Assembly: GCA_016201275.1 (NCBI GenBank)
Contig: JACQDB010000043.1
Location: forward strand, 339 to 64,338
DNA: 64,000 nt
From: Acidobacteriota bacterium
Lineage (GTDB): Bacteria; Acidobacteriota; Blastocatellia; UBA7656
Direction: 5' to 3'
Shown: positions 1 to 64,000 of the stretch, piece after piece
Position numbering within the stretch: position 1 is the first letter of the stretch
Layout of the letters: each line of letters opens with the position of its first letter
Position numbers and translations under genes: made by a program
Notes under the pieces: generated by a model
Seen by the model: the letters and a program-made list of their open reading frames with translations, nothing else
Told to the model about the DNA's origin: nothing
Databases searched by the model: none

Positions 1-97
1 TAGGCAACGCCAAAGCGTGCAGAGGGCTCAAAATTCTTGCAGGTTTTCGCGAAACATTACGCGCCAACCTTTTCGTAGTCCCTTTTGGAAGTATCAT

Positions 98-877
98 ATG
101 ATTCACAAAAAATTTATCGCCGCCGTTTTCTTGCTGGCTCCTTTTTTTATCAGCAGCAGCGCCAATGCCCAGAGCGTCAAAGCGCCAAAAAAAAATCACC
201 AGTCGCCAGCCAAACCGCTAAGCGCAGCCTCACAAGCCCGCACTGATTTACTCAAAGCCACTCAGGAATACAAAGCCAGTCTGCAAAAATTAATCGAGCT
301 ATACGAAAAGAATGTCACTGATGCCAATGCGCGTTTGGCCAAACAGCAGGAGCTTTTTGCCGCCGGTATCATCTCGAAACATGAAATGGAAGACAGCCAG
401 CAAAAAGTTGCCGCCGCGCAGTTGCAGATCACGCAAGCGAAAAAACAGCTTGCCGAAGCCGATGACTTAATCGCCGAAGCGAGCCTCGAAGAAGCGCCAG
501 CCACCAGCCCTCGGGTGAAAATCCCTGGCTATGTCAGCACCTCCGCTTACCTGCGCTTTACTGGCAGCGCGCATTGGGCGCTTGCCGACGCGGCGAAAGT
601 GAGCGCCTTTTTTCAAGAAAGGTTTGGTCACGCGCTGCCGGTGAGCGCCTACGGGCAGACCGCTACACACGATAGATTGGGCTTCGACCATCGCAATGCG
701 CTAGATGTTGCGGTGCATCCCGACAGCGCCGAAGGCCAAGCGTTGATTCATTATTTGCAGAGCGTCGGCATTCCCTTTCTGGCTTTTCGGCGTGCCATCA
801 GCGGCTCGGCAACCGGCGCGCACATCCACATCGGCTACCCGTCGCATCGCATCTCGGCGGTTGATTTATCGCGCTAG
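98..877 (+). CDS. Secreted coiled-coil protein with C-terminal LAS/peptidase-M15-like zinc-binding signature (H-x6-D ... H-x-H)
   Basis: ATG at 98 gives MIHKKFIAAVFLLAPFFISSSANA signal peptide; central heptad-rich Q/A/K region; C-terminal 'HDRLGFDHRNALDVAV...AHIHIG' resembles M15/LAS metallopeptidase motifs. The 17..877 ORF in the track has an N-terminal extension without signal. Confidence 0.4.
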   Translation: MIHKKFIAAVFLLAPFFISSSANAQSVKAPKKNHQSPAKPLSAASQARTDLLKATQEYKASLQKLIELYEKNVTDANARLAKQQELFAAGIISKHEMEDSQQKVAAAQLQITQAKKQLAEADDLIAEASLEEAPATSPRVKIPGYVSTSAYLRFTGSAHWALADAAKVSAFFQERFGHALPVSAYGQTATHDRLGFDHRNALDVAVHPDSAEGQALIHYLQSVGIPFLAFRRAISGSATGAHIHIGYPSHRISAVDLSR

Positions 878-946
878 GATTGCCCCCACGGCAAGCCGCT
901 AGCACTCACCGGAAGCGTCCCTGCCGGGTTCCTATCTCTTGGCAAT

Positions 947-996
947 GTGACAAACCGGCAGAAGTTGGAGAATCACAATTTAGCGCGGTTTGTCAC
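947..996. promoter_or_regulatory. 11-bp inverted repeat gtgacaaaccg/cggtttgtcac (29-nt spacer) upstream of pilT; candidate operator
   Basis: Seen directly in sequence ~200 bp upstream of pilT start; a TTGACA-like box follows at ~1093. Confidence 0.25.
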
Positions 997-1194
997 CCGT
1001 ATCGGGAATCTACCCGTAACGGTAACGCTGCTGAAAATTCGCGCAAGAAATAGTATTGCCCTTTAAAATTGCCTGACGTATCTTTGAATTGTTTGACAAG
1101 TCTGCGTCGTTTCCTCATTGCCCCTACAGAGAAAACCCCTGTAAAATTGCGGTGTTTGTAGCGTCAACTCCGTCATCACCATCAGGAGACCAGG

Positions 1195-2394
1195 ATGAGT
1201 TATCTCGATCTTCCGCCGATTCTCGAAAAGATGCTCGCAGTGGCGGATAATATTTCCGACCTCAATTTTTCGGTAGGTCGCCCACCGCAAGTGGAGATCA
1301 ATGGCAAACTGTCGCCGGTTGACATCAAGGGGCTACGCTCGCTGACGCCGTACCAGACCGAAATCATCGCCATGTCTTTGATGGAAGGCAATGTCGAATC
1401 GGCGCGCCGTCTGGTGCAGACCGGTTCGGCGGATTTGAGTTATGCGATTCCCAGCAAAGTGCGCTTTCGCGTCAACATCTTCAAACAGCGCGGCACTATC
1501 TCCATTGTGATGCGCGTTATTCCGACCTTTGTGCCGACGCTGGAAAGCCTCGAATTGCCGCCTCAACTTGGCGACATCTCGCATATGAAAACCGGCATCG
1601 TGTTATTGACCGGGCCAACCGGGTCGGGCAAATCGTCAACCCTTGCGGCCATCATTGATAAGATCAACACCGAATACAGCTATCATATCGTCACCATCGA
1701 AGACCCTATCGAATTTCTGCACACCCATAAAAAATCTACCATCAATCAACGCGAACTCGGCTCGGACACTCCGGCCTTTGCGTTAGGCTTACGGGCGGCG
1801 CTGCGGCAAGCGCCGAAAGTTATACTGGTTGGCGAGATGCGTGATATGGAGACTACGGAAATCGCTCTGGAAGCTTCGGAAACCGGCCACTTGGTGCTTT
1901 CGACGCTGCACACGACGGACGCTTCCAGAACCATCAACCGCATCATCGGCATCTATCCGAAATCCGAAGAACACGTCATCCGCACGCGCCTGGCGCACGC
2001 TTTCCGCTACATCATTTCGCAACGCCTGCTGCCCAAAGCCGACGGCAGTGGACGCCTTGCGGCGGTCGAAATATTGAAAGCCACGCCGCGCACCCGCGAA
2101 TACATTGAACAGGGCGAATCCGAAGGCAAGACTTTGATTGAAGCCATGCACGATGGCGAGTTGGAAGGGATGCAGCAGTTCGATCAGGTGATTGAACGCA
2201 TGATTCGCAGCGGCGTTGTCACCCAGGAAGACGGACTGGCTTTTGCCACCAATCCGTCGAATCTGTTGCTGCGCCTGTCCGGGCTTGGCACCTCCGACGA
2301 TATGTTGAGCCACCGCGACGACAGCACCTATAAACCATCGCGGGAAATGGATGCGCTGATGCGTTCGCGCATGGCAAACGTACTCGACAGATAA
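1195..2394 (+). CDS. pilT: Type IV pilus retraction ATPase PilT/PilU family
   Basis: Walker A 'GPTGSGKSST', PilT-type secretion ATPase signature regions (His box 'LVLSTLHT'), AGGAGA SD 7 nt upstream; 399 aa. Confidence 0.85.
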   Translation: MSYLDLPPILEKMLAVADNISDLNFSVGRPPQVEINGKLSPVDIKGLRSLTPYQTEIIAMSLMEGNVESARRLVQTGSADLSYAIPSKVRFRVNIFKQRGTISIVMRVIPTFVPTLESLELPPQLGDISHMKTGIVLLTGPTGSGKSSTLAAIIDKINTEYSYHIVTIEDPIEFLHTHKKSTINQRELGSDTPAFALGLRAALRQAPKVILVGEMRDMETTEIALEASETGHLVLSTLHTTDASRTINRIIGIYPKSEEHVIRTRLAHAFRYIISQRLLPKADGSGRLAAVEILKATPRTREYIEQGESEGKTLIEAMHDGELEGMQQFDQVIERMIRSGVVTQEDGLAFATNPSNLLLRLSGLGTSDDMLSHRDDSTYKPSREMDALMRSRMANVLDR

Positions 2395-2397
2395 AAA

Positions 2398-2470
2398 TAG
2401 TCATTAGTCCTTAGTCATGAGTCATGAGCTTGGAAATTGCAGCTAATGACTAATGACTAATGACTAAGGA
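2398..2470. repeat. Intercistronic tandem-heptamer hairpin (TCATTAG/CTAATGA units) between pilT stop and next start; right arm contains the AAGGAG SD of the downstream gene
   Basis: Left arm tagtcattagtccttagtcatgagtcatgag, loop cttggaaattgcag, right arm ctaatgactaatgactaatgactaagga; starts 4 nt after pilT TAA and ends 8 nt before ATG 2479. Confidence 0.7.
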
Positions 2471-2478
2471 GTAAAGCA

Positions 2479-3183
2479 ATGATAGCCAATTGTCCGAATT
2501 GCGCGATGAGTTTGAGTTTCGATGACGACCGCTTGCCGACCGAAGCGTTCAATGTGTTGTGTCCGCGTTGTCGGCAATCAGTGACCATCATGCCGCCGCC
2601 GAAAGAAGAGCCGAAATTGCCCGGCGTCGCCACTAAAATGGATGCCGTCATCACCGGCACGCAGGCGGCGAATGATCCGTTGCGGGCGCTTGCGGAAATG
2701 CTGATCGCCGGATTGAAGAAACAACCGCAGGGCGGCGCAGACCTGCCGTCGTGGGAGCGCCGACGAATATTATTTTGTGTTGATGAAGCAGAGATGCGCG
2801 AGCGTTTGCGAAAGGCGCTCGATCATCGCTATTACGAAATCTTTTCTTCCAACACCGCGCCCGAAGCGGTCGAACTGCTACTGGAAGCCAAAGCCGAAGT
2901 GGTGGTGTTGACGACCAACTTTGAAGCTCACAATCAAGGATGTGGCGCGTTGATGCAATACGTCAACAACCTGACGCCACAAGCCCGCCGCCGCACTTTT
3001 GTGGTGTTAATCTCTTCGCAGGTTCGCACCTTGGACTCGTATCTGGCCTTTGCCAACGGCGTCAATTTAACCGTCCATCCCGATGACGCAGATGCCTTTC
3101 AATCCATCTTCGAGCGCAGTGTACGCGATTTCAACGAACTCTATCGTCCGTTCAATCACGCCACTTCCGCTGCGCCTTTTTAA
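2479..3183 (+). CDS. MJ0042-type zinc-ribbon protein with C-terminal receiver-like (CheY-like fold?) domain
   Basis: N-terminal CPNC...CPRC (two CxxC pairs); C-terminal region alternates hydrophobic beta-like and helical segments reminiscent of a REC domain but without clear phospho-Asp context. Tightly linked to pilT. Confidence 0.45.
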   Translation: MIANCPNCAMSLSFDDDRLPTEAFNVLCPRCRQSVTIMPPPKEEPKLPGVATKMDAVITGTQAANDPLRALAEMLIAGLKKQPQGGADLPSWERRRILFCVDEAEMRERLRKALDHRYYEIFSSNTAPEAVELLLEAKAEVVVLTTNFEAHNQGCGALMQYVNNLTPQARRRTFVVLISSQVRTLDSYLAFANGVNLTVHPDDADAFQSIFERSVRDFNELYRPFNHATSAAPF

Positions 3184-3473
3184 GCTTGAAATATCATTCG
3201 TCGCCCACGAAAACCGCAACACCAAAGTGCTTGAGCGCCTCGTTAGCTCCGTGTGCAAATGCTGGTACGGGTGACTCTCTGTTGGCGCTCGTACCGGCAC
3301 ACGCAAATGGAATTAGAGACATTATAGCGGCTGGCAAATGGCCTGAGCCGTGCTGCGGCTGGCTTGAAAACTTGCGGTGCGGTTTACGAAGAGGCGCAGT
3401 TTGTCATACAGTTAGTGACGCCGCAAGATGCAGCGGCGCATCTTCAAAAAGACAAACGCCTTGAGAATAAACT

Positions 3474-4577
3474 ATGACGGAAACCTTGAAGTTGAAAGCG
3501 CCGGAGAGTTGTCGTTGGGATTGTGTCAGTCTGGGTGAGGTGATGCTGCGCTTAGACCCCGGCGCTGGACGCCTTCACACCACGCGCAGTTTTCAGGTCT
3601 GGGAAGGTGGCGGCGAATACAATGTCGCACGCGGCTTGAAACGCTGTTTCGGTTTGCAGACCGCCATCGTCACAGCGCTGGCCGATAATCCCGTAGGGCG
3701 ACTGGTGCAGGATTTGATTTATCAGGGCGGCGTTGACCAAACGCACATTCGTTGGGTCAAGTATGATGGCGTTGGTCGAGCGGTGCGGAACGGTTTGAAT
3801 TTCACCGAACGCGGCTTTGGCGCACGCGCCGCACTGGGTTGTTCCGACCGAGGCCATACGGCGGTCTCGCAACTCCAGCCCGGCGACATTGACTGGCAAA
3901 TGATTTTCGGTAAACAAGGCGCACGCTGGTTTCATACGGGCGGCATCTTTGCTGCGCTTTCCGCGACTGCGCCACAGGTCGCGCAGGAAGCGATGGCGGC
4001 GGCCAAACAACACGGCACTGTGATCTCTTATGATTTGAATTTTCGCCCGTCGTTGTGGCAGAGCATAGGCGGCAAGGCGCAAGCTCAGGCGGTCAACCGC
4101 GAGTTAGCCCAATATGTTGACGTGATGATTGGCAACGAAGAAGACTTCACCGCTGCTTTGGGCTTTGCTGTCGAAGGTCTGGACGAGAATCTCTCCAAAC
4201 TGGAGGTGCGAAATTTTCAACGCATGATGGAAAGCGCCATGCAGCAGTTCCCTAACTTCAAAGTCATAGCCACCACTTTACGCAATGCGCGAACCGCGAG
4301 CCGCAACGATTGGGGCGCAGTCTGTTACACCGATGGCAAGTTGTATCAGGCAACCACGCGAGAGGATTTGGAAATCTTTGACCGCGTTGGCGGCGGCGAT
4401 TCGTTTGCCTCCGGTTTGATTTATGGTTTTCTGATGAACCAGGGAGCGCAGTGGGCTGTTGAATGCGGCGCGGCGCACGGCGCATTGGCGATGACTACAC
4501 CGGGCGATACGACTATGGCAACGCTTTCGGAAGTCGAGCGCGTGATGAAAGGTGGTTCGGCGCGGGTCGCCCGATGA
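3474..4577 (+). CDS. PfkB-family sugar kinase, probably 2-dehydro-3-deoxygluconokinase
   Basis: Ribokinase-like fold motifs incl. C-terminal 'DRVGGGDSFASG' anion-hole; located immediately upstream of KDPG aldolase. Confidence 0.7.
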   Translation: MTETLKLKAPESCRWDCVSLGEVMLRLDPGAGRLHTTRSFQVWEGGGEYNVARGLKRCFGLQTAIVTALADNPVGRLVQDLIYQGGVDQTHIRWVKYDGVGRAVRNGLNFTERGFGARAALGCSDRGHTAVSQLQPGDIDWQMIFGKQGARWFHTGGIFAALSATAPQVAQEAMAAAKQHGTVISYDLNFRPSLWQSIGGKAQAQAVNRELAQYVDVMIGNEEDFTAALGFAVEGLDENLSKLEVRNFQRMMESAMQQFPNFKVIATTLRNARTASRNDWGAVCYTDGKLYQATTREDLEIFDRVGGGDSFASGLIYGFLMNQGAQWAVECGAAHGALAMTTPGDTTMATLSEVERVMKGGSARVAR

Positions 4578-4598
4578 GACGCGAAGGAAGTAGGCCAA

Positions 4599-4620
4599 AG
4601 GCAAACGGCAAACGGCAAAG
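4599..4620. repeat. Tandem heptamer GGCAAAC x3 just after kinase stop
   Basis: ggcaaacggcaaacggcaaag seen directly; same unit class as GGCAAAA x4 at ~23238. Confidence 0.5.
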
Positions 4621-4714
4621 TATGCGTGATGGCGGTGCGGCAATGGCTTCTTGTAGCGCAAAACTTTTGCTTGAACGCCTAGGGAAGGGAAGAAAATATA
4701 CTCCCATAAACCTC

Positions 4715-4767
4715 GTTGAGCAGCGGTCTGTGAGCGCTGGACTGGCGGTCATAGACCGCTGCTCAAC
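4715..4767. terminator. 15-bp perfect inverted repeat gttgagcagcggtct/agaccgctgctcaac (23-nt loop) in kinase-eda spacer; structured RNA/terminator-like
   Basis: Seen directly; no downstream T-run, so may be attenuator/processing element rather than intrinsic terminator. Confidence 0.4.
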
Positions 4768-4941
4768 CGTATGCTATTTCTTGCCGCTTCCCTGAAAATT
4801 GTGGCTGAAAGAACCGGCAAAACGTGAAGGCTTTTTCAAGGCTCTGTACAGGCAACCACCGCAGGGTTGCCCGTATCAGGTTGCATTTAATTTCAGCCAA
4901 CTTCCTTACCGGTTATCACAAAGTTTCGGAAAGAGTGACAC

Positions 4942-5598
4942 ATGAACAAAGCAGAAGTGATGCAAAGGATTAAAGACACTGGTGTGCTGCCTGTGGTGCG
5001 CGCCGCTTCCGCCGATGAAGCCGTGCGCGTCATCGAAGCGATTCAAGAAGGCGGCATAGCGGTTTTGGAAATCACCATGACGGTTCCCGGCGCGGTGCGC
5101 GTCATTGAAGCGGTGGCTGCGCGTTACGGCTCTGAAGCCTTGGTCGGCGCGGGGACGGTGCTGGATGCGGAAACGGCTCGCGCCTGCATCTTGGCGGGAG
5201 CCCAATTCATCGTCAGCCCGGCGCTCAATCTCGACACCATAGCTTTATGTCGGCGCTACGGCGTAGCCATTATGCCCGGCGCTTTGACGCCCACCGAAGT
5301 GTTGCAGGCGTGGACCGCGGGCGCTGATTTTGTCAAAGTTTTTCCGGCAAACGCCTTGGGCGGGGCCAGCTATTTGAAAGCCTTGAAAGCGCCGCTGCCG
5401 CAAATCGAAATGGTTCCGACCGGCGGGGTTTCGTTGACCACTGCCGCCGATTTCATTCACGCCGGAGCCAGCGCTTTAGGCGTCGGCACAGACCTTGTGG
5501 ACGTGCAAGCCTTGCGCCAAGGGCAGGCGCATATCATCACGGAACGCGCCCGACAGTTTCTGCAAATTGTCCGCGCCGCGCGCAGCAACTTGGCCTGA
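4942..5598 (+). CDS. eda: 2-dehydro-3-deoxyphosphogluconate (KDPG)/4-hydroxy-2-oxoglutarate aldolase
   Basis: Full-length match to Eda pattern: 'GIAVLEITMT', 'GAGTVL', 'IMPGALTPTEV', 'FVKVFPA', 'MVPTGGV'. 218 aa. Confidence 0.85.
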   Translation: MNKAEVMQRIKDTGVLPVVRAASADEAVRVIEAIQEGGIAVLEITMTVPGAVRVIEAVAARYGSEALVGAGTVLDAETARACILAGAQFIVSPALNLDTIALCRRYGVAIMPGALTPTEVLQAWTAGADFVKVFPANALGGASYLKALKAPLPQIEMVPTGGVSLTTAADFIHAGASALGVGTDLVDVQALRQGQAHIITERARQFLQIVRAARSNLA

Positions 5599-5712
5599 GC
5601 GCCTCGCCACCGGTTGTGCGCGCACCCCACGCAGAGCGCCTACCGACCCGCAAGGTGGTGGTCTGAATCATTTGCGAACCTGGTTTTTGAGGAAAGCGGT
5701 GTACTTGATTTT

Positions 5713-7536
5713 ATGTCCGAAGTGCTGGTGATTGGCGCGGGTCCTGCTGGGCTTACTGCCGCCTACGAATTATCCAAATTGGGAATGCAACCCGTGGTGG
5801 TGGAAGCCGATGCTCAAGTCGGCGGTCTGTCGCGCACCGTCAACTACAACGGCTATCGCTTCGACATCGGCGGACATCGGTTCTTTTCCAAAGTGCAACT
5901 CATCAACGACCTATGGCGCGAAATTCTAGCGGATGAATTTCTCACGCGTCCGCGATTGTCGCGCATCTATTATGACCATCACTTTTTCGATTACCCGCTG
6001 CAAGCCGCCAATGCCTTGGCCGGATTAGGCAGCGTGGAAGCCTTGCTGGTGGCGCTCAGTTATGCCAAGGCGAAATTGCTGCCGCACCAACAGGAGACCA
6101 ACTTCGAGCAATGGGTGTCGAATCGCTTCGGGCAGCGGTTGTACGAAATTTTTTTCAAGTCTTACACAGAGAAAGTATGGGGCATACCCTGTGCGGAAAT
6201 TTCGGCGGACTGGGCGGTGCAGCGCATCAAAAATCTGTCGTTGCACGAAGCCTTGCGGAACGCCCTATTCGGAACCGCAGCGACGAAAGACGGGCAGACC
6301 ATCACCTCATTGATCGAGACTTTTCATTATCCGCGACTCGGTCCCGGGCAGATGTGGGAGCAGTGCGAGCGACTCTTGGCACAACGCGGCGCACAGACCT
6401 TGCGCGGCATCAAGATCGAAAAAATTCGGCATCACGGTGGGCGCGTGCAAGCGGTTTACGGGCGCAACGCGGCGGGTGAAGCGCTAGAGTTTGGCGGCGC
6501 GCAAGTGATCTCCACCATGCCGCTGAGAAGCCTGATGAAGGCGCTTGACCCGTTGCCTCCCGATCCCGTTCTGCAAGCCGCCAATCGCTTGCGCTACAGG
6601 GATTATTTGACGGCGGCGCTGATCGTCAAACGGCAAGAGGTGTTCCCCGATAACTGGATTTATATACACGCGCCCGAAGTGAAAATCGGGCGCATACAGA
6701 ACTACAAAAACTGGAGTCCGGACATGGTGCCGGACGCGACAAAGACCTCGCTCGGACTGGAATATTTTTTATGGCAGGAGGATGAGATGTGGCGCTGGTC
6801 GGATGACCGGCTGCTTGAGTTTGGTATTGGCGAATGCGCCGCTCTGGGCATCATTGAAGCGCGTGAAGTCGAAGACGGCGCGGTGGTGCGAATGAAAAAA
6901 GCGTATCCGATTTATGACCACACCTACGCCGCAAGTCTGGCCACGGTGCGCGGCTATCTGGAGACCCTGGCGAATCTGCAAACCATCGGGCGCAATGGCT
7001 TGCATCGCTACAACAATCAGGATCACTCTATGCTGACGGGGATTTATGCAGCGCGCAACCTCGCTGGCGAAAACTTTGATGTCTGGTCGGTAAACACCGA
7101 GCCGCACTATCTGGAAGAAGATCAGGCGATGCGGACGACTGCTGGTGACCGGCTGGTTCCGGTTGGTCTAGTGCCGGAATTTTCACCGGGCGAAGACGCT
7201 GCCGAAGTCATGTTGGAAACCCTCTTTGCCAGATTGGACGCGGTGGCGATGGGCGGCGCGGTGGGCGTGGTCAGCGGACTGGCGCTGTTTCTGGCAACCG
7301 CCTTATTGCTGTTGAAAGGCGGCGCAGTCGTGGGGCCGAATCTCTCTTTGTTGTCGTATTATTTTTTCGACTATCGAGTAACCTGGGCAGGCGCATTTCT
7401 GGGCCTTGTCGAAGCCGGGGCGGCAGGCTTTATACTCGGTTATCTATTTGCCTATTTGAGAAATCTCGGCCTGACCGCTTACGCCTGGTTCATCAAGCGA
7501 CGAGCCGAATCCCAAGCCTCACGCGACCTTTTGTAA
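5713..7536 (+). CDS. FAD-dependent oxidoreductase, UDP-galactopyranose-mutase-like fold, fused to a C-terminal ~110-aa membrane tail
   Basis: ATG 5713 gives '[20 protein letters not shown]...VGGLSRT' Rossmann dinucleotide motif; C-terminal '[25 protein letters not shown]' matches the Glf/amine-oxidase C-terminal FAD motif; last ~110 aa hydrophobic. The track ORF 5614..7536 over-extends upstream. Confidence 0.55.
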
Positions 7537-7561
7537 AGCGTGAAGAAAGCGAGCGCGCCGC

Positions 7562-7891
7562 ATGAGTGAAGGTCAAGATCAGAATGTCCGCTTGAGTCAA
7601 CTGGTAGTCCGCATTCAAACCGGCGTGCTGGCTGTAGTCTTTGCGCTACTGGGCGGCCTGGGCTTGTTCCTGATGACCGTCTGGTTATTAGTGAAAGGCG
7701 GAGAAAATATCGGCTCGCACTTGAACCTGCTGGGGCAATATCTGATTGGCTATTCGGTGACTTGGACGGGCAGTTTGATCGGGCTGCTTTACGGCCTGTT
7801 GATCGGTGGCATTATCGGCGGGTCGGTCGGCAAGCTCTACAACCTGATGGCCCGGGCGCGCCAGCGTGCCGCGAAAACACGGGCAAAATAA
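7562..7891 (+). CDS. Small 2-TM membrane protein, paralogous to the C-terminal tail of the preceding flavoprotein
   Basis: Alignable motif LL(V/L)KGG-x3-G-x-L-x-LL-x2-Y-x3-Y-x-VTW-x-G-x3-GL shared with residues ~535-600 of the 5713..7536 product. Confidence 0.5.
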   Translation: MSEGQDQNVRLSQLVVRIQTGVLAVVFALLGGLGLFLMTVWLLVKGGENIGSHLNLLGQYLIGYSVTWTGSLIGLLYGLLIGGIIGGSVGKLYNLMARARQRAAKTRAK

Positions 7892-7901
7892 AAACGATTT
7901 T

Positions 7902-8960
7902 ATGAAGCTTACGAAGAGTTCCACGAGTGATAAACACAGGCCGGCGTTCAGCGTCATTGTGCCGGTTTACAACGCCTCGCCGGAACTACGGTTGTGCCTT
8001 GCCGCTTTGCAGCAGTCGGCGTATGAAGATTTCGAGGTCATTGTTGTAGATGACGGTTCGAGCGAAGCGCTGGAGTCAATCGTCGCGCCTTACCAATGCC
8101 GCTATGTAAAACTGGACCGCCAACAAGGACCCGCACGGGCGCGCAATCGCGGCGCAGCACTCGCCAAGGGGCGCTACCTCGTCTTCATTGATGCCGATGT
8201 CTGTGTGCATCAAGACACGCTCGAACGATTCGCCGGGGCCTTCGCCGCTCGCCCTGATGTGGTTGCGGTATTGGGTTCCTATGATGAAGCTCCCGCGCAT
8301 ACCAACTTCTTTTCGCAGTATAAAAATCTCTTTCACCATTATGTGCATCAAGGAGGCGCTGGCGAGAGCCGCACCTTTTGGAGCGGCTGCGGGGCAATGC
8401 GGCGCGATATTTTTTTATCGTTCGGAGGCTTTGACGCAGCGCGTTATCGTCGTCCTGCCATCGAAGACATCGAATTGGGAACGTGGATAAAAGAAGCCGG
8501 GTATCAAGTAATTTTAGACCGCCGCATTCAAGCCCAGCATTTGAAACGCTGGACCTTCTGGAGCCTCCTCAAATCCGATATTTTTGACCGGGGGATTCCG
8601 TGGATTCGCCTGATGTGGAGAGTGGGCGCATCGGCAAATACGCTCAATGTGGTGCCGTCGCAACGCTGGAGCGTATTGCTGGTTTACCTGACGGCCTTGC
8701 TTTTGCCGTTGGCCACGGTCTGGCATTTTGCCGGGGCGATAGCCGCGCTTTCGGCCTTGGGCGTAGGGGTTTTGAATCGCCATTTTTATGGCTATTTTCT
8801 ACAGCGCCGAGGCGTGTGGTTCACCTTGCGGGTTTTGCCTGTGCACGGGTTGTACTTCTGCTATTGCGGCATCGCCGTAGTCATAGGAACGTGGTTATAT
8901 TTTCTGACGGATCGCCCAAAGCGCCCGACGACAGTGATAAAAAATTGCGACACCAAATAA
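7902..8960 (+). CDS. Family 2 glycosyltransferase with C-terminal transmembrane domain
   Basis: 'FSVIVPVYNAS...', 'VIVVDDGSS', 'FIDAD' (DxD) motifs; 3-4 C-terminal TM helices. ATG 7902 chosen; the track start 7866 is a GTG overlapping the upstream gene. Confidence 0.75.
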   Translation: MKLTKSSTSDKHRPAFSVIVPVYNASPELRLCLAALQQSAYEDFEVIVVDDGSSEALESIVAPYQCRYVKLDRQQGPARARNRGAALAKGRYLVFIDADVCVHQDTLERFAGAFAARPDVVAVLGSYDEAPAHTNFFSQYKNLFHHYVHQGGAGESRTFWSGCGAMRRDIFLSFGGFDAARYRRPAIEDIELGTWIKEAGYQVILDRRIQAQHLKRWTFWSLLKSDIFDRGIPWIRLMWRVGASANTLNVVPSQRWSVLLVYLTALLLPLATVWHFAGAIAALSALGVGVLNRHFYGYFLQRRGVWFTLRVLPVHGLYFCYCGIAVVIGTWLYFLTDRPKRPTTVIKNCDTK

Positions 8961-8978
8961 ACATCGTGAGGAATTTGC

Positions 8979-10769
8979 TTGCCGAAAAAACCACGCACCG
9001 AGAGCTCGAAACCTCAAAACGCAGCTCGGAAAAAACCCTATGCACGCCAGGAAAAAAAAGCATGGCGCGGGATTTTATTACTGGTCGCTTTGTCGGTGCT
9101 GTTGTTTTTACCGGTATGGTTAAACCCGTCCTTGAACGGCGATGATGCAGCACAACATTACTGGTGGTCAAAAGAATTTATTTATGAACTGGGACAAGGC
9201 AACCTCTATCCGCGCTGGTTGAGCGGCGCGTATGGTGGGCGCGGCAGCCCTATATTGGTCTATTATCCGCCGCTGCCATTTTATGCGGCAGCGCTCTTTT
9301 ATGTAGGCATCCGCGACCCTTTGTTGTCGCTGTATTGGGGCTGTTGGTTGGGGCTACTGGTGTCCGGCATCACCATGTATGGATACAGCCGAACGCTGCT
9401 TTCGCACCGAGAGAGTTTGCTGGCGGCAGCGTTTTATATGACGGCGCATTATCACCTCTTCGATTTTTACCAGCGCATGGCACAGCACGAATTCTGGGCT
9501 TTCGCCTGGGTGCCGCTGCTGTTGTACGGCATCAATCGGGGGAGCCTGACCAATCAGTGGTCAGCGTTTTTCATCATAGCGGCGGCGTATGCGTTGCTCT
9601 TGATGACGCATTTGCCGACGGCTCTTATGATTACGCTAGTGCTGCCGATTTATGTCTTGATCTTGACGCGCAAGGCTAGGCCACTGGCACGCATCGCGGC
9701 AGGCTTGATGCTGGGCGTGGGAATGGCAGCGATCTTTCTCTTGCCCTTTCTGTTGGAGAGGGAATACCTGAAAGCCCTCGGCAGCAAAGCGCCGAATCAA
9801 TATTTTCACGCGGGCTTTTTATTTGAAAACCTCGGTCAAGCCTTCCGGCAAATTCCCTTTCCTTCAAATGGTAGCTTCAACCTTTTTCTGTTGGCCGGGG
9901 ACTGGCTGGCGGTAGGCTTTCTGGCGCTACTGATTATCTGCACGGTGGTGGTTTGGAGAAGCGACTACAGGCGCAACCACGCGCTAGTCGGATTGTGGGT
10001 CATCACCATTTTCAGTTTGCTGATGACCACGCGGTTGACCACACCGCTTTGGCGCTTGCTGCCGCAAGTCAAAAATATTCAATTCCCGATTCGCTGGTTT
10101 TCGCTGGTTTCGGTTGGCGTTGCTTTGCTTGTTGCCTTGGCCAGCGCTATCGTGATGCGTCAATGGCGGTCGTCTTATCTACAGGCGGCGGCGCTGGCGT
10201 TGGTTATTGTGGTAAACCTGATATGCAGTTGGTTGATTATCGCGCACGCACCTTTGCAACCGGAAGCGTTTCAAAAACGCATCAGCAATTACACCGATGT
10301 GCGCGAATATCATCCTCGCTGGTGGGATCAGCAACGGCATAGCGAATTGGACGCGGCCTCGGCGGTCGTGGTCGCTGGCAAGGCGCACGTTACGCCGCTT
10401 GATGAAGAAGGGACCACGCAAAGTTATCGCATCAACACAGAGGAAGATGCGCTATTGAAGTTTCGCGTCTTGTACTTTCCCGGCTGGCAGGCGCAAGTGG
10501 ATGGGCAAGCGGTTGCGGTTGCGCCAAACGACGAGGGACATCTGCAATTGGCGCTTGCCCGTGGCGAGCATCAAGTGACGTTGCGGTTTGCAGCGACGCG
10601 CCTACAGGGGGCAGGAACCTTGATCTCCGGTTTCAGCCTGCTGATCTTTCTGGCAACGCTAGGGATCGCGTACCGTAGAACCCGAAATGCCAAAGCCCTA
10701 GACTTGGCGCACAGCGCCATGGCAACAGCGGCGACAAGCGGTGGCAAACCCCAACCGGCGGCAAAATAA
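8979..10769 (+). CDS. Polytopic membrane protein, possibly GT-C-type (ArnT/PMT-like) glycosyltransferase or glycan polymerase
   Basis: TTG start with GAGGA SD 6 nt upstream; ~11 predicted TM helices, 'YYPPLPFY' loop motif, large C-terminal periplasmic beta-rich domain. Family assignment is inference only. Confidence 0.45.
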   Translation: MPKKPRTESSKPQNAARKKPYARQEKKAWRGILLLVALSVLLFLPVWLNPSLNGDDAAQHYWWSKEFIYELGQGNLYPRWLSGAYGGRGSPILVYYPPLPFYAAALFYVGIRDPLLSLYWGCWLGLLVSGITMYGYSRTLLSHRESLLAAAFYMTAHYHLFDFYQRMAQHEFWAFAWVPLLLYGINRGSLTNQWSAFFIIAAAYALLLMTHLPTALMITLVLPIYVLILTRKARPLARIAAGLMLGVGMAAIFLLPFLLEREYLKALGSKAPNQYFHAGFLFENLGQAFRQIPFPSNGSFNLFLLAGDWLAVGFLALLIICTVVVWRSDYRRNHALVGLWVITIFSLLMTTRLTTPLWRLLPQVKNIQFPIRWFSLVSVGVALLVALASAIVMRQWRSSYLQAAALALVIVVNLICSWLIIAHAPLQPEAFQKRISNYTDVREYHPRWWDQQRHSELDAASAVVVAGKAHVTPLDEEGTTQSYRINTEEDALLKFRVLYFPGWQAQVDGQAVAVAPNDEGHLQLALARGEHQVTLRFAATRLQGAGTLISGFSLLIFLATLGIAYRRTRNAKALDLAHSAMATAATSGGKPQPAAK

Positions 10770-10919
10770 AAGGCGTTGCGGCTCTCTTGTAGCTTTCGTG
10801 CAGAGCATCAATAAATTGTGTTGTGCATTGCAATGGCATACAGCATCTAGGGAGTCTTCACGCTAACCATCAGAGCGTCTGTGATTTTGCCTGGAGACAG
10901 GAAATGCAAAGGAGAGGCG

Positions 10920-11411
10920 ATGAATGAAACCGATATGAACTATCTGCGTCTGGCGATGACAGTGGCGCGGCGGGCGAAAGCCAAAGGCAATCATCCGTTT
11001 GGTGCAGTGTTGACCGATCAAGACGGCAAGCTTTTATGGGAAGCGGAAAACACTGTCGAGACGGAGCGCGATTGCACAGGCCACGCCGAAACCAACCTGA
11101 TGCGTCTGGCGTCGCAACACTATGACGCCGAGTTTCTATCTGCCTGCACGCTCTACAGCAGCACAGAGCCTTGCGCGATGTGTGCAACGGCGATCATCTG
11201 GGGCGAGGTTGGGCGACTGGTTTATGCTTTGAGCGCCGAGCGCTTTTATACGAAGGTCTTGCCGCCCCATCAACCGTGGTCGTTTCGTCTGTCGTGCCGC
11301 GAAGTCTTTGCCCGATTAACGCGCCCGGTAGAAATCGTCGGGCCGATGCTTGAAGACGAAGGCGAAGAAGTTCACCAGGGCTTCTGGTCATCAGCACCTC
11401 TTCCAGAATAA
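10920..11411 (+). CDS. CMP/dCMP-type zinc deaminase (tRNA-adenosine/guanine deaminase-like)
   Basis: 'HAE' and 'PCAMCA' zinc-binding motifs; AAGGAGAGG SD before ATG 10920. Confidence 0.75.
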   Translation: MNETDMNYLRLAMTVARRAKAKGNHPFGAVLTDQDGKLLWEAENTVETERDCTGHAETNLMRLASQHYDAEFLSACTLYSSTEPCAMCATAIIWGEVGRLVYALSAERFYTKVLPPHQPWSFRLSCREVFARLTRPVEIVGPMLEDEGEEVHQGFWSSAPLPE

Positions 11412-11571
11412 AATGAAGGGCGTTGAGAAACTGTCTTTCTGCCTCCTGCCTTTGGACAAAAGCGTTTTTCAACGGTCGGCTTCGCACGGAATGTTGCGGC
11501 CTGACAGCCGCTTTCCGGCATCGCGGAGGGGGGATTTTTTCTTCCTCCAATTAGAAAATTACCGGGCAATT

Positions 11572-12024
11572 ATGGAACTGAAATTTGAAGAGAAGTATCA
11601 AGGCCAACTCCTCAGTTTGGAGTCAACGATTGTTGCCGTATATCGCAAAAACCAGCAACTGACGGATTACAGCGTGATGGAAGTTCTGGATGGTTTGATA
11701 CGGTTTTATCAGGCGGAAGCGCTCGGTCGTAACGCGCCAGCGCGAAGGCTTGAGCCGCTAGACCAACAGCTATTCGAGCAGGTCGGCGCGATTTGCGAAA
11801 TGCTGTTGGGCAAAGGCGAGTTGCGCGATGAAAAGGGCAAGGTCGTGAGCCTGGCTGACCTGAATCCGGCGCTGAAAACCGAGCTTGCCGGTAGGCTTAA
11901 CTCGACTACGCAGGAAGAACTTCTTGCCTGTCTCAAGCGCTTACGAAAATCGGTGACGCGCTGGAATAAAGCGAATGGCCGGCGCGGCTACCTGGATTTC
12001 GTGAGTAAATATTTTCTGCGGTGA
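11572..12024 (+). CDS. Hypothetical protein (150 aa)
   Basis: ORF only; no recognisable motifs. The 11350..12024 track ORF is trimmed to the first ATG after the upstream gene. Confidence 0.35.
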   Translation: MELKFEEKYQGQLLSLESTIVAVYRKNQQLTDYSVMEVLDGLIRFYQAEALGRNAPARRLEPLDQQLFEQVGAICEMLLGKGELRDEKGKVVSLADLNPALKTELAGRLNSTTQEELLACLKRLRKSVTRWNKANGRRGYLDFVSKYFLR

Positions 12025-12069
12025 TGCCGGTCTCAAGGTCACGAAATCCAGTCCTTGGCATTCACCTCA

Positions 12070-15000
12070 TCAATCGGCGAAGGCTTCTTCGACTAAGCGG
12101 TGCTGTTCCATTTGATGAATGGCGTGTGAGCCAGTGGCAGTGCTGGCACTGGCGTTGCGGCCTATGTAGCGCAAGCTCTGGTCGGCACTGAGGAATTCGC
12201 GCAGACGCGGCGCGATGAAAAACCACGCGCCTTGATTCTTAGGCTCTTCCTGCACCCAGCGAATATCGGTAGCCGCTTGGTACTTCTGCAACTCGTCGGT
12301 GATGAGGTTTGTGGCAAACGGATAAATTTGCTCCAGGCGCAAAATCGCCGTCTGCTCATTAACGAGTTTTTTGCGTTGCGCTGCCAGATCGTAATAGACC
12401 TTGCCGCTGCACAACAACACGCGCTTGACCTGTGAAGCCTGCGCCGAGCTATCGCTCAACACCGGCTGAAATCCGCCGCTGGTAAATTCCTCAACCGGCG
12501 AAGAGACTTCGGGCAATCGCAATAAACTTTTGGGCGTGATGACCACCAGCGGCTTCGGCGTTTGTTTCACCTGCCGCCGCAAGAGGTGAAAATACTGCGC
12601 CGCTGTCGTGCAATTGACGACCTGCATATTGTCACCGGCACATAGTTGCAGATAGCGCTCAAGGCGTGCGCTGGAATGCTCCGGCCCCTGGCCTTCGTAA
12701 CCGTGCGGCAACAACAGCACGAGGCGCGATTTCTGATTCCACTTCTCTTCGGCAGAGGCGATGAACTGGTCAATGATGACTTGCGCGGCATTGGCGAAAT
12801 CGCCAAACTGCGCTTCCCATAACACCAGATCATCGGGCGCGGCCAGCGTGTAGCCGTAATCAAAGCCCAACACACCGGCTTCAGAAAGCGGGCTGTCGAA
12901 AATATGAAAGCGGGTGTTGTCGGTGGCCAGCAACGACAGCGGTGCCCACTCCTGGCCGGTCTTGGTATCGGTGAATCCGGCGTGGCGTTGACTGAACGTG
13001 CCGCGCACCGAATCCTGTCCGCTTAAACGCACGCTCGTCCCTTCGACCAACAGCGAGCCGAACGCCAACGCTTCGGCCATGCTCCAATCCACCGCGCCGC
13101 CTGCTTCAATCATCTTCGCACGCTTGGTCAACAAGCCTACGACTTTCGGATTCAGATTAAATTCACGCGGCACTTGAGTAATGGTGTGGGCGATGGTTTG
13201 CAAGACCGGCTGTGCGATGCCGGTTTTGACGACCTCTATAGTTTGGGCTTCGGGTTTGGGCGCGGGAATGGCAAGCTCTTTGCCTTGCTGCGCGACGACG
13301 GCCTTAGCGCCAAGCTGGGCGTTTTCATAACGGCGATTGCGTTCGTCCATCAACGAAGCAATTTTCTCGGCACTCATCACGCCCTCTTTGATTAACTTGC
13401 GCGCATACAATTGGCGCACTCCGGGATGCGCTTTGATGCGTTGGTACATAATCGGCTGGGTATAGGTTGGCTCGTCGCCTTCGTTATGCCCGTGTTTGCG
13501 AAAACCGATCACGTCAATCACTACGTCTTTGCGAAACTCCTGGCGGTAATCCAGCGCCAACTGCAAGATGTTGTAAGCCGCTTCGGGGTCGTCGCTGTTG
13601 ACGTGGAAAATCGGCACTTGAATCATCTTGGCAATGTCTGTGCTGTAAGTTGACGAGCGGCCTTCTTCGGGCGGCGTGGTAAAACCCAGTTGATTGTTGG
13701 CGATGAGGTGAATCGTGCCTGCGGTTTTATAGCCCGGCAGTTGCGACATATTCAAGGTCTCCGGCACTACGCCTTCACCGGCAAAGGCCGCATCGCCGTG
13801 AATCAACACCGCAAGTTTGGTGAGCGGGTCTTCGTGGTTTGCCAAATCTTGTTTGGCGCGCACGATGCCTTCTACTACAGGGTCAACGAATTCGAGGTGG
13901 CTCGGATTGGAGGCAACGGCGAGCGCCACTTGATGACCGTCGGCGGTTTCGCGTATGCCGCTGGCACCTTGATGATATTTCACGTCGCCATAATCGTGCG
14001 GAAATTTCGGATGAATCGAGCCTTCAAAAATCGTGAAGATGCGCTCGCAGAATTTGCCTATGACATTGGCGATCACATTCAATCTGCCGCGATGCGACAT
14101 CCCTATGGTTACGTCGTTGACGCCGCGTCGCGCCGCGCTGTCAATCAATTGGTCCAGCACGGCGATGACGGTTTCATTGCCTTCTATGGAAAAGCGTTTT
14201 TGCCCAAGATATTTTGTGCCTAAGAAACGCTCGAACAACTCCGCTGAAATCAGCTTCCATAAAATCTGTTCCTGGGTCGCGGTGGGAACCAATGGGTAGG
14301 CTCGTTCGATGCGCGAACGAATCCACTCTTTCTCTTCGGGGCCGTTGATGTTGCGGTATTCGCTGCCGACTTTGCCGCAATAATACTGGCGCAGCATTTC
14401 GACAATCTCGCGCAAGGTCGCAGTCTCTTTGCCGCCCAGCCCATCGGCGAAAAATCTTCGGTCTAAATCCCAAATCGTCAAGCCGTAAGTTTCGATGTCG
14501 AGTTCTTTGTGATAACGCACTTCCTTCCAGCCCAAAGGGTCTATGTCTGCGAGCAAGTGACCGCGCACACGATAAGCGTTGATGAGTTGCAAGACTCGCG
14601 ATTGTTTGCGCGCCTCCTGCAACTCTTCGCCGATGATGGCCGGGTTTATATCAATCGCCCAGCCATAAGGGCGGAAGGGAATGCCTAAATCATGAAACAG
14701 TTCTTCGTAAAATCCATGTTTGCCGCGCAGCATTTCATCGAGCCGGGCAAGCAACGCGCCGGACTCTGCGCCTTGAATGATGCGGTGGTCATAGGTGCTG
14801 GTGATGGTCATGATTTTGCTGATGCCGAGGCGCGACAAAGAGTCTGGCGACATGGCCTGACATTGCGGCGGATAATCAATCGAGCCGGTGGCGAGGATGA
14901 CGCCTTGTCCGGCCATCAAACGCGGATTCGAGGCGGTGGTGCCGAGAGTGCCGGGATTCGTAAGGCTGACGGTGGTGCCTTGAAAATCGGCGACCTGGAG

Positions 15001-15981
15001 TTTGCCATCGCGTGCGCGTTTCACGATGTCATCATAAGCATCAAGCAACTGCACGAAGTTCAGGCGATTGGCGCTCTTGATATTGGGAACCAGCAAAGTG
15101 CGTGAGCCATCTTTTTTGGTTACGTCAACGGCAACGCCTAGATTGACGCTCGCACGACGCAGCCGATAGGCCGACTCGCCTTCTTCTTCGTAAGCGTCGT
15201 TGAGTTGCGGAAAGCGCTCAAGGGCTTTGCTGATGGCGTGGGCGATGATGTGGGTAAACGAGACTTTGCGATTGCTGGCTTTCAAATAGTGATTGATGAG
15301 GCGGCGATTTTCGTCGAGCAACTTCACGGGGATTTCGCGTTGCGAAGTCGCCGTGGGGACTTGCAGACTGCTCTCCATGTTTTCGGCTATGCGAAGCGCT
15401 GGGCCGCGAATCGGCAGACGCTCGCTGAGTTCGGCGGCGGCGCTTGCGGGTGCGACTTGCGCCGTCGTTGTGGGCGCGGCAACTGATGTGGCTGGTGCGG
15501 CGGTTGGCGGCGCAAGGGTCGCCGTAGTTGGGGACACATTTTGTGCAGGTGCGCTTGCCGTTGGCGCAGCAGGTGCGCTTGCCGTTGGTGCGGCAGGTGC
15601 GGCATTGATTTGCGGCGCGCTTGTTGATGAAGGCGCGGTCGCCTCAGCAGAATTTTTTAGCGCGGTCGCCTCAGCCGTAGTTTGTGGTTTCGAGGCATCG
15701 CCGCTTGTCTTTGGCGAGGCGGCTTCGGCATTGCCCCATTCTCGGATCGGCTCAGTTTGCACAGAGCCATTTGACGGTGCAGGTTGGCTTGCGGCAGCGG
15801 TAGTCGGCTTTGGCCGCTGGTCATTGCCCGCTAGGTCGTGAAAATAGCCTTGCCACTCTTGGCCTATCGAAGCGGGATTTTGGATGAATTGCTGAAACAG
15901 GCTGATGACATAATCGGCATTGACGCCGAATTCATCGGCGATCAATTGTTCAATATCGGTTTGCGTACTCGGTTTGCTCAT
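12070..15981 (-). CDS. sucA: Multifunctional 2-oxoglutarate dehydrogenase E1 with fused E2-like succinyltransferase domain (OdhA/Kgd-type)
   Basis: 1303 aa. N-terminal SucA N-domain, then an A/P/T-rich linker, then an E2 catalytic segment with 'DHRIIQGAESGALLARL'. The E1 part follows with ThDP-binding regions. Same architecture and size as actinobacterial OdhA/Kgd (~1220-1230 aa). Confidence 0.85.
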   Translation of the reverse strand: MSKPSTQTDIEQLIADEFGVNADYVISLFQQFIQNPASIGQEWQGYFHDLAGNDQRPKPTTAAASQPAPSNGSVQTEPIREWGNAEAASPKTSGDASKPQTTAEATALKNSAEATAPSSTSAPQINAAPAAPTASAPAAPTASAPAQNVSPTTATLAPPTAAPATSVAAPTTTAQVAPASAAAELSERLPIRGPALRIAENMESSLQVPTATSQREIPVKLLDENRRLINHYLKASNRKVSFTHIIAHAISKALERFPQLNDAYEEEGESAYRLRRASVNLGVAVDVTKKDGSRTLLVPNIKSANRLNFVQLLDAYDDIVKRARDGKLQVADFQGTTVSLTNPGTLGTTASNPRLMAGQGVILATGSIDYPPQCQAMSPDSLSRLGISKIMTITSTYDHRIIQGAESGALLARLDEMLRGKHGFYEELFHDLGIPFRPYGWAIDINPAIIGEELQEARKQSRVLQLINAYRVRGHLLADIDPLGWKEVRYHKELDIETYGLTIWDLDRRFFADGLGGKETATLREIVEMLRQYYCGKVGSEYRNINGPEEKEWIRSRIERAYPLVPTATQEQILWKLISAELFERFLGTKYLGQKRFSIEGNETVIAVLDQLIDSAARRGVNDVTIGMSHRGRLNVIANVIGKFCERIFTIFEGSIHPKFPHDYGDVKYHQGASGIRETADGHQVALAVASNPSHLEFVDPVVEGIVRAKQDLANHEDPLTKLAVLIHGDAAFAGEGVVPETLNMSQLPGYKTAGTIHLIANNQLGFTTPPEEGRSSTYSTDIAKMIQVPIFHVNSDDPEAAYNILQLALDYRQEFRKDVVIDVIGFRKHGHNEGDEPTYTQPIMYQRIKAHPGVRQLYARKLIKEGVMSAEKIASLMDERNRRYENAQLGAKAVVAQQGKELAIPAPKPEAQTIEVVKTGIAQPVLQTIAHTITQVPREFNLNPKVVGLLTKRAKMIEAGGAVDWSMAEALAFGSLLVEGTSVRLSGQDSVRGTFSQRHAGFTDTKTGQEWAPLSLLATDNTRFHIFDSPLSEAGVLGFDYGYTLAAPDDLVLWEAQFGDFANAAQVIIDQFIASAEEKWNQKSRLVLLLPHGYEGQGPEHSSARLERYLQLCAGDNMQVVNCTTAAQYFHLLRRQVKQTPKPLVVITPKSLLRLPEVSSPVEEFTSGGFQPVLSDSSAQASQVKRVLLCSGKVYYDLAAQRKKLVNEQTAILRLEQIYPFATNLITDELQKYQAATDIRWVQEEPKNQGAWFFIAPRLREFLSADQSLRYIGRNASASTATGSHAIHQMEQHRLVEEAFAD

Positions 15982-16149
15982 GATTTGAAATCGTCCTCTA
16001 AAAATAAAGGTAAAGTGTAATGCGGCGCGCTTGGCTTCTCAACTCGCGGCGTAGAAATTCACGGCCTTCAGGATCCGGCACCGGTGTTTTGAGCGGCGCT
16101 GCGGCAACCTTTTTTGCCGCAACGGCTTGAAGTCGGAGAGCCATAGCGG

Positions 16150-16225
16150 TTGCAGACCCTGCGCCCAGCGCGGCGCTCAAGTTGCCTTGCTGGTCAGCCA
16201 TAGCGGTTGCAGACCAGAAGGGAAA
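16150..16225. promoter_or_regulatory. 19-bp direct repeat gccatagcggttgcagacc x2 (38-bp spacing) in divergent sucA / NTF2-like gene promoter region
   Basis: Seen directly at ~16150-16168 and ~16207-16225. Confidence 0.3.
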
Positions 16226-16281
16226 GCAAATTGCTTGCAAACTTGAAATCTACCCGGCAAACAGTATAGGCTTGGGCGCTT

Positions 16282-16701
16282 ATGGAAATAACTGAAGTTC
16301 TGAAATCAGCAAACGCGGCCTTCTATCGCGCCATTGATTCTGGCTCGCTAGATCGCATGGAAGAGTTGTGGGCGCACGAAGAGTTTGTGCAATGTGTGCA
16401 TCCGGGTTGGAGTTTGGTAAGCGGCTGGGCGAGGGTGCGGCAAAGCTGGGAGCAAATCTTTGCCGGTGGACAGAAGATGCGAATTTCGGCCACCGATGTA
16501 GCGGTCAATTATGTAGGCGAGTTGGCTTGGGTGACTTGCACGGAAAACATCACGATTTTCGAGGACACCAACTTCGATACAGTGCAAGCTGTCGCCACCA
16601 ATTTCTTCATGCAGCGCGGCGAAAAATGGCTTCTGGTGCATCATCACGCCTCGCCGATTCCGATGCTGGTGCCGGATGCCGAATCCAACATCATCCAGTG
16701 A
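16282..16701 (+). CDS. SnoaL/NTF2-like (ketosteroid-isomerase-fold) protein
   Basis: 139 aa, hydrophobic cone pattern 'WAHEEFVQCVHPGW...WLLVHHHAS' typical of DUF4440/SnoaL-like proteins. Confidence 0.45.
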   Translation: MEITEVLKSANAAFYRAIDSGSLDRMEELWAHEEFVQCVHPGWSLVSGWARVRQSWEQIFAGGQKMRISATDVAVNYVGELAWVTCTENITIFEDTNFDTVQAVATNFFMQRGEKWLLVHHHASPIPMLVPDAESNIIQ

Positions 16702-17142
16702 ATTCATAATTTTGGAATTAAATCCAGAATTTCATATCTTCTTGACCATTTTTACCTAATCGCAACCTCTATCACATTTTTTAACATCAATACTGTCTTG
16801 TGTTTAAAAGCTGTTGAGGGGGTATCTGGCGGCTGGCATTTTGTTTGCTTTTAATTCGCTCTACTTCAACATTCCAAGTTTAGCCAAGAAAATATGCTTA
16901 CTATCTTTGAATTGGATTATCCAGTGCTGAAATAACCTTGTGAGTGTCTTTTTTCGGGAAACCGTTTCCCTGGCTGGAAAAATGTGGCTTGGAATGAGGG
17001 AATCCCCGCTGTTTGTACGACTTCAAGCGACCCACACGGCTGATGGTTCATTTGCTAGTTGCCGTGGGGTTGCATCGCAACTTGTAAGCCCACCTGTGGT
17101 TTCGGGCTTACATCAAGAATTCATTATTTCAGGAGGAACCAA

Positions 17143-20100
17143 ATGATTAGAATAACCAATAAGCGGCTTCGCTTTGTGAGCAGCTTGGTCATGCTTCTGG
17201 CGCTGGTGTTTGGCCCAGGCTCGGCGTTTTCTGCGCTGGCCGCTTTACAGGAAAACACCGGAAGCATACAAGGCACCGTTAAAGATCAAAGTGGCGCAGT
17301 CATCCCGGATGCCAAAGTTACCATAAGTGGCACTAACTTGATCCGCCCGATTGACACCAAGGCCGATAGCAAAGGCTTTTATGTGTTTCCCAAGTTGCCG
17401 GTCGGCACCTATACGGTGACGGCATCGCAGGTCAACTTCAAGACCGTGAAACAAGAAGGTATCATGCTTGAACTTGGTAAACAGCTTACTATAGATATGG
17501 ACTTGCCTGCTGGCAATGTTTCCGAATCGGTCACAGTTACCGCCAGTTCGGAAACCATTGACGTAACCTCAAGCAAGACCGCCACCAACATCGGTGAATC
17601 GTTCATTGATAAAACTCCCAAAGGGCGCACCTTCAACACCATTTTACAAGTTGCTCCCGGCGTGCGTTTCGAACCGAAACTCGGCGTTGTCGCGGGCGGT
17701 CCCGGCAGCGGCGATGTGACCGGCACAGGAACCAGCCGTCCGGGCGGCGGCGTTGGCGGGTTTTCCGTTGACGGTGCCAGCGGTTCGGAAAACTCTTTCG
17801 TCATTGATGGCGTTGATGTATCCAATGTCCGCAATGCCGCCTTGGGTCGTGAGAGCGCTCTGCCTTTCGAGTTTATCCGTGAAGTGCAGGTCAAGACCGG
17901 CGGCTTCGAGGCCGAATACGGCGGCGCGACCGGCGGCGTGATCAACGTCGTCACCAAAAGCGGCAGCAACGATTTCCACGGCGAAGGGGCCTTAATGTTT
18001 ACGGGCGCAGGTCTCAATGCTTCGCCGCGCGGTTTCTGGAGGCTCAATCCGCAGAATCTTACCCAAGCTGAATTTTTCCGCCAGAAAGAAGATGAGTATC
18101 GTTCGTTGTTCCCAGGCTATGCGATTGGTGGCCCACTCATCAAGGACCGTTTGCATTTCTTCTCCAGCTATTTCCCCGAATTGAGTCGCACTGAGCGTTC
18201 CATTGCCTTTGCCAGCGGCGCACGCACCACTACTAATCGTGTGCTTCGCCATTTTTCGTTACAAAGACTTGATTATGCGCCGACCCAGAACATCCAGATC
18301 AATACTTCCTATATCTGGACACCAATTCGCAACCAGGGCGTGTTGACCGGCGTTGATCCGAAGGTCGCACCGCCAAGCGGCGATTTGTCCAAACTGGGCG
18401 GGTACACCCCGGCCAGCGCTTACACGGCGTCCTTCAATTACACCGTAACTCCTAAGCTGATTCTCAGCGCACGCTACGGTTATAAATACCTCAACGAAAA
18501 AGGCAACACTTATGGACTGCCAACTGGAACGCTGTTGCTTTATCAGCGTGCAACTTCTGGCTCCAGTTATGTCGGACCAGCGGTTCCGGCCAGTGTAGCC
18601 GGACCGGCGGGATTGCAGAACATCTCGAACCCGTTCAATGTCATCAAGGACATCACCACCCGTCACAATGTCTATCTTGACGCTTCGTACATTACGCGTA
18701 TCTTCGGACAACAGCACACCTTCAAAGGCGGCTATGCGCTCAATCGCATTGCCAATGATGTCTCCGATGATTACCCGAATGGACGTTTCGACATTTACTG
18801 GGGGGAAGCGGTTAGACGTGGCTCCATTGATACAGATGCAAAAGGTAGAGGCACCTATGGATATTACATCTGGGTAGATGGTATCAAACACAACTCCAGC
18901 GTCAACAGTCGCAACCAAGGTTTCTACTTTCAAGATCAGTGGCAGATTCATCCGCGCGTTACGATCAACGCGGGGTTGCGTGTCGAAAACGAATTCCTGC
19001 CACCTTTTACTTCCGAAGTGAATGGGGCAAAAGTTCCCAATCCGATCAGCTTTGGCTGGGGCGACAAGATTGCTCCACGTATTGGCGGCGCGTGGGATAT
19101 TCGCGGCGACGGACGTTGGAAGTTCAGCGCCAGCTATGGTCAATTCTACGACACCTTGAAATATGAACTGGCGCGTACCTCGTTCGGTGGTGACTATTGG
19201 CACGACCGCTATTACAAACTTGACAGCACCGACTTGAGTTCCTTGTCGAAAGCCACACCAGGGGCGCTTGGCGCGCTGATTATTGATGTGGATAACCGCA
19301 CCATTCCTATCAACGCGCAAGGCCAGTTAGATGGTATTGATCCGGCCATCAAACCAATGTCGTCACGCGAATGGGCGTTCACGCTCGAACATCAACTCAA
19401 TTCCAACAACATCACTTCGGTGCGTTATACGCACAAGCGCTTGGTTCGCGGAATTGAAGACATCGGCACCTTGGATGCTCAGGAAAATGAAGTGTACGTC
19501 ATTGGCAATCCCGGCTTCGGTCAGACCAGCGATAGTGTCAAAGCGCCAAATGGCAGAGCTTCGATTACTCCGAAAGCCAGACGTGAATATGACGGCGTTG
19601 AAGTTCGTTTCGACGGGCGGCGTAACGAAGGCGTTCTCAGAGGACTTTCCTATACCGCTTCTTACACCTGGAGCCGACTCTATGGCAACTGGTCTGGACT
19701 AGCGAACTCGGATGAAAACGGGCGCTCACAGCCGAACGTCAGCCGCGCCTTCGATTTATTCTACAACAACTCGGATTCGAAGGGTAACAATGTGTTCGGA
19801 CGTCTGGCAACAGATCGCCCACACGCCTTCAAGTTCTTCGGGAATTATGACATTCACTGGGGCAAGAGCGGCGTAACCAGCCTCTCCCTGTCACAGATTG
19901 CCTACAGCGGCACACCGCTAAGTTCTGAAGTCACGATTATCGTGCCGGTTTTTTACAACGGTCGTGGTGATTTGGGACGCACTCCTGCGTTGACTCAAAC
20001 GGACATCTTGGTTGCTCACACCTACTCGGTGACCGAGCGCGTGAAGTTCAAGGTTGACGCCAATGTCACGAATTTGTTCAATCAGGCAGCGGTGACCAAT

Positions 20101-20295
20101 GTCAACACACGCTTGAATCGCAATGGCAGCATCACTTCAGTTGCGACGCCGGAGAAGTTCTTTGCTGGATTTGATGCGCCTTCGCTGATCAATCCAGTCA
20201 ACGGTGCTTCACCGGCTAGAAGCGCGATTTACAATCTGCCTTCAGCCTATCAGATCGGTCGGGAAATCCGCTTGGGCTTCCATGTAACCTTCTAA
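17143..20295 (+). CDS. TonB-dependent receptor-like outer-membrane protein with N-terminal carboxypeptidase-regulatory-like domain (Oar-like)
   Basis: AGGAGG SD; signal peptide; 'GSIQGTVKDQSGAVIPDAKVTI...GFYVFPKLPVGTYTV' CarboxypepD_reg; plug 'FSVDGASGSENSFVIDGVDV'; beta-barrel ending in ...RLGFHVTF with terminal Phe. Confidence 0.8.
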   Translation: MIRITNKRLRFVSSLVMLLALVFGPGSAFSALAALQENTGSIQGTVKDQSGAVIPDAKVTISGTNLIRPIDTKADSKGFYVFPKLPVGTYTVTASQVNFKTVKQEGIMLELGKQLTIDMDLPAGNVSESVTVTASSETIDVTSSKTATNIGESFIDKTPKGRTFNTILQVAPGVRFEPKLGVVAGGPGSGDVTGTGTSRPGGGVGGFSVDGASGSENSFVIDGVDVSNVRNAALGRESALPFEFIREVQVKTGGFEAEYGGATGGVINVVTKSGSNDFHGEGALMFTGAGLNASPRGFWRLNPQNLTQAEFFRQKEDEYRSLFPGYAIGGPLIKDRLHFFSSYFPELSRTERSIAFASGARTTTNRVLRHFSLQRLDYAPTQNIQINTSYIWTPIRNQGVLTGVDPKVAPPSGDLSKLGGYTPASAYTASFNYTVTPKLILSARYGYKYLNEKGNTYGLPTGTLLLYQRATSGSSYVGPAVPASVAGPAGLQNISNPFNVIKDITTRHNVYLDASYITRIFGQQHTFKGGYALNRIANDVSDDYPNGRFDIYWGEAVRRGSIDTDAKGRGTYGYYIWVDGIKHNSSVNSRNQGFYFQDQWQIHPRVTINAGLRVENEFLPPFTSEVNGAKVPNPISFGWGDKIAPRIGGAWDIRGDGRWKFSASYGQFYDTLKYELARTSFGGDYWHDRYYKLDSTDLSSLSKATPGALGALIIDVDNRTIPINAQGQLDGIDPAIKPMSSREWAFTLEHQLNSNNITSVRYTHKRLVRGIEDIGTLDAQENEVYVIGNPGFGQTSDSVKAPNGRASITPKARREYDGVEVRFDGRRNEGVLRGLSYTASYTWSRLYGNWSGLANSDENGRSQPNVSRAFDLFYNNSDSKGNNVFGRLATDRPHAFKFFGNYDIHWGKSGVTSLSLSQIAYSGTPLSSEVTIIVPVFYNGRGDLGRTPALTQTDILVAHTYSVTERVKFKVDANVTNLFNQAAVTNVNTRLNRNGSITSVATPEKFFAGFDAPSLINPVNGASPARSAIYNLPSAYQIGREIRLGFHVTF

Positions 20296-20330
20296 ACGCA
20301 TTTCTCACAAGAGAAGTCTGCGCCTAACCA

Positions 20331-20374
20331 AGTGAGCGGTTCATCTTTGCAAAGATGAACCGCTCACTTTTTTA
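20331..20374 (+). terminator. Rho-independent terminator
   Basis: gtgagcggttcatctttg / caaagatgaaccgctcac 18-bp stem followed by TTTTTT, 35 nt after receptor stop. Confidence 0.75.
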
Positions 20375-20504
20375 ACGCCATCAATAGAAGCGCTTGACTT
20401 CGTTAAGCGCTTGAAGTTCCGCGTTCACTTTTGCCGTGGCGTTCGCCGCCTGCCAAAGGCAAGTTAGCGGTGGGAGTGATCAAGTTCTCAATCAAGCGTT
20501 GGAA

Positions 20505-21476
20505 TCATTGCTTCGCTCTTTCTTTGGCTCTCATTTTATCAAGCATCTCTTCAATCTGCGGACGATTCTTGATGTCCTTGGCCTCTTTCAAAAATAGTTC
20601 CAATTCGCGCACGGCAGCGGAAAAATTTTCCTGCTTGTTATAAATCGCCGCCAGATAAAGATGCACTTCGGCGGCGCGCTCACGCCCCAACTCGTAAGCC
20701 TTCTTGAACGCCACCTCCGCCTCCGCTGCGCGGTTGTTGCCATAAGCCAGACCAAGCGTGGTAAAAACATGGAAATTGGCCGGGTCTTTATCGGCAGCTG
20801 TCTTGAGCGCTTCAATCGCTTCCGGCTGCTTTTTGAGTTTCAAATGCGCGACACCCAGCGCGTACCAACATCTGGGCGCATTGTGATTCACGTCCAAGGC
20901 GCGGGTAAGCAGCGGCAGGGCTTTGTCATAGTCGCCTCTCTTTACATATTCCAGACCGAGGGCTTCAAGAGCGGAAAAATACTCCGGGAACCACTCTACG
21001 GCCTTCTCAAAGGCAGCGATGGCCTGCGCCACATCGTTCTCTTGTAAGCTCTTTGCGCCGCGCTCATATTCGAGGCGCGCCACTTCGGGGATGGTTTGCG
21101 AAAACACGGTTCCGGTAATCGTATCGCGATTCACCGTCTTCTTAAAGCGCAGTGTGAAATCATAAATAAACTCTTCGCCACCGCCGCGAAGGCTGCCCGA
21201 TTGTACTTCTATGCGGCTGGACAGGGCTTCTTCATAAGGAGTGCCGACCACATCTACTTTGACATAATAGATAGCAGAGCGCAGTTCCTTGAATTGATAG
21301 CGCCCGGAGACGCTGAAGATGGTGCGGATGCTTTGATAATTTTCGTCCAGCAGCGAAACTCTGATGGCATCCACGGGTCTGCCAGTAGTGTCGTGGATAA
21401 CGCCGCTCAGTGAAAATGGAGATTGCACTGCTGATAGCTGAAAAAAGAGACTGCATAGTACAAGCAGAATGGTCAT
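20505..21476 (-). CDS. Secreted TPR-repeat protein with N-terminal carboxypeptidase-regulatory-like beta domain
   Basis: Signal peptide MTILLVLCSLFFQLSAVQS; 'SGVIHDTTGRPVDAIRVSL' domain; ~5 TPR units in C-terminal half. Confidence 0.6.
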   Translation of the reverse strand: MTILLVLCSLFFQLSAVQSPFSLSGVIHDTTGRPVDAIRVSLLDENYQSIRTIFSVSGRYQFKELRSAIYYVKVDVVGTPYEEALSSRIEVQSGSLRGGGEEFIYDFTLRFKKTVNRDTITGTVFSQTIPEVARLEYERGAKSLQENDVAQAIAAFEKAVEWFPEYFSALEALGLEYVKRGDYDKALPLLTRALDVNHNAPRCWYALGVAHLKLKKQPEAIEALKTAADKDPANFHVFTTLGLAYGNNRAAEAEVAFKKAYELGRERAAEVHLYLAAIYNKQENFSAAVRELELFLKEAKDIKNRPQIEEMLDKMRAKERAKQ

Positions 21477-21627
21477 GACCTACTCTCCTGATTTGGTTTC
21501 GCCGCTTCTTCAAATGCGTCAGCAAACTGAAGGCAAGGCATCTCTAGATGTCCGCTATTATACACCCGGCCATTCCGAATCAACCACCTGTTTGCTAAAC
21601 TCCATAAGCTTGTGACAGGGGAAAACC

Positions 21628-22077
21628 ATGACCACAACCTACCAATCACACTACCAGGATTTTCTTATCAGCACCGATCCATCTTTATTGAATCTTGAGG
21701 TCATTCATGAATTTTTGACGCGCTCGTATTGGGCGCAAGGTATCGCTGTCGAAATCGTTAAACAGTCGCTAGAAAACAGCCTGTGCTTTGGCGTCTATCA
21801 TCACCAGCGGCAGGTCGGTTTTGCGCGGGTCATCACCGACTATGCGACCTTTGCTTATCTGGCTGATGTATTCATCCTCGAAGAATGTCGCGGTCAGGGG
21901 TTGAGCAAGTGGCTGATGGCAACCTTGGTCGCACATCCTGACCTGCAAGGCTTGCGGCGCTGGCTGCTGGCCACACGCGATGCTCACGAGCTTTATCGCC
22001 AATACGGCTTCGCCGATCTAGCCAGCCCAGAACGCTGGATGGAAAGATATTTTCCCGATATTTATTCGACGCAGTGA
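21628..22077 (+). CDS. GNAT family N-acetyltransferase
   Basis: 'RGQGLSKWLMATLV' acetyl-CoA binding motif A (R/Q-x-x-G-x-G/A). Confidence 0.7.
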   Translation: MTTTYQSHYQDFLISTDPSLLNLEVIHEFLTRSYWAQGIAVEIVKQSLENSLCFGVYHHQRQVGFARVITDYATFAYLADVFILEECRGQGLSKWLMATLVAHPDLQGLRRWLLATRDAHELYRQYGFADLASPERWMERYFPDIYSTQ

Positions 22078-22181
22078 AAACGTCTCACAGACTTGGCGGC
22101 ACAACGATAAGAGAAATCAAATCACTGCGTCGCCCACTTTTTACACTTCACTGCGTCGCCTATTTTCGAGGCCGCGCCGCC

Positions 22182-23468
22182 TCAGCCGAAGCAATACAAT
22201 CTGCCGTCTTGTGAACCGATGACCACTTTGCCTGCGGCTATGGCCGCTGATGCCGACAGCGGCGCACCGGCATTGAACTCCCAAATCTTCGCGCCGGTCT
22301 GAAAATCCAACACGTAAAAACGCCCGTCATTCGAGCCTACGAAGACTCGGCCATCGGCAAGCACTGGCGATGATTCAACCCGCGCTCGCGTCGCAAAGGT
22401 CCAAATCGCTTTGCCGGATTTGGCATTCAAACAATGCACCATCTTGTCGCGCCCACCGATGACGAGGCGACCATCCACCACGCCTGCCGAAGCGTAAAAC
22501 GGAAACTGGCGCTGCGGATGTTGATAATGCCAACTGATGCGCCGCGTCGTTACATTGACGCCCAGCACTTCATTGTTGAAAGTGCCGTAATAGGCAAGGC
22601 CATCAACCAAAGCCGGTGACGCGCCGGTGTAAGCGCCCGAAGCAATTTGAAAAAGCTCTTTGCCATCGCTGATGCGAATCGCCCGGAATTGTTCATCGCA
22701 ACCGGCTATGTAAGCGACGCCGTTCAACACTCCCGGCGTGCAATGCACTGCGCCGTTGGTGCGGAATTTCCAGATGAGCGCGCCGCTGCGTGCATTCACA
22801 CAATAAAGCTGCTCGTCGTAAGAGCCGATTAATAATTTATCGTCCACCACGACCGGCGACGCTTTGATCTCCGCAGCGGTTTTATAGGTCCATACGCCTT
22901 TGCCTGTGCTGGCATTCACGGCGTGAATCACTCCGGCTAAATCGCCTATGTAAACCAAGCCGTCTTTGACGCACGGCGAAGAGGTTTCAATATCTCCCGT
23001 CGCATATTTCCAGCGCAACGCACCGCTTTGCAAATCGAGCGCCAGCAGTTCGCTCTTGTGCGTGCCGACATAGACCGTGCCATTTTCAATAGCCGCCGAC
23101 GATTCGATAGACTCGCCGCCTTCATAAGTCCACAACAGTTTCAAATCCTTCGGCACAGGAGACAAAGAGATCGCCGTGTTTTGCAGGTTGCCGCGAAATT
23201 GCGGCCAATGCTCGGCGAAGGTATATTTTTGCGACAAGGCAAAAGGCAAAAGGCAAAAGGCAAAAATGAAAAACACCAAGGCACCGACCAACACCCGTCT
23301 TGCATAGATCGTGCGTTGCTTGCCAACGAATAGTGGCCAAATCAAACTGGCATTGATTCGGCCAAATAACGAGGGAATTCTTGCATCAGGCAATGCGAAC
23401 CCTTGTGCTACAAACTCCGGCAAATTTTGTCTGTTGCCGCTTGCCTGTGGCTTTCTTAATACGCGCAT
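22182..23468 (-). CDS. PQQ-repeat beta-propeller protein with N-terminal signal-anchor (paralog 1)
   Basis: Eight 'DG.(V/L)Y.G(S/T).DG.(L/F)YA.D..(T/S)G...W' repeats. Start set to ATG 23468 (MRVLRK). The TM segment FIFAFCLLPFAL is encoded by GGCAAAA x4. Confidence 0.65.
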   Translation of the reverse strand: MRVLRKPQASGNRQNLPEFVAQGFALPDARIPSLFGRINASLIWPLFVGKQRTIYARRVLVGALVFFIFAFCLLPFALSQKYTFAEHWPQFRGNLQNTAISLSPVPKDLKLLWTYEGGESIESSAAIENGTVYVGTHKSELLALDLQSGALRWKYATGDIETSSPCVKDGLVYIGDLAGVIHAVNASTGKGVWTYKTAAEIKASPVVVDDKLLIGSYDEQLYCVNARSGALIWKFRTNGAVHCTPGVLNGVAYIAGCDEQFRAIRISDGKELFQIASGAYTGASPALVDGLAYYGTFNNEVLGVNVTTRRISWHYQHPQRQFPFYASAGVVDGRLVIGGRDKMVHCLNAKSGKAIWTFATRARVESSPVLADGRVFVGSNDGRFYVLDFQTGAKIWEFNAGAPLSASAAIAAGKVVIGSQDGRLYCFG

Positions 23469-24595
23469 CGGTACATCTCCAAAGCCTCGCTTGCGCCGAA
23501 GGGGCGCGGATTGAAAGTGCCTGTCCATTGTCTGGCGGCGTCCTCAGCAAGCATCTTCAAGTCGGCAGATTTGATGCCAACCTGGCTTAGGCGTTGCGGC
23601 AGTTGGCCGACTTCAATCAATTGCTCCAGTCTGGCGGCCAGCGCTTCACCGGCCTGCTTTGCAGCAGCGATATTCGCCACCTTCAACAGTTCGCCATAGC
23701 GTTCAGCCACCAACGCGCTGTTCCATCTGACCACAGACGGCAGCATCACGGCTATGGCTTCGCCGTGCGCCGTGCCATAATGCGCCGTCAACGGATTGGC
23801 GCAAGCGTGCGTTGCTCCCAGCATGGAATTTTCAATCGCCACCCCCGCGAAGTACGCTCCGAGTTGCATCGCGCCACGCCCTGCCAAGTTGTGGGGATCG
23901 GCCAGCACACGTTCATAATTGGCTTCCAACAAACGCCAGGCTTCTCGCGCATACATCTCCGACAAAGCGTTGCGCCGCGTCGTCACATAACTTTCGACGG
24001 CGTGCGAAATGGCATCAAAGCCCGCTGTTGCCGTCACTGTCACCGGTTGCGAAACCGTAAGTATGGGGTCAAGCAGCGCCACTCGAAAAGCCGCTTTCGG
24101 ATCACCGCAAGCCATCTTCTCATGGGTATCGGCATCGGCTATGAGCGCGTAGCATTGCGCTTCGCTGCCGGTTCCAGCAGTCGTCGGAATAGCTATCATC
24201 GGCAGCAGCGCTTGCGCGGCTTTCCCATAGCCCTTGTAATCGCGTATCGCGCCGCCGTTGGTCAATAAAAAATTGATGCCCTTGGCGCAATCCATAGAAC
24301 TGCCGCCGCCCAAACCGATCAGCGAATCAATAGCTAGAGACGAAGCAAAATCGCGTCCCGCTTCCACCATGCGGGTGTTCGGGTTCGCCTCGAAATCATG
24401 AAAGACAAACGCTTCAACGCCGACCTCTTTGAGCAGTCGTATCGCTTCGTCAACATAACCGCTATCCATCAACCCCTGGTCAGAAACCAACAAGGTACGG
24501 CGAAAGTTCAACGCACCTGCTGCTGCGCCAAGCTCTTTGAATTTCCCTGCGCCGTAATGGATTTGCGTGTGAAGTTGAAAATCGAATGGTTGCAT
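23456..24595 (-). CDS. Iron-containing (group III) alcohol dehydrogenase
   Basis: 'GLGGGSSMDCAKG' and His-rich metal site 'HA..H' motifs; 379 aa. Confidence 0.85.
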   Translation of the reverse strand: MQPFDFQLHTQIHYGAGKFKELGAAAGALNFRRTLLVSDQGLMDSGYVDEAIRLLKEVGVEAFVFHDFEANPNTRMVEAGRDFASSLAIDSLIGLGGGSSMDCAKGINFLLTNGGAIRDYKGYGKAAQALLPMIAIPTTAGTGSEAQCYALIADADTHEKMACGDPKAAFRVALLDPILTVSQPVTVTATAGFDAISHAVESYVTTRRNALSEMYAREAWRLLEANYERVLADPHNLAGRGAMQLGAYFAGVAIENSMLGATHACANPLTAHYGTAHGEAIAVMLPSVVRWNSALVAERYGELLKVANIAAAKQAGEALAARLEQLIEVGQLPQRLSQVGIKSADLKMLAEDAARQWTGTFNPRPFGASEALEMYRCAY

Positions 24596-24603
24596 AAAAG
24601 ATT

Positions 24604-24673
24604 GGTTATTGGTTATTGGTTATTGGTTGTTGGTTACTCGATGGGTTTCGTCATACCAGTAACCAATAACCAG
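24604..24673. repeat. Tandem-heptamer hairpin: GGTTATT x4-5 arm pairing with agtaaccaataaccag arm
   Basis: ggttattggttattggttattggttgttggttact ... agtaaccaataaccag; fills the spacer between the stop of PQQ paralog 2 (24677) and the Fe-ADH start (24595). Confidence 0.6.
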
Positions 24674-24676
24674 CAC

Positions 24677-26248
24677 CTAATTCGCAGGTTTTACTGCGGC
24701 GGCGGGTGCGGCTTTATCTGCCAACGCGAAAAGTTGATTGCGATTCATCACGTACAAAGCGCCATTGGCAGGCACGGCGCTGCTGTACACCGAACTACCC
24801 ATGCTGATTTCGGCAAGTTGTTTTTTCTCTTTACCGGCTTGCAGAATCACCACGTCGCCGTCTTCATCGCCGAGATAAACTTTACCGTCCACAACCAACG
24901 GCGATCCCCACACAGCGGCCAGCATATCGTAAACCCACATGACTTTGCCGGTCTTGGCATCCAGACAATGCAAGAAGCCGCTGAAGTCCGCGTAATAAAT
25001 CAAGCCATCGGCAATCGCGCCAGTAGAAATCGAACGGCGAATCTTGTCGTAATGCCAGACCACGCCCGCTTGCGTGATGTCGCCGCGTTTGGTTGCATCT
25101 ATGCAGTAAAGATGGCCTATGCCTTCGCCGTGTTCGGGGTCCTGGCCGTTCGCCATATAAACTTTGTTATCCCAGATGACCGGTGTGCTGATGACTTCGT
25201 TGCGCGTCTTTGGCCACACCGAATCTTTCGGGTTGCTGTCAAACTCCCAAAGTTTTTTGCCGGTCAACGCTTCGTAGCCGCGAATCCAGCCGTCGCCTTC
25301 GCCCATCACCACCTGCACGACGCCGCCAATCGTGCCGACCGCCGGTGATGACCATTGCCCGTGCAGTATGCGGTCACCAACATTGTTGACTTCCCACACC
25401 AGCTTGCCATTCTTTTTGTTAATCGCGATCAAGTTCGGGGCTTTCGGCGAAGGAATGTTGACGTGACTTTCATCTTGGCCGTTCGAGGTATTGATGAACA
25501 GCAAATCGCCGTACATGACCGGCGAGCAGTTCGACATATTATGCGGTTGCGAGCCGACCTCTTCCATCATATCGAATTTCCAGATGATGTCGGGGTCAAA
25601 CTTGCCGGTCAGTTTTTCCTCTTTATAGGGCCCGTCGTTTTCATTATCGCGGAACCCTTGCGTATCCAGGCACATCACTTCGCAACGATTGGTGACGTAA
25701 TAAAGTTTGTCGCCTTCGACCAGTGGCGACGAGCAGACGCCTTGAAAAGGCCAGTCGTTGACGCGCCCCGCAGGCAGTTTATCGTTGACCTGTTGCCATA
25801 AAAATTCGCCGGTCGCTTCGCCAAAACACATCAACACGCCTTTGTCGCCGGTCTGCTTCGCATCACGCGGCGCTTCATTATTGGTGCCAACGTAAACCTG
25901 CCCACCGGCAACCACAGGATTGCCGTAACTTTGCGAACCGAGGGTGGCAACCCATTTGATGTTGATCTTTTTGTTCACGTCCCAAGTTACCGGCAAGCCT
26001 TTCATGTTGGAAGTCATGTTGCGGTCAGGCGTGCCGCCCCACATCGGCCAATCGCCAGAGCCGGGGTCTGAAGCCAGCACTTTGTTTCCGGGTAAACTGT
26101 TTCCCAGTTGACAAATTATCAGAAACACCAGCGCCAGCACAGTGAATTTCCAGTTTGACAACCCGCTGCTGAATAAGCTTTTTGCCATTTGCCATTTGCC
26201 GTTGGTCATCTGCCATTTGCCTTCGCGCCAAGCCCTTTGCCGTTTCAT
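24677..26248 (-). CDS. Secreted PQQ-repeat beta-propeller protein (paralog 2)
   Basis: ATGA start/stop overlap with upstream paralog at 26245-26248. An alternative start at 26188 (MAKSLFSS..., signal peptide) would leave the GCCATTT repeats non-coding. Eight PQQ-like blades. Confidence 0.65.
   Translation of the reverse strand: MKRQRAWREGKWQMTNGKWQMAKSLFSSGLSNWKFTVLALVFLIICQLGNSLPGNKVLASDPGSGDWPMWGGTPDRNMTSNMKGLPVTWDVNKKINIKWVATLGSQSYGNPVVAGGQVYVGTNNEAPRDAKQTGDKGVLMCFGEATGEFLWQQVNDKLPAGRVNDWPFQGVCSSPLVEGDKLYYVTNRCEVMCLDTQGFRDNENDGPYKEEKLTGKFDPDIIWKFDMMEEVGSQPHNMSNCSPVMYGDLLFINTSNGQDESHVNIPSPKAPNLIAINKKNGKLVWEVNNVGDRILHGQWSSPAVGTIGGVVQVVMGEGDGWIRGYEALTGKKLWEFDSNPKDSVWPKTRNEVISTPVIWDNKVYMANGQDPEHGEGIGHLYCIDATKRGDITQAGVVWHYDKIRRSISTGAIADGLIYYADFSGFLHCLDAKTGKVMWVYDMLAAVWGSPLVVDGKVYLGDEDGDVVILQAGKEKKQLAEISMGSSVYSSAVPANGALYVMNRNQLFALADKAAPAAAVKPAN
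26183..26222. repeat. Tandem heptamer GCCATTT array (x4, one degenerate)
   Basis: gccatttgccatttgccgttggtcatctgccatttgcc; each unit's reverse complement contains ATG. Confidence 0.5.
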
Positions 26249-28509
26249 TGGTTTGCTACCACCTTTATGTTATCGAAGAATACTTCGGCGGGAGCGTCGG
26301 CAAAAATGCCCGGACTCCCATGTTTATTCGGTATCGAATCCATACGCTCAATCGTCCACATCGTCGGTTCCGCCTCGTCCGTCGCCCAGGCTTTGCCGCG
26401 CACACGGGTTTTGCCGTTCGGCAGATTCTGCACTTCAAGTTTCAAGTGATACCACTTGTCGGCTGTCCAGGCGAAGGGGACTTTCTGATTGCGTTTCGGC
26501 TCGATCTGCCACGACTGCAATTCCAAGCGCTGGCTGTTGCCGAACAAGATCAGCGAGTAGCGTTGCGCCACCACACCGGCGTCGCCCAGCTGTCGGCGTT
26601 TGGCAACGGCGCGCACATCGGCTTCAATTGTGTAGTTTGACAGATGAGTTGGCCCGATCAACGAGCGCGTGCGTTTGAACGCCACAGGTTCGGTCTTCTT
26701 CACCAATATCTTGTTGCCTTCGACTTCACGTACACCATATTTGCCGGTCGCGTTAATCCAATATTTCGGCGCGGCATCAAGCGGCGTGCGGCTGAAATCT
26801 TCGCTCAAGGGCAGCGGCGGAACCACGCGCACGTGAGCGATGCCGTTGACGCCGGCAACGGTCGCTTGCAGATTGCCGCCTTGCGCGCCTGCCGATGCAG
26901 CAGGGGTGAATTGATTGCCTTGCGCGTTGCCTTGCAAACCGTCGAGCGTCCAGGTCGCGCTCGACGCTTCCCGTATGAAGCGCCCGTGATCGTCGAATAG
27001 ACGGAGTTTGAATTTGGCGCTCTCGCCGGTCTGCATAATCACATCGGCAGGGATGACTTGAAGGTGCGCGACAGGGGCGTCCGCCGGTGCTGCATCAAGG
27101 GTCTTGGCTGTCGGATGAAACGCCGGAACTTTGCCCTTCTTGCCGATGCAGTAAATATTTTTCGTCGAAACCAGAAAGACTTGACCATGAGCGATTGCCG
27201 CAGAAGCGATGATCTGCTCGTTTGAGGTAATGAGATCGTCGCCTTCGGCATTGGTGAGTTGCACGTTATCAATGGATTCAAGTTGCTCTTCGTCGAGAAC
27301 CTGACAACCTGTGGCGCTCGGTTTCAGTATGAAGAACTTGCCGTTTTCGGTGCCGACGTATAATTTGCCATCGCCGAAAACCGGTGAGGCTTTCTGCAAA
27401 GTGCCGAGCGTGTGTTTCCAAAGTTCTTTGCCGGTGTTGATGTCGAAGGCAAACAGATTGGCGCTGTCATCGAGTTGATAGAGGCGGTCGCCATCCAGCA
27501 CCGGCGACGAGTAGCCGCCGCGAAATCCTGTGAGCGACCATTTAACGCTGCTCTTGGTGAGCTTGCCTTTGCCGGTTGCATCTATGGCGGTGAGCATACC
27601 CATTTCGTTGGTCTCGTAATTTTCTTCGCTGTGCGAAGCGAAGACCGTGTTGCCTTTGACTACCGCACAGTTATTGATGCCGCGTTTGGTAATCAGAAAA
27701 TTCCACACCGGTTCGCCGGTCGCCGCTTTGATGGCGTGAACCGCGCCGTCCGCGCCGCCGACGATGAGCAGGCGCGTGCCGTTGATGGTCGCCGCAATCG
27801 GCGTCGGATAGACCGTATCATAAGGGCGCTCGCCGGGAGTGCTGACCCACACGCATTCGCCTGTGCGTTTGTCGAAAGCGTAGAAGCGATGGCGGCGCAA
27901 CGCCGTATCGCCCCAGCCGTCAATGATGGTGCTGACGATGACGTTGTCGCCTTCAATGATGGGCGAAGTCGTGCGTCCGCCTTGCGTTGTCCACGCGCCG
28001 AATTCATCGGTCAACGAGCGCGACCATAAAAACTTGCCTTCATAAGACCAGGCCATCAATTCATTACACGCGCCGAAGGTATAAACATTGCCGGTTTCCG
28101 TATCGCCTGCAGGAGCCGACCAGGCGATGCGGCGCGGCGGCACATCCGAGGAATAAACATTCGTGCGATGTTCCCAAAGCAACTTGCCGGTGTCGGCAGC
28201 AAAGCACATCAAGCGTTCCTGCATGGTTTCGCCTTCGCCTGCCGAGTTGAAGACAAAGACGCGATTGCCCATGATGATGGGCGCAGAGCGTCCGCCGAAG
28301 GGTTGTTTCCAGACCAGGTTTTCACCCTTGGGCGACCATTTTTCCGGCAGCCCGGTGGCCGACGAAGTGCCATTGCGCGCCGGGCCTCGCCATTCTGTCC
28401 AGTCGCTTGTGGAAGCGCCAACAGGCGATTTGGTTTGCGTTTGCGAGTCCACGCCGAGCGGCAGACAAACCAGAAAAACGAGTAGCGAGGTGAAAATTCT
28501 GTTAGGCAT
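26245..28509 (-). CDS. Secreted PQQ-repeat beta-propeller protein with ~300-aa C-terminal beta-sandwich extension (paralog 3)
   Basis: ATG 28509 gives signal peptide MPNRIFTSLLVFLVCLPLGVDS; PQQ-like blades to ~aa 430; C-terminal region resembles a jelly-roll/lectin-like (DUF1080-like) domain by pattern only. Confidence 0.6.
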   Translation of the reverse strand: MPNRIFTSLLVFLVCLPLGVDSQTQTKSPVGASTSDWTEWRGPARNGTSSATGLPEKWSPKGENLVWKQPFGGRSAPIIMGNRVFVFNSAGEGETMQERLMCFAADTGKLLWEHRTNVYSSDVPPRRIAWSAPAGDTETGNVYTFGACNELMAWSYEGKFLWSRSLTDEFGAWTTQGGRTTSPIIEGDNVIVSTIIDGWGDTALRRHRFYAFDKRTGECVWVSTPGERPYDTVYPTPIAATINGTRLLIVGGADGAVHAIKAATGEPVWNFLITKRGINNCAVVKGNTVFASHSEENYETNEMGMLTAIDATGKGKLTKSSVKWSLTGFRGGYSSPVLDGDRLYQLDDSANLFAFDINTGKELWKHTLGTLQKASPVFGDGKLYVGTENGKFFILKPSATGCQVLDEEQLESIDNVQLTNAEGDDLITSNEQIIASAAIAHGQVFLVSTKNIYCIGKKGKVPAFHPTAKTLDAAPADAPVAHLQVIPADVIMQTGESAKFKLRLFDDHGRFIREASSATWTLDGLQGNAQGNQFTPAASAGAQGGNLQATVAGVNGIAHVRVVPPLPLSEDFSRTPLDAAPKYWINATGKYGVREVEGNKILVKKTEPVAFKRTRSLIGPTHLSNYTIEADVRAVAKRRQLGDAGVVAQRYSLILFGNSQRLELQSWQIEPKRNQKVPFAWTADKWYHLKLEVQNLPNGKTRVRGKAWATDEAEPTMWTIERMDSIPNKHGSPGIFADAPAEVFFDNIKVVANQ

Positions 28510-28718
28510 AGTCTGATTCTTCAAGCGCTAAATTTTTTGCTGCATCAACAATGACGTAACACCTGAATGCTTTGGTTCCACTGTGAATTGAAGGGCTTGA
28601 CTGGGTTACGTTCAAGATATTATGTTGCGATTGGTCGCGTCAAGCAAGTAATCTACAGACGCTGAGGGGTTCCCTCGCTGGCTCGGCACTTTATACACAG
28701 CGCCTATTGAGAACGATC

Positions 28719-29735
28719 ATGGAGTATATCAACAGACTGAATATCAGCTTAACGCCGCACGCTGACGGCGACCAAACCGTTCTGGATTTATTTGCCGGAT
28801 GCGGGGGCTTGGCGCTCGGCTTTGAAGCGCTGGGCTTCAAGACCATTGGCTTTGAAAAAGATAAAGACGCGGCAACCACTTACTCGAATAATTTACTGGG
28901 CGATGGTTATGAAACGGAACTAACAATTCATAGCGACTACCCGCCAGCGCAAATCATTATCGGCGGTCCTCCTTGCCAGCCCTTCAGTGTCGGTGGGCAT
29001 CAACGGGGGGTTGACGATCCGCGCAATGGTTTTCCAATTTTTTTAGAAGCCGTCAAAAAAGTTCAACCGGAGGTCTGGCTCTTTGAAAATGTGCGCGGCC
29101 TGCTGTATGCCAACAAATGGTATTTTGAAGCGATGCTGCAACAGCTTGCGGCGCTCGGCTACATTGTAGAATACAAGTTGTTGAATGCGGTTGATTTTGG
29201 TGTGCCGCAAAATCGCGAACGGCTTTTTGTAGTTGGACACAAAGGACGGTTCACCTTTCCAGCGAAAGAAAAAAAGCGCGTCACGGTTGCCGAAGCGATT
29301 GGTGATTGGATGGCAACCACGCCGCCTGAAGCAAAGTTTCTGACGCCATCAATGGATGAGTATGTCAAAAAATATGAGCTTGCTTCAAAGTGCATCAACC
29401 CACGCGATTTGTATCCTGACAAGCCCGCCAGAACTTTGACCTGTCGCAATATCGCAGCGCCAACCGGCGATATGCAGCGCGTCAAACTTGCCGACGGGCG
29501 CAGACGAAGATTATTGGTCAGAGAGGCGGCACGCTTGCAAAGTTTCCCGGATTGGTTTGAATTTTACGGCAATGAAACCAGTCAGTTTTATCAAATCGGC
29601 AACGCCGTTCCCCCTTTGTTAGCGCAACACCTGGCCTGTAGTGTGAAAGAGTATTTTGCCAGTGGTCTGGTATTATCAAAATCCGACATTGAGCAATCCT
29701 CTTTGCGTATCAACAAACAGCTTGCCCTTTTCTGA
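28719..29735 (+). CDS. dcm: DNA (cytosine-5)-methyltransferase
   Basis: Motif I 'DLFAGCGG', motif IV 'GGPPCQPFS', motif VI 'ENV', C-terminal 'QIGNAVPP'. Local GC clearly lower than neighbours. Confidence 0.85.
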   Translation: MEYINRLNISLTPHADGDQTVLDLFAGCGGLALGFEALGFKTIGFEKDKDAATTYSNNLLGDGYETELTIHSDYPPAQIIIGGPPCQPFSVGGHQRGVDDPRNGFPIFLEAVKKVQPEVWLFENVRGLLYANKWYFEAMLQQLAALGYIVEYKLLNAVDFGVPQNRERLFVVGHKGRFTFPAKEKKRVTVAEAIGDWMATTPPEAKFLTPSMDEYVKKYELASKCINPRDLYPDKPARTLTCRNIAAPTGDMQRVKLADGRRRRLLVREAARLQSFPDWFEFYGNETSQFYQIGNAVPPLLAQHLACSVKEYFASGLVLSKSDIEQSSLRINKQLALF

Positions 29736-29737
29736 AT

Positions 29738-30652
29738 ATGATTGACCATTTTTCCAAGAGTAAAAAATCGCTGACAGTGAAGCAATTGTTGAATGAAACG
29801 GTTGCCATCCTGCAAAGCGTAGGCATACCAGTTGAGTCGCACACGGAGCGACGTTTAGAAAGAATTGCCCTGTGTTTTTTGGCGGTCGCAGGAGTGACAA
29901 GCTCATGGCAATCAGCAAAGAGTTTGCCGGACAAACGTCGTTTGAAGACGCGGGACATCATCAACTTCATCAACCAACATTTTGAAGAAAGTATTTCGAG
30001 TGGCTCGTATGACGACATTCGCAGAAAAGATTTGAGGCTTTTGGTGTTGGCCAACCTGGTGATAAACAGTGGCGAGAATCCATCAGCGGCAACCAATGAC
30101 CCAACGCGGGGCTATAGCTTGGAAACAGAATTTGCTCAATTGGTGAAAGCCTTCAAAACCAAAAACTGGAAAAAGCAACTTGCCGTGTTTTTGCAGGGCA
30201 GAGTGGCTTTGAGCGATACGCTTGCTCGTCAACGAAACCTCGGCAAACTCTCCGTTGATTTGCCCGACAGCGTAACCATTGAGCTGTCACAAGGCGAACA
30301 CAACCTCCTGCAAAAACGCATCGTTGAGGAGTTCTTACCAAGATTTGGCAAAGGCTGTCAGGTTCTTTACATTGGCGACACCACAAAAAAGATTTTGCAT
30401 CTCGAGCGCGACACCCTTTCGAGGCTGAGTTTCTTTGAACTGTCGCATGAAAAACTGCCGGATATTATTGCTTATGATGCAGAGCGCAACTGGCTCTATT
30501 TAATCGAGGCCGTGCATAGTAGTGGAGCGATGAACGAGGCCAGAGTTTTGGAACTCAAAAGAGCGACACAGCAATGCACGGCCCAAATCATATTTGTCAC
30601 CGCGTTCTTGAAGAAGAGTGATTTCAGAAAATGGATATTGGACATTGCCTGA
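29738..30652 (+). CDS. Putative type II restriction endonuclease (BsuBI/PstI-like architecture)
   Basis: Starts 3 nt after the MTase stop; AT-rich; C-terminal 'PDIIAYDAERNWLYLIEAVHSSG' resembles the PD-(D/E)xK-containing C-domain of BsuBI/PstI-family REases. Family call from memory, not searchable here. Confidence 0.5.
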   Translation: MIDHFSKSKKSLTVKQLLNETVAILQSVGIPVESHTERRLERIALCFLAVAGVTSSWQSAKSLPDKRRLKTRDIINFINQHFEESISSGSYDDIRRKDLRLLVLANLVINSGENPSAATNDPTRGYSLETEFAQLVKAFKTKNWKKQLAVFLQGRVALSDTLARQRNLGKLSVDLPDSVTIELSQGEHNLLQKRIVEEFLPRFGKGCQVLYIGDTTKKILHLERDTLSRLSFFELSHEKLPDIIAYDAERNWLYLIEAVHSSGAMNEARVLELKRATQQCTAQIIFVTAFLKKSDFRKWILDIA

Positions 30653-30766
30653 GAAACCGAGGTTTGGCTGGCCGAAACACCAGACCACTTGATTCACTTT
30701 AATGGGGGAAAATATTTACACCCATACGAATCAGACCCAGCCGGTTTTCCATGAAGGAAACCGTCC

Positions 30767-30988
30767 ATGTTTGAGCGAACAGTTTTCATCCTGACCTTCG
30801 CGCTACTGCTTGTCATTTCCGCACTCGCGCAAGACAGCAACGAAGCGTTTTTGGCTGCCGCCAGAACAAGCGAGGTCGCTACGGTCAAGGTTTTTTTAGA
30901 TAAAGACGCTGAGGCGAACCACAAAACTCAGTACAGGGCGCTGTCTTATAGCGAATTCATTTGCCCACAACCACAACACCCAGTTTAG
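30767..30988 (+). pseudogene. Fragment: signal peptide + first ankyrin-like repeat, truncated
   Basis: 'AFLAAARTSEVATVKVFLDKDAEANHKTQY' fits ANK consensus (AA..G..e.vk.LL..GA..N.k) but ORF ends after 73 aa at the hairpin. Confidence 0.3.
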
Positions 30989-31010
30989 AGGCGGTCAGAG
31001 ACCGCCTCTA
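30986..31010. terminator. Perfect 11-bp palindrome tagaggcggtc-aga-gaccgcctcta
   Basis: Seen directly; overlaps the stop of the ANK fragment; no T-run, so bidirectional hairpin/possible insertion boundary. Confidence 0.45.
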
Positions 31011-31486
31011 AATTAATTGCACACCTCTGCAACCCGCTATAGGTCGGCGATAAAGGCTTCGTCTGCGATGCCGTTCCTGCCGCCTTAGCGAACTTCAAAT
31101 CCACAGAAAAGCTTCTCAGAGGCATACTTTTTTCTATCTATACCTAGACGCACGGCGGCGGTTAAAAATTCCGTCGAGAACTGCTTACAGGGTTAGCAAG
31201 AGATCAGTTTCATACCCGCACGCGGGCGACTCTCTATCCACTTCGGAGTTTCCTTCTGTCGAAAAAAAAATTTGACAAGCCCTGTGGCTTTTTGTCATTA
31301 TCATCGCGTTATTCTGAAAATGGATTTCAGTTTCAGATTATTGGTATATGGCTGGAGTAAAATCCCAGAGCCGTGTTCCTGATGATGACAAGTCGCATCA
31401 GGCAGGCAGCGTAGAAAAATTGGTGCGCTTTGGTTTGGGATTTGCTCATCACACTTTTGGCAGCATGGTAGGAAAGGACAAGAACG

Positions 31487-33139
31487 ATGAAAAGAAAAAC
31501 GCATCATTCCGCTCTGTCGCACGCGCTACATCAACGCGCTTTCGTATTGCTCGTGGTGTTGACCAACTTGGTTGGCGGCAACGCCCTGTACGCACAGTCT
31601 GCGGCCTCGACCCCGCAAGCGACTTCGACTCCCGCACCGGGGCAACCTCAAGCGCTTGGCACGGCACACACCGGCAGCACCTCCTCTTCACAAGATGAAG
31701 TGGAGCGCTTGCGAAAAGAGGTGCAGCAACTCCGCGAACAATTGGAGCGCGTCAATCAGGTGGTCGAAAATCTGGCCAAGCGAGAAACCGCGACAGCCCC
31801 CGGCGCAATCAACGCGCCGCGCCCTGCGACTACAGAAACTCCCAGCGCGCCGCAATCAACCGCAACGCCAGACAATCCCCGCATAGCTGTCGCCAGCAAA
31901 GCTCAGGGCGGCGATCTCTCCGGCGCAGGCACGCTGCTTCGCAATGATCGCCTCACCATAGGTGGTTATGGGGAAGCGCAATTTCGCGGCGCAGCGATTA
32001 ACGAGAAGACCAAAGGCGGCGGCACGCCGACCTTCGCCAATCCGCGCTTTGTAATCGGCATGGCGGCGGTGCTTGCCGAAAAGCAGAACATCATCTTCAA
32101 TTCCGAACTGGAATATGAATTCGGCGGACGCGAGATTGAATTGGAGCAAGCCTTCGTAGAATGGAAGATGCGCCCAGAATTCAATATTCGCGGCGGTATT
32201 TTTGTCCCTGCACTCGGACGCTTTAATGTTTATCACGACTCGAATCTGAACCTCACCACGATTCGTCCGCTCGTCAATCAATTCCTTGTGCCAACCGCCT
32301 ATTCTGAGGCCGGTATAGGCGTGCGCGGTAGATTCAAACTGCCGCACAAAATGAAACTGAGCTACGAATTTGATGTCGTCAACGGGATGCGTAGCAGCGG
32401 CAAAGCAGGAGCAGAGGCAGGCGAAGGCACCTCCTTCTCTAGGTTGTCCGGACAGACAGAGGCAGCGGAAATTCATGACCTGACGCTACAGGACAACAAC
32501 CGCAACAAGGCGCTCATCGGGCGCATCGCGTTGTCGCCATTCAACGGGTTCGAGTTTGGCGTGTCGGGTTATCGCGGCAGAATTACTGATGACAATGAAG
32601 CGAAAATTTCAGCCCATATCTTTTTCTTCGATGCTTCGTATCATCGTGGAAATTTTCTATTGAACGGAGAATACGGGCGCTCCAATCTTGTTGGCGGCGG
32701 CATCCCGCGTCGCAGCCCTGCCTTGCCCGTCTTCAAACCCGACGATGCGGAAAGCGCCGAAGCGCTGGAAGATTTTCTGGCGCAACGCACACCTGGGCAA
32801 GATGGTTTTTATATCGAAGGCTCGTATCAATTCCGTCCGCGTTTTGTCGAAAAACATTTTGATGATGGTGGCTACATCGCCCCGGTCGTGCGGTTTGAGG
32901 GCGTGCGTTTGGATCGCACGATAAAAGATTTTTACTTGAACCGTTCGCGCCTCACGTTAGGGGTCAACATCGCGCCGTCTTCAAGCATCATCTTCAAATT
33001 CAACCAGCAGTTCAATCACACCTTTGGCGCGGTGCCAAAATTATCCAGCAATATTGAAGAGCATTTCGGTAGCCAACTCTTGCCCTTCAAAGGCTATGGG
33101 CGCAACGGTTTTACCAGTTCGATTACTTATGTTTTTTAA
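31487..33139 (+). CDS. Outer-membrane beta-barrel protein (porin-like) with N-terminal coiled-coil
   Basis: Signal peptide, 'EVERLRKEVQQLREQLERVNQVVENLAKRE' coiled coil, then alternating amphipathic beta-strands; ends ...SSITYVF (C-terminal Phe). Confidence 0.5.
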   Translation: MKRKTHHSALSHALHQRAFVLLVVLTNLVGGNALYAQSAASTPQATSTPAPGQPQALGTAHTGSTSSSQDEVERLRKEVQQLREQLERVNQVVENLAKRETATAPGAINAPRPATTETPSAPQSTATPDNPRIAVASKAQGGDLSGAGTLLRNDRLTIGGYGEAQFRGAAINEKTKGGGTPTFANPRFVIGMAAVLAEKQNIIFNSELEYEFGGREIELEQAFVEWKMRPEFNIRGGIFVPALGRFNVYHDSNLNLTTIRPLVNQFLVPTAYSEAGIGVRGRFKLPHKMKLSYEFDVVNGMRSSGKAGAEAGEGTSFSRLSGQTEAAEIHDLTLQDNNRNKALIGRIALSPFNGFEFGVSGYRGRITDDNEAKISAHIFFFDASYHRGNFLLNGEYGRSNLVGGGIPRRSPALPVFKPDDAESAEALEDFLAQRTPGQDGFYIEGSYQFRPRFVEKHFDDGGYIAPVVRFEGVRLDRTIKDFYLNRSRLTLGVNIAPSSSIIFKFNQQFNHTFGAVPKLSSNIEEHFGSQLLPFKGYGRNGFTSSITYVF

Positions 33140-33152
33140 GGAGCAGAAGCAA

Positions 33153-33470
33153 GTGAACAAGCGACGTATGAAACTTTTAGCGGTGATTCTTTTCGTCGTA
33201 CCAACAGCGCTAGGAACTGGCTTGTTGTTTTCAGCGCCGTCGGTTGCGGCCAAACCGGCGTTTATGGATCGCTACAACCGCGACCCGTTTGCCAAAACAG
33301 AACTGCGGAACAAATGCACGGTCTGTCACATAGGGAGCGGCGGTGGCGAACGTAATGAATTCGGCGAGGCCTTTGAAGACACCGGTTTTCGCATCACGCC
33401 CAAACTGCGAAAGCAATTTCCAGACTTATTCGTGTCGGAACCACCGCCATCTCAAACCGCTCAACCATAA
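33153..33470 (+). CDS. Small secreted mono-heme c-type cytochrome-like protein
   Basis: GTG 33153 with AAGGAG SD 8 nt upstream gives VNKRRMKLLAVILFVVPTALG signal; single CTVCH (CxxCH) motif; ~105 aa. ATG 33168 is an alternative start. Confidence 0.5.
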   Translation: MNKRRMKLLAVILFVVPTALGTGLLFSAPSVAAKPAFMDRYNRDPFAKTELRNKCTVCHIGSGGGERNEFGEAFEDTGFRITPKLRKQFPDLFVSEPPPSQTAQP

Positions 33471-33531
33471 CGCGATGGGAACGATTTTTTTATCAAAGCG
33501 TGAAAGGAATGGTGTGCAGATATGAATGCCG

Positions 33532-34101
33532 TCATGGTCGGGCAATCAGGTTTGAGTAAATCACCCACTTGTCTTTGATCTTGCCGCCGACCAGCGTATA
33601 AACGTCAGTGCCGCCCGTTTCGTTCTGCGCTTTCCAGTTATGAAACAGGCTGCTGGGGGGGATTTTGTCCACCTCTACGCAGCGGTTGGGCGATTCATAA
33701 ACCAGGCGCGCAAAGGCAGAGACGTTGGAGCCGCCCAGAGCGCTCGACAGCATTTTATCTATGCTCTCGCGAGCTTTGGCGACAGCTTCATTCTGCTGCT
33801 TCTCTTTTTCGCTATAGACATTCAAATCTTTTTCAGTTTTGGCGAGTTGCGTTTTCAGAGCGGCGTTCTCGTTGGTCAGGCGAGTCTTTTCCGCCTCCGA
33901 TGAGGAATAAAGCGCGTAACTGGTGGACAGCAAAATAAGCGCGCCGACCAACGCCGCTGCGGTAAGCAACAACAGCAACAACAGCCAGCGCCGCTTGCCA
34001 GCTTCGTTCTGTTCAATCTGTTCGCGCAGCGTGTCAACGTCGTTCTGGGTATAAGTCCATGAACTTCGCGTGGATGATGAGGAGGATTTTTCTGTGGGCA
34101 T
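33532..34101 (-). CDS. Bitopic membrane protein with periplasmic coiled-coil and C-terminal NTF2-like-looking domain
   Basis: Ser-rich N-terminus, TM 'WLLLLLLLTAAALVGALILL', heptad region, conserved-looking C-terminus; no family assignable. Confidence 0.4.
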   Translation of the reverse strand: MPTEKSSSSSTRSSWTYTQNDVDTLREQIEQNEAGKRRWLLLLLLLTAAALVGALILLSTSYALYSSSEAEKTRLTNENAALKTQLAKTEKDLNVYSEKEKQQNEAVAKARESIDKMLSSALGGSNVSAFARLVYESPNRCVEVDKIPPSSLFHNWKAQNETGGTDVYTLVGGKIKDKWVIYSNLIARP

Positions 34102-34210
34102 AACGCTTCCTGCTTCCTGGGTGAAACGAATTTGTTGACAAGGGCAAGGGGGCCGAATCTTGGCGCGCTGAGAGTGTGGCTCAGGCGCTCGTCGTAAAAA
34201 TTTCTTCCGC

Positions 34211-34447
34211 TTATTTGAATTGGCCGAAGCGTTTCAGGAGCTTGTAAATATCTATTGCCGTGCTAAACAAACCTAAGATTAAACCGACCAGAAACCACAG
34301 GGGAGACGTAGCGAAATGATTGTCAGCCAGCCAACCCACATAGGCAGGCAAACCGATCATGAAGGGAATGGACAAGGCCAAACCTGCCGTCATCATAGCC
34401 TGACGCCAACTAATATCGCCCTTGGGTTTCTTATCCTCTTCCGTCAT
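34211..34447 (-). CDS. AtpZ/AtpI-like small 2-TM membrane protein
   Basis: ~78 aa, 'SWRQAMMTAGLALSIPFMIGLPAYVGWLADNHFATSPLWFLVGLILGLFSTAI' resembles the putative F0F1-ATPase 'gene 1' family; sits 24 nt downstream of nuoN. Confidence 0.4.
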   Translation of the reverse strand: MTEEDKKPKGDISWRQAMMTAGLALSIPFMIGLPAYVGWLADNHFATSPLWFLVGLILGLFSTAIDIYKLLKRFGQFK

Positions 34448-34498
34448 ATCCGTGCTGCTTCGATAATAGCGCAAGCAGCACGCCGATGCTACTCCGCA

Positions 34499-36157
34499 TC
34501 AGCGCGGCGGCGGCGCAGGTGATGGCATAGATTGGGGAGGCGATTTTGGCGCAGCGTGTTCCGCGCCGTCGTTTTGATAAACATAGGTCTTCGGGCCGGT
34601 GGCGGCCTTCTGCGTCAACGCAATCAATTGCTGTGGGAAAATGCCAATCAACAAGACAAACAAAGCCGCTGTCGCCAACGCAATGCGGAGCGGCCACGAT
34701 TGCATGACGGGCTGCATTTCGGTCTCCGCTTCGATGTACATGGCGCGAATAAAGCGCAAATAATAATACAAAGAAACCGCGCTCATCAGGACGGCGAGTA
34801 TCGCCAGTCGCACCAGCCACGGGTTGCCGGTTTCGATAAGTCCGGCGAACAAATAAAACTTGCCAATGAATCCGGCGGTCGGCGGTATGCCGCCAAGCGA
34901 CAGCAGAAAAATCGTCATCATCACCGTCAACCACGGCGCTTTTTTCATCAAGCCGTTCAAGTCTTCCATGCGGTCGCCAATGATGCCGCGTCTTCGCAGC
35001 GCGATGATGCAACCGAAGACGCCCAGATTCATCAAGGTGTAAATGAACAAGTAAATCACGAAGCCGGTGTAGCCGGTTTGATTGCCAGCGATGATACCGA
35101 GCAAAGTGTAACCGGCGTGCGAGATGGACGAATAAGCAAGCAGGCGCTTGGTATTGGTCTGGGTCAAGGCCGCCAGATTTCCCCACACGATGGTGATTGC
35201 CGAAACCACACCCAGCAACACCGCCCAGCCGGGAAGAGCGGGAAGGTGGCTCGTTGCATTGCCTTCAAGCGTGCCGCGCAAATCGGGCAGGCCGTACAAA
35301 AAGATGCGCCCGAACATAGCGAAGCTTGCGGCTTTGACCGCGACCGACATGAACGCGGTGATCGAAGTTGGCGCGCCTTCGTAAGCGTCCGGTGCCCACA
35401 TATGGAACGGCACCGCCGCCACTTTGAAGAACATCCCTGCGGCCATCAAAATCATGGACATCAACACCAAGTAACGCATATCCACGGCCTGACCGAGCGG
35501 TTGATAATTCGCGCCGATGACCACCGGCAAAGCTTTGGCGATGTCTGCCAGATTGGTCGAACCGGTCATGCCATAGACCATCGAAATGCCGTACAGCAAA
35601 ACGCCGGAAGAAAACGCGCCGAGGAGAAAATATTTCATCGCCGCTTCATTCGATCTCTGGTCGCGGCGCAGATAGCCTACGAGTATGTAAACCGAAATCG
35701 CCATCAATTCGAGGGCGATAAACAGCGTCAACAAATCCACCCCTGAAGCCATAAACATCATGCCGACGACGGCGAAAAGAATCAGCGCATAATACTCGCC
35801 GCGCTGTTCGCCTTCTTCGTCTAGATATTTTATGGAAAGCAAAATGGCGAGGAGCGCGCCAATCAGAAACATCATCTTGAAGACCACGGCATAAGGGTCT
35901 ATGACGATCATGCCAAAGAAACCGGCTTTGGCGCTGCTGCCCATCCCCTTGTACACGAAGATGAGCGAGACCAGCGAGACCAGCAAGCCCACTATGCTCA
36001 ACCAGGCGACGAGGAATTTTTGTTGGCGCGGCAACAGCACATCTATTACCAGCGCGGCACAGGCAAACAGCAGCAATAGAACTTCGGGCATAATGAGTTC
36101 TTTGGTCTGCTGCAAGATGACGGAAAGATCAGGCGATGTTTGTAAGAATGCGAACAT
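34499..36157 (-). CDS. nuoN: NADH-quinone oxidoreductase subunit N
   Basis: 14-TM antiporter-like subunit, 'FHMWAPDAYEGAPT', 'LLAYSSISHAGY'; Pro-rich C-terminal tail. Confidence 0.85.
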   Translation of the reverse strand: MFAFLQTSPDLSVILQQTKELIMPEVLLLLFACAALVIDVLLPRQQKFLVAWLSIVGLLVSLVSLIFVYKGMGSSAKAGFFGMIVIDPYAVVFKMMFLIGALLAILLSIKYLDEEGEQRGEYYALILFAVVGMMFMASGVDLLTLFIALELMAISVYILVGYLRRDQRSNEAAMKYFLLGAFSSGVLLYGISMVYGMTGSTNLADIAKALPVVIGANYQPLGQAVDMRYLVLMSMILMAAGMFFKVAAVPFHMWAPDAYEGAPTSITAFMSVAVKAASFAMFGRIFLYGLPDLRGTLEGNATSHLPALPGWAVLLGVVSAITIVWGNLAALTQTNTKRLLAYSSISHAGYTLLGIIAGNQTGYTGFVIYLFIYTLMNLGVFGCIIALRRRGIIGDRMEDLNGLMKKAPWLTVMMTIFLLSLGGIPPTAGFIGKFYLFAGLIETGNPWLVRLAILAVLMSAVSLYYYLRFIRAMYIEAETEMQPVMQSWPLRIALATAALFVLLIGIFPQQLIALTQKAATGPKTYVYQNDGAEHAAPKSPPQSMPSPAPPPR

Positions 36158-36176
36158 AGTTTCTCTTGTTGATGAA

Positions 36177-36325
36177 CTTGTACGGGCGACCCTGCGGTGG
36201 TCGCCCCGGCTTTTGAATTTTGTAGTTTCAAAAGCTCATTGAAAACATTGATGCGATAAGATCGCACGCTTTGAAATCATTTTGAATTTTAATGAGGGAC
36301 GACCACCGCAGGGTCGCCCGTACAG
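36177..36325. repeat. ~29-bp inverted repeat (tgtacgggcgaccctgcggtggtcgcc / ggcgaccaccgcagggtcgcccgtaca) spanning the nuoN-nuoM spacer
   Basis: Arms at ~36177-36207 and ~36296-36325, ~90-nt loop. Confidence 0.55.
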
Positions 36326-36329
36326 TAAA

Positions 36330-38150
36330 TTACTTTGCCTGGCTCTCGACTTCCACAGGCGTAGGCTCACTGATTTTGCTTCCGGTCTTAGTGCTTTGCG
36401 GCATCAATTCGTTGGCAGACTTTTCTTCCGCCATCTTCGGTTCTTCGGGCAGCTTGAAATAATTGGGATCAATCTGCACGACCACCGCTTCGGTCTGCGG
36501 GTTGATGTACGACAGCAACGGTTTGGGATAGATGCCGATCCAGAAAATCAACACGATGAGCGGCGCAAACTGCCACGCTTCTCGCGCATTCAAATCGGGC
36601 AGCGTTTTATTTTTGTCGTTGGTGACGGCACCGAAAAAGACTCTTTGATAAAGCCACAACATATACGCAGCGCCCAAAATAATGCCTACGGTGGCCAGCG
36701 CGCCCCACGTCGCTTTGGCTTCAAACGCGCCTCGCAATACTAGAAACTCGCCGATGAAATTGTTCATCAAAGGCAAGCCCAGCGACGATAGCGTGACGAT
36801 TAAAAAGATTGTCGAGTAGATCGGCATGACCGAGGCCAGGCCGCCAAACTCGGCGATCTCGTAGGTGTGGCGGCGTTCGTAAATCAGACCGGCCAGCATA
36901 AACAGCGCCCCCGTAGAGATGCCATGATTAATCATCTGCATCACCGCGCCGTTGATGCCGTTCGGATTCAAGGCGAACAAACCCAGCATCACAAATCCCA
37001 GATGTGACACCGACGAATAGGCCACCAGTTTCTTAATATCTTTTTGCGCCATCGCCACCAGCGCGCCGTAAATGATGCCGATGATGGCCAACGTAATCAT
37101 CCAGAAACGCACTCGCGGATGCGTCGCCGCATCGGGAAATATCGGCAGCGAAAATCGCATGAAGCCATACGTTCCCATCTTCAGCAAGATGCCCGCGAGG
37201 ATGACCGAGCCTGCCGTGGGCGCGTCGTAGTGGGCGTCCGGCAACCACGTATGAAAGGGGAACATCGGCACTTTGATGGCGAACGACAAGGCAAAGCCTA
37301 CGAATAACCAGATGACTACATTGATACCGAAGACCGTTTTGATGTGCGGCCCGATAGCCGTCAAGGCGGCGATGTTGAACGACGAACGCACATAACTTGA
37401 TGGCAGCGATTTGTTGTCCACGTCTTTGCCATCCACGCGCCGCATAGCGTCTTCGACCAGCTTTCGCATGGCGCTGTTTTCCTGTCCGGTTTCATGATTG
37501 GTGGCGTATTGACGGGCGGTTTCCAGCACCAAACCTTTTTGCGATTTGACGACATCAGGAAAGATGAAGAAGAGTTTTAACACCGCCAAGAGCATCACCA
37601 CGGAACCGACCAAGGTGTAGAGGAAAAATTTAATCGCCGAATAGAGGCGATTTTTGCCGCCCCATATGCCGATCAAAAAGTACATAGGCACGAGCATCAC
37701 TTCCCAAAAGATGAAGAACAGGAAAAGGTCTGCCGAGGCAAACGCGCCAATCATGCCGGTCTGCAACAACAGCAGCATGATGTAGTATTCTTTTTCGCGG
37801 CCTTTGTCGCGGATGTACGACCAAGAGCAGACCGCCGCGATGACGCCAAGCAAAGTGGTCAGCATGATTAAAATCACCGACAAGCCATCAACCGCCACTT
37901 GATAACGCGTTCCGATGATCGGTATCCACTCGAAGTCTTCAATGAATTGCAAACCACCGAGCGCCCGGTCATAGCCCTTGATGCTGCTGCCGAATCCGGT
38001 AATGAGCGGAATCGAAACCACAAAGCACAGTCCCATCCAGAGATTGGCGAACCAGCGAATCGCATCGTTTTTGCTCTTGTTAAATAAGAGTAAGAGGATT
38101 GCCCCAAGCGCCGGCAACCACGTCACCCATGAAAGAATGCCTATCTTCAT
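36330..38150 (-). CDS. nuoM: NADH-quinone oxidoreductase subunit M, with ~70-aa hydrophilic insertion
   Basis: 'HTWLPDAHYDAPT', 'KKLVAYSSVSHLGFV'; 606 aa vs ~500 typical; insertion 'KSQKGLVLETARQYATNHETGQENSAMRKLVEDAMRRVDGKDVDNK'. Confidence 0.85.
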   Translation of the reverse strand: MKIGILSWVTWLPALGAILLLLFNKSKNDAIRWFANLWMGLCFVVSIPLITGFGSSIKGYDRALGGLQFIEDFEWIPIIGTRYQVAVDGLSVILIMLTTLLGVIAAVCSWSYIRDKGREKEYYIMLLLLQTGMIGAFASADLFLFFIFWEVMLVPMYFLIGIWGGKNRLYSAIKFFLYTLVGSVVMLLAVLKLFFIFPDVVKSQKGLVLETARQYATNHETGQENSAMRKLVEDAMRRVDGKDVDNKSLPSSYVRSSFNIAALTAIGPHIKTVFGINVVIWLFVGFALSFAIKVPMFPFHTWLPDAHYDAPTAGSVILAGILLKMGTYGFMRFSLPIFPDAATHPRVRFWMITLAIIGIIYGALVAMAQKDIKKLVAYSSVSHLGFVMLGLFALNPNGINGAVMQMINHGISTGALFMLAGLIYERRHTYEIAEFGGLASVMPIYSTIFLIVTLSSLGLPLMNNFIGEFLVLRGAFEAKATWGALATVGIILGAAYMLWLYQRVFFGAVTNDKNKTLPDLNAREAWQFAPLIVLIFWIGIYPKPLLSYINPQTEAVVVQIDPNYFKLPEEPKMAEEKSANELMPQSTKTGSKISEPTPVEVESQAK

Positions 38151-38280
38151 CGAAGTCTCCTAAGAAGCTAGTTTGTATTCAGAATAATTGCCACGCTTCA
38201 GCCTGATAGAATTTGAAAGACCGATATAGCAAGGGTTCGCACCATGACAGACATCTGACAATCTGCCTCGGAGGGGCAAA

Positions 38281-38446
38281 GGAGATTAGCCAGTGGTGCA
38301 GCCACTGGAAAAGAATCGCCCCTTAGAATTATTTAGCCCGGAAAGGGCGATAGAAAACCAGCTTTCATCTTTCATCCCGCGCCCCTTCAGGGCGCGATTG
38401 ATTACGAAGGCTTTCGTCCAGTGGCTGCACCACTGGCTAATCTCCA
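38281..38446. repeat. Perfect 28-bp inverted repeat ggagattagccagtggtgcagccactgg / ccagtggctgcaccactggctaatctcc in nuoM-nuoL spacer
   Basis: Arms 38281-38308 and 38419-38446; ~110-nt loop containing a second palindrome cgcgccccttcagggcgcg. Confidence 0.6.
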
Positions 38447-38577
38447 TCGCGCTTTCAGCGCGAACACAAAGCTCTATCTCTTTTCAAAGACCTTGGCTGA
38501 AAATTTCAAGTACCTAAAACGGCTCGAAAGATTAAAACGAAAATCAAACAGCAAAAACGGCGATAAGCAAAGCCACA

Positions 38578-40995
38578 TCACTTCGCCCCGAACAAGCCTT
38601 TGAGGGTCGCAGAGATCGCCGGATAAATGTAAAACGCCACAATGATAAACAAGCCCAGCGTAAAGACCAGCACATAGTTTTGCCAGAAGCCGGTTTGAAA
38701 AGTACGCAGCACCAGCGACCCGCCTTTGCTGATCCACCCCGTCGCGTTGACCAATAAATCAATCACGTATTTGTCCCACAGATTGCTCAGACGCGCCCAC
38801 AAACGGGTCAACGCGCCCGCACCGTTTACGCCGCCATCCACCACCGTCGCGTCCACCGCCCACAAAGCGTTGTTGACGACTTTACCTGCTGCTACGCCTT
38901 TTACGTCGAGCAAGTAATCCCAATACCACTTGTTGAAACTGAGTTTGTACAGCGGCTGCAATTTCGCGCCCCACGCTTTCGCCAGTCCGGGTTTATCTAA
39001 ATAAAAAACTTTTGCCAGATACATACCAAGCAAAGCGACGAGTACGGAAGCCATCATCAAAATAAGTTCGAGCATCTGGAACGGTTTGTGTTCGCCTTCT
39101 TCGTGCGTTGCTTGCGAGGTTGCTTGCGCTTCGCTGGCAGTAGATTCAGCAGCGTTGTGCGCTTCACTGGCAGTGGTTTGCGGCGTGCCATGCGCTTCGA
39201 CAGTGGCGGTCGTGGCGTGTTGCGGTGTGGCGTGAACTTTTTCAATCACCGGATCAAGCCAATGCTCGAAGGCACTGGCGTGCGGAATACCAAGCAGCCC
39301 TATGAAAAGCGAGAAAGCCGCCAGCACGATTAACGGAATCGTCATGCTCTTGGGCGATTCGTGCGGCTCAAAATGATGATGCGCGGCGGTGTGCGTAACA
39401 AAGGGATCGCTGGCGTCTTTCGCGCCGACGTGTTCACCTGGTTGATGATGCGGACGGTCGCCTGCCGAAGCGGTCACGGCGTCGTGCGGTTTCAAATCCT
39501 TATCGTAAGCGGCAGCGTGCGCTTCGTCGGCCTCGCCACCTGCGTGAACTTTGCGAAAGCGCTCTTCGCCCCAGAACGTCAAAGCCATCAAGCGCGTCAT
39601 GTAAAACGCCGTGATGCCAGCGGTGAACAAGCCGACAATCCACAAAATTTTCGCGCCGCCGAAGCGCGTTGTATCAAAGGTATTCCAGAGAATTTCATCT
39701 TTCGACCAGAAGCCTGCCCATAGGGGAATGCCGCAGATGGCTAGCCAGCCCATCAGCATGGTCTTGTAAGTCGTCGGCAGATATTTTTTCAAGCCGCCCA
39801 TGCGCGGCATCTCCTGTTCGTGGTGCATACCATGTATGACCGAACCGGAGCCGAGGAAAAGCAGAGCTTTGAAAAAAGCGTGGGTGAAGACGTGAAAGAT
39901 AGCGGCTACGAAAGCGCCTACGCCTGCGCCTAAAAACATAAAGCCGAGTTGCGAGACCGTCGAATAAGCGAGAACTTTTTTGATGTCGGTTTGCGTGATG
40001 CCTATGGTTGCGGCGATGAATGCCGTCAAACAACCGACCACCGCGACCACCATCATCATGGTCGTCGAGCGTTGAAAAAAGAAATTGGTGCGCGTCACCA
40101 TAAAGACGCCTGCGGTCACCATAGTCGCCGCGTGTATCAAGGCAGACACCGGCGTGGGGCCTGCCATAGCGTCCGGCAACCAGATGAATAAAGGAATCTG
40201 CGCGCTCTTGCCGGTCGCCCCGATGAACAAGCCCAGCGCAATCCAACTCATCAAACCGAACGCGCCCAGCGCTTCCGGCGGATAGGCTTTCGCCAGTGCC
40301 GCCAGATCATGAAACTGCAAAGTGCCGAACATAGCAAAGACGCCAAAGATGGCCAGGGCAAAGCCTAAATCGCCTATGCGGTTGACGACGAAAGCTTTTT
40401 TGGCGGCGTCGCCCGCTTCCTGTCGGTTGATGTAATAGCCGATCAGCAGGTAGGAACATAATCCCACGCCTTCCCAGCCGACGAACATAATCATGAAGTT
40501 CGATCCCATCACCAACAGCAGCATCATGAACATAAACAGATTCAGGTACGAGAAGAAGCGATAGAAGCCGGGGTCGCCGTGCATATAGCCGGTCGCGAAG
40601 ATGTGAATCAAAAAGCCTACGAAGGTGACGACGAACATCATGACCAGCGAGAGTTGGTCTATTTGATAGCTCCACTCGATATTGAAATTCGCCAGCTTGC
40701 CTTTGTCTGCGCCTTGCGTGAGATGAGCGCGTCCGCCAGGCATCCAGGTAAAGCTGAAGCCGCCGGGTTCTTTGCTTGTGATATAAGGCTTGTCTGCGTT
40801 GTTGGGATTGAAACTGGTTTTGTATTCCACGAATGCGCCTATGGTAATCAACAGCGACAGCCCGATGACACCGCAGGCAATCCACGACACGACCTTTTCG
40901 CTGAGGTGCAGTTTTTTGCCCAAGAGAAAATTGATAAGGAAACCCAACAGTGGAAAGACAGGAATCAGCCAGACGAGTTTTAACATAATAGTCAT
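38578..40995 (-). CDS. nuoL: NADH-quinone oxidoreductase subunit L, with ~150-aa His/Ala/Thr-rich insertion
   Basis: 'WLPDAMAGPTPVSALIHAATMVTAG'; 805 aa vs ~610-650 typical; insertion region 'EADEAHAAAYDKDLKPHD...HHHFEPHESPK...HATPQHATTATVEAHGTPQ'. Confidence 0.85.
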   Translation of the reverse strand: MTIMLKLVWLIPVFPLLGFLINFLLGKKLHLSEKVVSWIACGVIGLSLLITIGAFVEYKTSFNPNNADKPYITSKEPGGFSFTWMPGGRAHLTQGADKGKLANFNIEWSYQIDQLSLVMMFVVTFVGFLIHIFATGYMHGDPGFYRFFSYLNLFMFMMLLLVMGSNFMIMFVGWEGVGLCSYLLIGYYINRQEAGDAAKKAFVVNRIGDLGFALAIFGVFAMFGTLQFHDLAALAKAYPPEALGAFGLMSWIALGLFIGATGKSAQIPLFIWLPDAMAGPTPVSALIHAATMVTAGVFMVTRTNFFFQRSTTMMMVVAVVGCLTAFIAATIGITQTDIKKVLAYSTVSQLGFMFLGAGVGAFVAAIFHVFTHAFFKALLFLGSGSVIHGMHHEQEMPRMGGLKKYLPTTYKTMLMGWLAICGIPLWAGFWSKDEILWNTFDTTRFGGAKILWIVGLFTAGITAFYMTRLMALTFWGEERFRKVHAGGEADEAHAAAYDKDLKPHDAVTASAGDRPHHQPGEHVGAKDASDPFVTHTAAHHHFEPHESPKSMTIPLIVLAAFSLFIGLLGIPHASAFEHWLDPVIEKVHATPQHATTATVEAHGTPQTTASEAHNAAESTASEAQATSQATHEEGEHKPFQMLELILMMASVLVALLGMYLAKVFYLDKPGLAKAWGAKLQPLYKLSFNKWYWDYLLDVKGVAAGKVVNNALWAVDATVVDGGVNGAGALTRLWARLSNLWDKYVIDLLVNATGWISKGGSLVLRTFQTGFWQNYVLVFTLGLFIIVAFYIYPAISATLKGLFGAK

Positions 40996-41095
40996 TAGTC
41001 CTTAGTCCTTAGTCCCTAGTCCTTAGTCTTCAGTTAAAGGTTTCGGCTCGTGAAAGCATTTAACTAAGGACTAGGGACTAAGGACTAAGGACTAA
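40996..41095. repeat. Intercistronic tandem-heptamer hairpin (AGTCCTT x5 / AAGGACT x4) between nuoK stop and nuoL start
   Basis: tagtccttagtccttagtccctagtccttagtcttcag ... ctaaggactagggactaaggactaaggactaa. The left arm abuts the nuoL start codon (40993-40995) and the right arm ends 1 nt from the nuoK stop. Confidence 0.7.
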
Positions 41096-41096
41096 A

Positions 41097-41579
41097 CTAA
41101 AATTTCAGTAAATCAATTTCGTCAATCGCTATGGTTTCGCGGTTGCGGAACAGCGCGATGACGATGCCCAAGCCGACGGCGGCTTCTGCAGCGGCGACAA
41201 CAATGATGAAAATGGTAAAGACCGGCCCGGCCAACGGGTTGACGGTCATACCGGCGCTTTTGAATGCTGTATTGAACGCTTCCTGATTGATTTGAAAGTA
41301 GCGCGAGAACGCGATCAGGTTCAGATTAACCGCGTTCAAAATTAATTCGATGGACATGAAAATGATGATGATGTTGCGGCGCGATAACACTCCGGCGACG
41401 CCTACGACGAAGAGCAGAAAACTCAACATCATGAAATTGACCAGCGTCGGCTCGAAGCGTTCCAGATTCGGCCAGACATACTTGTACGAAACGAAGCCAA
41501 CCGCACCTAAGAAAAGTACGGTGAAGATAAGGTTCGGGAGGTTGTCGCGTGAAAAGAATTTTTTAAGTCCAGAGGGCAT
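41097..41579 (-). CDS. nuoK: NADH-quinone oxidoreductase subunit K with N-terminal extra TM extension
   Basis: Canonical NuoK core from '[16 protein letters not shown]...[15 protein letters not shown]'; upstream in-frame ATG at 41579 has a GAGGAG SD at 9 nt, supporting the 160-aa form with an additional helix '[16 protein letters not shown]'. Confidence 0.8.
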
Positions 41580-41617
41580 TTATCCTTACTCCTCAATGGG
41601 TGAAAACCGAACTGCTG

Positions 41618-41688
41618 AGTTTGGCGTGCCGCCTGCAAGCGGTTGCTGCGGCTTTCAGGAAAACCGCCTGTAGGCGGCACGCCAAACT
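41618..41688. repeat. Inverted repeat gtttggcgtgccgcc / ggcggcacgccaaac in nuoK-nuoJ spacer
   Basis: 15-bp perfect core, arms extend imperfectly to ~25 bp. Confidence 0.55.
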
Positions 41689-41749
41689 TTTCTGTTTAAT
41701 CATGGCCAATGAAACGGCGTTGCGATTGCCCGGCGCGGCCTTAGCAGCC

Positions 41750-42349
41750 TTATTCGCTGGGTTCGTAAAGCTTCTCTTGTTTGGTGCCGCGAGCCAACAA
41801 CACCGCGCCCACCATTGCTACCAGCAACAACACCGAAGCGATTTCAAACGGCAAGGCGGCTTCTTTGTAAAGCGATTGGCCTACCTCTTGAGTGTCGGTG
41901 GAAATCTGCGAGCCAGCGCCTGACTTGGTGGATTCCGCTGGCGCTTCTTTGCTTTGCGCGGCGGCCTCGGAAGGCTGCGGGCGAAATGCCGGTTGCGCCG
42001 AATTCATGGCAAAGAAAAACGACACCGCCAATAGCAAAGTAAGCATCACCGCTGGCCACATCTGCCCGGTGTAGAGTTTTACTTTCGCCTCTTCTTCGGC
42101 GCGGGTCTGCACCAACATGATGACAAACAGAAACAGCACCATCACGCCGCCTACATAAACCAGTATCTGCACACCAGCGACAAATTCGGCGCGCAGCAGG
42201 ATGAACAACAAGGCGATGTTGACCAGCGTTGAAATCAGAAAGAGAGCCGAATGCACGGCCAATCGCGCCGACACCACCAACACGCCCATGATGAGCGTTG
42301 AAAATGCCAGCACATAAAACAGCACTGCTTCCCAACCGTGTAATTGCAT
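41750..42349 (-). CDS. nuoJ: NADH-quinone oxidoreductase subunit J
   Basis: 5-TM ND6-like; 'MQLHGWEAVLFYVLA...'; hydrophilic A/S/E-rich segment before last helix. Confidence 0.8.
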   Translation of the reverse strand: MQLHGWEAVLFYVLAFSTLIMGVLVVSARLAVHSALFLISTLVNIALLFILLRAEFVAGVQILVYVGGVMVLFLFVIMLVQTRAEEEAKVKLYTGQMWPAVMLTLLLAVSFFFAMNSAQPAFRPQPSEAAAQSKEAPAESTKSGAGSQISTDTQEVGQSLYKEAALPFEIASVLLLVAMVGAVLLARGTKQEKLYEPSE

Positions 42350-42350
42350 C

Positions 42351-42452
42351 GTAGTCCTTAATCCTTAGTCCTTAGTCCTTAGTTCCCTTTCTTTGATATT
42401 CAGGTCGGTGGCAGATTTCTCTCACCGACTAATGACCAGGGACTAAGGACTA
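42351..42452. repeat. Intercistronic tandem-heptamer hairpin between nuoI stop and nuoJ start
   Basis: gtagtccttaatccttagtccttagtccttagttccc ... gactaatgaccagggactaaggactat; the right arm overlaps the nuoI TAG; nested 7-bp stem gtcggtg/caccgac inside the loop. Confidence 0.7.
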
Positions 42453-42995
42453 TTTCGTGTACTTGACGTAGCTGATGCCTTTTTCGAGCATCTCGCGGTC
42501 CCAACGAAAGCCTGAGCGATGATAGACGGCAAGCTCGAAACCTTGAGTCAATTCTAGGCAATCCGTTGGGCAGGCTTCCGAACAGAGATTGCAAAACATA
42601 CAACGCGAGGTGTCGAAGGTAAACGTCGTCAGCACTTTTTTCTTGTTCACCTTTGCGCCATCGCGCACTTCGCGGCGAATCGAACCGACATCTATGCAGT
42701 CCACCGGACAGGCCAGCGCGCACAGGTCGCAAGCGATGCACAAGGTGCCGCCGGTTTCCGGGTCAAGGTTCAAACGCGGCGCGCCTCGGTAACGCTCCGA
42801 CACTCGCGCCGCCTCAAGCGGGTACTGCTCGGTGTAGAGCGCTTGATGCGGATTGCCGCCATCGCGTTTTTCATACAGAGCGCGAATATTATATTTGAAG
42901 GTTACGGCCAGACCCTTGAAGAGGTCTAAAAGTAACAGCCGTTTGATAATGCCGGAGAAACTGCGCTTTCTTCCGGCTACGTTTATTGCTGGCAT
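42450..42995 (-). CDS. nuoI: NADH-quinone oxidoreductase subunit I (2x[4Fe-4S] ferredoxin)
   Basis: 'CIACDLCALACPVDC' and 'CMFCNLCSEACPTDC'. Confidence 0.9.
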   Translation of the reverse strand: MPAINVAGRKRSFSGIIKRLLLLDLFKGLAVTFKYNIRALYEKRDGGNPHQALYTEQYPLEAARVSERYRGAPRLNLDPETGGTLCIACDLCALACPVDCIDVGSIRREVRDGAKVNKKKVLTTFTFDTSRCMFCNLCSEACPTDCLELTQGFELAVYHRSGFRWDREMLEKGISYVKYTK

Positions 42996-43077
42996 AATTC
43001 ACCTACTTACAAAAAACCAAACTTGATAGCGCAAAAAACCATTGGTTGATGCGAATCGTTAATCACAGAATCCGTTT

Positions 43078-43245
43078 TTGCGGCTCTGCCGCTTTGAGAT
43101 GCGGAAAGGCTCGGACTTTCCGGCAAGGCGACAGGAACGCTTCAACGGCTACGCCGCCAATTGGGGCGCAGCCCCGAAACCTTTCAACGAATCCTCCGGC
43201 GGGGCAAAGCCACCGCCGCACATCAAAGCGGCAAAGCCGCCTGAC
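43078..43245. repeat. Diverged third copy of the palindromic MITE-like element (see 55700 and 57131)
   Basis: gccgctttgagatgcggaaaggc ... ccgcacatcaaagcggcaaagccgc mirrors the core gccgctttgaggtgcggagaggc ... ccgcacctcaaagcggcatagccgc of the other copies. Lies in the 345-bp nuoI-nuoH spacer. Confidence 0.5.
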
Positions 43246-43340
43246 GCTTTGACACAGAACCCCTAACAGGAAGGCGTTGGTTTATCAATCGGAAATCGCC
43301 GCTTAACCCTGATTCAAGAATGCGGCGCTCAATCTTAAAC

Positions 43341-44705
43341 TTATTCCGCTGCTTCGGCGTTTTCCATCTTTTTCAAACGCTCGCGGCGCAACTTGAATTG
43401 TAACTGGCGCTGCTCGTCGAGATTGAAATCATTGGAGCGCCGATTGATTGCCGCAAGCAGCGCCCAGACCATTGGAACCGTAATGAGAAAACCTGTAGCT
43501 ACGAAATAGATAACGCCTGCCCACTGGGTTGGCACTAATCGCCCACTCACATCTTTCATGAAATTAAATCTCAAGAAAAATTTTAGAAAGTCCGGGAGTG
43601 AGGCTTTTGTACTAGGCAATGCAAGCACATACCAGATAGCGGTCATCACGATGTTTGCGAGTCCCGCCGGAATCATCCACTTCCAGCCAATCTCCATCAA
43701 CTGGTCGTAGCGATAACGCGGCCACGTCCAGCGTATCCACATGAAAGCGTAAATCAACACCATCACCTTCGTGGCGAAAATAACGATGCTCAAAAAGACG
43801 AACAGATTGGGCGAAGACTTTTCGATAAGGCTCAGGCCGGGAAACGACCAGCCGCCCAGATAAAGTGTCACGGCAATCGAAGAGGTGACAATCATCGCGG
43901 TGTATTCCGCCATAAAAAACAGCGCCCAGCGAAAGCCCGAATACTCGGTGTGATAACCGGCGACGAGTTCCGATTCGGCTTCCGGCAAATCAAAAGGTGC
44001 GCGATTGGTTTCGCCTAACGCGCAGATGACGTAAACCAGAAAGCCCAGCGGTTGAAAGAAGAAATACCATACGCCATCGGCGCGTTGCGCTTCGACAATG
44101 CCATTCATCGAAAGCGTGCGCGCAAACATCAAGGCTCCGATAATCGAAAGCCCCATGCCGATTTCATAACTCAACATCTGCGCCGACGAACGCAATGCGC
44201 CAAGCAGTGAATACTTCGAGTTGGAAGACCAACCGGCCAACACCAACCCCAACACCGCGACCGACGAAACCGCCAGAATAAACAGCAGGCCAATGTTGAC
44301 GTTGGCAATCGTTCCCCAGCCTGCGCCCCACGGCACCACCGCAAGAACGACCAGAGCGGCGACCACGGCGATAATCGGCGCGAGTTGAAAAATCGCTTTG
44401 TCGGCTTTAATCGGGATGATGTCTTCTTTGAGCAGCAGTTTCAAACCATCGGCAGCCGGTTGCAAAAGTCCCCAAGGGCCTACGCGCATAGGGCCAAGCC
44501 GCGCCTGCATGAAGGCCGACACCTTGCGCTCCAGATAAACCAGATAGGCAACCAGGGTCAAGATGATGAACAGCACCACGATGATTTGAATGAGCGGCCA
44601 GACGATGTACTCCGACCAAAAGACATTCGGCTGTTTCTCTTTGGTGAGATATTCTCGCACCCATTGCGGCGCAACCAGGAGTAATGTCGAAAGTATAGCT
44701 GTCAT
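43341..44705 (-). CDS. nuoH: NADH-quinone oxidoreductase subunit H, with ~80-aa C-terminal extension
   Basis: 'EAESELVAGYHTEYSG' signature; 454 aa vs ~330-350 typical; extra C-terminal TM + basic coiled tail. Confidence 0.9.
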   Translation of the reverse strand: MTAILSTLLLVAPQWVREYLTKEKQPNVFWSEYIVWPLIQIIVVLFIILTLVAYLVYLERKVSAFMQARLGPMRVGPWGLLQPAADGLKLLLKEDIIPIKADKAIFQLAPIIAVVAALVVLAVVPWGAGWGTIANVNIGLLFILAVSSVAVLGLVLAGWSSNSKYSLLGALRSSAQMLSYEIGMGLSIIGALMFARTLSMNGIVEAQRADGVWYFFFQPLGFLVYVICALGETNRAPFDLPEAESELVAGYHTEYSGFRWALFFMAEYTAMIVTSSIAVTLYLGGWSFPGLSLIEKSSPNLFVFLSIVIFATKVMVLIYAFMWIRWTWPRYRYDQLMEIGWKWMIPAGLANIVMTAIWYVLALPSTKASLPDFLKFFLRFNFMKDVSGRLVPTQWAGVIYFVATGFLITVPMVWALLAAINRRSNDFNLDEQRQLQFKLRRERLKKMENAEAAE

Positions 44706-44717
44706 AATAATCCAAGT

Positions 44718-44832
44718 GCTGAGGACTGAGGGCTAAGGACTGAGTAAGAAATTAGACGCAAGCTATCAGGTTTGCGATTTGCCAATCATTGCAGACAAGT
44801 TTTTCACTCAGTCCTCAGTCCTCAGTCCTTTA
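44718..44832. repeat. Intercistronic hairpin, GACTGAG/CTCAGTC heptamer variant, between nuoD stop and nuoH start
   Basis: gctgaggactgagggctaaggactgagtaag ... cactcagtcctcagtcctcagtccttta; right arm includes the nuoD TAA. Confidence 0.65.
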
Positions 44833-45963
44833 TCTATCAACTTCGCCTAAAACGATGTCAATCGTTCCGATAATTGCCACCACATCGGCAACCAGATGGC
44901 CTATGGACATTTTCTTCAACGCCTGTAGATTAATGTATGAAGGCGGACGGATACGCATACGATAGGGTTTGCCGGTTCCGTCGCTCACCAGGTAAACGCC
45001 GATTTCGCCTTTGGGCGCTTCTATCGAATGATAGATTTCGCCGACCGGCGGCTTGATAATCTTCGGCACTTTCGCCATCACCGGCCCTTCCGGCAAACCA
45101 TCGAGCGCCTGTTCGATGATACTGAGCGATTGCCGCATCTCTGCCATGCGACAAAGATAGCGGTCATAAGTGTCGCCGTTTTCGCCCACCGGAATTTCAA
45201 AATCGAAATCGGCATAAGCCGCATACGGTTGCGCTTTGCGTATGTCGTATTTGACGCCCGAACCGCGCAGTACGGGGCCGGTCAAACTCAAATTGATAGC
45301 GTCTTCGGCAGACAACACGCCTATGCCAACGGTGCGGCTCAACCAGATACGGTTGCTGTTTAACAGCGTTTCATATTCATCAATGCGAGTGGGCATCATC
45401 TTCAAAAATTCTTTGACGCGATCAACGAATTCCGGGTAGGCGTCCCATTGCAGACCGCCGATGCGGAAAGCGTGTGCGGTGAGCCGTGCGCCGATGAAGT
45501 CTTCAAAGATTTTTAAGATCTCTTCGCGTTCGCGGAAACAGTAGAGCAAGACCGTCACCGCGCCTATATCAATGGCGTGCGTACCAAGCCACAACAGATG
45601 CGAAGCGATGCGCTGCAATTCAGTCAGGGCAACGCGCAGATATTGCGCGCGACGCGGCACTTCGACCTGCAATAATTTTTCTACGCCCTCGACGTAACAC
45701 AAATCGTTGGAGACGGCGGCGACATAATCGAGCCGATCCCAATAAGGCGTGATCATTTGATAGGTGTCGTGTTCGGCAATCTTTTCCACACCGCGATGCA
45801 GATAGCCGATGTCACAATCGAGGTCGGTTACGGTTTCGCCGTCGAGTTTTAAGATGACGCGCAACACGCCGTGCGTCGAAGGATGCTGCGGCCCCATGTT
45901 CAGCACCATCTCTTCGGCGTCGAGCAGCGTTTCGTGCGGTTTAATCGCTTCCTGGCTTTGCAT
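44830..45963 (-). CDS. nuoD: NADH-quinone oxidoreductase subunit D (49-kDa)
   Basis: '[14 protein letters not shown]', 'GYLHRGVEK', C-terminal 'GEVDR'. Confidence 0.9.
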
Positions 45964-45969
45964 AAGTAT

Positions 45970-46065
45970 GAGTCCTTAGTCCTCAGTCCTTAGTCCTCAG
46001 CTTGTCGTCACACGCTTTCGTTCGAGCGAATAACTAATGACCAGGGACTAAGGACTAGGGACTAA
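45970..46065. repeat. Intercistronic tandem-heptamer hairpin between nuoC stop and nuoD start
   Basis: gagtccttagtcctcagtccttagtcctcag ... taactaatgaccagggactaaggactagggactaa; the right arm is near-identical to that of the 42351 hairpin (ctaatgaccagggactaaggacta). Confidence 0.7.
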
Positions 46066-46068
46066 AAT

Positions 46069-47106
46069 CTATCTGCGTTGGGCGTATTTCACATCAATCA
46101 AACTGGTATCATAATCCACTTCGCGATAGTCAATGTGTTTATCCGTCCACTCGTTGTCGCGGTATTCAATCGGATACTCTTTGCGAAGCGGATAGCCCGG
46201 CCAATCTTCGGGCAACAGTATGCGCCGCAAATCCGGGTGGCCGTCAAATTTTACGCCGAACATATCAAAGACTTCGCGCTCCATCCAATTCGCGCCTGCC
46301 CAAATTGAGGTGACGCTGGGCGCGGCTTCGCCTTCAGCAATCGCCGTCTTGACGCGCAGGCGTTGATTTTTGGATACCGAATATAAATTGGCCACGATGT
46401 CAAATTCCGCGCCAGTTTTGTCTGGCCAGTGCAGTGCCGTCAAATCGGCGCACATGGTAAACGCGCCGTCTTCGTCATCGTGCAGGAAGCGGCACAGTTT
46501 CAAATACGCATCTTTGTTGACGCGAATGATGCGTTGTCCGAAGGTCTTGACGGTTTCGGTGATGGCGTCGGGGAATTTGGCTTTGAGTTTATCAATGAAG
46601 GGATCGTCTTTAATCTCTTCGGTGACGGTTGGCCCTTTTTTAGCAGGCGGCGCGGGTTTGGCAGCGCCCGCCGTAGCGGCTGATGCAGGCGCTTTGGGCG
46701 GCGCGGCGGCTTTCGGCGGCGCAGGCTTTGCGGCAGCTTCCGGCTTGGCTGCGGCATCAGCGGTGGGCGCTTTTGCTTCAGCGCTCGGCGTTGCTTCTGC
46801 TTTTGCTTCAGCGCTCGGTGCGGCGACTTTTGCAGGGACTTCGGGTGTTGCCGGTGCTGTCGGTTTTTCGGTTGCGGCTACAGTCGAAGTTTCGGCCAGA
46901 CTATCGGCAGTCGTATTGCCTGGGCTGGCGCTGGCTTCGGGTTGAGTTTCGCTTGGTGTTTCAGTGGGTAAAGTAGGTGCGGCGACGTTGGCCGGTTGAG
47001 CGGTTGAAGCAACCTCGGCCTCAACCGTTTTCGCGTCCGTCGGTTCAGCATTCTCCGGGACTTCCTGCGTATCTTTGCTTTCGTCTGACATAATGGCAAC
47101 CTGCAT
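46069..47106 (-). CDS. nuoC: NADH-quinone oxidoreductase subunit C (30-kDa) with ~170-aa N-terminal Ala/Pro/Thr/Glu-rich low-complexity extension
   Basis: C-terminal half 'GANWMEREVFDMFGVKFDGHPDLRRILLPEDWPGYPLRKEYP' is canonical; N-terminal half is compositionally biased (PTAPATPEVPAKVAAPSAEAKAEATPSAEAKAP...). Confidence 0.85.
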   Translation of the reverse strand: MQVAIMSDESKDTQEVPENAEPTDAKTVEAEVASTAQPANVAAPTLPTETPSETQPEASASPGNTTADSLAETSTVAATEKPTAPATPEVPAKVAAPSAEAKAEATPSAEAKAPTADAAAKPEAAAKPAPPKAAAPPKAPASAATAGAAKPAPPAKKGPTVTEEIKDDPFIDKLKAKFPDAITETVKTFGQRIIRVNKDAYLKLCRFLHDDEDGAFTMCADLTALHWPDKTGAEFDIVANLYSVSKNQRLRVKTAIAEGEAAPSVTSIWAGANWMEREVFDMFGVKFDGHPDLRRILLPEDWPGYPLRKEYPIEYRDNEWTDKHIDYREVDYDTSLIDVKYAQRR

Positions 47107-47578
47107 ACTCGCGCACCTTGAAACCTCTAGGGCGCGGAAAAATAGTTACGGTATTGATGACTACTCGCTATTTGAAAAGCTGCTGGAAAATAACTCTGCT
47201 TCTTGACGCAGATGCTTTTAGCATAGGCTTGAAAGCCTTGTCAATCTCAGCCCCAAAACTAGGGCGATTGCAAAGTTGGGTAAGAACGAAAAATTCAGCA
47301 GACCAGTGCGGGCGTACCTCCGTGTGCGCCCCTTGATGAATCCGCGAATCATTGCAGTAGTCGCCCATACCAGTTGGCACTTGATTTCAGCCACCATCAT
47401 CAGGCAGACAGCCGAGCCATGCCGGTCTCGCTATAAAAAGGCAGGCACACAAACTGGCAGTGTAAAGGAGCAAAGGATGAGACGGGTTCGCCGAATCACA
47501 GCCATAGGCGGGTGCGGCGAATCCGCTCAATTGGTGGTCTATACAGATAGACGCTACGCCTCGCTTGATCTTCAAGCC

Positions 47579-48964
47579 TCAACAGCGGCATGACTTTTCG
47601 GCAACCTGCATGGCCTGTTTGATCGAATCGCCGAGCGAGATGCCGCGCAGATAATTGCCGCTTAAAAAAAGCCCTGTGCGGTTTTGCAAAGCCGCTTCCA
47701 CTGCCGTGATGCGCGCCGCATGACCCAAAATATATTGCGGCAGCGCACGCTGGTGGCGCGTGATCGGCAAGCGCCGTGGCTCGCCCGTGAGTCCTAAAAC
47801 TTTGTGTAAATCCTGATGCACGGTGGCGATCAATTCGTCATCGCTCAAGGTGATGGCTTCGCGGTCGGTTGCGCCGCCTATGTAATTGGTCAAACACACC
47901 CAGCCTGCGGGCGCACGTTCAGGAAACAGCGACGAATTCCACACCGAGCCGAGGGTTCGCAAACCGGCGCTACGCGGCGCTAGAAAACCGAAGCCGTCGA
48001 GCGGTCTTGCTAACTGTTCCTGACGATAAGCGAGCGGCACTGAAGCCAAACTCGCATACGGTATATCGGCAATCAAGGAAGCAATCTCCGGCGCGCACTC
48101 CTTGAGCAACAGCGCCGCCGCATCAGCCGGTGTCGCCACAATCAAGGTCGCCGCCGCCACCGTGTGCCGTGTGCCCTGATGCTCGAACACCACTTCAAAA
48201 CGCGCCGACGAATTCGCTTCGTTGTTGTCGCGTATGCTTGTCACCTGAGCTTCGCGCAAAAAATTCTCGCCTAAACTTTTCGCCAGCCTGCCAGGTAAGG
48301 CTTCGAGTCCGCGCCGAAACGAACATAAACGATAGGGACGCAAAGAACGCTTGGGCGTCGCTTGGCCGTTGCGCCCTGCGCGCATCGCTCGCAAGGCCCC
48401 GCGCAGTATGCTGCCGCCTGCAATTTCAAACTCCGGCAACTTCGCAAAGCTTGCCTGCACGCTCAATTGTTCGACATCACCGGCATAGACTCCCGAAACA
48501 AATGGGCTGACCAGGCGCTCCAATACCTGCCGCCCAAGTCTGCGTTCGATGAACGATGCGACGCTCTCTTCGCCTGCTTCACGGCGCGCTTTGATGAACG
48601 GTTCGCCGAGCAGACGAAACTTTGCGCCGATTGAAAGCAGTTTGGTTTTGATCAACGCCGGTGGACTCATCGGCACGGCGTGCAGCGCGCCGTCCACGTA
48701 AACATAAGCGGGCGCTGTCGCGTCGCCCGTCACCAATTCATCCTGCAAGCCGAGTTCTTCCAGCAAGTCTAAAAATTCATGCGTGCCGCGCAGACTGTTG
48801 GGGCCGCGTTCAATCAGAAAGCCATCGGCATCGAGGCTTTTGATGACGCCGCCTGCGTGCTTGCTGTTTTCGAGGAGCAGAATAGTTCGCCCCGCTTGTT
48901 GCAGATGACTGGCCGTGACCAATCCCGCTATGCCTGCGCCGATGATGATGGAATGAAGCGCCAT
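47579..48964 (-). CDS. hemY: FAD-dependent protoporphyrinogen/coproporphyrinogen oxidase (HemY/PPOX family)
   Basis: 'IIIGAGIAGLVTASHL...GGVIKS' N-terminal FAD motif; ~460 aa; adjacent to hemN. Confidence 0.7.
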   Translation of the reverse strand: MALHSIIIGAGIAGLVTASHLQQAGRTILLLENSKHAGGVIKSLDADGFLIERGPNSLRGTHEFLDLLEELGLQDELVTGDATAPAYVYVDGALHAVPMSPPALIKTKLLSIGAKFRLLGEPFIKARREAGEESVASFIERRLGRQVLERLVSPFVSGVYAGDVEQLSVQASFAKLPEFEIAGGSILRGALRAMRAGRNGQATPKRSLRPYRLCSFRRGLEALPGRLAKSLGENFLREAQVTSIRDNNEANSSARFEVVFEHQGTRHTVAAATLIVATPADAAALLLKECAPEIASLIADIPYASLASVPLAYRQEQLARPLDGFGFLAPRSAGLRTLGSVWNSSLFPERAPAGWVCLTNYIGGATDREAITLSDDELIATVHQDLHKVLGLTGEPRRLPITRHQRALPQYILGHAARITAVEAALQNRTGLFLSGNYLRGISLGDSIKQAMQVAEKSCRC

Positions 48965-48969
48965 ACGAA

Positions 48970-50382
48970 TTAGAGTGTACGGGAAAATACTTTTTGTTGC
49001 ATCGCTGGCGTTTGCAGATAAGCGTCAAAGACCATAGCGATGTTGCGTATGAAGATGCGTCCGAGCGCCGCGACAGCGATGCGGTCGTCTTCGCGGCGCA
49101 CCAGTTGGTCGCGCTCCAAGTCCGCGAGCCGCGCCAACTCTAAAGCAAAATGGTCATCGAAATGAATGCCGAATTCGCGCTCGATTTCCGACTTGATAAC
49201 CAAGCCATGACAGAGCAGGCGATTGATGACGGCGCGGCGCAATTGATCTTCGGCGCTCACCCGCATACCGCGCATGGTCGGCCACTCGCCGCGATCTATG
49301 GCCGCGTAATAAGCGGGCAAATCGCGCCAGTTCTGCGCGTACACCGCTTCGAGGCCGCTGATCGAACTGACGCCCAAGCCGTAGAGGTCGCAATTGGCTT
49401 TGGTGGTATAACCTTGAAAGTTGCGATGCAGCGAGCGCTGGTCCTGCGCTTTGCATAATTCATCGTCGGGGCGCGCAAAATGATCCATGCCTATGTAGCG
49501 ATAACCAGCGTCGGTCAAGCGTGCAATCGCCTGATGAAAGATGCGGAATTTCTCTAACCCTTGCGGCAGATGTTTGGCAAAACTGCCTTGCTGTTTCTTC
49601 AGCCACGGTACGTGCGCGTAACTGAACACCGCTATGCGGTCGGGATTCATGGCGATGATTTTCTCCACCGTGTCGCCGAAGCTTTCGAGCGTTTGATGCG
49701 GCAAGCCGTAAATTAAATCCACATTGATGCTCGTAAATCCCAACGTGCGGCAATACTCAAACAAGGCTCTGGTCAGGTCGTAAGGCTGCACGCGATGCAC
49801 CGTTTGTTGCACCAGCGGGTTGAAATCCTGTATGCCCATGCTGAGGCGATTGAAGCCCAGATTAGCCAGCACGCGACAATGCTCTTCGGTGGTCGCACGA
49901 GGGTCTATCTCTATGCCGATTTCGGCGTCGGGCGCGAATGAAAAATGCTGTTCAATGGCCGCATATAAATTGACGATTTCATCGGGCGAAAGATAAGTAG
50001 GCGTGCCGCCGCCCCAGTGCAGTTGTTCGACCTGTCGCGACGGCTCGATATTTTCACTGACCGTGGCCATCTCTTTTTTGAGATGGTCAAGATAAGGATT
50101 GGTCACCTTGCGATTTTTGCTGATGACCGTATTGCAGCCACAGAACAGACAGAGCGCCTGACAAAAGGGCAGATGAAAATAGAGCGACAGCGGCGCGGGT
50201 TGCGCTTTGCGGTTGGCCTCGCAGAAGGCTTGGCGTAAATCCTCCGCGCCAAAAGCATCGTCCCATTCGGGAGCCGTCGGATAGCTGGTATAACGTGGGC
50301 CGGGCTGGTTGTACTTGTCGAGGAGCGCCGGCGATAGAGTGGCGCGCTCGCCATTGAGGTTCATAGATAAAGTTTCGGTCAT
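48970..50382 (-). CDS. hemN: Oxygen-independent coproporphyrinogen-III oxidase (radical SAM, HemN)
   Basis: 'LYFHLPFCQALCLFCGC' CxxxCxxC cluster, 470 aa typical of HemN. Confidence 0.8.
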   Translation of the reverse strand: MTETLSMNLNGERATLSPALLDKYNQPGPRYTSYPTAPEWDDAFGAEDLRQAFCEANRKAQPAPLSLYFHLPFCQALCLFCGCNTVISKNRKVTNPYLDHLKKEMATVSENIEPSRQVEQLHWGGGTPTYLSPDEIVNLYAAIEQHFSFAPDAEIGIEIDPRATTEEHCRVLANLGFNRLSMGIQDFNPLVQQTVHRVQPYDLTRALFEYCRTLGFTSINVDLIYGLPHQTLESFGDTVEKIIAMNPDRIAVFSYAHVPWLKKQQGSFAKHLPQGLEKFRIFHQAIARLTDAGYRYIGMDHFARPDDELCKAQDQRSLHRNFQGYTTKANCDLYGLGVSSISGLEAVYAQNWRDLPAYYAAIDRGEWPTMRGMRVSAEDQLRRAVINRLLCHGLVIKSEIEREFGIHFDDHFALELARLADLERDQLVRREDDRIAVAALGRIFIRNIAMVFDAYLQTPAMQQKVFSRTL

Positions 50383-50745
50383 GCGCTTTGGCTTCCTGAA
50401 AAAAAATATGAAGCGCGGTTGTGCGATTCTTTTTTCCGCACCACGCTTGTCAGATCAAAGACCTAGCAATGCCTATGCCTGTTTTTATCTAAAGAATTTA
50501 TCGGCGGTTTGCCCGTGCGTTGGGTTGAATCACCTAATTTGCTGGGGAAAATTCCGCTGATCGGTCGCACGGCCAAGCAGCGCGCCACAACGGGCGCGCC
50601 AATTATCCATTTACTGGCGGCGCTTGAGCGAGCGCGTCAAGGACGCAAGGCCAACCCGCCATTGGCGCTTCCCTCGCCGACGATGTGGATGACTTTGCGA
50701 GCCGCGCTTAACGACTTGCCCTTGGCGCGACTGAACGCCCTGCCG

Positions 50746-52119
50746 CTACCTGCGCGTGAGCGACCAGAGATGGGCACAGGAGATTTTCAGCAAGCGCCAG
50801 AAGCCCACCAGAAAGGGCAAGGGGTCGCTCCAGGCGAAGATCGTCAGCTTCGCACCGTAGAGCGATTGCAGCCAGCGCCAGAGGTTGAGCGCGCCGAATT
50901 TTCGGTAGGCAAAATAGGCTTGAATCTCCCACTCTTCATTCACACATTTAACTTGTGGTCGGAAGGGCATACTCTCTAAACCATCGGGATCGGCAGCCGT
51001 CAGGTACTGGTAACCCATCCACGGAAAATCCACTCCGGCGCTGATCGCCATTTGATTGCTGGCGGCGCTGCGCGGATTGATTTCCATCAGGCGATAGCTG
51101 CCATCGCGTGCGTCATACTTGAACTCGATGTTGACCAAGCCGGTGTAATTAAAGGCGCGCAAAAGGCGACGGCTCAACTCCGCCACTTCGGGCGCTGCCA
51201 CGGTACGCTGTAGCGATCCGTCACCAAAATAGGGCGGCGACTGACGCAGTTTCTGCTTCGTCAGCCAGGCACGTTCGCGCCCTTGGGCATCCCAGAATCC
51301 CAGATAGCCATACAACGCCGTATCCGCGCCGGGAATGATCTCTTGGATCATAAAACGCAGATTGCCGACCGTCAGGCGTTCATAAGCTGTCAGCAACGCT
51401 GGCGGCGAATCAACGATGAGAACCTTTTGCTTGTCTAATCGCTGGCGACCTTGGTAGGAAGTATAAGGCTTGAGCAGACAGGGATAGACAAGCTGCGACG
51501 CCAGGTCGCGCAACTCGTCAAAAGATTCGGGGAACCAAGTCAGAGGAAGCCTCAGCCCCGCCGCTTGAGCAAGGCCGTATTGCGAGCGTTTGTTGACAAT
51601 CTGTTCCACGCTTTCCGATGGCGGTATCAGGAAACGAAACGATGACCGCAGCAACTCTCTATGCTGCGACACCCATAAACAATGAGCGTCCGAAGTGGCA
51701 AACAGCACCGCAGGCGAATCCAGACGCGACGCCACAAAGTCCAGCGCCGCCAGCCACTCCGGCGGGTGTGCGTCAGTCGCAGGCAGCAACAGCACTTTGC
51801 CGTAGCGCGTAAAGGCTCCGAGGAAAGGCTCGCTGTCGAGCAATAGCGTCGGGATGCCGCGTCTTCCCAAGCTGCGGACAAAACTCAGGCCGTTGACCGA
51901 AGCTCCAAGAATAATGGCCGGAGCTTTTTTGTCGCGGCACTGCCGGAGCCAGCGTTCAAGCTTGTGTGTGATTCGAGAAGACAAGTTCACTGATCTGGTT
52001 CCCTCCTCGAAATAAATTTGACGGTCGCCAGGCAAGTGCGATGAGCGTCGTAATCGGTTATGGGTTGCTGCAACCTGAAATCCGGCGACCTCACGCCGAT
52101 CAATTTGGCGACTCCTCAA
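50746..52119 (-). CDS. ATP-grasp domain protein (COG3919-like predicted ATP-grasp enzyme)
   Basis: 'PAIILGASVNGLSFVRSLGRRGIPTLLLD' pre-ATP-grasp region and 'RLMEINPRSAASNQMAISAGVDFPWMGYQY' ATP-grasp C-terminus. True start probably internal/non-ATG; 5' end uncertain. Confidence 0.5.
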   Translation of the reverse strand: MRSRQIDRREVAGFQVAATHNRLRRSSHLPGDRQIYFEEGTRSVNLSSRITHKLERWLRQCRDKKAPAIILGASVNGLSFVRSLGRRGIPTLLLDSEPFLGAFTRYGKVLLLPATDAHPPEWLAALDFVASRLDSPAVLFATSDAHCLWVSQHRELLRSSFRFLIPPSESVEQIVNKRSQYGLAQAAGLRLPLTWFPESFDELRDLASQLVYPCLLKPYTSYQGRQRLDKQKVLIVDSPPALLTAYERLTVGNLRFMIQEIIPGADTALYGYLGFWDAQGRERAWLTKQKLRQSPPYFGDGSLQRTVAAPEVAELSRRLLRAFNYTGLVNIEFKYDARDGSYRLMEINPRSAASNQMAISAGVDFPWMGYQYLTAADPDGLESMPFRPQVKCVNEEWEIQAYFAYRKFGALNLWRWLQSLYGAKLTIFAWSDPLPFLVGFWRLLKISCAHLWSLTRR

Positions 52120-53569
52120 GTGCCAGAACTTCGGGTCGCAAAGCTCGTCGCATTCGTGTCAATTCGCCTGCGGTGACAATTCGGAGCGCCAACAGTAAGC
52201 CGACATAGCCAATGATGAAAACGGCAAACAGCGCGACATTAACTTGCCAACTTGAACGCAGCCAGACCAGCGGCAGAAACAGCGCTCCCGGCAAAATGAC
52301 GGCGACCCAATGCCGCAGCGAATACCCGACCACACGGCGCATACGAAAGGTGAAGTAGCCGCCGTACCAAGCACCGGCAAGCAGCACCGCTAGACATCCG
52401 GCAAAGCTGCCCTGCCAGGCAATCAGCGGCAAGCCAACGCCCCAGAAACTGACGATCTGAAGCACAGCGGCTTGCCCGGCGATGCCCGGTTTATTGTAAG
52501 TCAAGGCCAGCAGCCGCGCCACGCTAGACAACGCCAGCGCCAACAACGCCAACATCAAAGGCCACACATTGTCGGCCACCGGCAAGTAAGCCGCGCCAAA
52601 CACCAGCGGCACCAAATCACGCGCCAAAAGCAACGCGCCGAAGGTGGCGACTACGCCAAGCACCGCCATCCACTTGAGCAGGCGCTCAACCCAGCGTTTG
52701 ATCTCCGCGCTGTTGCCTTGCGCCAACAAAGAACTGAGCAAAGGAGCAAAGGCCATGGTCGGTTGCCACAAGGCTTGTCCGGCAACCAGGTAGGCTTTAT
52801 AAGCCAGCCCGAAATAACCGACCTGGGCATAATCGCCGGACGCCACGCGCACCAGCAACTCGCCGCTCAACAGGGAAATGGTCAGCAACAGATTGCTGGC
52901 AAAAAATGATAGGCTGAAGCGCAGGTAAGGAGAAAGGTACTGGAAGTCGAAACGCAAATTCGACCACGACAGATACGGCGCAGCCCACACCATGCCGACC
53001 ACTAGCGTCAACAGTTCTGCCAGCATCAAGCCCAAACCTGCGCCGCGCAAACCGCCGAAATAAAAACCGGGAACCAGAAACATCAAGCTCAACCACTGGC
53101 GCAAAATCTCGCCCATCCCCCAACGCGCCGCCTGATTGAGTCCCAAAAAGAAAGCAAACAACAGCTTGCTGCTGGTCTGTAGGCAGATGCTGAGGGCGAC
53201 GAACACCAGCATCAGAGTGTCGAGTTCACCAAACCATAAAGCTGTAAACAGCAGATATGTCACCGCCGCCAGCAGCCCGTTTGACAAGCGCGCTGCCAGC
53301 AGGTTGCCTAAAAATTTCTCTATCCCTGAGCGATCCTTGGCAAGCACCAAAGGCGGGATGAAGCGACTCATGACCTGGGCTGAACTCAGACTGCTGAAGA
53401 TGACAAACCACATCGCCAGAGAGGTAATCAAAGCATAGCGACCAAAGATCTGCGGCCCCATCAAACGCGGCAGCAACAGCGCCATCAACATCCCTCCGGT
53501 GAGGTTTACGCCTCGTTGCGCCAGCAACAGTCCGACATTGCGGACAGTAGTTTGTGCTTCACTGATCAT
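52100..53569 (-). CDS. Polysaccharide biosynthesis flippase (Wzx/MOP superfamily)
   Basis: ~12-14 TM; N-terminal 'VRNVGLLLAQRGVNLTGGMLMALLLPRLMGPQIFGRYALITSL' matches the MOP flippase N-terminal consensus. Confidence 0.65.
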   Translation of the reverse strand: MISEAQTTVRNVGLLLAQRGVNLTGGMLMALLLPRLMGPQIFGRYALITSLAMWFVIFSSLSSAQVMSRFIPPLVLAKDRSGIEKFLGNLLAARLSNGLLAAVTYLLFTALWFGELDTLMLVFVALSICLQTSSKLLFAFFLGLNQAARWGMGEILRQWLSLMFLVPGFYFGGLRGAGLGLMLAELLTLVVGMVWAAPYLSWSNLRFDFQYLSPYLRFSLSFFASNLLLTISLLSGELLVRVASGDYAQVGYFGLAYKAYLVAGQALWQPTMAFAPLLSSLLAQGNSAEIKRWVERLLKWMAVLGVVATFGALLLARDLVPLVFGAAYLPVADNVWPLMLALLALALSSVARLLALTYNKPGIAGQAAVLQIVSFWGVGLPLIAWQGSFAGCLAVLLAGAWYGGYFTFRMRRVVGYSLRHWVAVILPGALFLPLVWLRSSWQVNVALFAVFIIGYVGLLLALRIVTAGELTRMRRALRPEVLALEESPN

Positions 53570-53615
53570 TAAGTGTTCATCAAGCCTGTTGATTTACCCT
53601 TGGTTGAAGGCAATC

Positions 53616-54140
53616 TCATCTCCCCAGCCAATGCCCTAACCACCCGCCGTACAGACTGGCCCCAGGATCGAGTATGGATACGCCATAGACGAAACCAGCG
53701 ATTCCCGCAGCGATGACCATCGGCTTCAACCAGCCTTCAGAGTGCTGCCGCAAATACCACAGCGTGTACAAGGGAAGGGCGACAAGAAAGCCCAAAAAAT
53801 AGAGCAGCGCCAACATTGCCAGCAGCCAGAAAAAGGCTTGACGCTCGCGGTCGCCTTGCCGCCTTTCCATATCCTCCTTCTCCATTTGTTGGCTGGCTTG
53901 TTTGCGTAACGGTTCAACCTGGAACAAATCTTTTTGCTCCCATCGGCGATAGGCTTGTGCCAGACCAGGCCGCATATCCATCAGCAATTGAACGAGCAAC
54001 AACAGCAGCGTTGGCAGCACCACAGCCAACGGCACCATACGCGCTACGCGCCCCAGCCCCAAGGTAAAACCGAATATCACAAGGGCAAAAGCCAATAACC
54101 CAAAAGTGAACCAGGCTCTTTGCTTGAACCTCAGCCTCAA
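53616..54140 (-). CDS. tctB: Tripartite tricarboxylate transporter small membrane subunit TctB-like
   Basis: 174 aa, 4 predicted TM helices, 4-bp overlap with tctA stop; assignment by size/context. Confidence 0.45.
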   Translation of the reverse strand: MRLRFKQRAWFTFGLLAFALVIFGFTLGLGRVARMVPLAVVLPTLLLLLVQLLMDMRPGLAQAYRRWEQKDLFQVEPLRKQASQQMEKEDMERRQGDRERQAFFWLLAMLALLYFLGFLVALPLYTLWYLRQHSEGWLKPMVIAAGIAGFVYGVSILDPGASLYGGWLGHWLGR

Positions 54141-55651
54141 CGCTTTTCTGCCCTCCTTGCTCGCAACGCCTGAATATAGGGCAAGGTCAAAGTGGCTACG
54201 GTTAGCGCCATCAGCGACAAAGTAACCGGGCGCGTCCAGAAGTTGATGCGCCCAAGCTGATGCAGCCGTATGGTGATGTGCAGATTGCTTTCAAACAACG
54301 GCCCTAACACTAGCGCAATCACCAGAGGGATGCGCGGCCAGTCGTACTTTTTCATGCCGTAGCCGAGGACGCCAAACAGGAAAGCGACAGCGACATCTTC
54401 AATTCGGCCTTTGTAAAGATAGGCACCCAAAGCGGCGAGCGCAAAAATAATTGGCGCAAGCAACTCGGTGCGAATGACCGTCAGTTTCGCCAACGGCTTA
54501 ACCATCGCTACGCCGAGAATGGAGGTCAGCCAGTTGGACAGGAACAAGGACCAGATCAACACAAAGACCAGGGTCAGATGCTGGGTCATCAATTCTTTTC
54601 CGGGAGCCAGCCCGTGCAAAGTGAGCGCCCCCAACAGCAGAGCGGTGCCTTCATTGCCGGGTATGCCAAATGCCAGCGTTGGCACCAGTGACGCGCCGTC
54701 TTTGGCATCGTGAGCCGCCTCCGGCGCAATGACGCCACGAATATCGCCATGACCGAAGTTTTCTCGATGGGTGCGTGCCGTCAACACCGCCTGTCCGTAA
54801 GCGACAAAACTGGCGACCGTGCCGCCGACCGCAGGAATCATGCCGATGACCGTACCGATAAGCGAACTGCGTAGGAACAATCCGAAGTTTTGAAAGACCG
54901 CTAAAACCCCTTCTCGAAGCGAGCCGCCCAACTCTTCCAAGTGGTGCTTGCCGGAGATCGTTCCTTTGCCCGTCACCGATAACGTGGTGATTTCAGCAAT
55001 GGCAAAAAGACCCAATAAAATCGGCACTAATCCGAGTTTGTCTTGCAGATAGAGGCTGCCGAAGGTGTAGCGCAGTTCGGCGGTCTGCGGATCAACGCCG
55101 ATAAAGCTAATCAGGAAACCGATCCCGGCGGCGGCCAGTCCTTTGATTACCGAGCCGCGCGTAATTGTCACAATGGTCGCCAACCCCCAGATTGCCAGCA
55201 TCAGAAATTCCGCCGAGCCGAATATCAAAATCGCTCCGCGCATAAACGGTATCAAGAGAATCAGCGCGACGATTCCAAAGGTTGAACCCAGCGCCGAAGA
55301 GGTGGCGGAACAGCCTATAGCGGTGCGCGCTTTCCCCTGTTGCGCCATCGGATGACCGTCAATCATGGTGGCGGTGCTGGGCGTAGTGCCAGGAATATTG
55401 AAGAGGATTGCGGTCACCGAACCCATGAAGGTCGCGCCGCCAACAAAAGCCCCAAAAAGCAGCATAATCGGCAGCGGCTCCCATTTGAGGGTGAAGGAAA
55501 TCGCCAACGCCATCAGGGTAAAACCGCTGATGCCGGGGACGAAAGCGAAGAGCATCGCCAACAACGTACCGATGATTGGATAAATAATATTGGGCCAGGA
55601 AAAGACCAGCAGAAAGGCTTCCCAGGCGGCTTGCAGTACGGGTTCTAACAT
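54137..55651 (-). CDS. tctA: Tripartite tricarboxylate transporter permease TctA
   Basis: 504 aa; DUF112 duplicated-repeat large permease with 'GxxxGxxPG(I/L)(S/G)' motifs. Confidence 0.8.
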   Translation of the reverse strand: MLEPVLQAAWEAFLLVFSWPNIIYPIIGTLLAMLFAFVPGISGFTLMALAISFTLKWEPLPIMLLFGAFVGGATFMGSVTAILFNIPGTTPSTATMIDGHPMAQQGKARTAIGCSATSSALGSTFGIVALILLIPFMRGAILIFGSAEFLMLAIWGLATIVTITRGSVIKGLAAAGIGFLISFIGVDPQTAELRYTFGSLYLQDKLGLVPILLGLFAIAEITTLSVTGKGTISGKHHLEELGGSLREGVLAVFQNFGLFLRSSLIGTVIGMIPAVGGTVASFVAYGQAVLTARTHRENFGHGDIRGVIAPEAAHDAKDGASLVPTLAFGIPGNEGTALLLGALTLHGLAPGKELMTQHLTLVFVLIWSLFLSNWLTSILGVAMVKPLAKLTVIRTELLAPIIFALAALGAYLYKGRIEDVAVAFLFGVLGYGMKKYDWPRIPLVIALVLGPLFESNLHITIRLHQLGRINFWTRPVTLSLMALTVATLTLPYIQALRARRAEKR

Positions 55652-55699
55652 TGAGTTACTCAGCGTCTTTCGGAGTCTTCACTCATTTTGATTTGTAAC

Positions 55700-55950
55700 A
55701 ACCCAGCCAGTGCTTGCGGCTATGCCGCTTTGAGGTGCGGAGAGGCTATGCCTTTCCGTAAACGGCGCTCCCCACTCTCGCGGCTGCGCCGCCTGTGGGC
55801 TTCTGCCGCCAAGCTTTTCTGAGGCGCAGCCTCCGGTGCGGCGCAGCCGCGAAAAAGGAGAGCCAACCGAACGGAGAGTCACAGACTCTCCGCACCTCAA
55901 AGCGGCATAGCCGCACAGCATTCAACTCTCACAACAAGGCTGGGTAGTTA
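55700..55950. repeat. Palindromic MITE-like element, copy 1 (~250 bp), between tctA and tctC
   Basis: Termini acccagccagtgcttgcggc ... ggctgggtagttact; internal inverted cores gccgctttgaggtgcggagag / ctctccgcacctcaaagcggc and the palindrome ggagagtcacagactctcc. Confidence 0.65.
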
Positions 55951-55977
55951 CTTTGCCTTTTTACTTTTGCCTTACTT

Positions 55978-57120
55978 TTAGGCTCTGATTTTGCGTATCG
56001 CGTCTTGAATTATCGGTATAAATATTTCAGCCTGCACCGCCGCCGCTTGCAGGTCTGACAACGCTTCATCGGCTCTTGCCACATCAAGCGAGCGCTTGGC
56101 TTTGGCGGCTGCCGCTTGCAATTGCGTATCGGTCAGCGTTTCGTAGAGGCTCTGTTCCAGACAACGAAATAAATCCGCTGGCAGATTCGGCGGAGCCGCA
56201 ACGAGCAAACCTGCGCCGATCAATTTTGCCAGCGCAAGAGCATCTGCGTCGCTTTGCCGAGGGTCGCGTCCCAATTCAACAGCGCGACGAGCTACAATGC
56301 CTTCCGTGCCACAAAGCACGGCAACCCCATCCAGCGCAGTGTGCGACGAGAGTCTTTGCGGACTGATTTGCAAGAGGGCGCGCAAATCCTGCGCCTCCAA
56401 GCGGTCGAGTACGGACTCGAAGCTGAAGGAGACCACATCCACTTCGCCACGCATGGCGGCAAGCGCAGTTTCGCGGCTTCCCGCAAAACCTGCAAGGTAC
56501 GCCGTATTGATTCCCAAAAGCTGCGCTGCCACCGCGCTAGTGACAAAAGTGGTGCTGCCGACTTCGGACATACCAAAAACAATCGGTCTTTTCTGCGACT
56601 CCGCCAGCACGTCTTCCAGATTGCGAAAAGGAGAATTGCCCGCTGTTGTCCATACTACTTGATTACGCGCCAAGCGTCCCAAAATGGTGAAGTCCGTTGC
56701 CGGATTGGGGATGTTGTGCGCGCCGGTCAATGCCGCCACCATCAGCCCAGGCGCGTTCAATATGCCCAGCGTCAAACCATCGGGTAAGCTCCCTTTGAGC
56801 TTATTGGCAGAGATGACGCCCCCGGCTCCGGAAGTATTTTCAATGACAATTTCTGCGCCGGTCTTTTTCTGATAAAACGGCTCCAGCAATCGCGCATAGA
56901 TGTCATAGCCGCCGCCTGCCGGAAACGGCACCAGCCAACGCACCTGCTTGCCTGTCAATGGCGAACACGGAGTTTGACGGATGGCTTTCGGTGAACACCC
57001 GGTGTGAGTGAACAAAAACGCGCCGCCGCCGACAATGCCTAAACGCTTTGTCATCTCGCGCCGGGAAATTTTTGCTGACCGGGATGGCCGCATTTTGCGT
57101 CGCTGTTCTTTATATGTCAT
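55978..57120 (-). CDS. tctC: Tripartite tricarboxylate transporter substrate-binding protein TctC (Bug family), Tat-type signal
   Basis: 'WLVPFPAGGGYDIYARLL', 'GAGGVISANKL'; N-terminal 'SRREMTKRLGIVGGGAFLF' twin-Arg-like leader. Confidence 0.8.
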   Translation of the reverse strand: MTYKEQRRKMRPSRSAKISRREMTKRLGIVGGGAFLFTHTGCSPKAIRQTPCSPLTGKQVRWLVPFPAGGGYDIYARLLEPFYQKKTGAEIVIENTSGAGGVISANKLKGSLPDGLTLGILNAPGLMVAALTGAHNIPNPATDFTILGRLARNQVVWTTAGNSPFRNLEDVLAESQKRPIVFGMSEVGSTTFVTSAVAAQLLGINTAYLAGFAGSRETALAAMRGEVDVVSFSFESVLDRLEAQDLRALLQISPQRLSSHTALDGVAVLCGTEGIVARRAVELGRDPRQSDADALALAKLIGAGLLVAAPPNLPADLFRCLEQSLYETLTDTQLQAAAAKAKRSLDVARADEALSDLQAAAVQAEIFIPIIQDAIRKIRA

Positions 57121-57130
57121 ATAAGAGGTA

Positions 57131-57328
57131 ACTACCCAGTCAGTGCTTGCGGCGGTGCCGCTATGATGTGCGGATAGGCTAAACCTTTCCGTAAGCTACG
57201 TCTCCCAACTCTCGCGGCTGCGCCGCGAAGAAAGAGCGCCAGTTCACCGGAGAGTCGCAGACTCTCCGCACCTCAAAGCGGCACCGCCGCACAGAATTCA
57301 ACCCTCACAAAAAGGCTGGGTAGTTACT
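57131..57328. repeat. Palindromic MITE-like element, copy 2 (~195 bp), immediately upstream of tctC
   Basis: Same termini and cores as copy 1 (actacccagtcagtgcttgcggc ... cggagagtcgcagactctccgcacctcaaagcggcaccgccgcacag ... ggctgggtagttact); lacks ~55 bp present in copy 1. Confidence 0.65.
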
Positions 57329-57499
57329 ATATAGCGGCTTGCAGATGTGTGCGATTTGTTGAGAGGCGGTCTGTGACCGCCGTGCTGTGGTCACAGACTG
57401 CCTCTCAACTAGGTGTCGTGGGTCGCAGGCAAATGAAATTCGCTATAAGAAACACGAGAAGCGAGGTTGGAGTAGCGCCTTGAAACGATGGCGCACGCT

Positions 57500-59149
57500 T
57501 CAAACCTTCGCGCCTTTCGAGCGGTTCGCCAGATGCAAAGGCATGAGCTTGCCGCGCCCTGTCCATACCGGTTTTTGGCGTTTCACGCGCAGCGCCTTCG
57601 CCTGTTTCCAGATGGCGCTTGCCGAATCTGCGCCGACGCTGCTCTTCTCCATCGCCGCCAACACGGCGTCAATGACTGCCGCTTCATCGGCAATTTCAAG
57701 GCGCGGATTGACCAACAGAGAAAGCCGCGTGAAGCCTTGTTCATCCTCTTCTTCCATCAACTGATAATCCAGCGCACTGCCGCCGAATCGCGTGGGTAAA
57801 ACTTCTTCCAGTATGTGAACCATCTCGCTGCCAACCAAAGTTACGCCTTCGCCGGTCAGCTTGCTGAAACTGCGAATATCGCGCAGGTGTTCGCTAAAAC
57901 CAAGTTCTTCAAGAGGGCATCCGCAGGCGCGGTTTTCCACAATACCATAATCATCTATCTCTACATTGAGCATCAATTTCGGAGCCGTCAATAAAAGCGC
58001 GGTGACGTTGAACGCTTCAACAATAATTTCCGAATCCTGTATCGCTCTGGGTTTTTGAATAACCGCGAAAGCGTCTGTGAGCAAATGCAGGTCGTTGCAA
58101 GCGGTCGGCTTGGCGCAGCCCATGCCTATGCGTCCGGCTTCGGCTAAACCGTAAGTCGGAAAGTAGCGCGCCCCTGTGCTTTCTATGCCTTTGACTTTTG
58201 CCGCAGTCGGCGGTTCTCCGGCAATCATAAACGTCGCGCCGGTCAAATCCAATCCGGCTTCCTGCGCCGCTACGCAAACCCGCAAGGCGCGACTGACCGG
58301 CGATAAAATCAGGCAAGCGCCATGCGTCTGCAAAGTTTCGCTTGCCCAACGCGCCACCACGATGGCGTCTTCTATGCCAACCATTTCCGGCCACGGCAAA
58401 GGCTTGCCAAACACGCGCCCCAAGACCACTGTGGTGTAAGTTGCCAGATGGTATTTATATTTGAGCGAGGCTTTGAGGTTTGCCGTAACTATTGGCGAAA
58501 ACCAGCGCTGCGGATACCTGCCCAGATGCGCCGCCCTGAGCAGATTGTTGATGCCGCTGCCATCAGGCAGTATGCCGCGCCACAAAGCCGTTGGCACGTC
58601 CAAAACTCCATGCGCCTGCCGCGCCAACATCAAGTGGGTGGACTGCGCCGCCAGATGGTCGAGGTCGGTTTCGACTCGGGTTTGCGCTCCCGTCGTGCCG
58701 CCGCTTGCAGTGATATAGGAACGGCTTAAAAAAGGATTATCGAAACTGTGTGGATGGAGCGCAATCATCTGTCCGCCGCGCACCAAGGGCTTGCGCCCCT
58801 TGAACTCCTCGAAGCTGATATAAACACCGGCATCGCGCAAATGATGCAAGGTCTTTTCCAGACCTTTGGCGCGCAGCAGATTTTTTATATCGCCGATTTC
58901 GCAGTCCGCCAGTTTCAACAACGGCAAGTAAGGGCTTGGGGCATAATTGAAAATGCCGCGCTCAAGCAGGCGTAAAAAGTTGGCTTCGCGTTCGGCCAAG
59001 CGTCGTTCAATCACGGCGCGAGCGTCGTCAAGCGTAAGCGGATGGCGCAAGAACCCCCGCAATCCCCACGCAAAGCGCGAGAACATTTTCATCTCACCAA
59101 TAAAACTCATAAATGCTTTTGACAGGAATAATCGTATCGTCTCAATCAT
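57500..59149 (-). CDS. Adenylate-forming enzyme of the phenylacetate-CoA ligase / F390 synthetase / CapK-like family
   Basis: 'YITASGGTTGAQTRV' (cf. PaaK SSGTTGKPT P-loop), 549 aa; context of capsule-type genes. Confidence 0.55.
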   Translation of the reverse strand: MIETIRLFLSKAFMSFIGEMKMFSRFAWGLRGFLRHPLTLDDARAVIERRLAEREANFLRLLERGIFNYAPSPYLPLLKLADCEIGDIKNLLRAKGLEKTLHHLRDAGVYISFEEFKGRKPLVRGGQMIALHPHSFDNPFLSRSYITASGGTTGAQTRVETDLDHLAAQSTHLMLARQAHGVLDVPTALWRGILPDGSGINNLLRAAHLGRYPQRWFSPIVTANLKASLKYKYHLATYTTVVLGRVFGKPLPWPEMVGIEDAIVVARWASETLQTHGACLILSPVSRALRVCVAAQEAGLDLTGATFMIAGEPPTAAKVKGIESTGARYFPTYGLAEAGRIGMGCAKPTACNDLHLLTDAFAVIQKPRAIQDSEIIVEAFNVTALLLTAPKLMLNVEIDDYGIVENRACGCPLEELGFSEHLRDIRSFSKLTGEGVTLVGSEMVHILEEVLPTRFGGSALDYQLMEEEDEQGFTRLSLLVNPRLEIADEAAVIDAVLAAMEKSSVGADSASAIWKQAKALRVKRQKPVWTGRGKLMPLHLANRSKGAKV

Positions 59150-59228
59150 TCGGGGGACAGAAAGTTAGAGAAGGTTTGGCGTACCGCGCAACAGGGCGGA
59201 AGATCACGATGGCGAAAGATTCCGCTTG

Positions 59229-59382
59229 AAGGCTACTGCCATGAAGTGAAGGGAATCTTTGAACCACGAAGACCACCAAGAGCACGAAGCGATTAAACAA
59301 AACTCGGTTTTTCCTGTTTCGTGTTCTTCGTGTCCTTCGTGGTGAAAAGAATCTCATGCTTCACTTCATGCCATTAGCCTTC
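59229..59382. repeat. Long imperfect hairpin (~60-bp arms) built from CACGAAG / CTTCGTG short tandem units
   Basis: gaaggctactgccatgaagtgaagggaatctttgaaccacgaagaccaccaagagcacgaag ... cgtgttcttcgtgtccttcgtggtgaaaagaatctcatgcttcacttcatgccattagccttc. Lies between the Oar-like receptor stop and the ligase start. Confidence 0.55.
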
Positions 59383-59450
59383 AGGCGGTACTCCAAACTC
59401 CCCGAAGTATTGAGACGATACGAAAAATCAGACCTCTCTCTTTACCACTC

Positions 59451-62400
59451 TCAGAAGCTCATTCGCAATGCCAACTGCAACTGACGCGAAGTTGTTGCGG
59501 TGGTGGTGATGCGCCCTACATTGGGCAGCGCTTTGGCATCACTACCGGCAGTGCTGAAGATTTCAAGATTGCTGCGCGCCGGAAGGGCAAAGTTGGCGCG
59601 ATTCAAAAGATTGAAAGCTTCTGCGCGAAACTGAATCTCCAACTTTTCGGACAACCGTGCGGCCTTGAACTTTTTGACCAGCGCCAGATCAAAGGTCGCC
59701 AGTCCGGGGCCAATGATGGTGTTGCGTCCGAGATTGCCGCGTGTTCCAGAGGGCAAGGAGGTGAAAGCGGACGGGTCAAACCATTGCTCGACGCGCCCTG
59801 TGACCGGGTTGTTGCTGCGACCCGGTTTCAGATTCGGGCGTTGTTCGTTATCGTCCGTGCCATCGCCGTCTATGTCGTTGATGATGATCGGCGTGAACGG
59901 AATGCCCGACGACACAGTGATAATGCCGCTCATCTGCCAGCCACCGAGAACTTTCCTTATCACCTTATCCGCAGAAAGCTGCGCCAGCCTTTGCCCCATC
60001 TCTACGGTAAAATTCACGACGAAATTTTGCCGCACATCGAAACTTGAAAGCCCACGGTCGCGCTTGTGGTCAAAGGGGTCGGAGGTGCGTTGTTGGCCGT
60101 TGCTGAATTCCGAACGCCCCAACCCGCTCGAAGCGTCGTCAACCGATTTCGACAAGGTGTATGCGCCTTGAAGTTGCACGCCGCCGCTGAAGCGCCGGTT
60201 AAGTCCCAGTTGCAGCGCGTTGTAAAAAGAGTTGGCGTCCCAAGTCCTGAAGCGTATGCGCGTGAAGTTCGGATTGCGGCGCGTCGGATTCCCCGGCGCG
60301 CCGATGTTCCAATCCGACTCGCGTGAAAGTTTTACGCCGCGACTGCCTACATAAGCCACCGTGATGACAGTTTGCGCGAAGAGTTCATGTTGCAGGTTGA
60401 GGTTGTATTGATAAACATAGGACTGGCCGTGGTCATAATCCACCGCCAGCACGGCATCACGTCCGAGGGCGCTCAACCCGGCAAGCCCCTGGGGAAATTC
60501 CGCCTCAACTCCTGAAGCCCGCGCCGTAATCGCAAAGGGCGCGAGCCGGACAATCGAGTTCCACCATTGATGCGCTAAAAACTGGTCAAAGAAAATTCCT
60601 GCGCCGCCTCGCAGCGCCGTCTTGCCATCGCCTTTGAGGTCCCAGGCAAAACCCAAGCGCGGCGCGAAATTATCTTTCGCGGTGATAAAGGGCTTGCCTA
60701 CGCTTACTTGTTTATCCAGCGGGTCGCGCAGGTTATTCAACCTGCCGTGCTGCTCCGAAGGCACGGTAACGAATTCGTGGCGTAGCCCAAAGTTCAGCAA
60801 CAGGCGTCTGGAGGGTTTGAATTCATCTTGCACGAACCACCCCAAAAGGCTCTGCCTATAGCTTCTGGCAACATCGTTGGCACTTGGCAAAAGCCCTTCA
60901 AAGGTTCTCGCTTTGCCGCGTAAAAAATCGGCAAGACTGCTGAAGGTGAATTCTCCGCGTGAGCGCGACGTAGAGATGACGTTGTATTGGAAGCGCTCAA
61001 ATTGTACGCCAGCAATGACGACGTGGCGGCCTTTGTGCAAGGTGAACTGATCGCCTAGCTGATAACTGTTTTGCGTTAAACGACGCGGCACATTGCGGTC
61101 TGTACCGAATACATCGAAGCCGCTGATGCTGATAGTGCCGATGGCTTGGCCGGTAATAAAACTCAGCTTCGTTAAGGGATCGGTCGGCGCTATATCTTCG
61201 GCGGGGTTGCTGCGGGCAAAGCCAAATTGCAGTTCGTTGGTGGCTCGCGGGGAAATAATTTTGCTTGCTCGCAGCGTCAAGTATTGCGGACGATTGAGAT
61301 TTTGATTGGGAAAATCGGGAAAGGTTTCGTCCGTGATAAAGCGGCGCTTGGAATCGGAAAATGTATAACGCGCCATCAACGTGTCGGCGTCGGAAAAGTT
61401 ATGGTCAAGGCGCACGGTAAAAAAATCTTCTCGCGCCGGTTGATTGAATTGCCCTACGAAAAGCGCCGCACCGTCTGCCGGCGTAGGGTCAAAGGTCGGC
61501 AGCGGAAACAGCTTCAAATACGGTTGTACCAACGGATTAATTGCGACGCGAGCCCCAGCCACCAACCCCTTGCGGGCGTCCATATCGGGAACCGTGCGGA
61601 TGATGGTGCGCCCCAGGTTTTCGCGCAAGCCTTCATAACTGACAAAGAAAAACGTGCGATTTTTGAGCAACCGTCCGCCCACTGAAAAGCCGAATTGATT
61701 GCGCCTGAATTCGGGTTTCTCCAGATCAAAGAAGTTCCGCGCATCAAGGTTATCATTGCGGAGGAATTCAAAGAGCGAGCCGTGAAAAGTATTGGAGCCA
61801 GAACGGGTGATGATGTTGAACGCGCCGCCCGTAGCGCGACTGAATTGGGCGCTGTAGGCGCTGGTCAAGACGCGAAATTCCTGTATGGTTTCGATGCCCG
61901 TCAGTTGTCCGGTTGCGCCCGTGGCGACACGATTGCCGAGGTTATTGATAATCGTGCCATCGAGCATAAAAGTGTTGCCCGCCGGTCTGGTTCCGGCAAC
62001 CGTGATTCGGGTGCCGCCGCCGCCCGATAAAATATCCCCGACATCGGTACGCGCCACGTTGACGCCCGGCTGCAATTGGATAAGTTGCGTGATGTCGCGC
62101 CCGTTGAGCGGCAAATCACGAATCTTTTTTTCATCCACCACTTCACTGAGCGCCGAGTTTGCCGCTTCGACCAGTGACGCACTCGCTATCACTTCAAGGC
62201 GTTCGTCGAGGTTGCCGACCTGAAGCATAAAATCCAGCCTGACCTCGTGGCTTATGCTTAAATTCACGCCTTGGCGAACTTCGGTTTGAAACCCCGATTT
62301 GGAAACTTCAATAACGTATCTGCCGGGCGCAAGCGAAGCCATATAATAACGACCGCCATCGTCCGTGAGAGTGCGGCGCGCCATTCCGGTGTCAAGATTT

Positions 62401-62582
62401 TTGACGGTAAGGTTGACTTCGGCAAGCGCCAGTCCGCCAGGGTCTCTGCACACGCCCGACAGGCTGGCGTTAATCGCTTGCGAGCGTGCGGCGTCAAGGC
62501 AGAGAACGATCAAGAGGATAGATAGCGCATAGCGGCAAGCGCCTTGATAAATTGTCGTTGAAGAGTGAAATCGGTAATTCAT
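59451..62582 (-). CDS. TonB-dependent receptor-like outer-membrane protein with carboxypeptidase-regulatory-like domain (Oar-like), second copy
   Basis: Signal peptide; 'SGVCRDPGGLALAEVNLTV...GRYYMASLAPGRYVI'; plug region; 22-strand-sized barrel ending ...LALRMSF. 4-bp overlap with upstream GT4. Confidence 0.8.
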   Translation of the reverse strand: MNYRFHSSTTIYQGACRYALSILLIVLCLDAARSQAINASLSGVCRDPGGLALAEVNLTVKNLDTGMARRTLTDDGGRYYMASLAPGRYVIEVSKSGFQTEVRQGVNLSISHEVRLDFMLQVGNLDERLEVIASASLVEAANSALSEVVDEKKIRDLPLNGRDITQLIQLQPGVNVARTDVGDILSGGGGTRITVAGTRPAGNTFMLDGTIINNLGNRVATGATGQLTGIETIQEFRVLTSAYSAQFSRATGGAFNIITRSGSNTFHGSLFEFLRNDNLDARNFFDLEKPEFRRNQFGFSVGGRLLKNRTFFFVSYEGLRENLGRTIIRTVPDMDARKGLVAGARVAINPLVQPYLKLFPLPTFDPTPADGAALFVGQFNQPAREDFFTVRLDHNFSDADTLMARYTFSDSKRRFITDETFPDFPNQNLNRPQYLTLRASKIISPRATNELQFGFARSNPAEDIAPTDPLTKLSFITGQAIGTISISGFDVFGTDRNVPRRLTQNSYQLGDQFTLHKGRHVVIAGVQFERFQYNVISTSRSRGEFTFSSLADFLRGKARTFEGLLPSANDVARSYRQSLLGWFVQDEFKPSRRLLLNFGLRHEFVTVPSEQHGRLNNLRDPLDKQVSVGKPFITAKDNFAPRLGFAWDLKGDGKTALRGGAGIFFDQFLAHQWWNSIVRLAPFAITARASGVEAEFPQGLAGLSALGRDAVLAVDYDHGQSYVYQYNLNLQHELFAQTVITVAYVGSRGVKLSRESDWNIGAPGNPTRRNPNFTRIRFRTWDANSFYNALQLGLNRRFSGGVQLQGAYTLSKSVDDASSGLGRSEFSNGQQRTSDPFDHKRDRGLSSFDVRQNFVVNFTVEMGQRLAQLSADKVIRKVLGGWQMSGIITVSSGIPFTPIIINDIDGDGTDDNEQRPNLKPGRSNNPVTGRVEQWFDPSAFTSLPSGTRGNLGRNTIIGPGLATFDLALVKKFKAARLSEKLEIQFRAEAFNLLNRANFALPARSNLEIFSTAGSDAKALPNVGRITTTATTSRQLQLALRMSF

Positions 62583-63853
62583 TCGTGAACCTGTAGAGAA
62601 TAATTTGCAGAAAGAGAATCCGCTTCGTCTGCCATAGCGATACCTTTTCGCGTCGCCAGTTGTTTGATTACGGCAAAATAATTTTCCAGATGCGACTCAA
62701 CCGTGTAGCGCGTCTGCACCGTCTCGTACCCACGCTGACCGGCTTCCTGGCGATAGTCGCTATCGCTTGCGAAGCGTTCCAGCGCCGCCAGCAATTCCGC
62801 GTCGGACGCATAAACCATGCCGCCGCCGCTTTCGTTGACCGCCTCCGGCAACGCGCCAAGATTTCTGACGATGACCGGCGTATGTTGCCCGAACGCTTCC
62901 AATATCACAAGCGGGAATACTTCATAACACAGCGACGGCACGATGACCGCCAAGGCCTGTTGGTACAAGTTCTGTAGTTGCGATTCCGACCGGTGACCTA
63001 AAAAGAGGATGTTGCGACTGTCCGCCGCCAATCGTTTTAACTCCGCTTCATAGTTGCCCGTGCCGACGACCAGCAAGCGGGCTTTGGCATACTCGCGAAA
63101 CAGCGGTATGAGGGTGTGCAAGCCTTTGAGTTTTTCCAGACGACCGGCAAATAAAAAGTATGGTTCGGGGTGCGCCTCGGCCAAGGTTGCTTTGCTCTCC
63201 GGGGTTGCCGGAACAAAGCTCGGCAAATCCACGAGGGGGAGGTTAAGGTTCATCTGCTGATGCCTGTGGCGGACAAATTGACTGAGCGCCAGAAAAGCAT
63301 CTACGTTCTTGACGGCGCGTTCCAGAAATCCCGTGTAGCGCCACCATTGCGGCGGACGTTTATGCGCCAGCGTGCAGGTAAAACAACTCGCTTGAGTGCA
63401 GGCGGCGCGGTTGTTTTTGAAAAGCACGTGCATGGGACAGACCAGCCAATATTCATGCATGGTGTAGAGCTTGATGGCGCTGCCGTATTCCAGCACTTTG
63501 GGGCCGAACAGAGAGATGTTGTGATAGTGAATGACATCGAATTTTTGTTCGAGAATTTGCCGTAGGCGACGCGCTTGAAATAGCGGAATGCCGGTTTGCT
63601 GGGCGGCCAGAGGCGAGAGTTTCCCGACCGGGCTTCTGAGTCCATGCACCGTGACGTTCGGGTGATCGTCATAATTTTCTTTGGATTTTTTGGGCGCGAG
63701 CAAGTCATAGGAATCCGCGCAGTGAACAACCTCAACTTGATGTCCGCGTTGGGCGAGTTCATTGGCCAGCCGTTTGACGAAAATACCATCGCCGCCGAAA
63801 TGAAACGGCGGATAAAAAGTCGTTACCATACAAAAGCGCAGTGGTTTGGGCAT
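62579..63853 (-). CDS. Family 4 glycosyltransferase (GT-B, group 1)
   Basis: N-terminal 'FCMVTTFYPPFHFGGDGIFVKRLANELAQRGHQVEVV' and C-terminal E-x7-E-like region 'PSLCYEVFPLVILEAFGQHTPVIV'. Confidence 0.8.
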   Translation of the reverse strand: MPKPLRFCMVTTFYPPFHFGGDGIFVKRLANELAQRGHQVEVVHCADSYDLLAPKKSKENYDDHPNVTVHGLRSPVGKLSPLAAQQTGIPLFQARRLRQILEQKFDVIHYHNISLFGPKVLEYGSAIKLYTMHEYWLVCPMHVLFKNNRAACTQASCFTCTLAHKRPPQWWRYTGFLERAVKNVDAFLALSQFVRHRHQQMNLNLPLVDLPSFVPATPESKATLAEAHPEPYFLFAGRLEKLKGLHTLIPLFREYAKARLLVVGTGNYEAELKRLAADSRNILFLGHRSESQLQNLYQQALAVIVPSLCYEVFPLVILEAFGQHTPVIVRNLGALPEAVNESGGGMVYASDAELLAALERFASDSDYRQEAGQRGYETVQTRYTVESHLENYFAVIKQLATRKGIAMADEADSLSANYSLQVHE

Positions 63854-63861
63854 TGCAAAAA

Positions 63862-64000
63862 TTATTTTCGGAACCAGCGGCGAACCGTGCGCGGCACGCG
63901 GCGCGACAGTATGTAGCCGTTAAAAAATTTCGTCGGCAACAAAGCGAACAGCTTTTCAGAGCGCAGATAATAGGCATCCACACGCTGCAAAGCAAAGCAG
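63862..64000 (-). CDS. 3' end of an upstream minus-strand gene (partial; start outside window), product unknown
   Basis: Open frame reading ...LQRVDAYYLRSEKLFALLPTKFFNGYILSRRVPRTVRRWFRK* ends 8 nt before GT4 start; not in the ORF track because no start codon is in window. Confidence 0.3.
   Translation of the reverse strand, partial: CFALQRVDAYYLRSEKLFALLPTKFFNGYILSRRVPRTVRRWFRK

Follow-up and report, generated by a model that had tools for sequence, protein, structure and literature searches.

The long inverted repeats between the nuo genes of this Acidobacteriota genome are very probably copies of at least three to four families of small non-coding palindromic elements, REP/REPIN-like or MITE-like in kind. 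These families populate the intergenic DNA of a Blastocatellia-like acidobacterial lineage, and nothing shows a conserved RNA-processing system for nuo. Nine nuo genes, assigned by Pfam and all on the minus strand, were located in the window (the whole stretch of DNA analysed, 64,000 nt), and long inverted repeats were found in the N/M, M/L, K/J and I/H spacers (Table 1). The first three had been reported in the initial annotation and proved real where it placed them; I/H adds a fourth. The perfect 28-bp repeat with a loop of about 110 nt claimed for M/L was borne out, with a perfect core of 29 nt (38281-38309 / 38417-38445). The K/J repeat had been correctly located at 41618-41688, but the 15 nt quoted for it was too short, the measured length being 27 nt. 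Heptamer-array hairpins were the structures at the L/K, J/I, H/D and D/C junctions. Fold z-scores in the mRNA sense, computed against dinucleotide shuffles, were respectively -13.6, -7.5, -4.9 and -3.7 for the N/M, M/L, K/J and I/H spacers in a first run and -14.9, -9.0, -5.2 and -3.6 in a second, and z was -3.6 or lower at 8/8 nuo junctions. Exact inverted 14-mers less than 300 nt apart occurred at nine loci of the window, compared with a mean of 0.05 in 20 shuffles.

Table 1. Genes, inverted repeats and palindromic elements of the window (percentages give complementarity of the arms)
Feature	Position	Strand	Details
NuoN	34499-36157	-	Pfam
NuoM	36330-38150	-	Pfam
NuoL	38578-40995	-	Pfam
NuoK	41097-41579	-	Pfam
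NuoJ	41750-42349	-	Pfam
NuoI	42450-42995	-	Pfam
NuoH	43341-44705	-	Pfam
NuoD	44830-45963	-	Pfam
NuoC	46069-47106	-	Pfam
N/M inverted repeat	36179-36207 / 36296-36324		29 nt, 97%, 88 nt between arms
M/L inverted repeat	38276-38309 / 38417-38450		34 nt, 94%, 107 nt between arms
K/J inverted repeat	41618-41644 / 41662-41688		27 nt, 93%
I/H inverted repeat	43080-43104 / 43216-43240		25 nt, 88%
N/M element	36176-36327		inverted doublet of 31-nt REP-like hairpin unit; 88-nt AT-rich spacer
Single N/M REP-like unit	4848-4877		GTACAGGCAACC-ACCGCAG-GGTTGCCCGTAT; unrelated intergenic region
M/L composite palindromic element	38190-38515		outer limits approximate, read from sequence and fold
M/L left unit	38257-38310	-	first hairpin CCAGTGG-CTGCA-CCACTGG, linker CTAATCTCC, second hairpin GCCCCTCCGAGGC; R1 67.1 bits
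M/L right unit	38416-38469	+	first hairpin, linker, second hairpin GCGCTTTCAGCGC; R1 74.2 bits
K/J palindromic element	41618-41688		arms AGTTTGGCGTGCCGCCTGCAAGCGGTT and complement, 17 nt apart
Large composite palindrome	59168-59400		outer arms GGTTTGGCGTACCGC... and ...GCGGTACTCCAAACT, related to K/J arms
I/H element	43059-43282		diverged copy of the 55695-55951 / 57128-57327 family; termini degenerate
Intact MITE-like element, outside nuo	55695-55951		termini GTAACAACCCAGCC and GGCTGGGTAGTTAC, 45-nt arms, flanks TTTGATTT / TTTGCCTT
Second intact MITE-like element, outside nuo	57128-57327		termini GTAACTACCCAGTC and GGCTGGGTAGTTAC

The core of the M/L element consisted of a divergent, inverted pair of two-hairpin units resembling Acido-Lenti-1, with the small hairpins GCCCGGAAAGGGC and CGCGCCCCTTCAGGGCGCG between them and degenerate outer arms (TTTCAAA...GGCTGAA) at about 38196-38225 and 38476-38510. 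The left unit includes the first arm of the perfect 29-bp repeat and the right unit the second. A covariance model of the two-hairpin unit (R1) was built from 27 units, and a search with it recovered no additional copy from the window or the relatives' six nuo loci. The pattern TTAGCCAGTGGNNNNNCCACTGG was present on 17 contigs of one Acidobacteriota MAG (JANMSG01), often as two inverted copies with about 130 nt between them, which is also the geometry seen in the window. The family thus occupies at least 17 loci in this fragmented MAG, a relative of the window genome in which one shared gene is 80% identical at the protein level. Ten copies aligned across about 260 nt; identity of the JANMSG01 copies to M/L was about 70% across the core and 90-100% in the arms. 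These copies were M/L doublets and one singlet, and when the unit is single (L020) its first hairpin and linker form a 37-nt perfect palindrome. All copies were intergenic and adjoined housekeeping genes, in flanking-gene contexts ++, -- and -+. Several copies lay at contig ends. An assembly artefact was rejected on the grounds of identical geometry in independent contigs of another MAG. Small genes were also sought in the 427-nt M/L spacer, which contained only short, apparently spurious ORFs overlapping the palindrome arms.

The I/H family was represented by three copies within the window, and the two intact elements outside nuo belong to one superfamily shared with I/H. Termini matching GTAACNACYCAGYC were found at both ends of 55695/55951, 57128/57327 and one M/L-family locus (L011, 5964/6222), whereas chance would produce 0.12 matches in the window. 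Exact 8-bp direct repeats flanked two M/L-family copies (TTTGCTTT in L011 and AAAGAAAA in L021). The flanks of 55695-55951 and 57128-57327 agreed at 6/8 and 5/8 positions, other copies were ambiguous, and flanks were AT-rich. The M/L and I/H copies in nuo have neither intact termini nor duplications; family membership and empty orthologous sites point to their having been inserted. Only one region, lying downstream of window gene 3474-4577 and of L027 4407-5648, is common to the JANMSG01 MAG and the window; it carried different repeats in the two genomes and gave no clean empty site. The elements are 200-330 nt long and without credible coding capacity. No transposase or RAYT gene was found among 10 ORFs adjoining copies or 10 small ORFs of the window, nor among the 25 commonest of 122 Pfam families in 74 ORFs from the 17 loci.

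The N/M unit (GTACGGGCGACC-CTGCGGT-GGTCGCCC, about 31 nt, with GTAC at the end) forms an 8-bp hairpin in each arm by itself. The element starts 5-6 nt past the nuoM stop codon and leaves the nuoN ribosome-binding region outside. Besides the single unit at 4848-4877, it was found as a singlet at the orthologous M/N site of relative L001, with a modified loop in relative L002 and as a singlet in L015 of the JANMSG01 MAG. This brings the known total to five loci in four genomes, as singlets and one doublet; three lineages carry the unit at the same site. A scan of metagenome contigs gave three matches in GC-rich coding-like DNA, which were rejected as chance because the full palindrome was missing. 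The K/J element lies 61 nt past the nuoJ stop codon and 38 nt ahead of the nuoK start codon, with a small CCGCC...GGCGG hairpin inside each arm. Related arms occur in the large composite palindrome of the window and at 8413-8484 of L001, so that K/J arms are known from three loci in two genomes. Copy counts within the window genome cover 64 kb.

Six Blastocatellia-like nuo loci with NuoM 78-87% identical were used as relatives. Their M/L spacers measured 67, 67, 73, 73, 135 and 148 nt, compared with 427 nt here, and their N/M spacers 57-234 nt, compared with 172 nt; the conserved part of the M/L spacer was only the 24-35 nt adjoining the nuoM start codon. The specific long repeats of the window were not found in the orthologous nuo spacers of the six loci. 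This absence, and the fact that all four repeats have family members at other places of the window, in relatives or in a second Acidobacteriota MAG, support repeated insertion of palindromic elements, one of two readings offered by the initial annotation. The other was systematic segmentation or stabilisation of a polycistronic mRNA, and the findings in part refute it. A hairpin might be kept by selection at each nuo junction to segment the mRNA or block exonucleases, drawn from whatever palindromic repeats exist, although we consider this unlikely. Within the window, all eight nuo junctions were structured compared with 7/14 other co-directional spacers (hypergeometric p ~0.02, post hoc), a modest excess on which the segmentation reading can draw. 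It is also favored by the N/M unit retained at one site in three lineages, and by ribosome-binding segments left free by the hairpins. Further, the K/L junction had a strong hairpin in all six genomes that include K/L, with unrelated sequences. In line with this and the 8/8 structured junctions here, the nuo operon of this clade may be selected for junction hairpins of conserved position whose sequence is replaced from mobile palindromes and heptamer arrays, a proposal that we consider unlikely. However, structured spacers (z <= -4) in the relatives numbered 9/34 in nuo and 6/49 elsewhere, a weak difference. That all eight junctions are structured held for this genome and failed in the relatives, where 0-4 of up to 8 junctions were structured. 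The M/L, I/H and mostly the N/M spacers were unstructured there; orthologous z-scores were 0.4, 0.2, 0.5, -0.9 and -1.1 for M/L and -1.0, -3.1, -1.3, 0.4 and -3.0 for N/M. Against segmentation also stand the arms missing from orthologous spacers and a long stem that was almost invariant, and not co-varying, among M/L-family copies. Nor are such structures confined to nuo: five of the nine inverted 14-mer loci fell outside it, and 8/23 non-nuo spacers of at least 40 nt were as structured as the nuo ones, showing the same phenomenon elsewhere in the window. The same elements also occupied promoter regions of divergent genes and sites next to unrelated genes. Complex I requires its subunits in equal amounts, and stabilising segments of the mRNA differentially would bring no obvious benefit.

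It is very improbable that the M/L units are genes for trans-acting sRNAs whose position between nuoL and nuoM is fortuitous. In favor of this idea is a match to Acido-Lenti-1 (RF01687), a family listed as sRNA by Rfam, at 38418-38462 (29.7 bits, E 4e-5); the full model (positions 1-46) aligned, with 7/8 pairs in the first hairpin, 5/5 in the second and the linker CUAAUCUCC. Four JANMSG01 units scored 22.2-23.8 bits, and no unit reached the gathering threshold of 37 bits. The second hairpin co-varied among the 27 units (CG 13 to GC 12), as would suit an RNA gene, but this variation sets one end of the element (type A) apart from the other (type B) and is not the product of many independent changes. 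Moreover, the units are inverted pairs within a palindrome of 200-330 nt, terminal repeats and flanking duplications being present in some of its copies, and the units are not bracketed by promoter-like or terminator-like signals. The original description of the family assigned it no function and showed multiple copies arrayed in tandem or with alternating orientation (PMC2864571, supplementary files 1 and 183). Acido-Lenti-1 may itself be the terminal module of a MITE-like element family, although we consider this unlikely. Rfam gave no match at the gathering threshold in the whole window. At E <= 1, Acido-Lenti-1 was accompanied only by plant miRNA precursors, WsnRNA46 and Ysr155, which were rejected as generic long-hairpin matches far below their cut-offs; no tRNA or tmRNA genes were found in the window. 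Intrinsic terminators or attenuators subdividing nuo transcription are hardly credible. Strong GC-containing hairpins do lie in the transcribed region, and one weak terminator-like site was flagged inside the N/M loop (36267-36251, sense strand). However, this site and a second at 36199-36211 (+ strand), the only ones flagged inside the spacers, were small inner stems, and the terminator scan flagged no long inverted repeat in the mRNA sense. The sequences following the long hairpins (CAAGUUC, UUUGCCCC and CUCAGCAG, read in the mRNA sense) contained no U-tract, and termination within the operon would be harmful, its nine genes all encoding parts of one complex.

As mobile repeat copies, the elements would have spread by transposition, M/L and I/H through a DDE-type transposase making 8-bp duplications and the N/M unit through a REP-like mechanism. 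They may have persisted in nuo because its spacers are at least 50 nt even when empty, leaving room for an insertion to be tolerated after the stop codon and ahead of the conserved ribosome-binding segment. No promoter-like site was found in the nuo spacers, and such sites were fewer than in shuffles; since U-tracts are also missing after the hairpins, nuo transcripts probably include the elements, which are predicted to fold into long mRNA hairpins. By analogy with REP, ERIC and Correia elements, these hairpins could hinder 3'-exonucleases or be targets of RNase III. Any such effect on the mRNA would be a by-product and not the reason for the elements' presence. Some room is left for a selected role, because structured nuo spacers are over-represented and the N/M unit occupies the same site in three lineages.

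For annotation, a tempting operon-specific RNA-processing story is replaced by a simpler repeat-element account, in which several REP- and MITE-like palindromic repeat families fill the unusually roomy nuo spacers of an understudied acidobacterial lineage. Such repeats break MAG assemblies and can be mistaken for regulatory RNAs, and a relative of the orphan Rfam motif Acido-Lenti-1 that scores below threshold gains a plausible identity. If co-transcribed, perfect stems of 28-45 bp in an essential respiratory operon would offer a natural test of the influence of such hairpins on mRNA decay in Acidobacteriota. The phenomenon belongs to a kind already known.

Weinberg et al. (2010, PMC2864571) described Acido-Lenti-1 (RF01687) from Acidobacteria (Koribacter), Lentisphaera and soil metagenomes as a multi-copy motif whose copies cluster in tandem and in alternating orientation (supplementary file 183 of that paper); in Rfam it is a candidate sRNA of unassigned function. 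Compared with the published seed alignment, the M/L unit shares the 8-bp hairpin, a linker of GCUAA and about 12 nt, and a 5-bp hairpin with a UUC(G) loop. It differs in its sub-threshold score and in a first hairpin of 7 pairs with a 5-nt loop, and M/L units each make up half of a larger palindromic element, unlike Acido-Lenti-1 as described. REP/BIME sequences of enterobacteria and the REP dimers or REPINs of Pseudomonas are imperfect palindromes of 20-40 nt, occurring alone or in inverted pairs whose two partners, separated by 20-100 bp, can fold together into one large stem-loop; they are extragenic and co-transcribed, and often lie near the upstream gene's 3' end (Di Nocera et al. 2013, PMC3733652; Bertels & Rainey 2011, PMC3116915). 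The N/M element resembles them in its 31-nt unit, inverted doublet, 88-nt spacer and position 5-6 nt past the nuoM stop, and both N/M and M/L units occur as singlets and as inverted doublets forming one long hairpin. However, one end of REP units is marked by a conserved GTAG or CGTC tag (PMC3733652), whereas the N/M unit has no such tag and begins GTAC. Genomes with REP/REPIN systems have a RAYT (Y1 transposase) gene, typically with REPs on its flanks. At M/L the window copy has CAAAGGAG where 3/10 aligned copies (L013, L008 and L021) have GTAGGAG. N/M units are so far known at five loci in four genomes, where REP copies number tens to hundreds per genome, and some M/L copies have terminal repeats and flanking duplications, which REPINs do not.

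ERIC/IRU elements of enterobacteria and Correia/NEMIS elements of Neisseria are non-coding palindromic MITEs with terminal inverted repeats found in operon spacers; they are multi-copy, intergenic and often co-transcribed, and their long RNA hairpins can alter mRNA decay or be cut by RNase III. Like bacterial MITEs (surveyed in PMC11602168), the elements here are non-coding palindromes of 100-330 nt, intergenic, multi-copy and variably present between relatives. They have no sequence relationship to ERIC or Correia, and differ from these in their modular build (several small hairpins and a two-hairpin unit in inverted pairs), their GTAAC... termini, an apparent 8-bp duplication and a host in the phylum Acidobacteriota. 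IS66-family elements make 8-bp target duplications, and two of our copies have exact duplications of this length. No IS66-type transposase was found in any DNA examined. The terminal repeats of this family begin GTAAGCG or GTAACCG (PMC12888890) and the intact copies begin with GTAAC, agreement being limited to the first five bases; IS66 is a possible source of these termini, and a lead to follow.

The nuo genes (complex I) form a minus-strand operon, nuoC-D-H-I-J-K-L-M-N, in the window, and all nine genes were confirmed by Pfam; the closest further relatives of its NuoM were annotated as Blastocatellia in the NCBI protein comparison. The first gene, nuoC (ORF 46069-47578), encoded roughly 190 additional N-terminal residues that matched no Pfam family. 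Upstream of it, nuoA, B, E, F and G were absent; the neighbour on that side was a flavin amine oxidase gene (47579-48964), instead of which the operons of relatives had a PqqD-like gene and tiny ORFs. An inverted-repeat search recovered the long repeats of the N–M, M–L and K–J spacers where the initial annotation had placed them, and the I–H spacer also held one (Table). Heptamer-array hairpins occupied the remaining four nuo junctions. When folded in mRNA sense and compared with dinucleotide shuffles, the N–M, M–L, K–J and I–H spacers had z-scores of -13.6, -7.5, -4.9 and -3.7, respectively, with similar values in a second run. Exact inverted 14-mers at most 300 nt apart were found at nine window loci, compared with 0.05 expected; together with the fold z-scores, this demonstrated that the inverted repeats are real and far beyond chance.

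Table. Positions of repeats, hairpins and related features in the window and in related contigs
Feature	Contig	Positions	Arm or stem	Arms apart	Remark
N–M inverted repeat	window	36179-36207 / 36296-36324	29 nt, 97% complementary	88 nt	
M–L inverted repeat	window	38276-38309 / 38417-38450	34 nt, 94%	107 nt	perfect core 29 nt
K–J inverted repeat	window	41618-41644 / 41662-41688	27 nt, 93%		
I–H inverted repeat	window	43080-43104 / 43216-43240	25 nt, 88%		
K–L hairpin	window	40996-41096	TTAGTCC heptamers		
K–L hairpin	L002	7482-7626	GGAGTCT heptamers		
K–L hairpin	L003	7664-7752	24-bp perfect stem		
K–L hairpin	L005	7365-7462	GC-rich stem		
K–L hairpin	L006	7311-7407			
Exact-repeat loci outside nuo	window	4715-4766; 20330-20363; 55715-55851; 57148-57290; 59132-59422			
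Further I–H-family elements	window	55695-55951; 57128-57327			both ends intact
Heptamer-array hairpin outside nuo	window	2398-2474	TTAGTCA/TTAGTCC		
Heptamer-array hairpin outside nuo	window	24601-24681	ATTGGTT		different heptamer
Further palindromic family	window	4715-4767	GTTGAGCAGCGGTCTGTGAGCGC		paired with complement
Further palindromic family	window	57358-57409	GTTGAGAGGCGGTCTGTGACC		paired with complement
Palindrome without loop	window	20325-20374	25 nt, 92% complementary		between convergent genes 17059-20295 (+) and 20505-21476 (-)
Single N–M unit	window	4848-4877			
Large palindrome, K–J outer arms	window	59168-59400			
72-nt palindrome, K–J arms	L001	8413-8484			non-orthologous site
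Full M–L-family copy	L024	6615-6845			
Region after orthologous gene	L027	5649-5802			M–L-family element
Region after orthologous gene	window	4578-4941			other repeats
Runs or arrays beside MITE-like elements	window	4596-4622; 55952-55985			
Runs or arrays beside MITE-like elements	L027	5650-5696			
Runs or arrays beside MITE-like elements	L009, L010, L011, L021				right flanks
Acido-Lenti-1 match	window	38418-38462			

Two readings had been offered for these structures: either the nuo mRNA is systematically segmented or stabilised after transcription, or palindromic elements have inserted repeatedly into the spacers. In six related metagenomic or MAG contigs (L001-L006; NuoM 78-87% identical) the gene order was the same and the spacers differed. 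The M–L spacer was 67, 67, 73, 73, 135 and 148 nt long in these relatives compared with 427 nt in the window, and I–H was 51-183 nt compared with 345 nt. Conservation of the M–L spacer was limited to its last 24-35 nt, next to the nuoM start codon and including the AGGAGA ribosome-binding site. Orthologous M–L z-scores were near zero (0.4, 0.2, 0.5, -0.9 and -1.1), as were those of I–H, and N–M was weak; in the relatives, a z-score of -4 or lower was reached by 9 of the 34 spacers within nuo and by 6 of the 49 outside it. The structuring of all junctions is therefore a property of the window genome and not of the clade. K–L was the sole junction strongly structured in every genome having it (n = 6, z -4.4 to -10.6), with a different sequence each time, showing structure kept by position while the sequence was replaced. 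Within the window, all eight co-directional nuo spacers were structured versus 7 of 14 others, a post hoc comparison in which nuo was somewhat enriched. Structure was also common elsewhere: five of the nine exact-repeat loci lay outside nuo, and among the 23 non-nuo spacers with a length of 40 nt or more, 8 were structured as strongly as the nuo spacers. Heptamer-array hairpins at two sites outside the operon indicate that these hairpins, too, are genome-wide. With the relatives' orthologous spacers mostly unstructured, systematic segmentation of the nuo mRNA through spacer hairpins gains no support from the comparison with relatives that the initial annotation had suggested, although it keeps a low probability at the RNA level.

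Each M–L arm forms a small hairpin of its own (CCAGTGG-TGCAG-CCACTGG). When the pattern TTAGCCAGTGGNNNNNCCACTGG was scanned across 185,579 species-representative genomes, 23 stretches matched, 17 of them from one Acidobacteriota MAG (JANMSG01, SOY_29_metabat_494) related to the window genome, with one common gene 80% identical at the protein level. Several of the JANMSG01 matches were inverted pairs about 130 nt apart, the geometry of the window M–L element. The other six were single matches in unrelated taxa; five had the first hairpin only and look like chance, and the sixth (L024) carried a full element. L024 belongs to a Bacteroidota-labelled bin (SOY_31_metabat_225) of the study that produced JANMSG01; mis-binning of an acidobacterial contig is a likelier explanation than horizontal spread. 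Ten copies could be aligned over about 260 nt, with arms 90-100% identical and interiors about 70%, in a modular layout of small hairpin, arm, two inner hairpins, arm and small hairpin. The best-preserved copies ended in GTAAC.ACTCAGCC and GGCTGAGT.GTTAC, and exact 8-bp direct repeats flanked two copies of the family (L011, TTTGCTTT; L021, AAAGAAAA). All copies were intergenic, beside ordinary genes (Lon, RNase HII, PrmA, peptidases, ABC transporters) in co-directional, reverse or divergent arrangement, and several lay at contig ends, as expected because repeats break assemblies. The long TTTCAA...GGCTGAGT end lay upstream, as in the nuo copy, in six of seven co-directional copies (L009, L010, L021, L023, L024 and window M–L, against L017), a sample too small for significance. 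The halves of the copies gave 29 two-hairpin units, 27 of which were aligned; CG/GC co-variation in the second hairpin arose because this hairpin has two types, one for each element end. Searched with a covariance model of the unit, the window yielded just the two M–L units, and the loci of the six relatives yielded no copy.

The I–H element could be aligned with two other window elements, both with intact GTAAC(A/T)ACCCAG(C/T)C ends (0.12 chance matches expected); the termini of L011, an M–L-family copy, were of the same kind. Halves of the I–H family were hairpin-linker-hairpin units in divergent orientation, as in the M–L family, and the nuo copy looks older because its termini are degenerate. 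The N–M arm is an 8-bp hairpin, GGGCGACC-CTGCGGT-GGTCGCCC, inside a unit of about 31 nt that occurred once elsewhere in the window, once in the orthologous spacer of L001, once in the JANMSG01 MAG and, with a modified loop, in L002, indicating that the N–M element consists of two REP-like units in inverted orientation. K–J arms (AGTTTGGCGTGCCGCC...) recurred as the outer arms of a large window palindrome and in a palindrome of L001. A further palindromic family had two copies, both intergenic and in regions holding other repeats. The loopless palindrome between convergent genes may act as a terminator in both directions. MITE-like elements were often directly adjoined by runs similar to AAAGGCAAA or TTTGCCTTT and by heptamer-like arrays, e.g., (GGCAAAC)n; these could be a class of related repeats or sites that the elements prefer as targets. 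Downstream of the gene shared with the window (80% protein identity), the L027 (JANMSG01) intergenic region held an M–L-family element and its window counterpart held a heptamer run, one N–M unit and a GTTGAG palindrome, a difference that suggests repeat hot spots.

The elements in the nuo spacers are thus members of dispersed repeat families, absent at the relatives' orthologous sites and with transposon-like ends in some copies, in agreement with the second reading, repeated insertion. The elements would have inserted into the nuo spacers and then stayed. These spacers were at least 50 nt long even when empty, and many other window junctions were below 25 nt or overlapping; such roomy spacers may have allowed insertions to be retained, the surviving copies sparing the stop codon and the ribosome-binding segment. 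A terminator and promoter scan of the window found no U-tract after the stems and no promoter-like site in the nuo spacers, so the elements are probably transcribed within the nuo mRNA, folding into 27-34-bp stems. In REP, ERIC and Correia elements, such stems are able to halt 3'-exonucleases or serve as RNase III substrates, and by analogy the element stems could plausibly affect nuo mRNA.

Neither the ORFs adjoining the examined copies nor ten small window ORFs included a transposase. The IS66 family makes 8-bp duplications. A partner insertion sequence (IS66-like or other) would be expected to end in GTAACNACYCAGYC. The GTAAC start of the elements recalls IS66-family ends (PMC12888890). With the 8-bp duplications, this resemblance is only a lead. 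The N–M arrangement is that of REP head-to-head dimers or REPINs, which have 20-100-bp spacers and form one large stem-loop (PMC3733652, PMC3337134); unlike REP, its unit has no GTAG or CGTC tag. The elements are new families of a known element kind in an understudied phylum. At a relaxed threshold, one M–L unit matched the whole Rfam model RF01687 (Acido-Lenti-1) with 29.7 bits, the gathering score being 37, and JANMSG01 units scored 22-24 bits. The published seed of this motif has 89 members (PMC2864571, supplementary files 1, 183 and 61); Lentisphaera araneosa and Koribacter versatilis carry multiple copies of it, in tandem and alternating-orientation clusters, and its authors assign it no function (PMC2864571). 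The M–L unit shares its hairpin, GCUA-linker, hairpin design (PMC2864571) but falls below the membership score, and is so a distant relative only, providing a useful link between the new repeat families and an orphan Rfam motif.

Follow-up and report, generated by a model that had tools for sequence, protein, structure and literature searches.

Four intercistronic junctions in the nuo operon of a soil acidobacterium (Blastocatellia), nuoK-nuoL, nuoI-nuoJ, nuoD-nuoH and nuoC-nuoD (in the following K-L, I-J, D-H and C-D), are occupied by hairpins built of 7-nt units. They raise the question whether they serve a dedicated function or are repeats that come, change and go in place. The stretch of DNA analyzed here, 64,000 nt in length, is referred to as the window.

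Heptamer hairpins in the window

The genes concerned all lie on the minus strand: nuoC (46069-47106), nuoD (44830-45963), nuoH (43341-44705), nuoI (42450-42995), nuoJ (41750-42349), nuoK (41097-41579) and nuoL (38578-40995). Each of the four junctions contains two inverted arrays, with the unit TTAGTCC/GGACTAA at K-L, I-J and C-D and CTGAGGA at D-H. The K-L hairpin (40989-41095, minus) possesses arms of 33 nt (40995-41027 and 41063-41095) that are 100% complementary, while complementarity amounts to 85% over 26 nt at I-J (42352-42452, minus; arms 42352-42377 and 42427-42452), 87% over 30 nt at D-H (44718-44830, minus; arms 44722-44751 and 44800-44829) and 83% over 24 nt at C-D (45971-46065, minus; arms 45971-45994 and 46033-46056). 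Tandem Repeats Finder reports period 7 in all arms, with 5.7 and 4.7 copies at K-L. On the mRNA, K-L reads as a 5' arm (UUAGUCC)n, a loop of about 35 nt and a 3' arm (AAGGACU)n; at D-H, where the unit is AGGACUG/CAGUCCU, the order of the arms is reversed relative to the other three. A variant unit, CCCTAGT, in one arm of K-L has its mirror, ACTAGGG, in the opposite arm. The sequence AGTCCTTAGTCCT occurs 27 times with at most two mismatches (0.45 expected), and I-J and C-D have an irregular 24-nt arm, ctaatgaccagggactaaggacta, in common letter for letter.

The sense-strand RNAs are predicted to fold with -64.8 kcal/mol at K-L (z -13.0), -41.1 at I-J (z -5.9), -50.2 at D-H (z -5.4) and -50.1 at C-D (z -6.7), and none of 200 shuffles matches the native energies. 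The initial annotation, which had described four inverted repeats with heptameric arms at these positions, is upheld on existence, period and folding. The same applies to the phased-heptamer build and the junction-locked placement that it proposed, as the hairpins span the distance from the upstream stop to the downstream start codon. The nuoI stop codon TAG (42450-42452) is the opening triplet of the first unit, TAGTCCT, the K-L stem begins 1 nt after the nuoK stop codon (TAG, 41097-41099), and the first nuoL ATG (40993-40995) lies immediately 3' of the last K-L unit. The remaining borders are the nuoJ ATG (42347-42349), the nuoD stop codon TAA (44830-44832), the nuoH ATG (44703-44705), the nuoC stop codon TAG (46069-46071) and the nuoD ATG (45961-45963). 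The Shine-Dalgarno-like motif AAGGA, which had been noted ahead of three of the four start codons, is indeed present 3 nt upstream of the ATG at K-L, 5 nt at I-J and 9 nt at C-D, and is missing near the nuoH ATG at D-H. It is not a general trait, being confined to one unit type; most related genomes carry AAGGA-less units at the same nuo junctions.

A long hairpin of one kind or another is present in each of the eight nuo spacers of the window. The operon also houses another palindromic multi-copy family (43080-43240, 55715-55915 and 57148-57291).

REP, BIME and REPIN elements and intercistronic stabilizer hairpins are likewise extragenic palindromes within operons and can stabilize upstream mRNA. 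REPs, however, are fixed multi-copy sequences of 20-40 nt that go together with RAYT transposases; they lack the build of phased tandem repeats, and what their copies have in common is sequence and not just a period. The stems are not followed by T-runs, a terminator scan was blank at the nuo hairpin sites, and the hairpins matched no Rfam family, in agreement with the earlier view that they are not REP/BIME elements, CRISPR or intrinsic terminators. It is thus highly improbable that they act as terminators or attenuators inside the operon: the hairpins are strong, and hairpin clusters free of T-runs have been put forward as terminators (PMC8355165), but stopping after nuoC, nuoD, nuoI or nuoK would abolish the remaining complex I subunits.

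The family had been described for the region 40996-46065 only, which proved too narrow, since the window contains two further hairpins and three unpaired heptamer arrays; nuo is enriched, not exclusive. All heptamer elements of the window are apparently located between co-directional genes. The fifth hairpin of the nuo unit family, (TAGTCMT)n/(CTAATGA)n at 2398-2474 (plus; -31.5 kcal/mol, z -5.6), lies between genes for a type II/IV secretion ATPase (stop 2392-2394) and a zinc-ribbon protein (ATG 2479), with AAGGAG 7 nt upstream of the latter's ATG. A hairpin with the unit ATTGGTT, on the mRNA (UGGUUAY)n/(UAACCAA)n, occupies 24601-24681 (minus) between genes for a PQQ beta-propeller protein (stop 24677-24679) and an iron-containing alcohol dehydrogenase (ATG 24593-24595). 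The unpaired arrays are (TTTGCCA)n at 26177-26221 (minus), which lies where two PQQ beta-propeller genes meet and adjoins the likely start codon, (AAGGCAA)4 at 23234-23265 (minus), 3' of the alcohol dehydrogenase stop codon and before or at the point where the next PQQ beta-propeller gene begins, and a short (CAAACGG)n at 4592-4619 (plus), immediately 3' of the stop codon of a pfkB-family kinase gene. At least five unit types occur in the window and dozens over all loci.

Distribution and turnover in Acidobacteriota

Across 67 acidobacterial nuo loci (1.19 Mb) we counted 246 period-7 arrays versus one in 13 loci from other phyla (0.22 Mb), a roughly 45-fold difference in frequency between sets whose loci are phylogenetically related and whose counts are not independent. 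Periods 8-12 yielded 0-11 arrays. Densities per kb were 2.5 in co-directional, 1.3 in convergent and 0.74 in divergent spacers and 0.027 in genes, such that spacers exceed genes about 90-fold; nuo junctions (4.6) exceed other co-directional spacers (0.88) about fivefold. An inverted partner exists for 76% of the arrays in Blastocatellia loci and for none of 246 in a shuffled control, compared with only about 19% of the (AGTCCTT)n arrays in the wider metagenome. The G/T-rich arm comes first in 65 of 78 hairpins, and stop-containing units are enriched in 5' arms (38 of 69; 23.8 +/- 3.3 expected). In 105 heptamer-bearing spacers the stem begins at a median of 1 nt after the stop codon (at most 3 nt in 73) and ends at a median of 8 nt before the start codon, a distance pulled downwards by the heuristic gene starts outside nuo. 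Among Blastocatellia junctions, arrays are commonest at the weakest Shine-Dalgarno sites (K-L, 14/18, mean anti-SD energy -1.5 kcal/mol) and rarest at the strongest (L-M, 0/15, -8.0; H-I, 1/22, -6.3), J-K and I-J having frequent arrays despite good sites.

Orthologous nuo junctions bear different units from genome to genome. The K-L spacers of the closely related loci L001 and L002 are identical in their flanks, the difference between them being a 48-nt block of units plus loop. The window and L032, whose NuoD proteins are 95% identical, share the K-L unit and differ in those of C-D and I-J, and the D-H arms of the window and L058 are orthologous around unrelated loops. A relative with 91% identical NuoD has compact nuo spacers, most nuo junctions of one close relative are free of heptamer elements, the nuo spacers of L002 measure 13-50 nt, and K-L is reduced to 1-4 nt in L079, L023 and L028. 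The K-L hairpin is kept over Blastocatellia and Terriglobia, its sequence being fully replaced. The initial annotation had named repeat-free spacers in relatives and random placement as arguments against a regulatory role; the former were found, at most junctions of a close relative, whereas placement is not random.

Hairpin copies within one genome have homologous arms and unrelated loops, and these arms, together with the common irregular 24-mer, bear out the earlier proposal that the copies are related by copying. Miniature mobile elements of the MITE or REPIN type, with heptamer repeats as terminal inverted repeats, preferred insertion next to stop codons and a transposase encoded elsewhere, would account for one unit family at five junctions of the window genome where close relatives differ, for the identical 24-nt arm at two loci and for the company of the other palindromic multi-copy elements in the operon. 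We consider this unlikely: loops are unrelated among copies, arm length changes in whole units, L001 and L002 grow or shrink within constant flanks, neither a target-site duplication nor a conserved internal sequence is recognizable, and few of the (AGTCCTT)n arrays in the wider metagenome have an inverted partner.

Our preferred reading, to which we assign a probability of roughly 55%, is that the elements are palindromic heptanucleotide microsatellites that turn over in place and are dispensable, with a predicted effect of the stem on stop and start codons. Of the roles listed initially, the slippage-expanding palindromic element is the best supported, by the L001/L002 unit block and by the differing units at orthologous junctions. 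Each element consists of two inverted arrays of 7-nt units around a non-conserved loop, in which units are gained and lost presumably through slipped-strand mispairing. A variant unit in one arm has its mirror in the other, which keeps the two complementary; arm-to-arm templating (quasipalindrome correction), selection for pairing or both are the likely cause, and arms are probably copied from junction to junction inside one genome. Arrays are nearly missing from coding sequence. A stop codon occurs in many of the units, and a heptamer of this kind, present in three copies, would shut all three reading frames.

Relation to known heptanucleotide repeats

In many bacteria, heptanucleotides are the most abundant class of long simple repeats, with polymerase slippage given as their origin, as later papers summarize (Mrazek 2007, via PMC4679880, PMC4692102). 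The cyanobacterial STRR (short tandemly repeated repetitive sequences) and long heptanucleotide repeats at large, as cited there, resemble the nuo elements in having tandem 7-nt units with several unit types per genome (Mazel et al. 1990, via PMC4692102, PMC4679880), and in their strong non-coding bias, operon-internal location (Nostoc pecE-pecF) and attribution to slippage (PMC4692102). In contrast to STRR, the acidobacterial arrays are mostly joined as inverted pairs into a single long hairpin (76% in Blastocatellia loci), which runs from stop to start, is G/T-first and concentrated in nuo, and the host phylum is Acidobacteriota. The Xanthomonas GGGAATC and Nostoc GGGGA(C/T)T repeats are also found near gene ends, are scarce between divergent genes (Rehm et al. 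2015, PMC4692102) and keep their positions among relatives while length and sequence vary, as documented for Xanthomonas. Some of them are inverted pairs capable of forming stem-loops, which in the acidobacterial arrays are the rule; their units are G-rich, form quadruplexes and are preferentially present in four copies (PMC4692102), whereas the acidobacterial units are not of the G-tract type. The TAACTGA repeats of marine Beggiatoaceae, cyanobacteria and Bacteroidetes are stop-containing heptamers as well and lie a few nucleotides before start codons, often without a canonical ribosome-binding site, but in the one Beggiatoaceae genome examined in that study they comprise 169 direct-repeat sets and only one inverted set, with a single unit sequence (MacGregor 2015, PMC4679880). 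Our literature search found no description of such repeats for Acidobacteriota.

In Geobacter metallireducens, 'class 3' elements consist of five tandem MTYCTGA units on opposite strands, e.g. at proB-proA (Aklujkar et al. 2009, PMC2700814). Like the nuo elements, they pair two arrays of about five heptamers in opposite orientation, a variable distance apart, within an operon-internal spacer, and units resembling theirs (TTCTGAC) are present in the acidobacterial loci L007 and L010. The Geobacter elements have a single consensus and eight pairs, read as IHF/HU-type protein binding sites (PMC2700814); the acidobacterial ones have many unit types, a lineage-wide spread and rapid turnover. By analogy, the arrays might be DNA or RNA sites of a protein that reads the 7-nt unit and globally controls the flanking genes, for example a DNA binder resembling IHF/HU or of the response-regulator type, or a single-strand binder of the cold-shock or S1 type. 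The period, strictly 7 nt, and the G/T-first polarity would fit, as would the S1, Csp or CsrA sites proposed for TAACTGA repeats near starts (PMC4679880). However, many unrelated units coexist per genome (at least five in the window) and orthologous junctions carry differing units, and a sequence-specific binder is therefore quite unlikely.

Predicted consequences for the nuo mRNA

The elements are probably transcribed as part of the nuo mRNA and would form stems about 24-41 bp long. In length, such stems suffice for RNase III. It is accordingly conceivable, if rather doubtful, that selection keeps the hairpins for RNA processing or stability, either as RNase III sites or as exonuclease barriers, by which segments of the nuo polycistron are cut or protected, the A/C-rich 3' arm is freed as downstream leader and subunit stoichiometry is set, the heptamers being merely the means of making a stem. 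A precedent is the (ATCTTTC)n hairpin in the hmw 5'-UTR of H. influenzae, where a heptamer repeat likewise forms an arm of a long hairpin just upstream of a gene and cleavage by RNase III raises expression (PMC12721329). There, experiments show that the transcribed stem is processed, whereas the effect of the nuo elements on mRNA is predicted; furthermore, hmw has one repeat arm facing a G-rich region and serves adhesin phase variation from a 5'-UTR (PMC12721329), while the acidobacterial hairpins have repeats in both arms and lie between cistrons with no hint of phase variation. Persistence of the K-L hairpin in two classes through complete sequence turnover, the fivefold enrichment at nuo junctions, a long hairpin in eight of eight nuo spacers of the window and the 65:13 polarity all speak for processing. 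On the other hand, L002 and several acidobacterial lineages whose junctions are compact have no such elements or only minimal ones, arrays of a similar kind are also found in spacers classed as convergent or divergent, and copy number and loop content are highly variable. Nor is there a sense-strand bias: of 44 two-array spacers, 20 had the more stable fold on the sense strand and 24 on the antisense strand, and G-U pairs showed no excess (364 sense, 338 antisense, p = 0.3).

Within the microsatellite interpretation, the base of the stem would bring the upstream stop codon and the downstream start codon together and occlude the start region, including, in the window genome, the AAGGA motif supplied by the arm. 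Downstream translation would then probably need a terminating ribosome that opens the stem base (translational coupling), or alternatively a cut by RNase III. When the first 9-12 nt after the stop codon were forced open in simulation of such a ribosome, the main stem lost its base; exposure was not clean, the start region often re-pairing locally or in a shifted register. Such stems may be best tolerated at coupling-dependent junctions devoid of a Shine-Dalgarno site.

Neutral slippage does not predict the recurrence of the K-L hairpin in two classes, the nuo enrichment or the G/T-first polarity, for which selection or some further factor may be responsible. The nuo heptamer hairpins are apparently an undescribed, fast-changing acidobacterial variant of the known bacterial heptanucleotide microsatellites. 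On the preferred reading, they are dispensable and do not constitute a dedicated sequence-specific regulator.

Heptamer hairpins in the window

The window carries the distal part of a nuo operon of the 11-subunit type on its minus strand (nuoC-D-H-I-J-K-L-M-N), and no nuoE, nuoF or nuoG is present between nuoD and nuoH. At four junctions, K-L (the spacer between nuoK and nuoL), I-J, D-H and C-D, nearly the whole spacer is a single inverted repeat with arms of tandem heptamers, the unit being of the TTAGTCC/GGACTAA type at K-L, I-J and C-D and of the CTGAGGA type at D-H. Tandem Repeats Finder assigns a period of 7 and 3.3-5.9 copies to every arm, and the sense-strand RNAs fold with predicted energies of -64.8 (K-L), -41.1 (I-J), -50.2 (D-H) and -50.1 kcal/mol (C-D) at z-scores of -13 to -5.4. 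Arm coordinates, repeat finding and folding thus confirm the inverted repeats of phased heptamers described in the initial annotation, the details of which on stop codons, start codons, AAGGA motifs and a common 24-mer are all correct; its hairpin interpretation depended on folding energy, and the stems are strong at all four sites (-41.1 to -64.8 kcal/mol, z of -5.4 or lower).

The elements had been regarded as a family of the nuo operon, a restriction that does not hold. A fifth hairpin with units of the K-L-type family resides between genes for a secretion ATPase and a zinc-ribbon protein (2398-2474), another one with the unit ATTGGTT/AACCAAT separates a PQQ beta-propeller gene from an iron alcohol dehydrogenase gene (24601-24681), and three unpaired heptamer arrays are located at 4592, 23234 and 26177. 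All nine elements are located between co-directional genes, as judged by eye from the flanking open reading frames, the gene start after 23234 being uncertain. Our own scan found 13 period-7 arrays in the window as compared to 0-5 for periods 5, 6 and 8-11. At least five unit types are present, among them TTAGTCC, CTGAGGA and ATTGGTT, and the 13-mer AGTCCTTAGTCCT occurs 27 times with up to two mismatches, where 0.45 occurrences are expected. Three PQQ beta-propeller genes form a minus-strand cluster with the iron alcohol dehydrogenase gene (22182-28524), and each of the three junctions in it bears a heptamer element with a unit of its own (AAGGCAA, ATTGGTT, TTTGCCA).

The H-I, J-K, L-M and M-N spacers of the window contain long palindromes without a heptamer basis, and a long hairpin of one or the other kind is found in all eight nuo spacers. 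The palindromes at J-K (41618-41688), L-M (38276-38450) and M-N (36179-36324) have arms of 27-34 nt that are 93-97% complementary; the J-K hairpin has an ortholog with a changed inner stem in L032, the nuo locus of a close relative. A sub-threshold Rfam match to Acido-Lenti-1 (38418-38462, plus strand; E = 0.002, 29.7 bits where the gathering score is 37), which overlaps an arm of the L-M palindrome, is probably noise. Furthermore, a family of palindromic repeats about 200 bp long, which looks MITE- or REPIN-like and whose arms have the form TGCGGC..TGCCGCTTTGAG.TGCGGA.AGGC, is represented at least three times in the window (43080-43240, 55715-55915 and 57148-57291), and one copy occupies part of the 345-nt nuoH-nuoI spacer. 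Two short REP-like hairpins (4715-4767 and 57358-57409) have GTTGAG.GCGGTCTGTGA in common. Among the encoded proteins, NuoC (46069-47106, minus strand; 345 residues) has its NuoC domain confined to residues 170-314, and the family match of NuoK (41097-41579, minus strand; 160 residues) begins near residue 46; since the domain matches begin late, the two proteins either have N-terminal extensions or their starts are over-called.

Distribution and turnover among Acidobacteriota

NuoD places the window in the class Blastocatellia of the Acidobacteriota, with the highest identities to the loci L032 (95%), L001 and L058 (92% each). The sequence covered comprises 64 kb from this genome and 21-kb pieces from relatives. 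In 67 acidobacterial nuo loci (1.19 Mb) 246 period-7 arrays were detected, and a single one in 13 loci from other phyla (0.22 Mb). Periods 8-12 yielded 0-11 arrays in the acidobacterial loci, and only period 7 stands out because periods 4-6 occur at a background rate alike in acidobacterial loci and in those from other phyla. With heuristic gene calls, the density of arrays amounts to 2.5 per kb in co-directional, 1.3 in convergent and 0.74 in divergent spacers and to 0.027 per kb inside called genes. The nuo junctions reach 4.6 arrays per kb versus 0.88 in the remaining co-directional spacers of these loci. An inverted partner is present within 250 nt for 76% of the Blastocatellia arrays, compared with 0 of 246 in a shuffled control. 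When metagenomes were scanned for (AGTCCTT)n, at least 120 contigs were obtained, none from the species of the window; their G+C contents span 33% to 76%, and most of the arrays are unpaired (about 19% of the exact arrays have a partner). This unit is therefore widespread in metagenomes, an observation that sheds no light on function. Output of the period-extension script indicates that very long (AGTCCTT)n tracts may exist in three of the metagenome contigs, L118 (4696-7385, up to about 2.7 kb), L122 and L103.

Several regularities recur. Stop-containing units are enriched in 5' arms (38 of 69 versus 23.8 +/- 3.3 in composition-matched shuffles), and the stop codon of the gene itself often forms the initial triplet of the array's first unit (TAGTCCT, TAGGTGT, TAGATGT, TAGAAGA); as 7 cannot be divided by 3, three of these units are enough to close every reading frame. 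Across 105 co-directional spacers with heptamers, the median distance from the stop codon to the main stem is 1 nt and that from the end of the stem to the start codon 8 nt, the latter value being biased by the start-choice heuristic outside nuo. In addition, 65 of 78 hairpins from the window and the acidobacterial loci L001-L079 have a G/T-rich 5' arm and an A/C-rich 3' arm, including by our own base count all six hairpins of the window. The nominal binomial p of about 2e-9 overstates the significance of this polarity, the loci being related. The polarity is independent of gene direction, as a palindrome is the same on both strands.

Junctions were compared in 22 Blastocatellia loci together with the mean hybridization energy with the anti-Shine-Dalgarno sequence. 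Arrays are present at K-L in 14 of 18 loci (-1.5 kcal/mol), at J-K in 8 of 17 (-6.3), at D-H in 8 of 21 (-1.9), at I-J in 7 of 19 (-5.5), at M-N in 4 of 11 (-1.5), at C-D in 6 of 20 (-3.4), at H-I in 1 of 22 (-6.3) and at L-M in 0 of 15 (-8.0). They are commonest where the downstream gene lacks a Shine-Dalgarno sequence and rarest where this is strong, with J-K and I-J as exceptions. Terriglobia-type loci (NuoD about 70% identical) mostly have K-L arrays as well (about 25 by our own count), and many also have arrays at J-K and L-M. The units vary by genome (GAACCCT, GTGATGA, GATTGCG, GCTTCTA, TTAGCAC and others), and even the window and L032 have the K-L unit in common but differ in their C-D and I-J units. 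Position is conserved at orthologous junctions and sequence is not. Since L002 (91% identity) has compact spacers of 13-50 nt and the K-L spacer measures 1-4 nt in L079, L023 and L028, the elements are dispensable, and the compact spacer is probably the ancestral state.

Pairwise comparisons document how units are replaced. The K-L spacers of L001 and L002 have identical flanks and differ in an internal 48-nt block of heptamer units and loop, while the D-H elements of the window and L058 have arms in common and unrelated loops. In L058 this spacer (11134-11291) holds an outer CTGAGGA-type hairpin around a nested inner TGAACGA-type hairpin, which suggests that new arms were added outside older ones. 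A variant unit in one arm has its mirror image in the other (CCCTAGT/ACTAGGG at K-L of the window, TTTGTCC/GGACAAA at K-L of L032), and an irregular 24-mer is identical at two window junctions, which bears out the proposal of relatedness by descent and shows that arms are copied from locus to locus. These observations are consistent with a combination of slippage inside arrays, either arm-to-arm templating or selection for pairing, and copying from one locus to another now and then; a MITE with a conserved body is at odds with them. In a search for near-identical strains with unit-number polymorphism the window NuoD was not on record, and NuoI and NuoJ retrieved only two Logan contigs, 100% identical to the window. 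The Logan contig L201 (SRR12113411) corresponds to window positions 41066-45889 and ends within the K-L hairpin.

Relation to known repeat classes

As in heptanucleotide long simple sequence repeats and STRR, each arm holds at least three head-to-tail 7-nt copies, the bias towards non-coding sequence is strong (0.74-2.5 per kb in spacers versus 0.027 in genes), several unit types coexist in a genome, and relatives vary in units and copy number at orthologous junctions. Heptanucleotide long simple sequence repeats and the cyanobacterial STRR, as these are cited in PMC4692102 and PMC4679880, are among the closest known elements, and so are the TAACTGA repeats that immediately precede start codons (PMC4679880). 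The G-rich heptamers of Xanthomonas and Nostoc, which likewise keep their position while their sequence changes (PMC4692102), and the class 3 sites of Geobacter metallireducens also belong to this group. The latter are described as pairs of inverted arrays, each of about five heptamers and set apart by a variable distance, in intergenic regions including intra-operon spacers, one such paired fivefold site being located between proB and proA (PMC2700814). This architecture agrees with that found here; their consensus unit MTYCTGA, however, is not matched by TTAGTCC, CTGAGGA, ATTGGTT or the other window units.

The view of the initial annotation that the elements are not REP/BIME, CRISPR or ordinary terminators stands. 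Copies agree in period and unit but have no fixed palindrome of 20-40 nt in common, as REP, BIME or REPIN members do, and their loops are unrelated; a REP head of the GTAG/CGTC type was not seen on reading the window arms. A MITE is disfavored by the lack of conserved internal sequence between copies, L001 and L002 differing in internal units inside constant flanks, and no target-site duplication is recognizable at the elements. CRISPR arrays have repeats of 24-48 nt with unique spacers, whereas the units here comprise 7 nt and are contiguous in inverted arrays. The elements are not intrinsic terminators because no T-run follows any stem; no terminator-like site in 34000-48000 coincides with them, and a terminator and promoter scan yielded nothing at the elements. 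Rfam covariance models at E <= 1 gave no match at gathering score, and the sub-threshold hits to microRNA precursors are noise typical of any long hairpin. Our literature search found no description of such elements for Acidobacteria, nor any previous mention of hairpins that reach from stop to start, of a hot spot in nuo or of a polarity with the G/T-rich arm first. As an observation, the finding is real and well supported.

Possible role at the RNA level

While the comparisons establish the architecture, predicted stability, placement, turnover and dispensability of the elements, their function is uncertain and probably non-essential. Their position inside the operon suggests that they are transcribed, and the long stems are predicted with strong z-scores. 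Two tests of selection at the RNA level were negative: sense and antisense folding energies indicate equally stable stems on either strand, and G-U pairs are not in excess on the sense strand. When a terminating ribosome was simulated by forcing open 9-12 nt past the stop codon, the base of the main stem was lost; the start region was freed only partly and inconsistently and often re-paired elsewhere, and the arms could pair again out of register. This modelled outcome is not claimed as support for translational coupling.

The helicase reach of the ribosome is about 11-13 nt, and RNase III prefers stems that measure some 20 bp at the least. These properties suggest that the start region of the downstream gene is occluded by the stems, and that opening it would fall to the ribosome that terminates on the upstream gene, to RNase III, or to both. 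Processing of such a structure by RNase III has an experimental precedent in the hmw heptamer hairpin of H. influenzae (PMC12721329). On a far-reaching reading, Acidobacteriota may keep self-renewing 'zipper' hairpins that take the place of Shine-Dalgarno-driven initiation at selected junctions in operons, most of all nuoK-nuoL. Stop and start would be joined by the stem, with the G/T-rich arm first and the A/C-rich arm beside the start, and the handover to the following cistron would be made by the ribosome that terminates there or by RNase III. The strict 7-nt period and the near-universal polarity would then be due to a dedicated factor or mechanism, for which a single-strand binder whose footprint is 7 nt and repeat dynamics dependent on RNA and RNase III, as in hmw, are candidates, and structure would be conserved over the phylum with continuous replacement of sequence. 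We consider this reading unlikely, with a probability of roughly 15%.

On the practical side, the elements break short-read assemblies, as the end of contig L201 illustrates, and mislead start-codon calling in metagenome-assembled acidobacterial genomes. They also offer a tractable system for the long-standing question why 7-nt repeats are favored as long microsatellites in bacteria, as orthologous junctions across dozens of genomes display gain, loss and replacement of units together with the strand-independent polarity. If an effect at the RNA level is real, the elements would show how an operon for a respiratory complex can tolerate or even use intercistronic insertions of 100 nt by folding them away, and the hairpins would represent a natural example of structure conserved without sequence.

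Follow-up and report, generated by a model that had tools for sequence, protein, structure and literature searches.

The window, by which the whole 64-kb stretch of DNA that was analysed is meant, carries a tctC-tctA-tctB operon and a nuoH gene beside a 4Fe-4S nuoI-like gene, and three structured repeat elements occupy spacers of these genes. Two of them, in the same orientation, stand on either side of tctC, as an earlier note on this DNA had described, and the diverged third copy that the note placed in the nuoI-nuoH spacer was likewise found there, as a core. Because tctC is the first gene of its operon, copy 1 lies inside the operon. The features are listed below, with the evidence in parentheses; L036 is a locus of a related genome in which similar modules surround the gene for a REP-associated tyrosine transposase (RAYT).

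42450-42995: 4Fe-4S nuoI-like gene (Pfam)
43080-43240, plus strand: core of copy 3, 161 nt, a different subfamily, in the nuoH / nuoI-like spacer and without the 12-nt termini
43341-44705: nuoH (Pfam)
53616-54140, minus strand: tctB, of the same operon, downstream of copy 1 (Pfam)
54137-55651, minus strand: tctA, also of this operon and downstream of copy 1 (Pfam)
55695-55951, plus strand: copy 1, a full-length REPIN-like element of 257 nt that occupies the tctC-tctA spacer at 26 nt past the tctC stop codon
55695-55706, plus strand: left terminal 12-mer of copy 1, GTAACAACCCAG (12-mer count)
55716-55758, plus strand: left arm of copy 1, composed of H1 GCGGCTATGCCGC (55716-55728), linker TTTGAGGTG (55729-55737) and H2 CGGAGAGGCTATGCCTTTCCG (55738-55758) (covariance model, 63.9 bits; single-stranded DNA fold)
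55780-55850, plus strand: central modules of copy 1, namely H3 GCGGCTGCGCCGC (55780-55792), a degenerate hairpin (55796-55810), a 10-nt filler (55811-55820) at the position of the RAYT ORF in L036, GAGGCGCAGCCTC (55821-55833) and GCGGCGCAGCCGC (55838-55850) (comparison with the L036 unit)
55872-55914, minus strand: right arm of copy 1, composed of hairpin CGGAGAGTCACAGACTCTCCG (55872-55892), linker CACCTCAAA (55893-55901) and GCGGCATAGCCGC (55902-55914) (covariance model, 66.4 bits; single-stranded DNA fold)
55940-55951, plus strand: right terminal 12-mer of copy 1, CTGGGTAGTTAC (12-mer count)
55978-57120, minus strand: tctC, periplasmic receptor gene, native, between copies 1 and 2 (Pfam, synteny)
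57128-57327, plus strand: copy 2, 200 nt, oriented like copy 1 and upstream of tctC, with 7 nt between it and the first ATG
57149-57191, plus strand: left arm of copy 2, composed of GCGGCGGTGCCGC, TATGATGTG and CGGATAGGCTAAACCTTTCCG (covariance model, 52.2 bits)
57214-57226: sole central hairpin of copy 2, GCGGCTGCGCCGC
57248-57290, minus strand: right arm of copy 2, composed of CGGAGAGTCGCAGACTCTCCG, CACCTCAAA and GCGGCACCGCCGC (covariance model, 62.3 bits)

Over the parts present in both, copies 1 and 2 reach 81-85% identity, and they have the termini GTAAC(T/A)ACCCAG and CTGGGTAGTTAC in common; these 12-nt terminal inverted repeats are perfect in copy 2 and carry one mismatch in copy 1. The terminal 12-mer occurs four times in the window, against an expectation of 0.07, and the inverted core CCGCACCTCAAAGCGGCA occurs six times (0.2 expected), two in each of the three elements, which substantiates the shared termini and inverted cores reported earlier. 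The extra length of copy 1, previously put at about 55 bp, is exactly 57 nt. A covariance model of the arm, run over the 64 kb, returned exactly the six known arms (52-66 bits) and no other match above 18 bits. Spurious ORFs, for example at 55679-55921, arise from these repeats.

Comparison of many copies excludes one long palindrome, and the element is instead a chain of small hairpins arranged as two inverted arms. An arm joins a 13-nt hairpin, GCGGCnnnGCCGC (stem of 5 bp, loop of 3 nt), through a conserved 9-nt linker to a 21-nt hairpin, CGGnnnGnC-nnn-GnCnnnCCG (stem of 9 bp, loop of 3 nt). The linker is usually TTTGATGTG, and in the window it is TTTGAGGTG or TATGATGTG. Beyond the 21-nt hairpin, up to two more 13-nt hairpins (e.g., GCGGCTGCGCCGC and GAGGCGCAGCCTC) are found between the arms, and the second arm repeats the unit on the opposite strand. 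The motif ggagagtc.cagactctcc, taken before as a central palindrome, actually belongs to the right arm, of which it is the 21-nt hairpin. The fold predicted for every arm in the window as single-stranded DNA consists of exactly the two local hairpins.

The constraint on this structure is evident from an ungapped alignment of 74 distinct arms, in which the 21-nt hairpin is 95.9% paired and pairing falls below 50% once the partner columns are slid. Seven of the nine stem pairs have changed on both sides, in 102 cells compared with 26 in shuffles, a value reached by none of 500 shuffles. The criteria used to pick arms covered hairpin 1, the linker and no more than the three leading bases of hairpin 2; since the selection ignored the other bases, the covariation in the rest of the 21-nt hairpin is no artefact of selection. 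Among 36 full doublets, none carries an identical 21-nt hairpin in both arms (median, 13 of 21 positions identical). Because the two hairpins of an element are never the same and yet both are self-complementary, it is the local hairpins that are conserved, and a long-range single hairpin was rejected as the conserved structure. Fold stability far above that of shuffled sequence (z -8 to -14) stems from the long fold-back, not from the conserved feature. A possible reason why dispersed arms pair as heterodimers is that long perfect palindromes are unstable, a point discussed for REP dimers in PMC3733652.

The foot of the hairpin reads TGTG, GGTG or TGCG, and GT[AG]G was not found at the 5' foot of the hairpins in the arms examined. 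GTAG is present only inside the outer 12-mer, 20-37 nt outside the arms and 3' of the hairpins, a polarity opposite to that of canonical REPs. The arm of this REP/BIME/REPIN-type family is a compound REP.

The family is dispersed well beyond the window, on dozens of contigs, and its members are almost always intergenic. The arm pattern GCGGCNNNGCCGCTWTGANNTGCGG was detected at 64 loci or more in species-representative genomes; 57 of those listed are in Acidobacteriota-type MAGs, assigned to Blastocatellia, Pyrinomonadaceae and Chloracidobacterium, and the seven listed matches in other phyla are single chance matches that lack a second hairpin. Among the matches listed, three MAGs have 12-18 contigs each that carry the arm pattern. 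A search by nhmmer with copy 2 as the query gave 57 separate copies, and a pattern search gave 111 arms. The length between the outer hairpins ranges from 142 to 273 nt across elements. According to rough ORF calls, the neighbours of the elements are 18 co-directional, 5 convergent and 1 divergent gene pair (about 24-25 classifiable elements), and nine apparent overlaps with genes are mostly short ORFs made by the element itself. No orientation bias relative to transcription was seen (6 versus 4 among GTC/GGC heterodimers).

Between genomes, the sequence of the elements is conserved and their flanks are not. The right arm of copy 3 is identical at 48 of 48 positions to that of a copy in the SOY_29 MAG (L023), whose TctC is only 77% identical to that of the window, and the similarity between these two copies ends at the outer hairpins. 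One copy from another MAG (L010) also has termini of the window type. A scan of metagenomes for ACYCAGYCAGTGMTTGCGGC, an outer sequence specific to the window, gave 24 loci, all of them chance matches in unrelated genes, and no further copies of the window subfamily.

A motif search of the collected loci revealed two ORFs with HUH and Y..NP motifs. The scores obtained against the NCBIfam model NF047646, REP_Tyr_transpos, are 94.9 and 115.6 bits (cut-off 80). The first of these scores belongs to an ORF of 182 aa at 573-1121 of L036, which is placed between a left set of modules (465-560) and a right set (1124-1218). The left set is made of hairpin 1, TTTGATGTG, hairpin 2, GCGGCTGCGCCGC and GAGGCTACGCCTC, and the right set is its mirror image. 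The protein matches Pfam Y1_Tnp and has 1604 homologues at E <= 1e-10, many of them called RayT by their sources; in 17 homologues the HUH histidines, W113, Y134 and N138-P139 are invariant, and the motifs take the forms DH[IVL]H and YIHxNP. A profile search of the PDB found E. coli TnpA-REP (4ER8) as the best match, E = 1.5e-10, and a search of the PDB with the single sequence gave no match. An IS200-type TnpA, as expected of IS200/IS605 and its non-autonomous derivatives, is not indicated: the ORF scores 26.1 bits against the IS200 model NF033573, under its cut-off of 55.

Four further homologues (70, 77, 62 and 66% identical, in L065, L067, L068 and L096) have the same module order on their flanks, so that a RAYT gene with bracketing modules is known from five related loci (L036, L065/66, L067, L068 and L096). 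Where the linker has changed, it has changed to match on both sides of the gene, as CTCGGCTGTG/CACAGCCGAG in L065 and GCCGATGCG/CGCATCGGC in L068. The two arms that flank a RAYT gene also have the same stem in four of four pairs, whereas an identical 21-nt hairpin was found in 0 of the 36 dispersed doublets. At L096, an arm cluster precedes the RAYT gene, as in REPtrons, and the downstream end of the unit, TTGTGTAGATAC, resembles both the window terminus CTGGGTAGTTAC and the termini of copies in the SOY_29 MAG. In these related genomes the master unit has two sets of arms with a RAYT gene, whose product is a Y1/HUH enzyme, between them.

Copy 1 corresponds to the L036 unit module for module, with the same spacer lengths and with the ORF absent. 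The 57 nt that copy 2 lacks are those that run, in copy 1, from one of its two near-identical central hairpins to the other, which fits a shortening of copy 2 that would have occurred by recombination or slippage between these hairpins. Judged by this comparison of sequences, the three elements can be regarded as gene-less copies of the hairpin-rich DNA that flanks RAYT genes in related Acidobacteriota, and for this reason the window repeats would represent an ordinary family of the REP/REPIN type.

The arrangement around tctC had been likened to composite mobilisation or to gene capture, and such a reading, in which the direct copies once moved or captured tctC, or are set to delete it through recombination with each other, takes its appeal from a pair of similar, same-orientation copies around a single gene. 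The synteny comparison of tctCAB that had been proposed as a check contradicts it. The TctC of the window and HY231_08565, a protein from an NCBI 'Acidobacteria bacterium' MAG, are 100% identical, and the order OMP gene, ~540-aa gene, tctC, tctA, tctB is kept in six orthologous loci. Three of the six have short, element-free spacers on either side of tctC (overlap/42 nt, 3/16 nt and 55/41 nt), two have an empty upstream site of 54 nt together with a different insert of ~175 nt in the tctC-tctA spacer, and one has spacers of 234 nt on either side, so the element shows a presence/absence polymorphism at orthologous tct sites. As the relatives keep the gene order and their element-free spacers measure 0-55 nt, tctC is native; it is moreover the functional partner of the adjoining tctA and tctB. 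The composite-transposon reading was accordingly rejected on synteny, and any role of the two copies in moving or removing tctC is extremely unlikely. Since the relatives have the same tct order without the element, the elements entered spacers of a pre-existing operon, and copies 1 and 2 are most simply read, from these alignments, as independent occupants of the intergenic spacers of a native operon. The comparison with the empty sites showed no target-site duplication at either tctC junction, a weak negative because the compared TctC proteins are only 67-73% identical and the insertion junctions are blurred.

The earlier description of non-coding, structured, non-autonomous elements of a MITE/REP-like kind holds for its REP-like part and is not supported for its MITE part. 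A classical MITE would be an internally deleted DDE-type IS, whose 12-bp terminal inverted repeats serve for recognition and whose insertion duplicates the target site, and the 12-nt inverted repeats of copies 1 and 2, the fitting size of 200-257 nt and the recurrence of the termini on the L010 copy all agree with such an origin. However, no direct repeat adjoins copy 1 or copy 2 when they are set against the empty sites of the diverged genomes, copy 3 and its subfamily do without the termini, their similarity stopping at the outer hairpins, and the true direct-repeat-flanked insert in the same spacer of the relatives, the ~175-nt one, looks quite different from the window elements. A search for a DDE transposase that shares the element ends (GTAACTACCCAG termini) found none, and the coding units with the same internal modules encode only Y1/HUH RAYTs. 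A MITE of this classical kind is thus very improbable. The elements might instead be a functional structured RNA, that is a leader, attenuator or stabiliser of the tctC and nuo messages and not mobile DNA: on the mRNA strand the predicted folds reach -111 and -178 kcal/mol (z -8 and -14), the hairpins covary, and copy 1, within the operon and 26 nt past the receptor gene's stop codon, is reminiscent of the malE-malF REP. Against this stand the orthologous tct operons, which lack the element, the unrelated genes that members of the family adjoin in either orientation, and the same modules bracketing a transposase gene. Rfam gave no match at the gathering score in the window, only spurious sub-threshold matches to miRNA models, and no terminator-like sites were found inside the elements. 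A primary role as RNA is therefore unlikely, and the earlier preference for a mobile repeat over a regulatory RNA confined to tctC is upheld, as the repeats extend beyond tctC and are missing from the tctC spacers of relatives; an effect on RNA could plausibly arise as a by-product of the element.

The three elements very probably belong to a REP/BIME/REPIN-type family of the Acidobacteriota (Blastocatellia), presumably mobilised in trans by a RAYT. No RAYT gene is present within the 64-kb window, and the trans-acting enzyme is for this reason only presumed for this genome. By analogy with E. coli TnpA-REP and the IS200/IS605 enzymes (Ton-Hoang 2012; Messing 2012; summarised in PMC6006769), a RAYT encoded elsewhere in the genome would recognise the arm hairpins on single-stranded DNA, would cut and rejoin at them, and would in this way spread or maintain doublets between genes without a target-site duplication. 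With an identity of only about 81-85%, copies 1 and 2 give no sign of recent activity. As both copies lie within or just upstream of a transcribed unit, they would also put very stable structures into the mRNA as a secondary effect. In E. coli, the REPs at malE-malF protect the upstream message, and copy 1, just past the receptor gene tctC, could act similarly.

A more tentative reading of the sequences, which we consider possible but rather doubtful, is that the RAYT clade of the Blastocatellia may recognise a compound site, formed by two hairpins and the linker TTTGATGTG, and not the canonical REP of GTAG plus one hairpin, with dispersed progeny that are apparently obligate heterodimers. If true, a separate mode of recognition would exist among REP/RAYT systems, with a possible co-option as operon punctuation after tctC and between nuoH and nuoI.

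A supposed case of gene capture by MITEs becomes in this manner a well-understood one, namely REP-type repeats in the spacers of a native transporter operon, and a REP/RAYT family with an unusual multi-hairpin arm is now documented in the Acidobacteriota, a soil phylum with few such descriptions. The arm covariance model and the RAYT clade would allow annotators to mask repeats that spawn spurious ORFs, and they offer a defined substrate for work on RAYT specificity. The literature search found no description of this repeat family, which is weak evidence of novelty, and the family is apparently an ordinary, uncatalogued one of the REP/REPIN type.

Several known systems resemble it in part. The bacterial MITEs Correia/NEMIS, RUP, ERIC and Nezha descend from DDE insertion sequences and duplicate their target sites. 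They share with the present elements the size, the terminal inverted repeats, the strong predicted structure, the intergenic position and the co-transcription with neighbouring genes, but neither a DDE-IS origin nor target-site duplications were found here.

Closer are the TIRtrons/TIRYTs of Di Nocera et al. 2013, which include a group from Acidobacteria (Koribacter versatilis ORF1552); as that paper (PMC3733652) describes them, a RAYT-like gene stands between long, partly self-complementary inverted repeats, and the repeats form moderately abundant genomic families, often as dimers. These examples are from Acidobacteriia-type genera, unlike the present hosts, and the comparison covers the described arrangement. 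Quentin et al. 2018 (PMC6006769) distinguished a TnpA-Y1 subclass 2.6 and a class 3 with 'atypical secondary structures', the latter present in Acidobacteria, and here too REPtron-like genes have non-canonical flanking hairpins that recur elsewhere in the genome. The motifs of the present RAYTs, DH[IVL]H and YIHxNP, are nevertheless class-2-like and differ from the NHVH and YV..EQ of class 3, and the foot sequence is not CnGA.

Closest, alongside the TIRtrons/TIRYTs, is the combination of REP/BIME/REPIN and RAYT known from E. coli TnpA-REP and the REPINs of Pseudomonas fluorescens. The present family differs from it in its host, a member of the Acidobacteriota (Blastocatellia), and in its arm, which has two to four hairpins with 3-nt loops and a 9-nt linker in place of a single palindrome of 20-40 nt and lacks GT[AG]G at the hairpin foot. 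The elements are also longer than those formed by REPs (142-273 nt between the outer hairpins), and some subfamilies have additional modules on the outside, with a 12-nt inverted repeat at their ends. The two agree in several respects: both consist of many short extragenic hairpins, the units pair in inverted orientation and are unlike within a pair, as in the Y/Z heterodimers of BIMEs, and the sites are between co-directional and convergent genes. No target-site duplication was seen against the empty sites of the diverged genomes compared. The enzyme passes NF047646 and has 4ER8 as its best solved structure, and the same repeats flank the RAYT gene, as in a REPtron.

Three features lie within or close to the two REPIN-like copies that bracket tctC, listed here by their position in the window.

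55679-55921: an ORF of 80 aa on the minus strand, wholly inside copy 1.
55952-55977: 26 nt separating the tctC stop codon from copy 1, reading AAGTAAGGCAAAAGTAAAAAGGCAAA in the mRNA sense.
57359-57409: a 52-nt near-perfect hairpin, GTTGAGAGGCGGTCTGTGACC ... GGTCACAGACTGCCTCTCAAC, between the 549-aa ORF and copy 2.

The 80-aa ORF has no Pfam match and is spurious, a product of the GC-rich repeat that forms copy 1. The 26-nt segment seems to repeat the junction GGCAAAGTAAC in a stuttered way; the empty site of the related locus L070 contains nothing equivalent. The hairpin, for its part, is missing in the short spacers of the relatives, and its top is similar to the GTC-TGT-GAC hairpin of the REPIN-like arms.

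In two relatives (L069, 2969-3187; L097, 2501-2720), the tctC-tctA spacer, where the window has its REPIN-like copy, carries a different insert of about 175 nt. A direct repeat, ATATGAAT, stands at both ends of this insert, and the empty site of L070 has a single copy of it, reading ATATGAAC. The insert resembles a classical MITE that has produced a target-site duplication.

Other repeats are present elsewhere in the window, at the following positions.

38276-38450 and 59222-59388: two further palindromic intergenic elements.
2396-2475, 40980-41107, 42339-42454, 44800-44832 and 45968-46072: TTAGTCC/GGACTAA arrays.

Both palindromic elements have arms of 30-34 nt each, separated by exactly 107 nt, and these arms include GATTAGCC / GCCATTAG-like motifs, reminiscent of the GCCATTAG found outside the REPIN copies in other MAGs. 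The arrays, built from TTAGTCC heptamers and the complementary GGACTAA, lie in the spacers around the nuo genes, many of them as inverted pairs, for example 40995-41027 and 41063-41095, which are complementary over 33 nt at 100%. They are a second repeat family, unrelated to the REPIN-like elements.

The REPIN-like family of the Acidobacteriota type was also detected on at least 12 contigs of CAZPQE01, a MAG labelled "uncultured Clostridia bacterium" (loci L003, L005, L006, L010, L015, L017, L025, L031, L037, L056, L060 and L062). The label or the binning of this MAG is probably wrong.

As for the arms that bracket the genes of REP-associated tyrosine transposases (RAYTs), the same 21-nt hairpin stem is found on both sides of the gene in all four pairs (L036, L065, L067 and L068), and none of the 36 dispersed doublets has an identical stem in its two arms. 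At a further RAYT locus, L096, three tandem partial right arms spaced about 62 nt apart stand beside a complete doublet upstream of the gene (4740-4900), and this group is a REP cluster like those of REPtrons.
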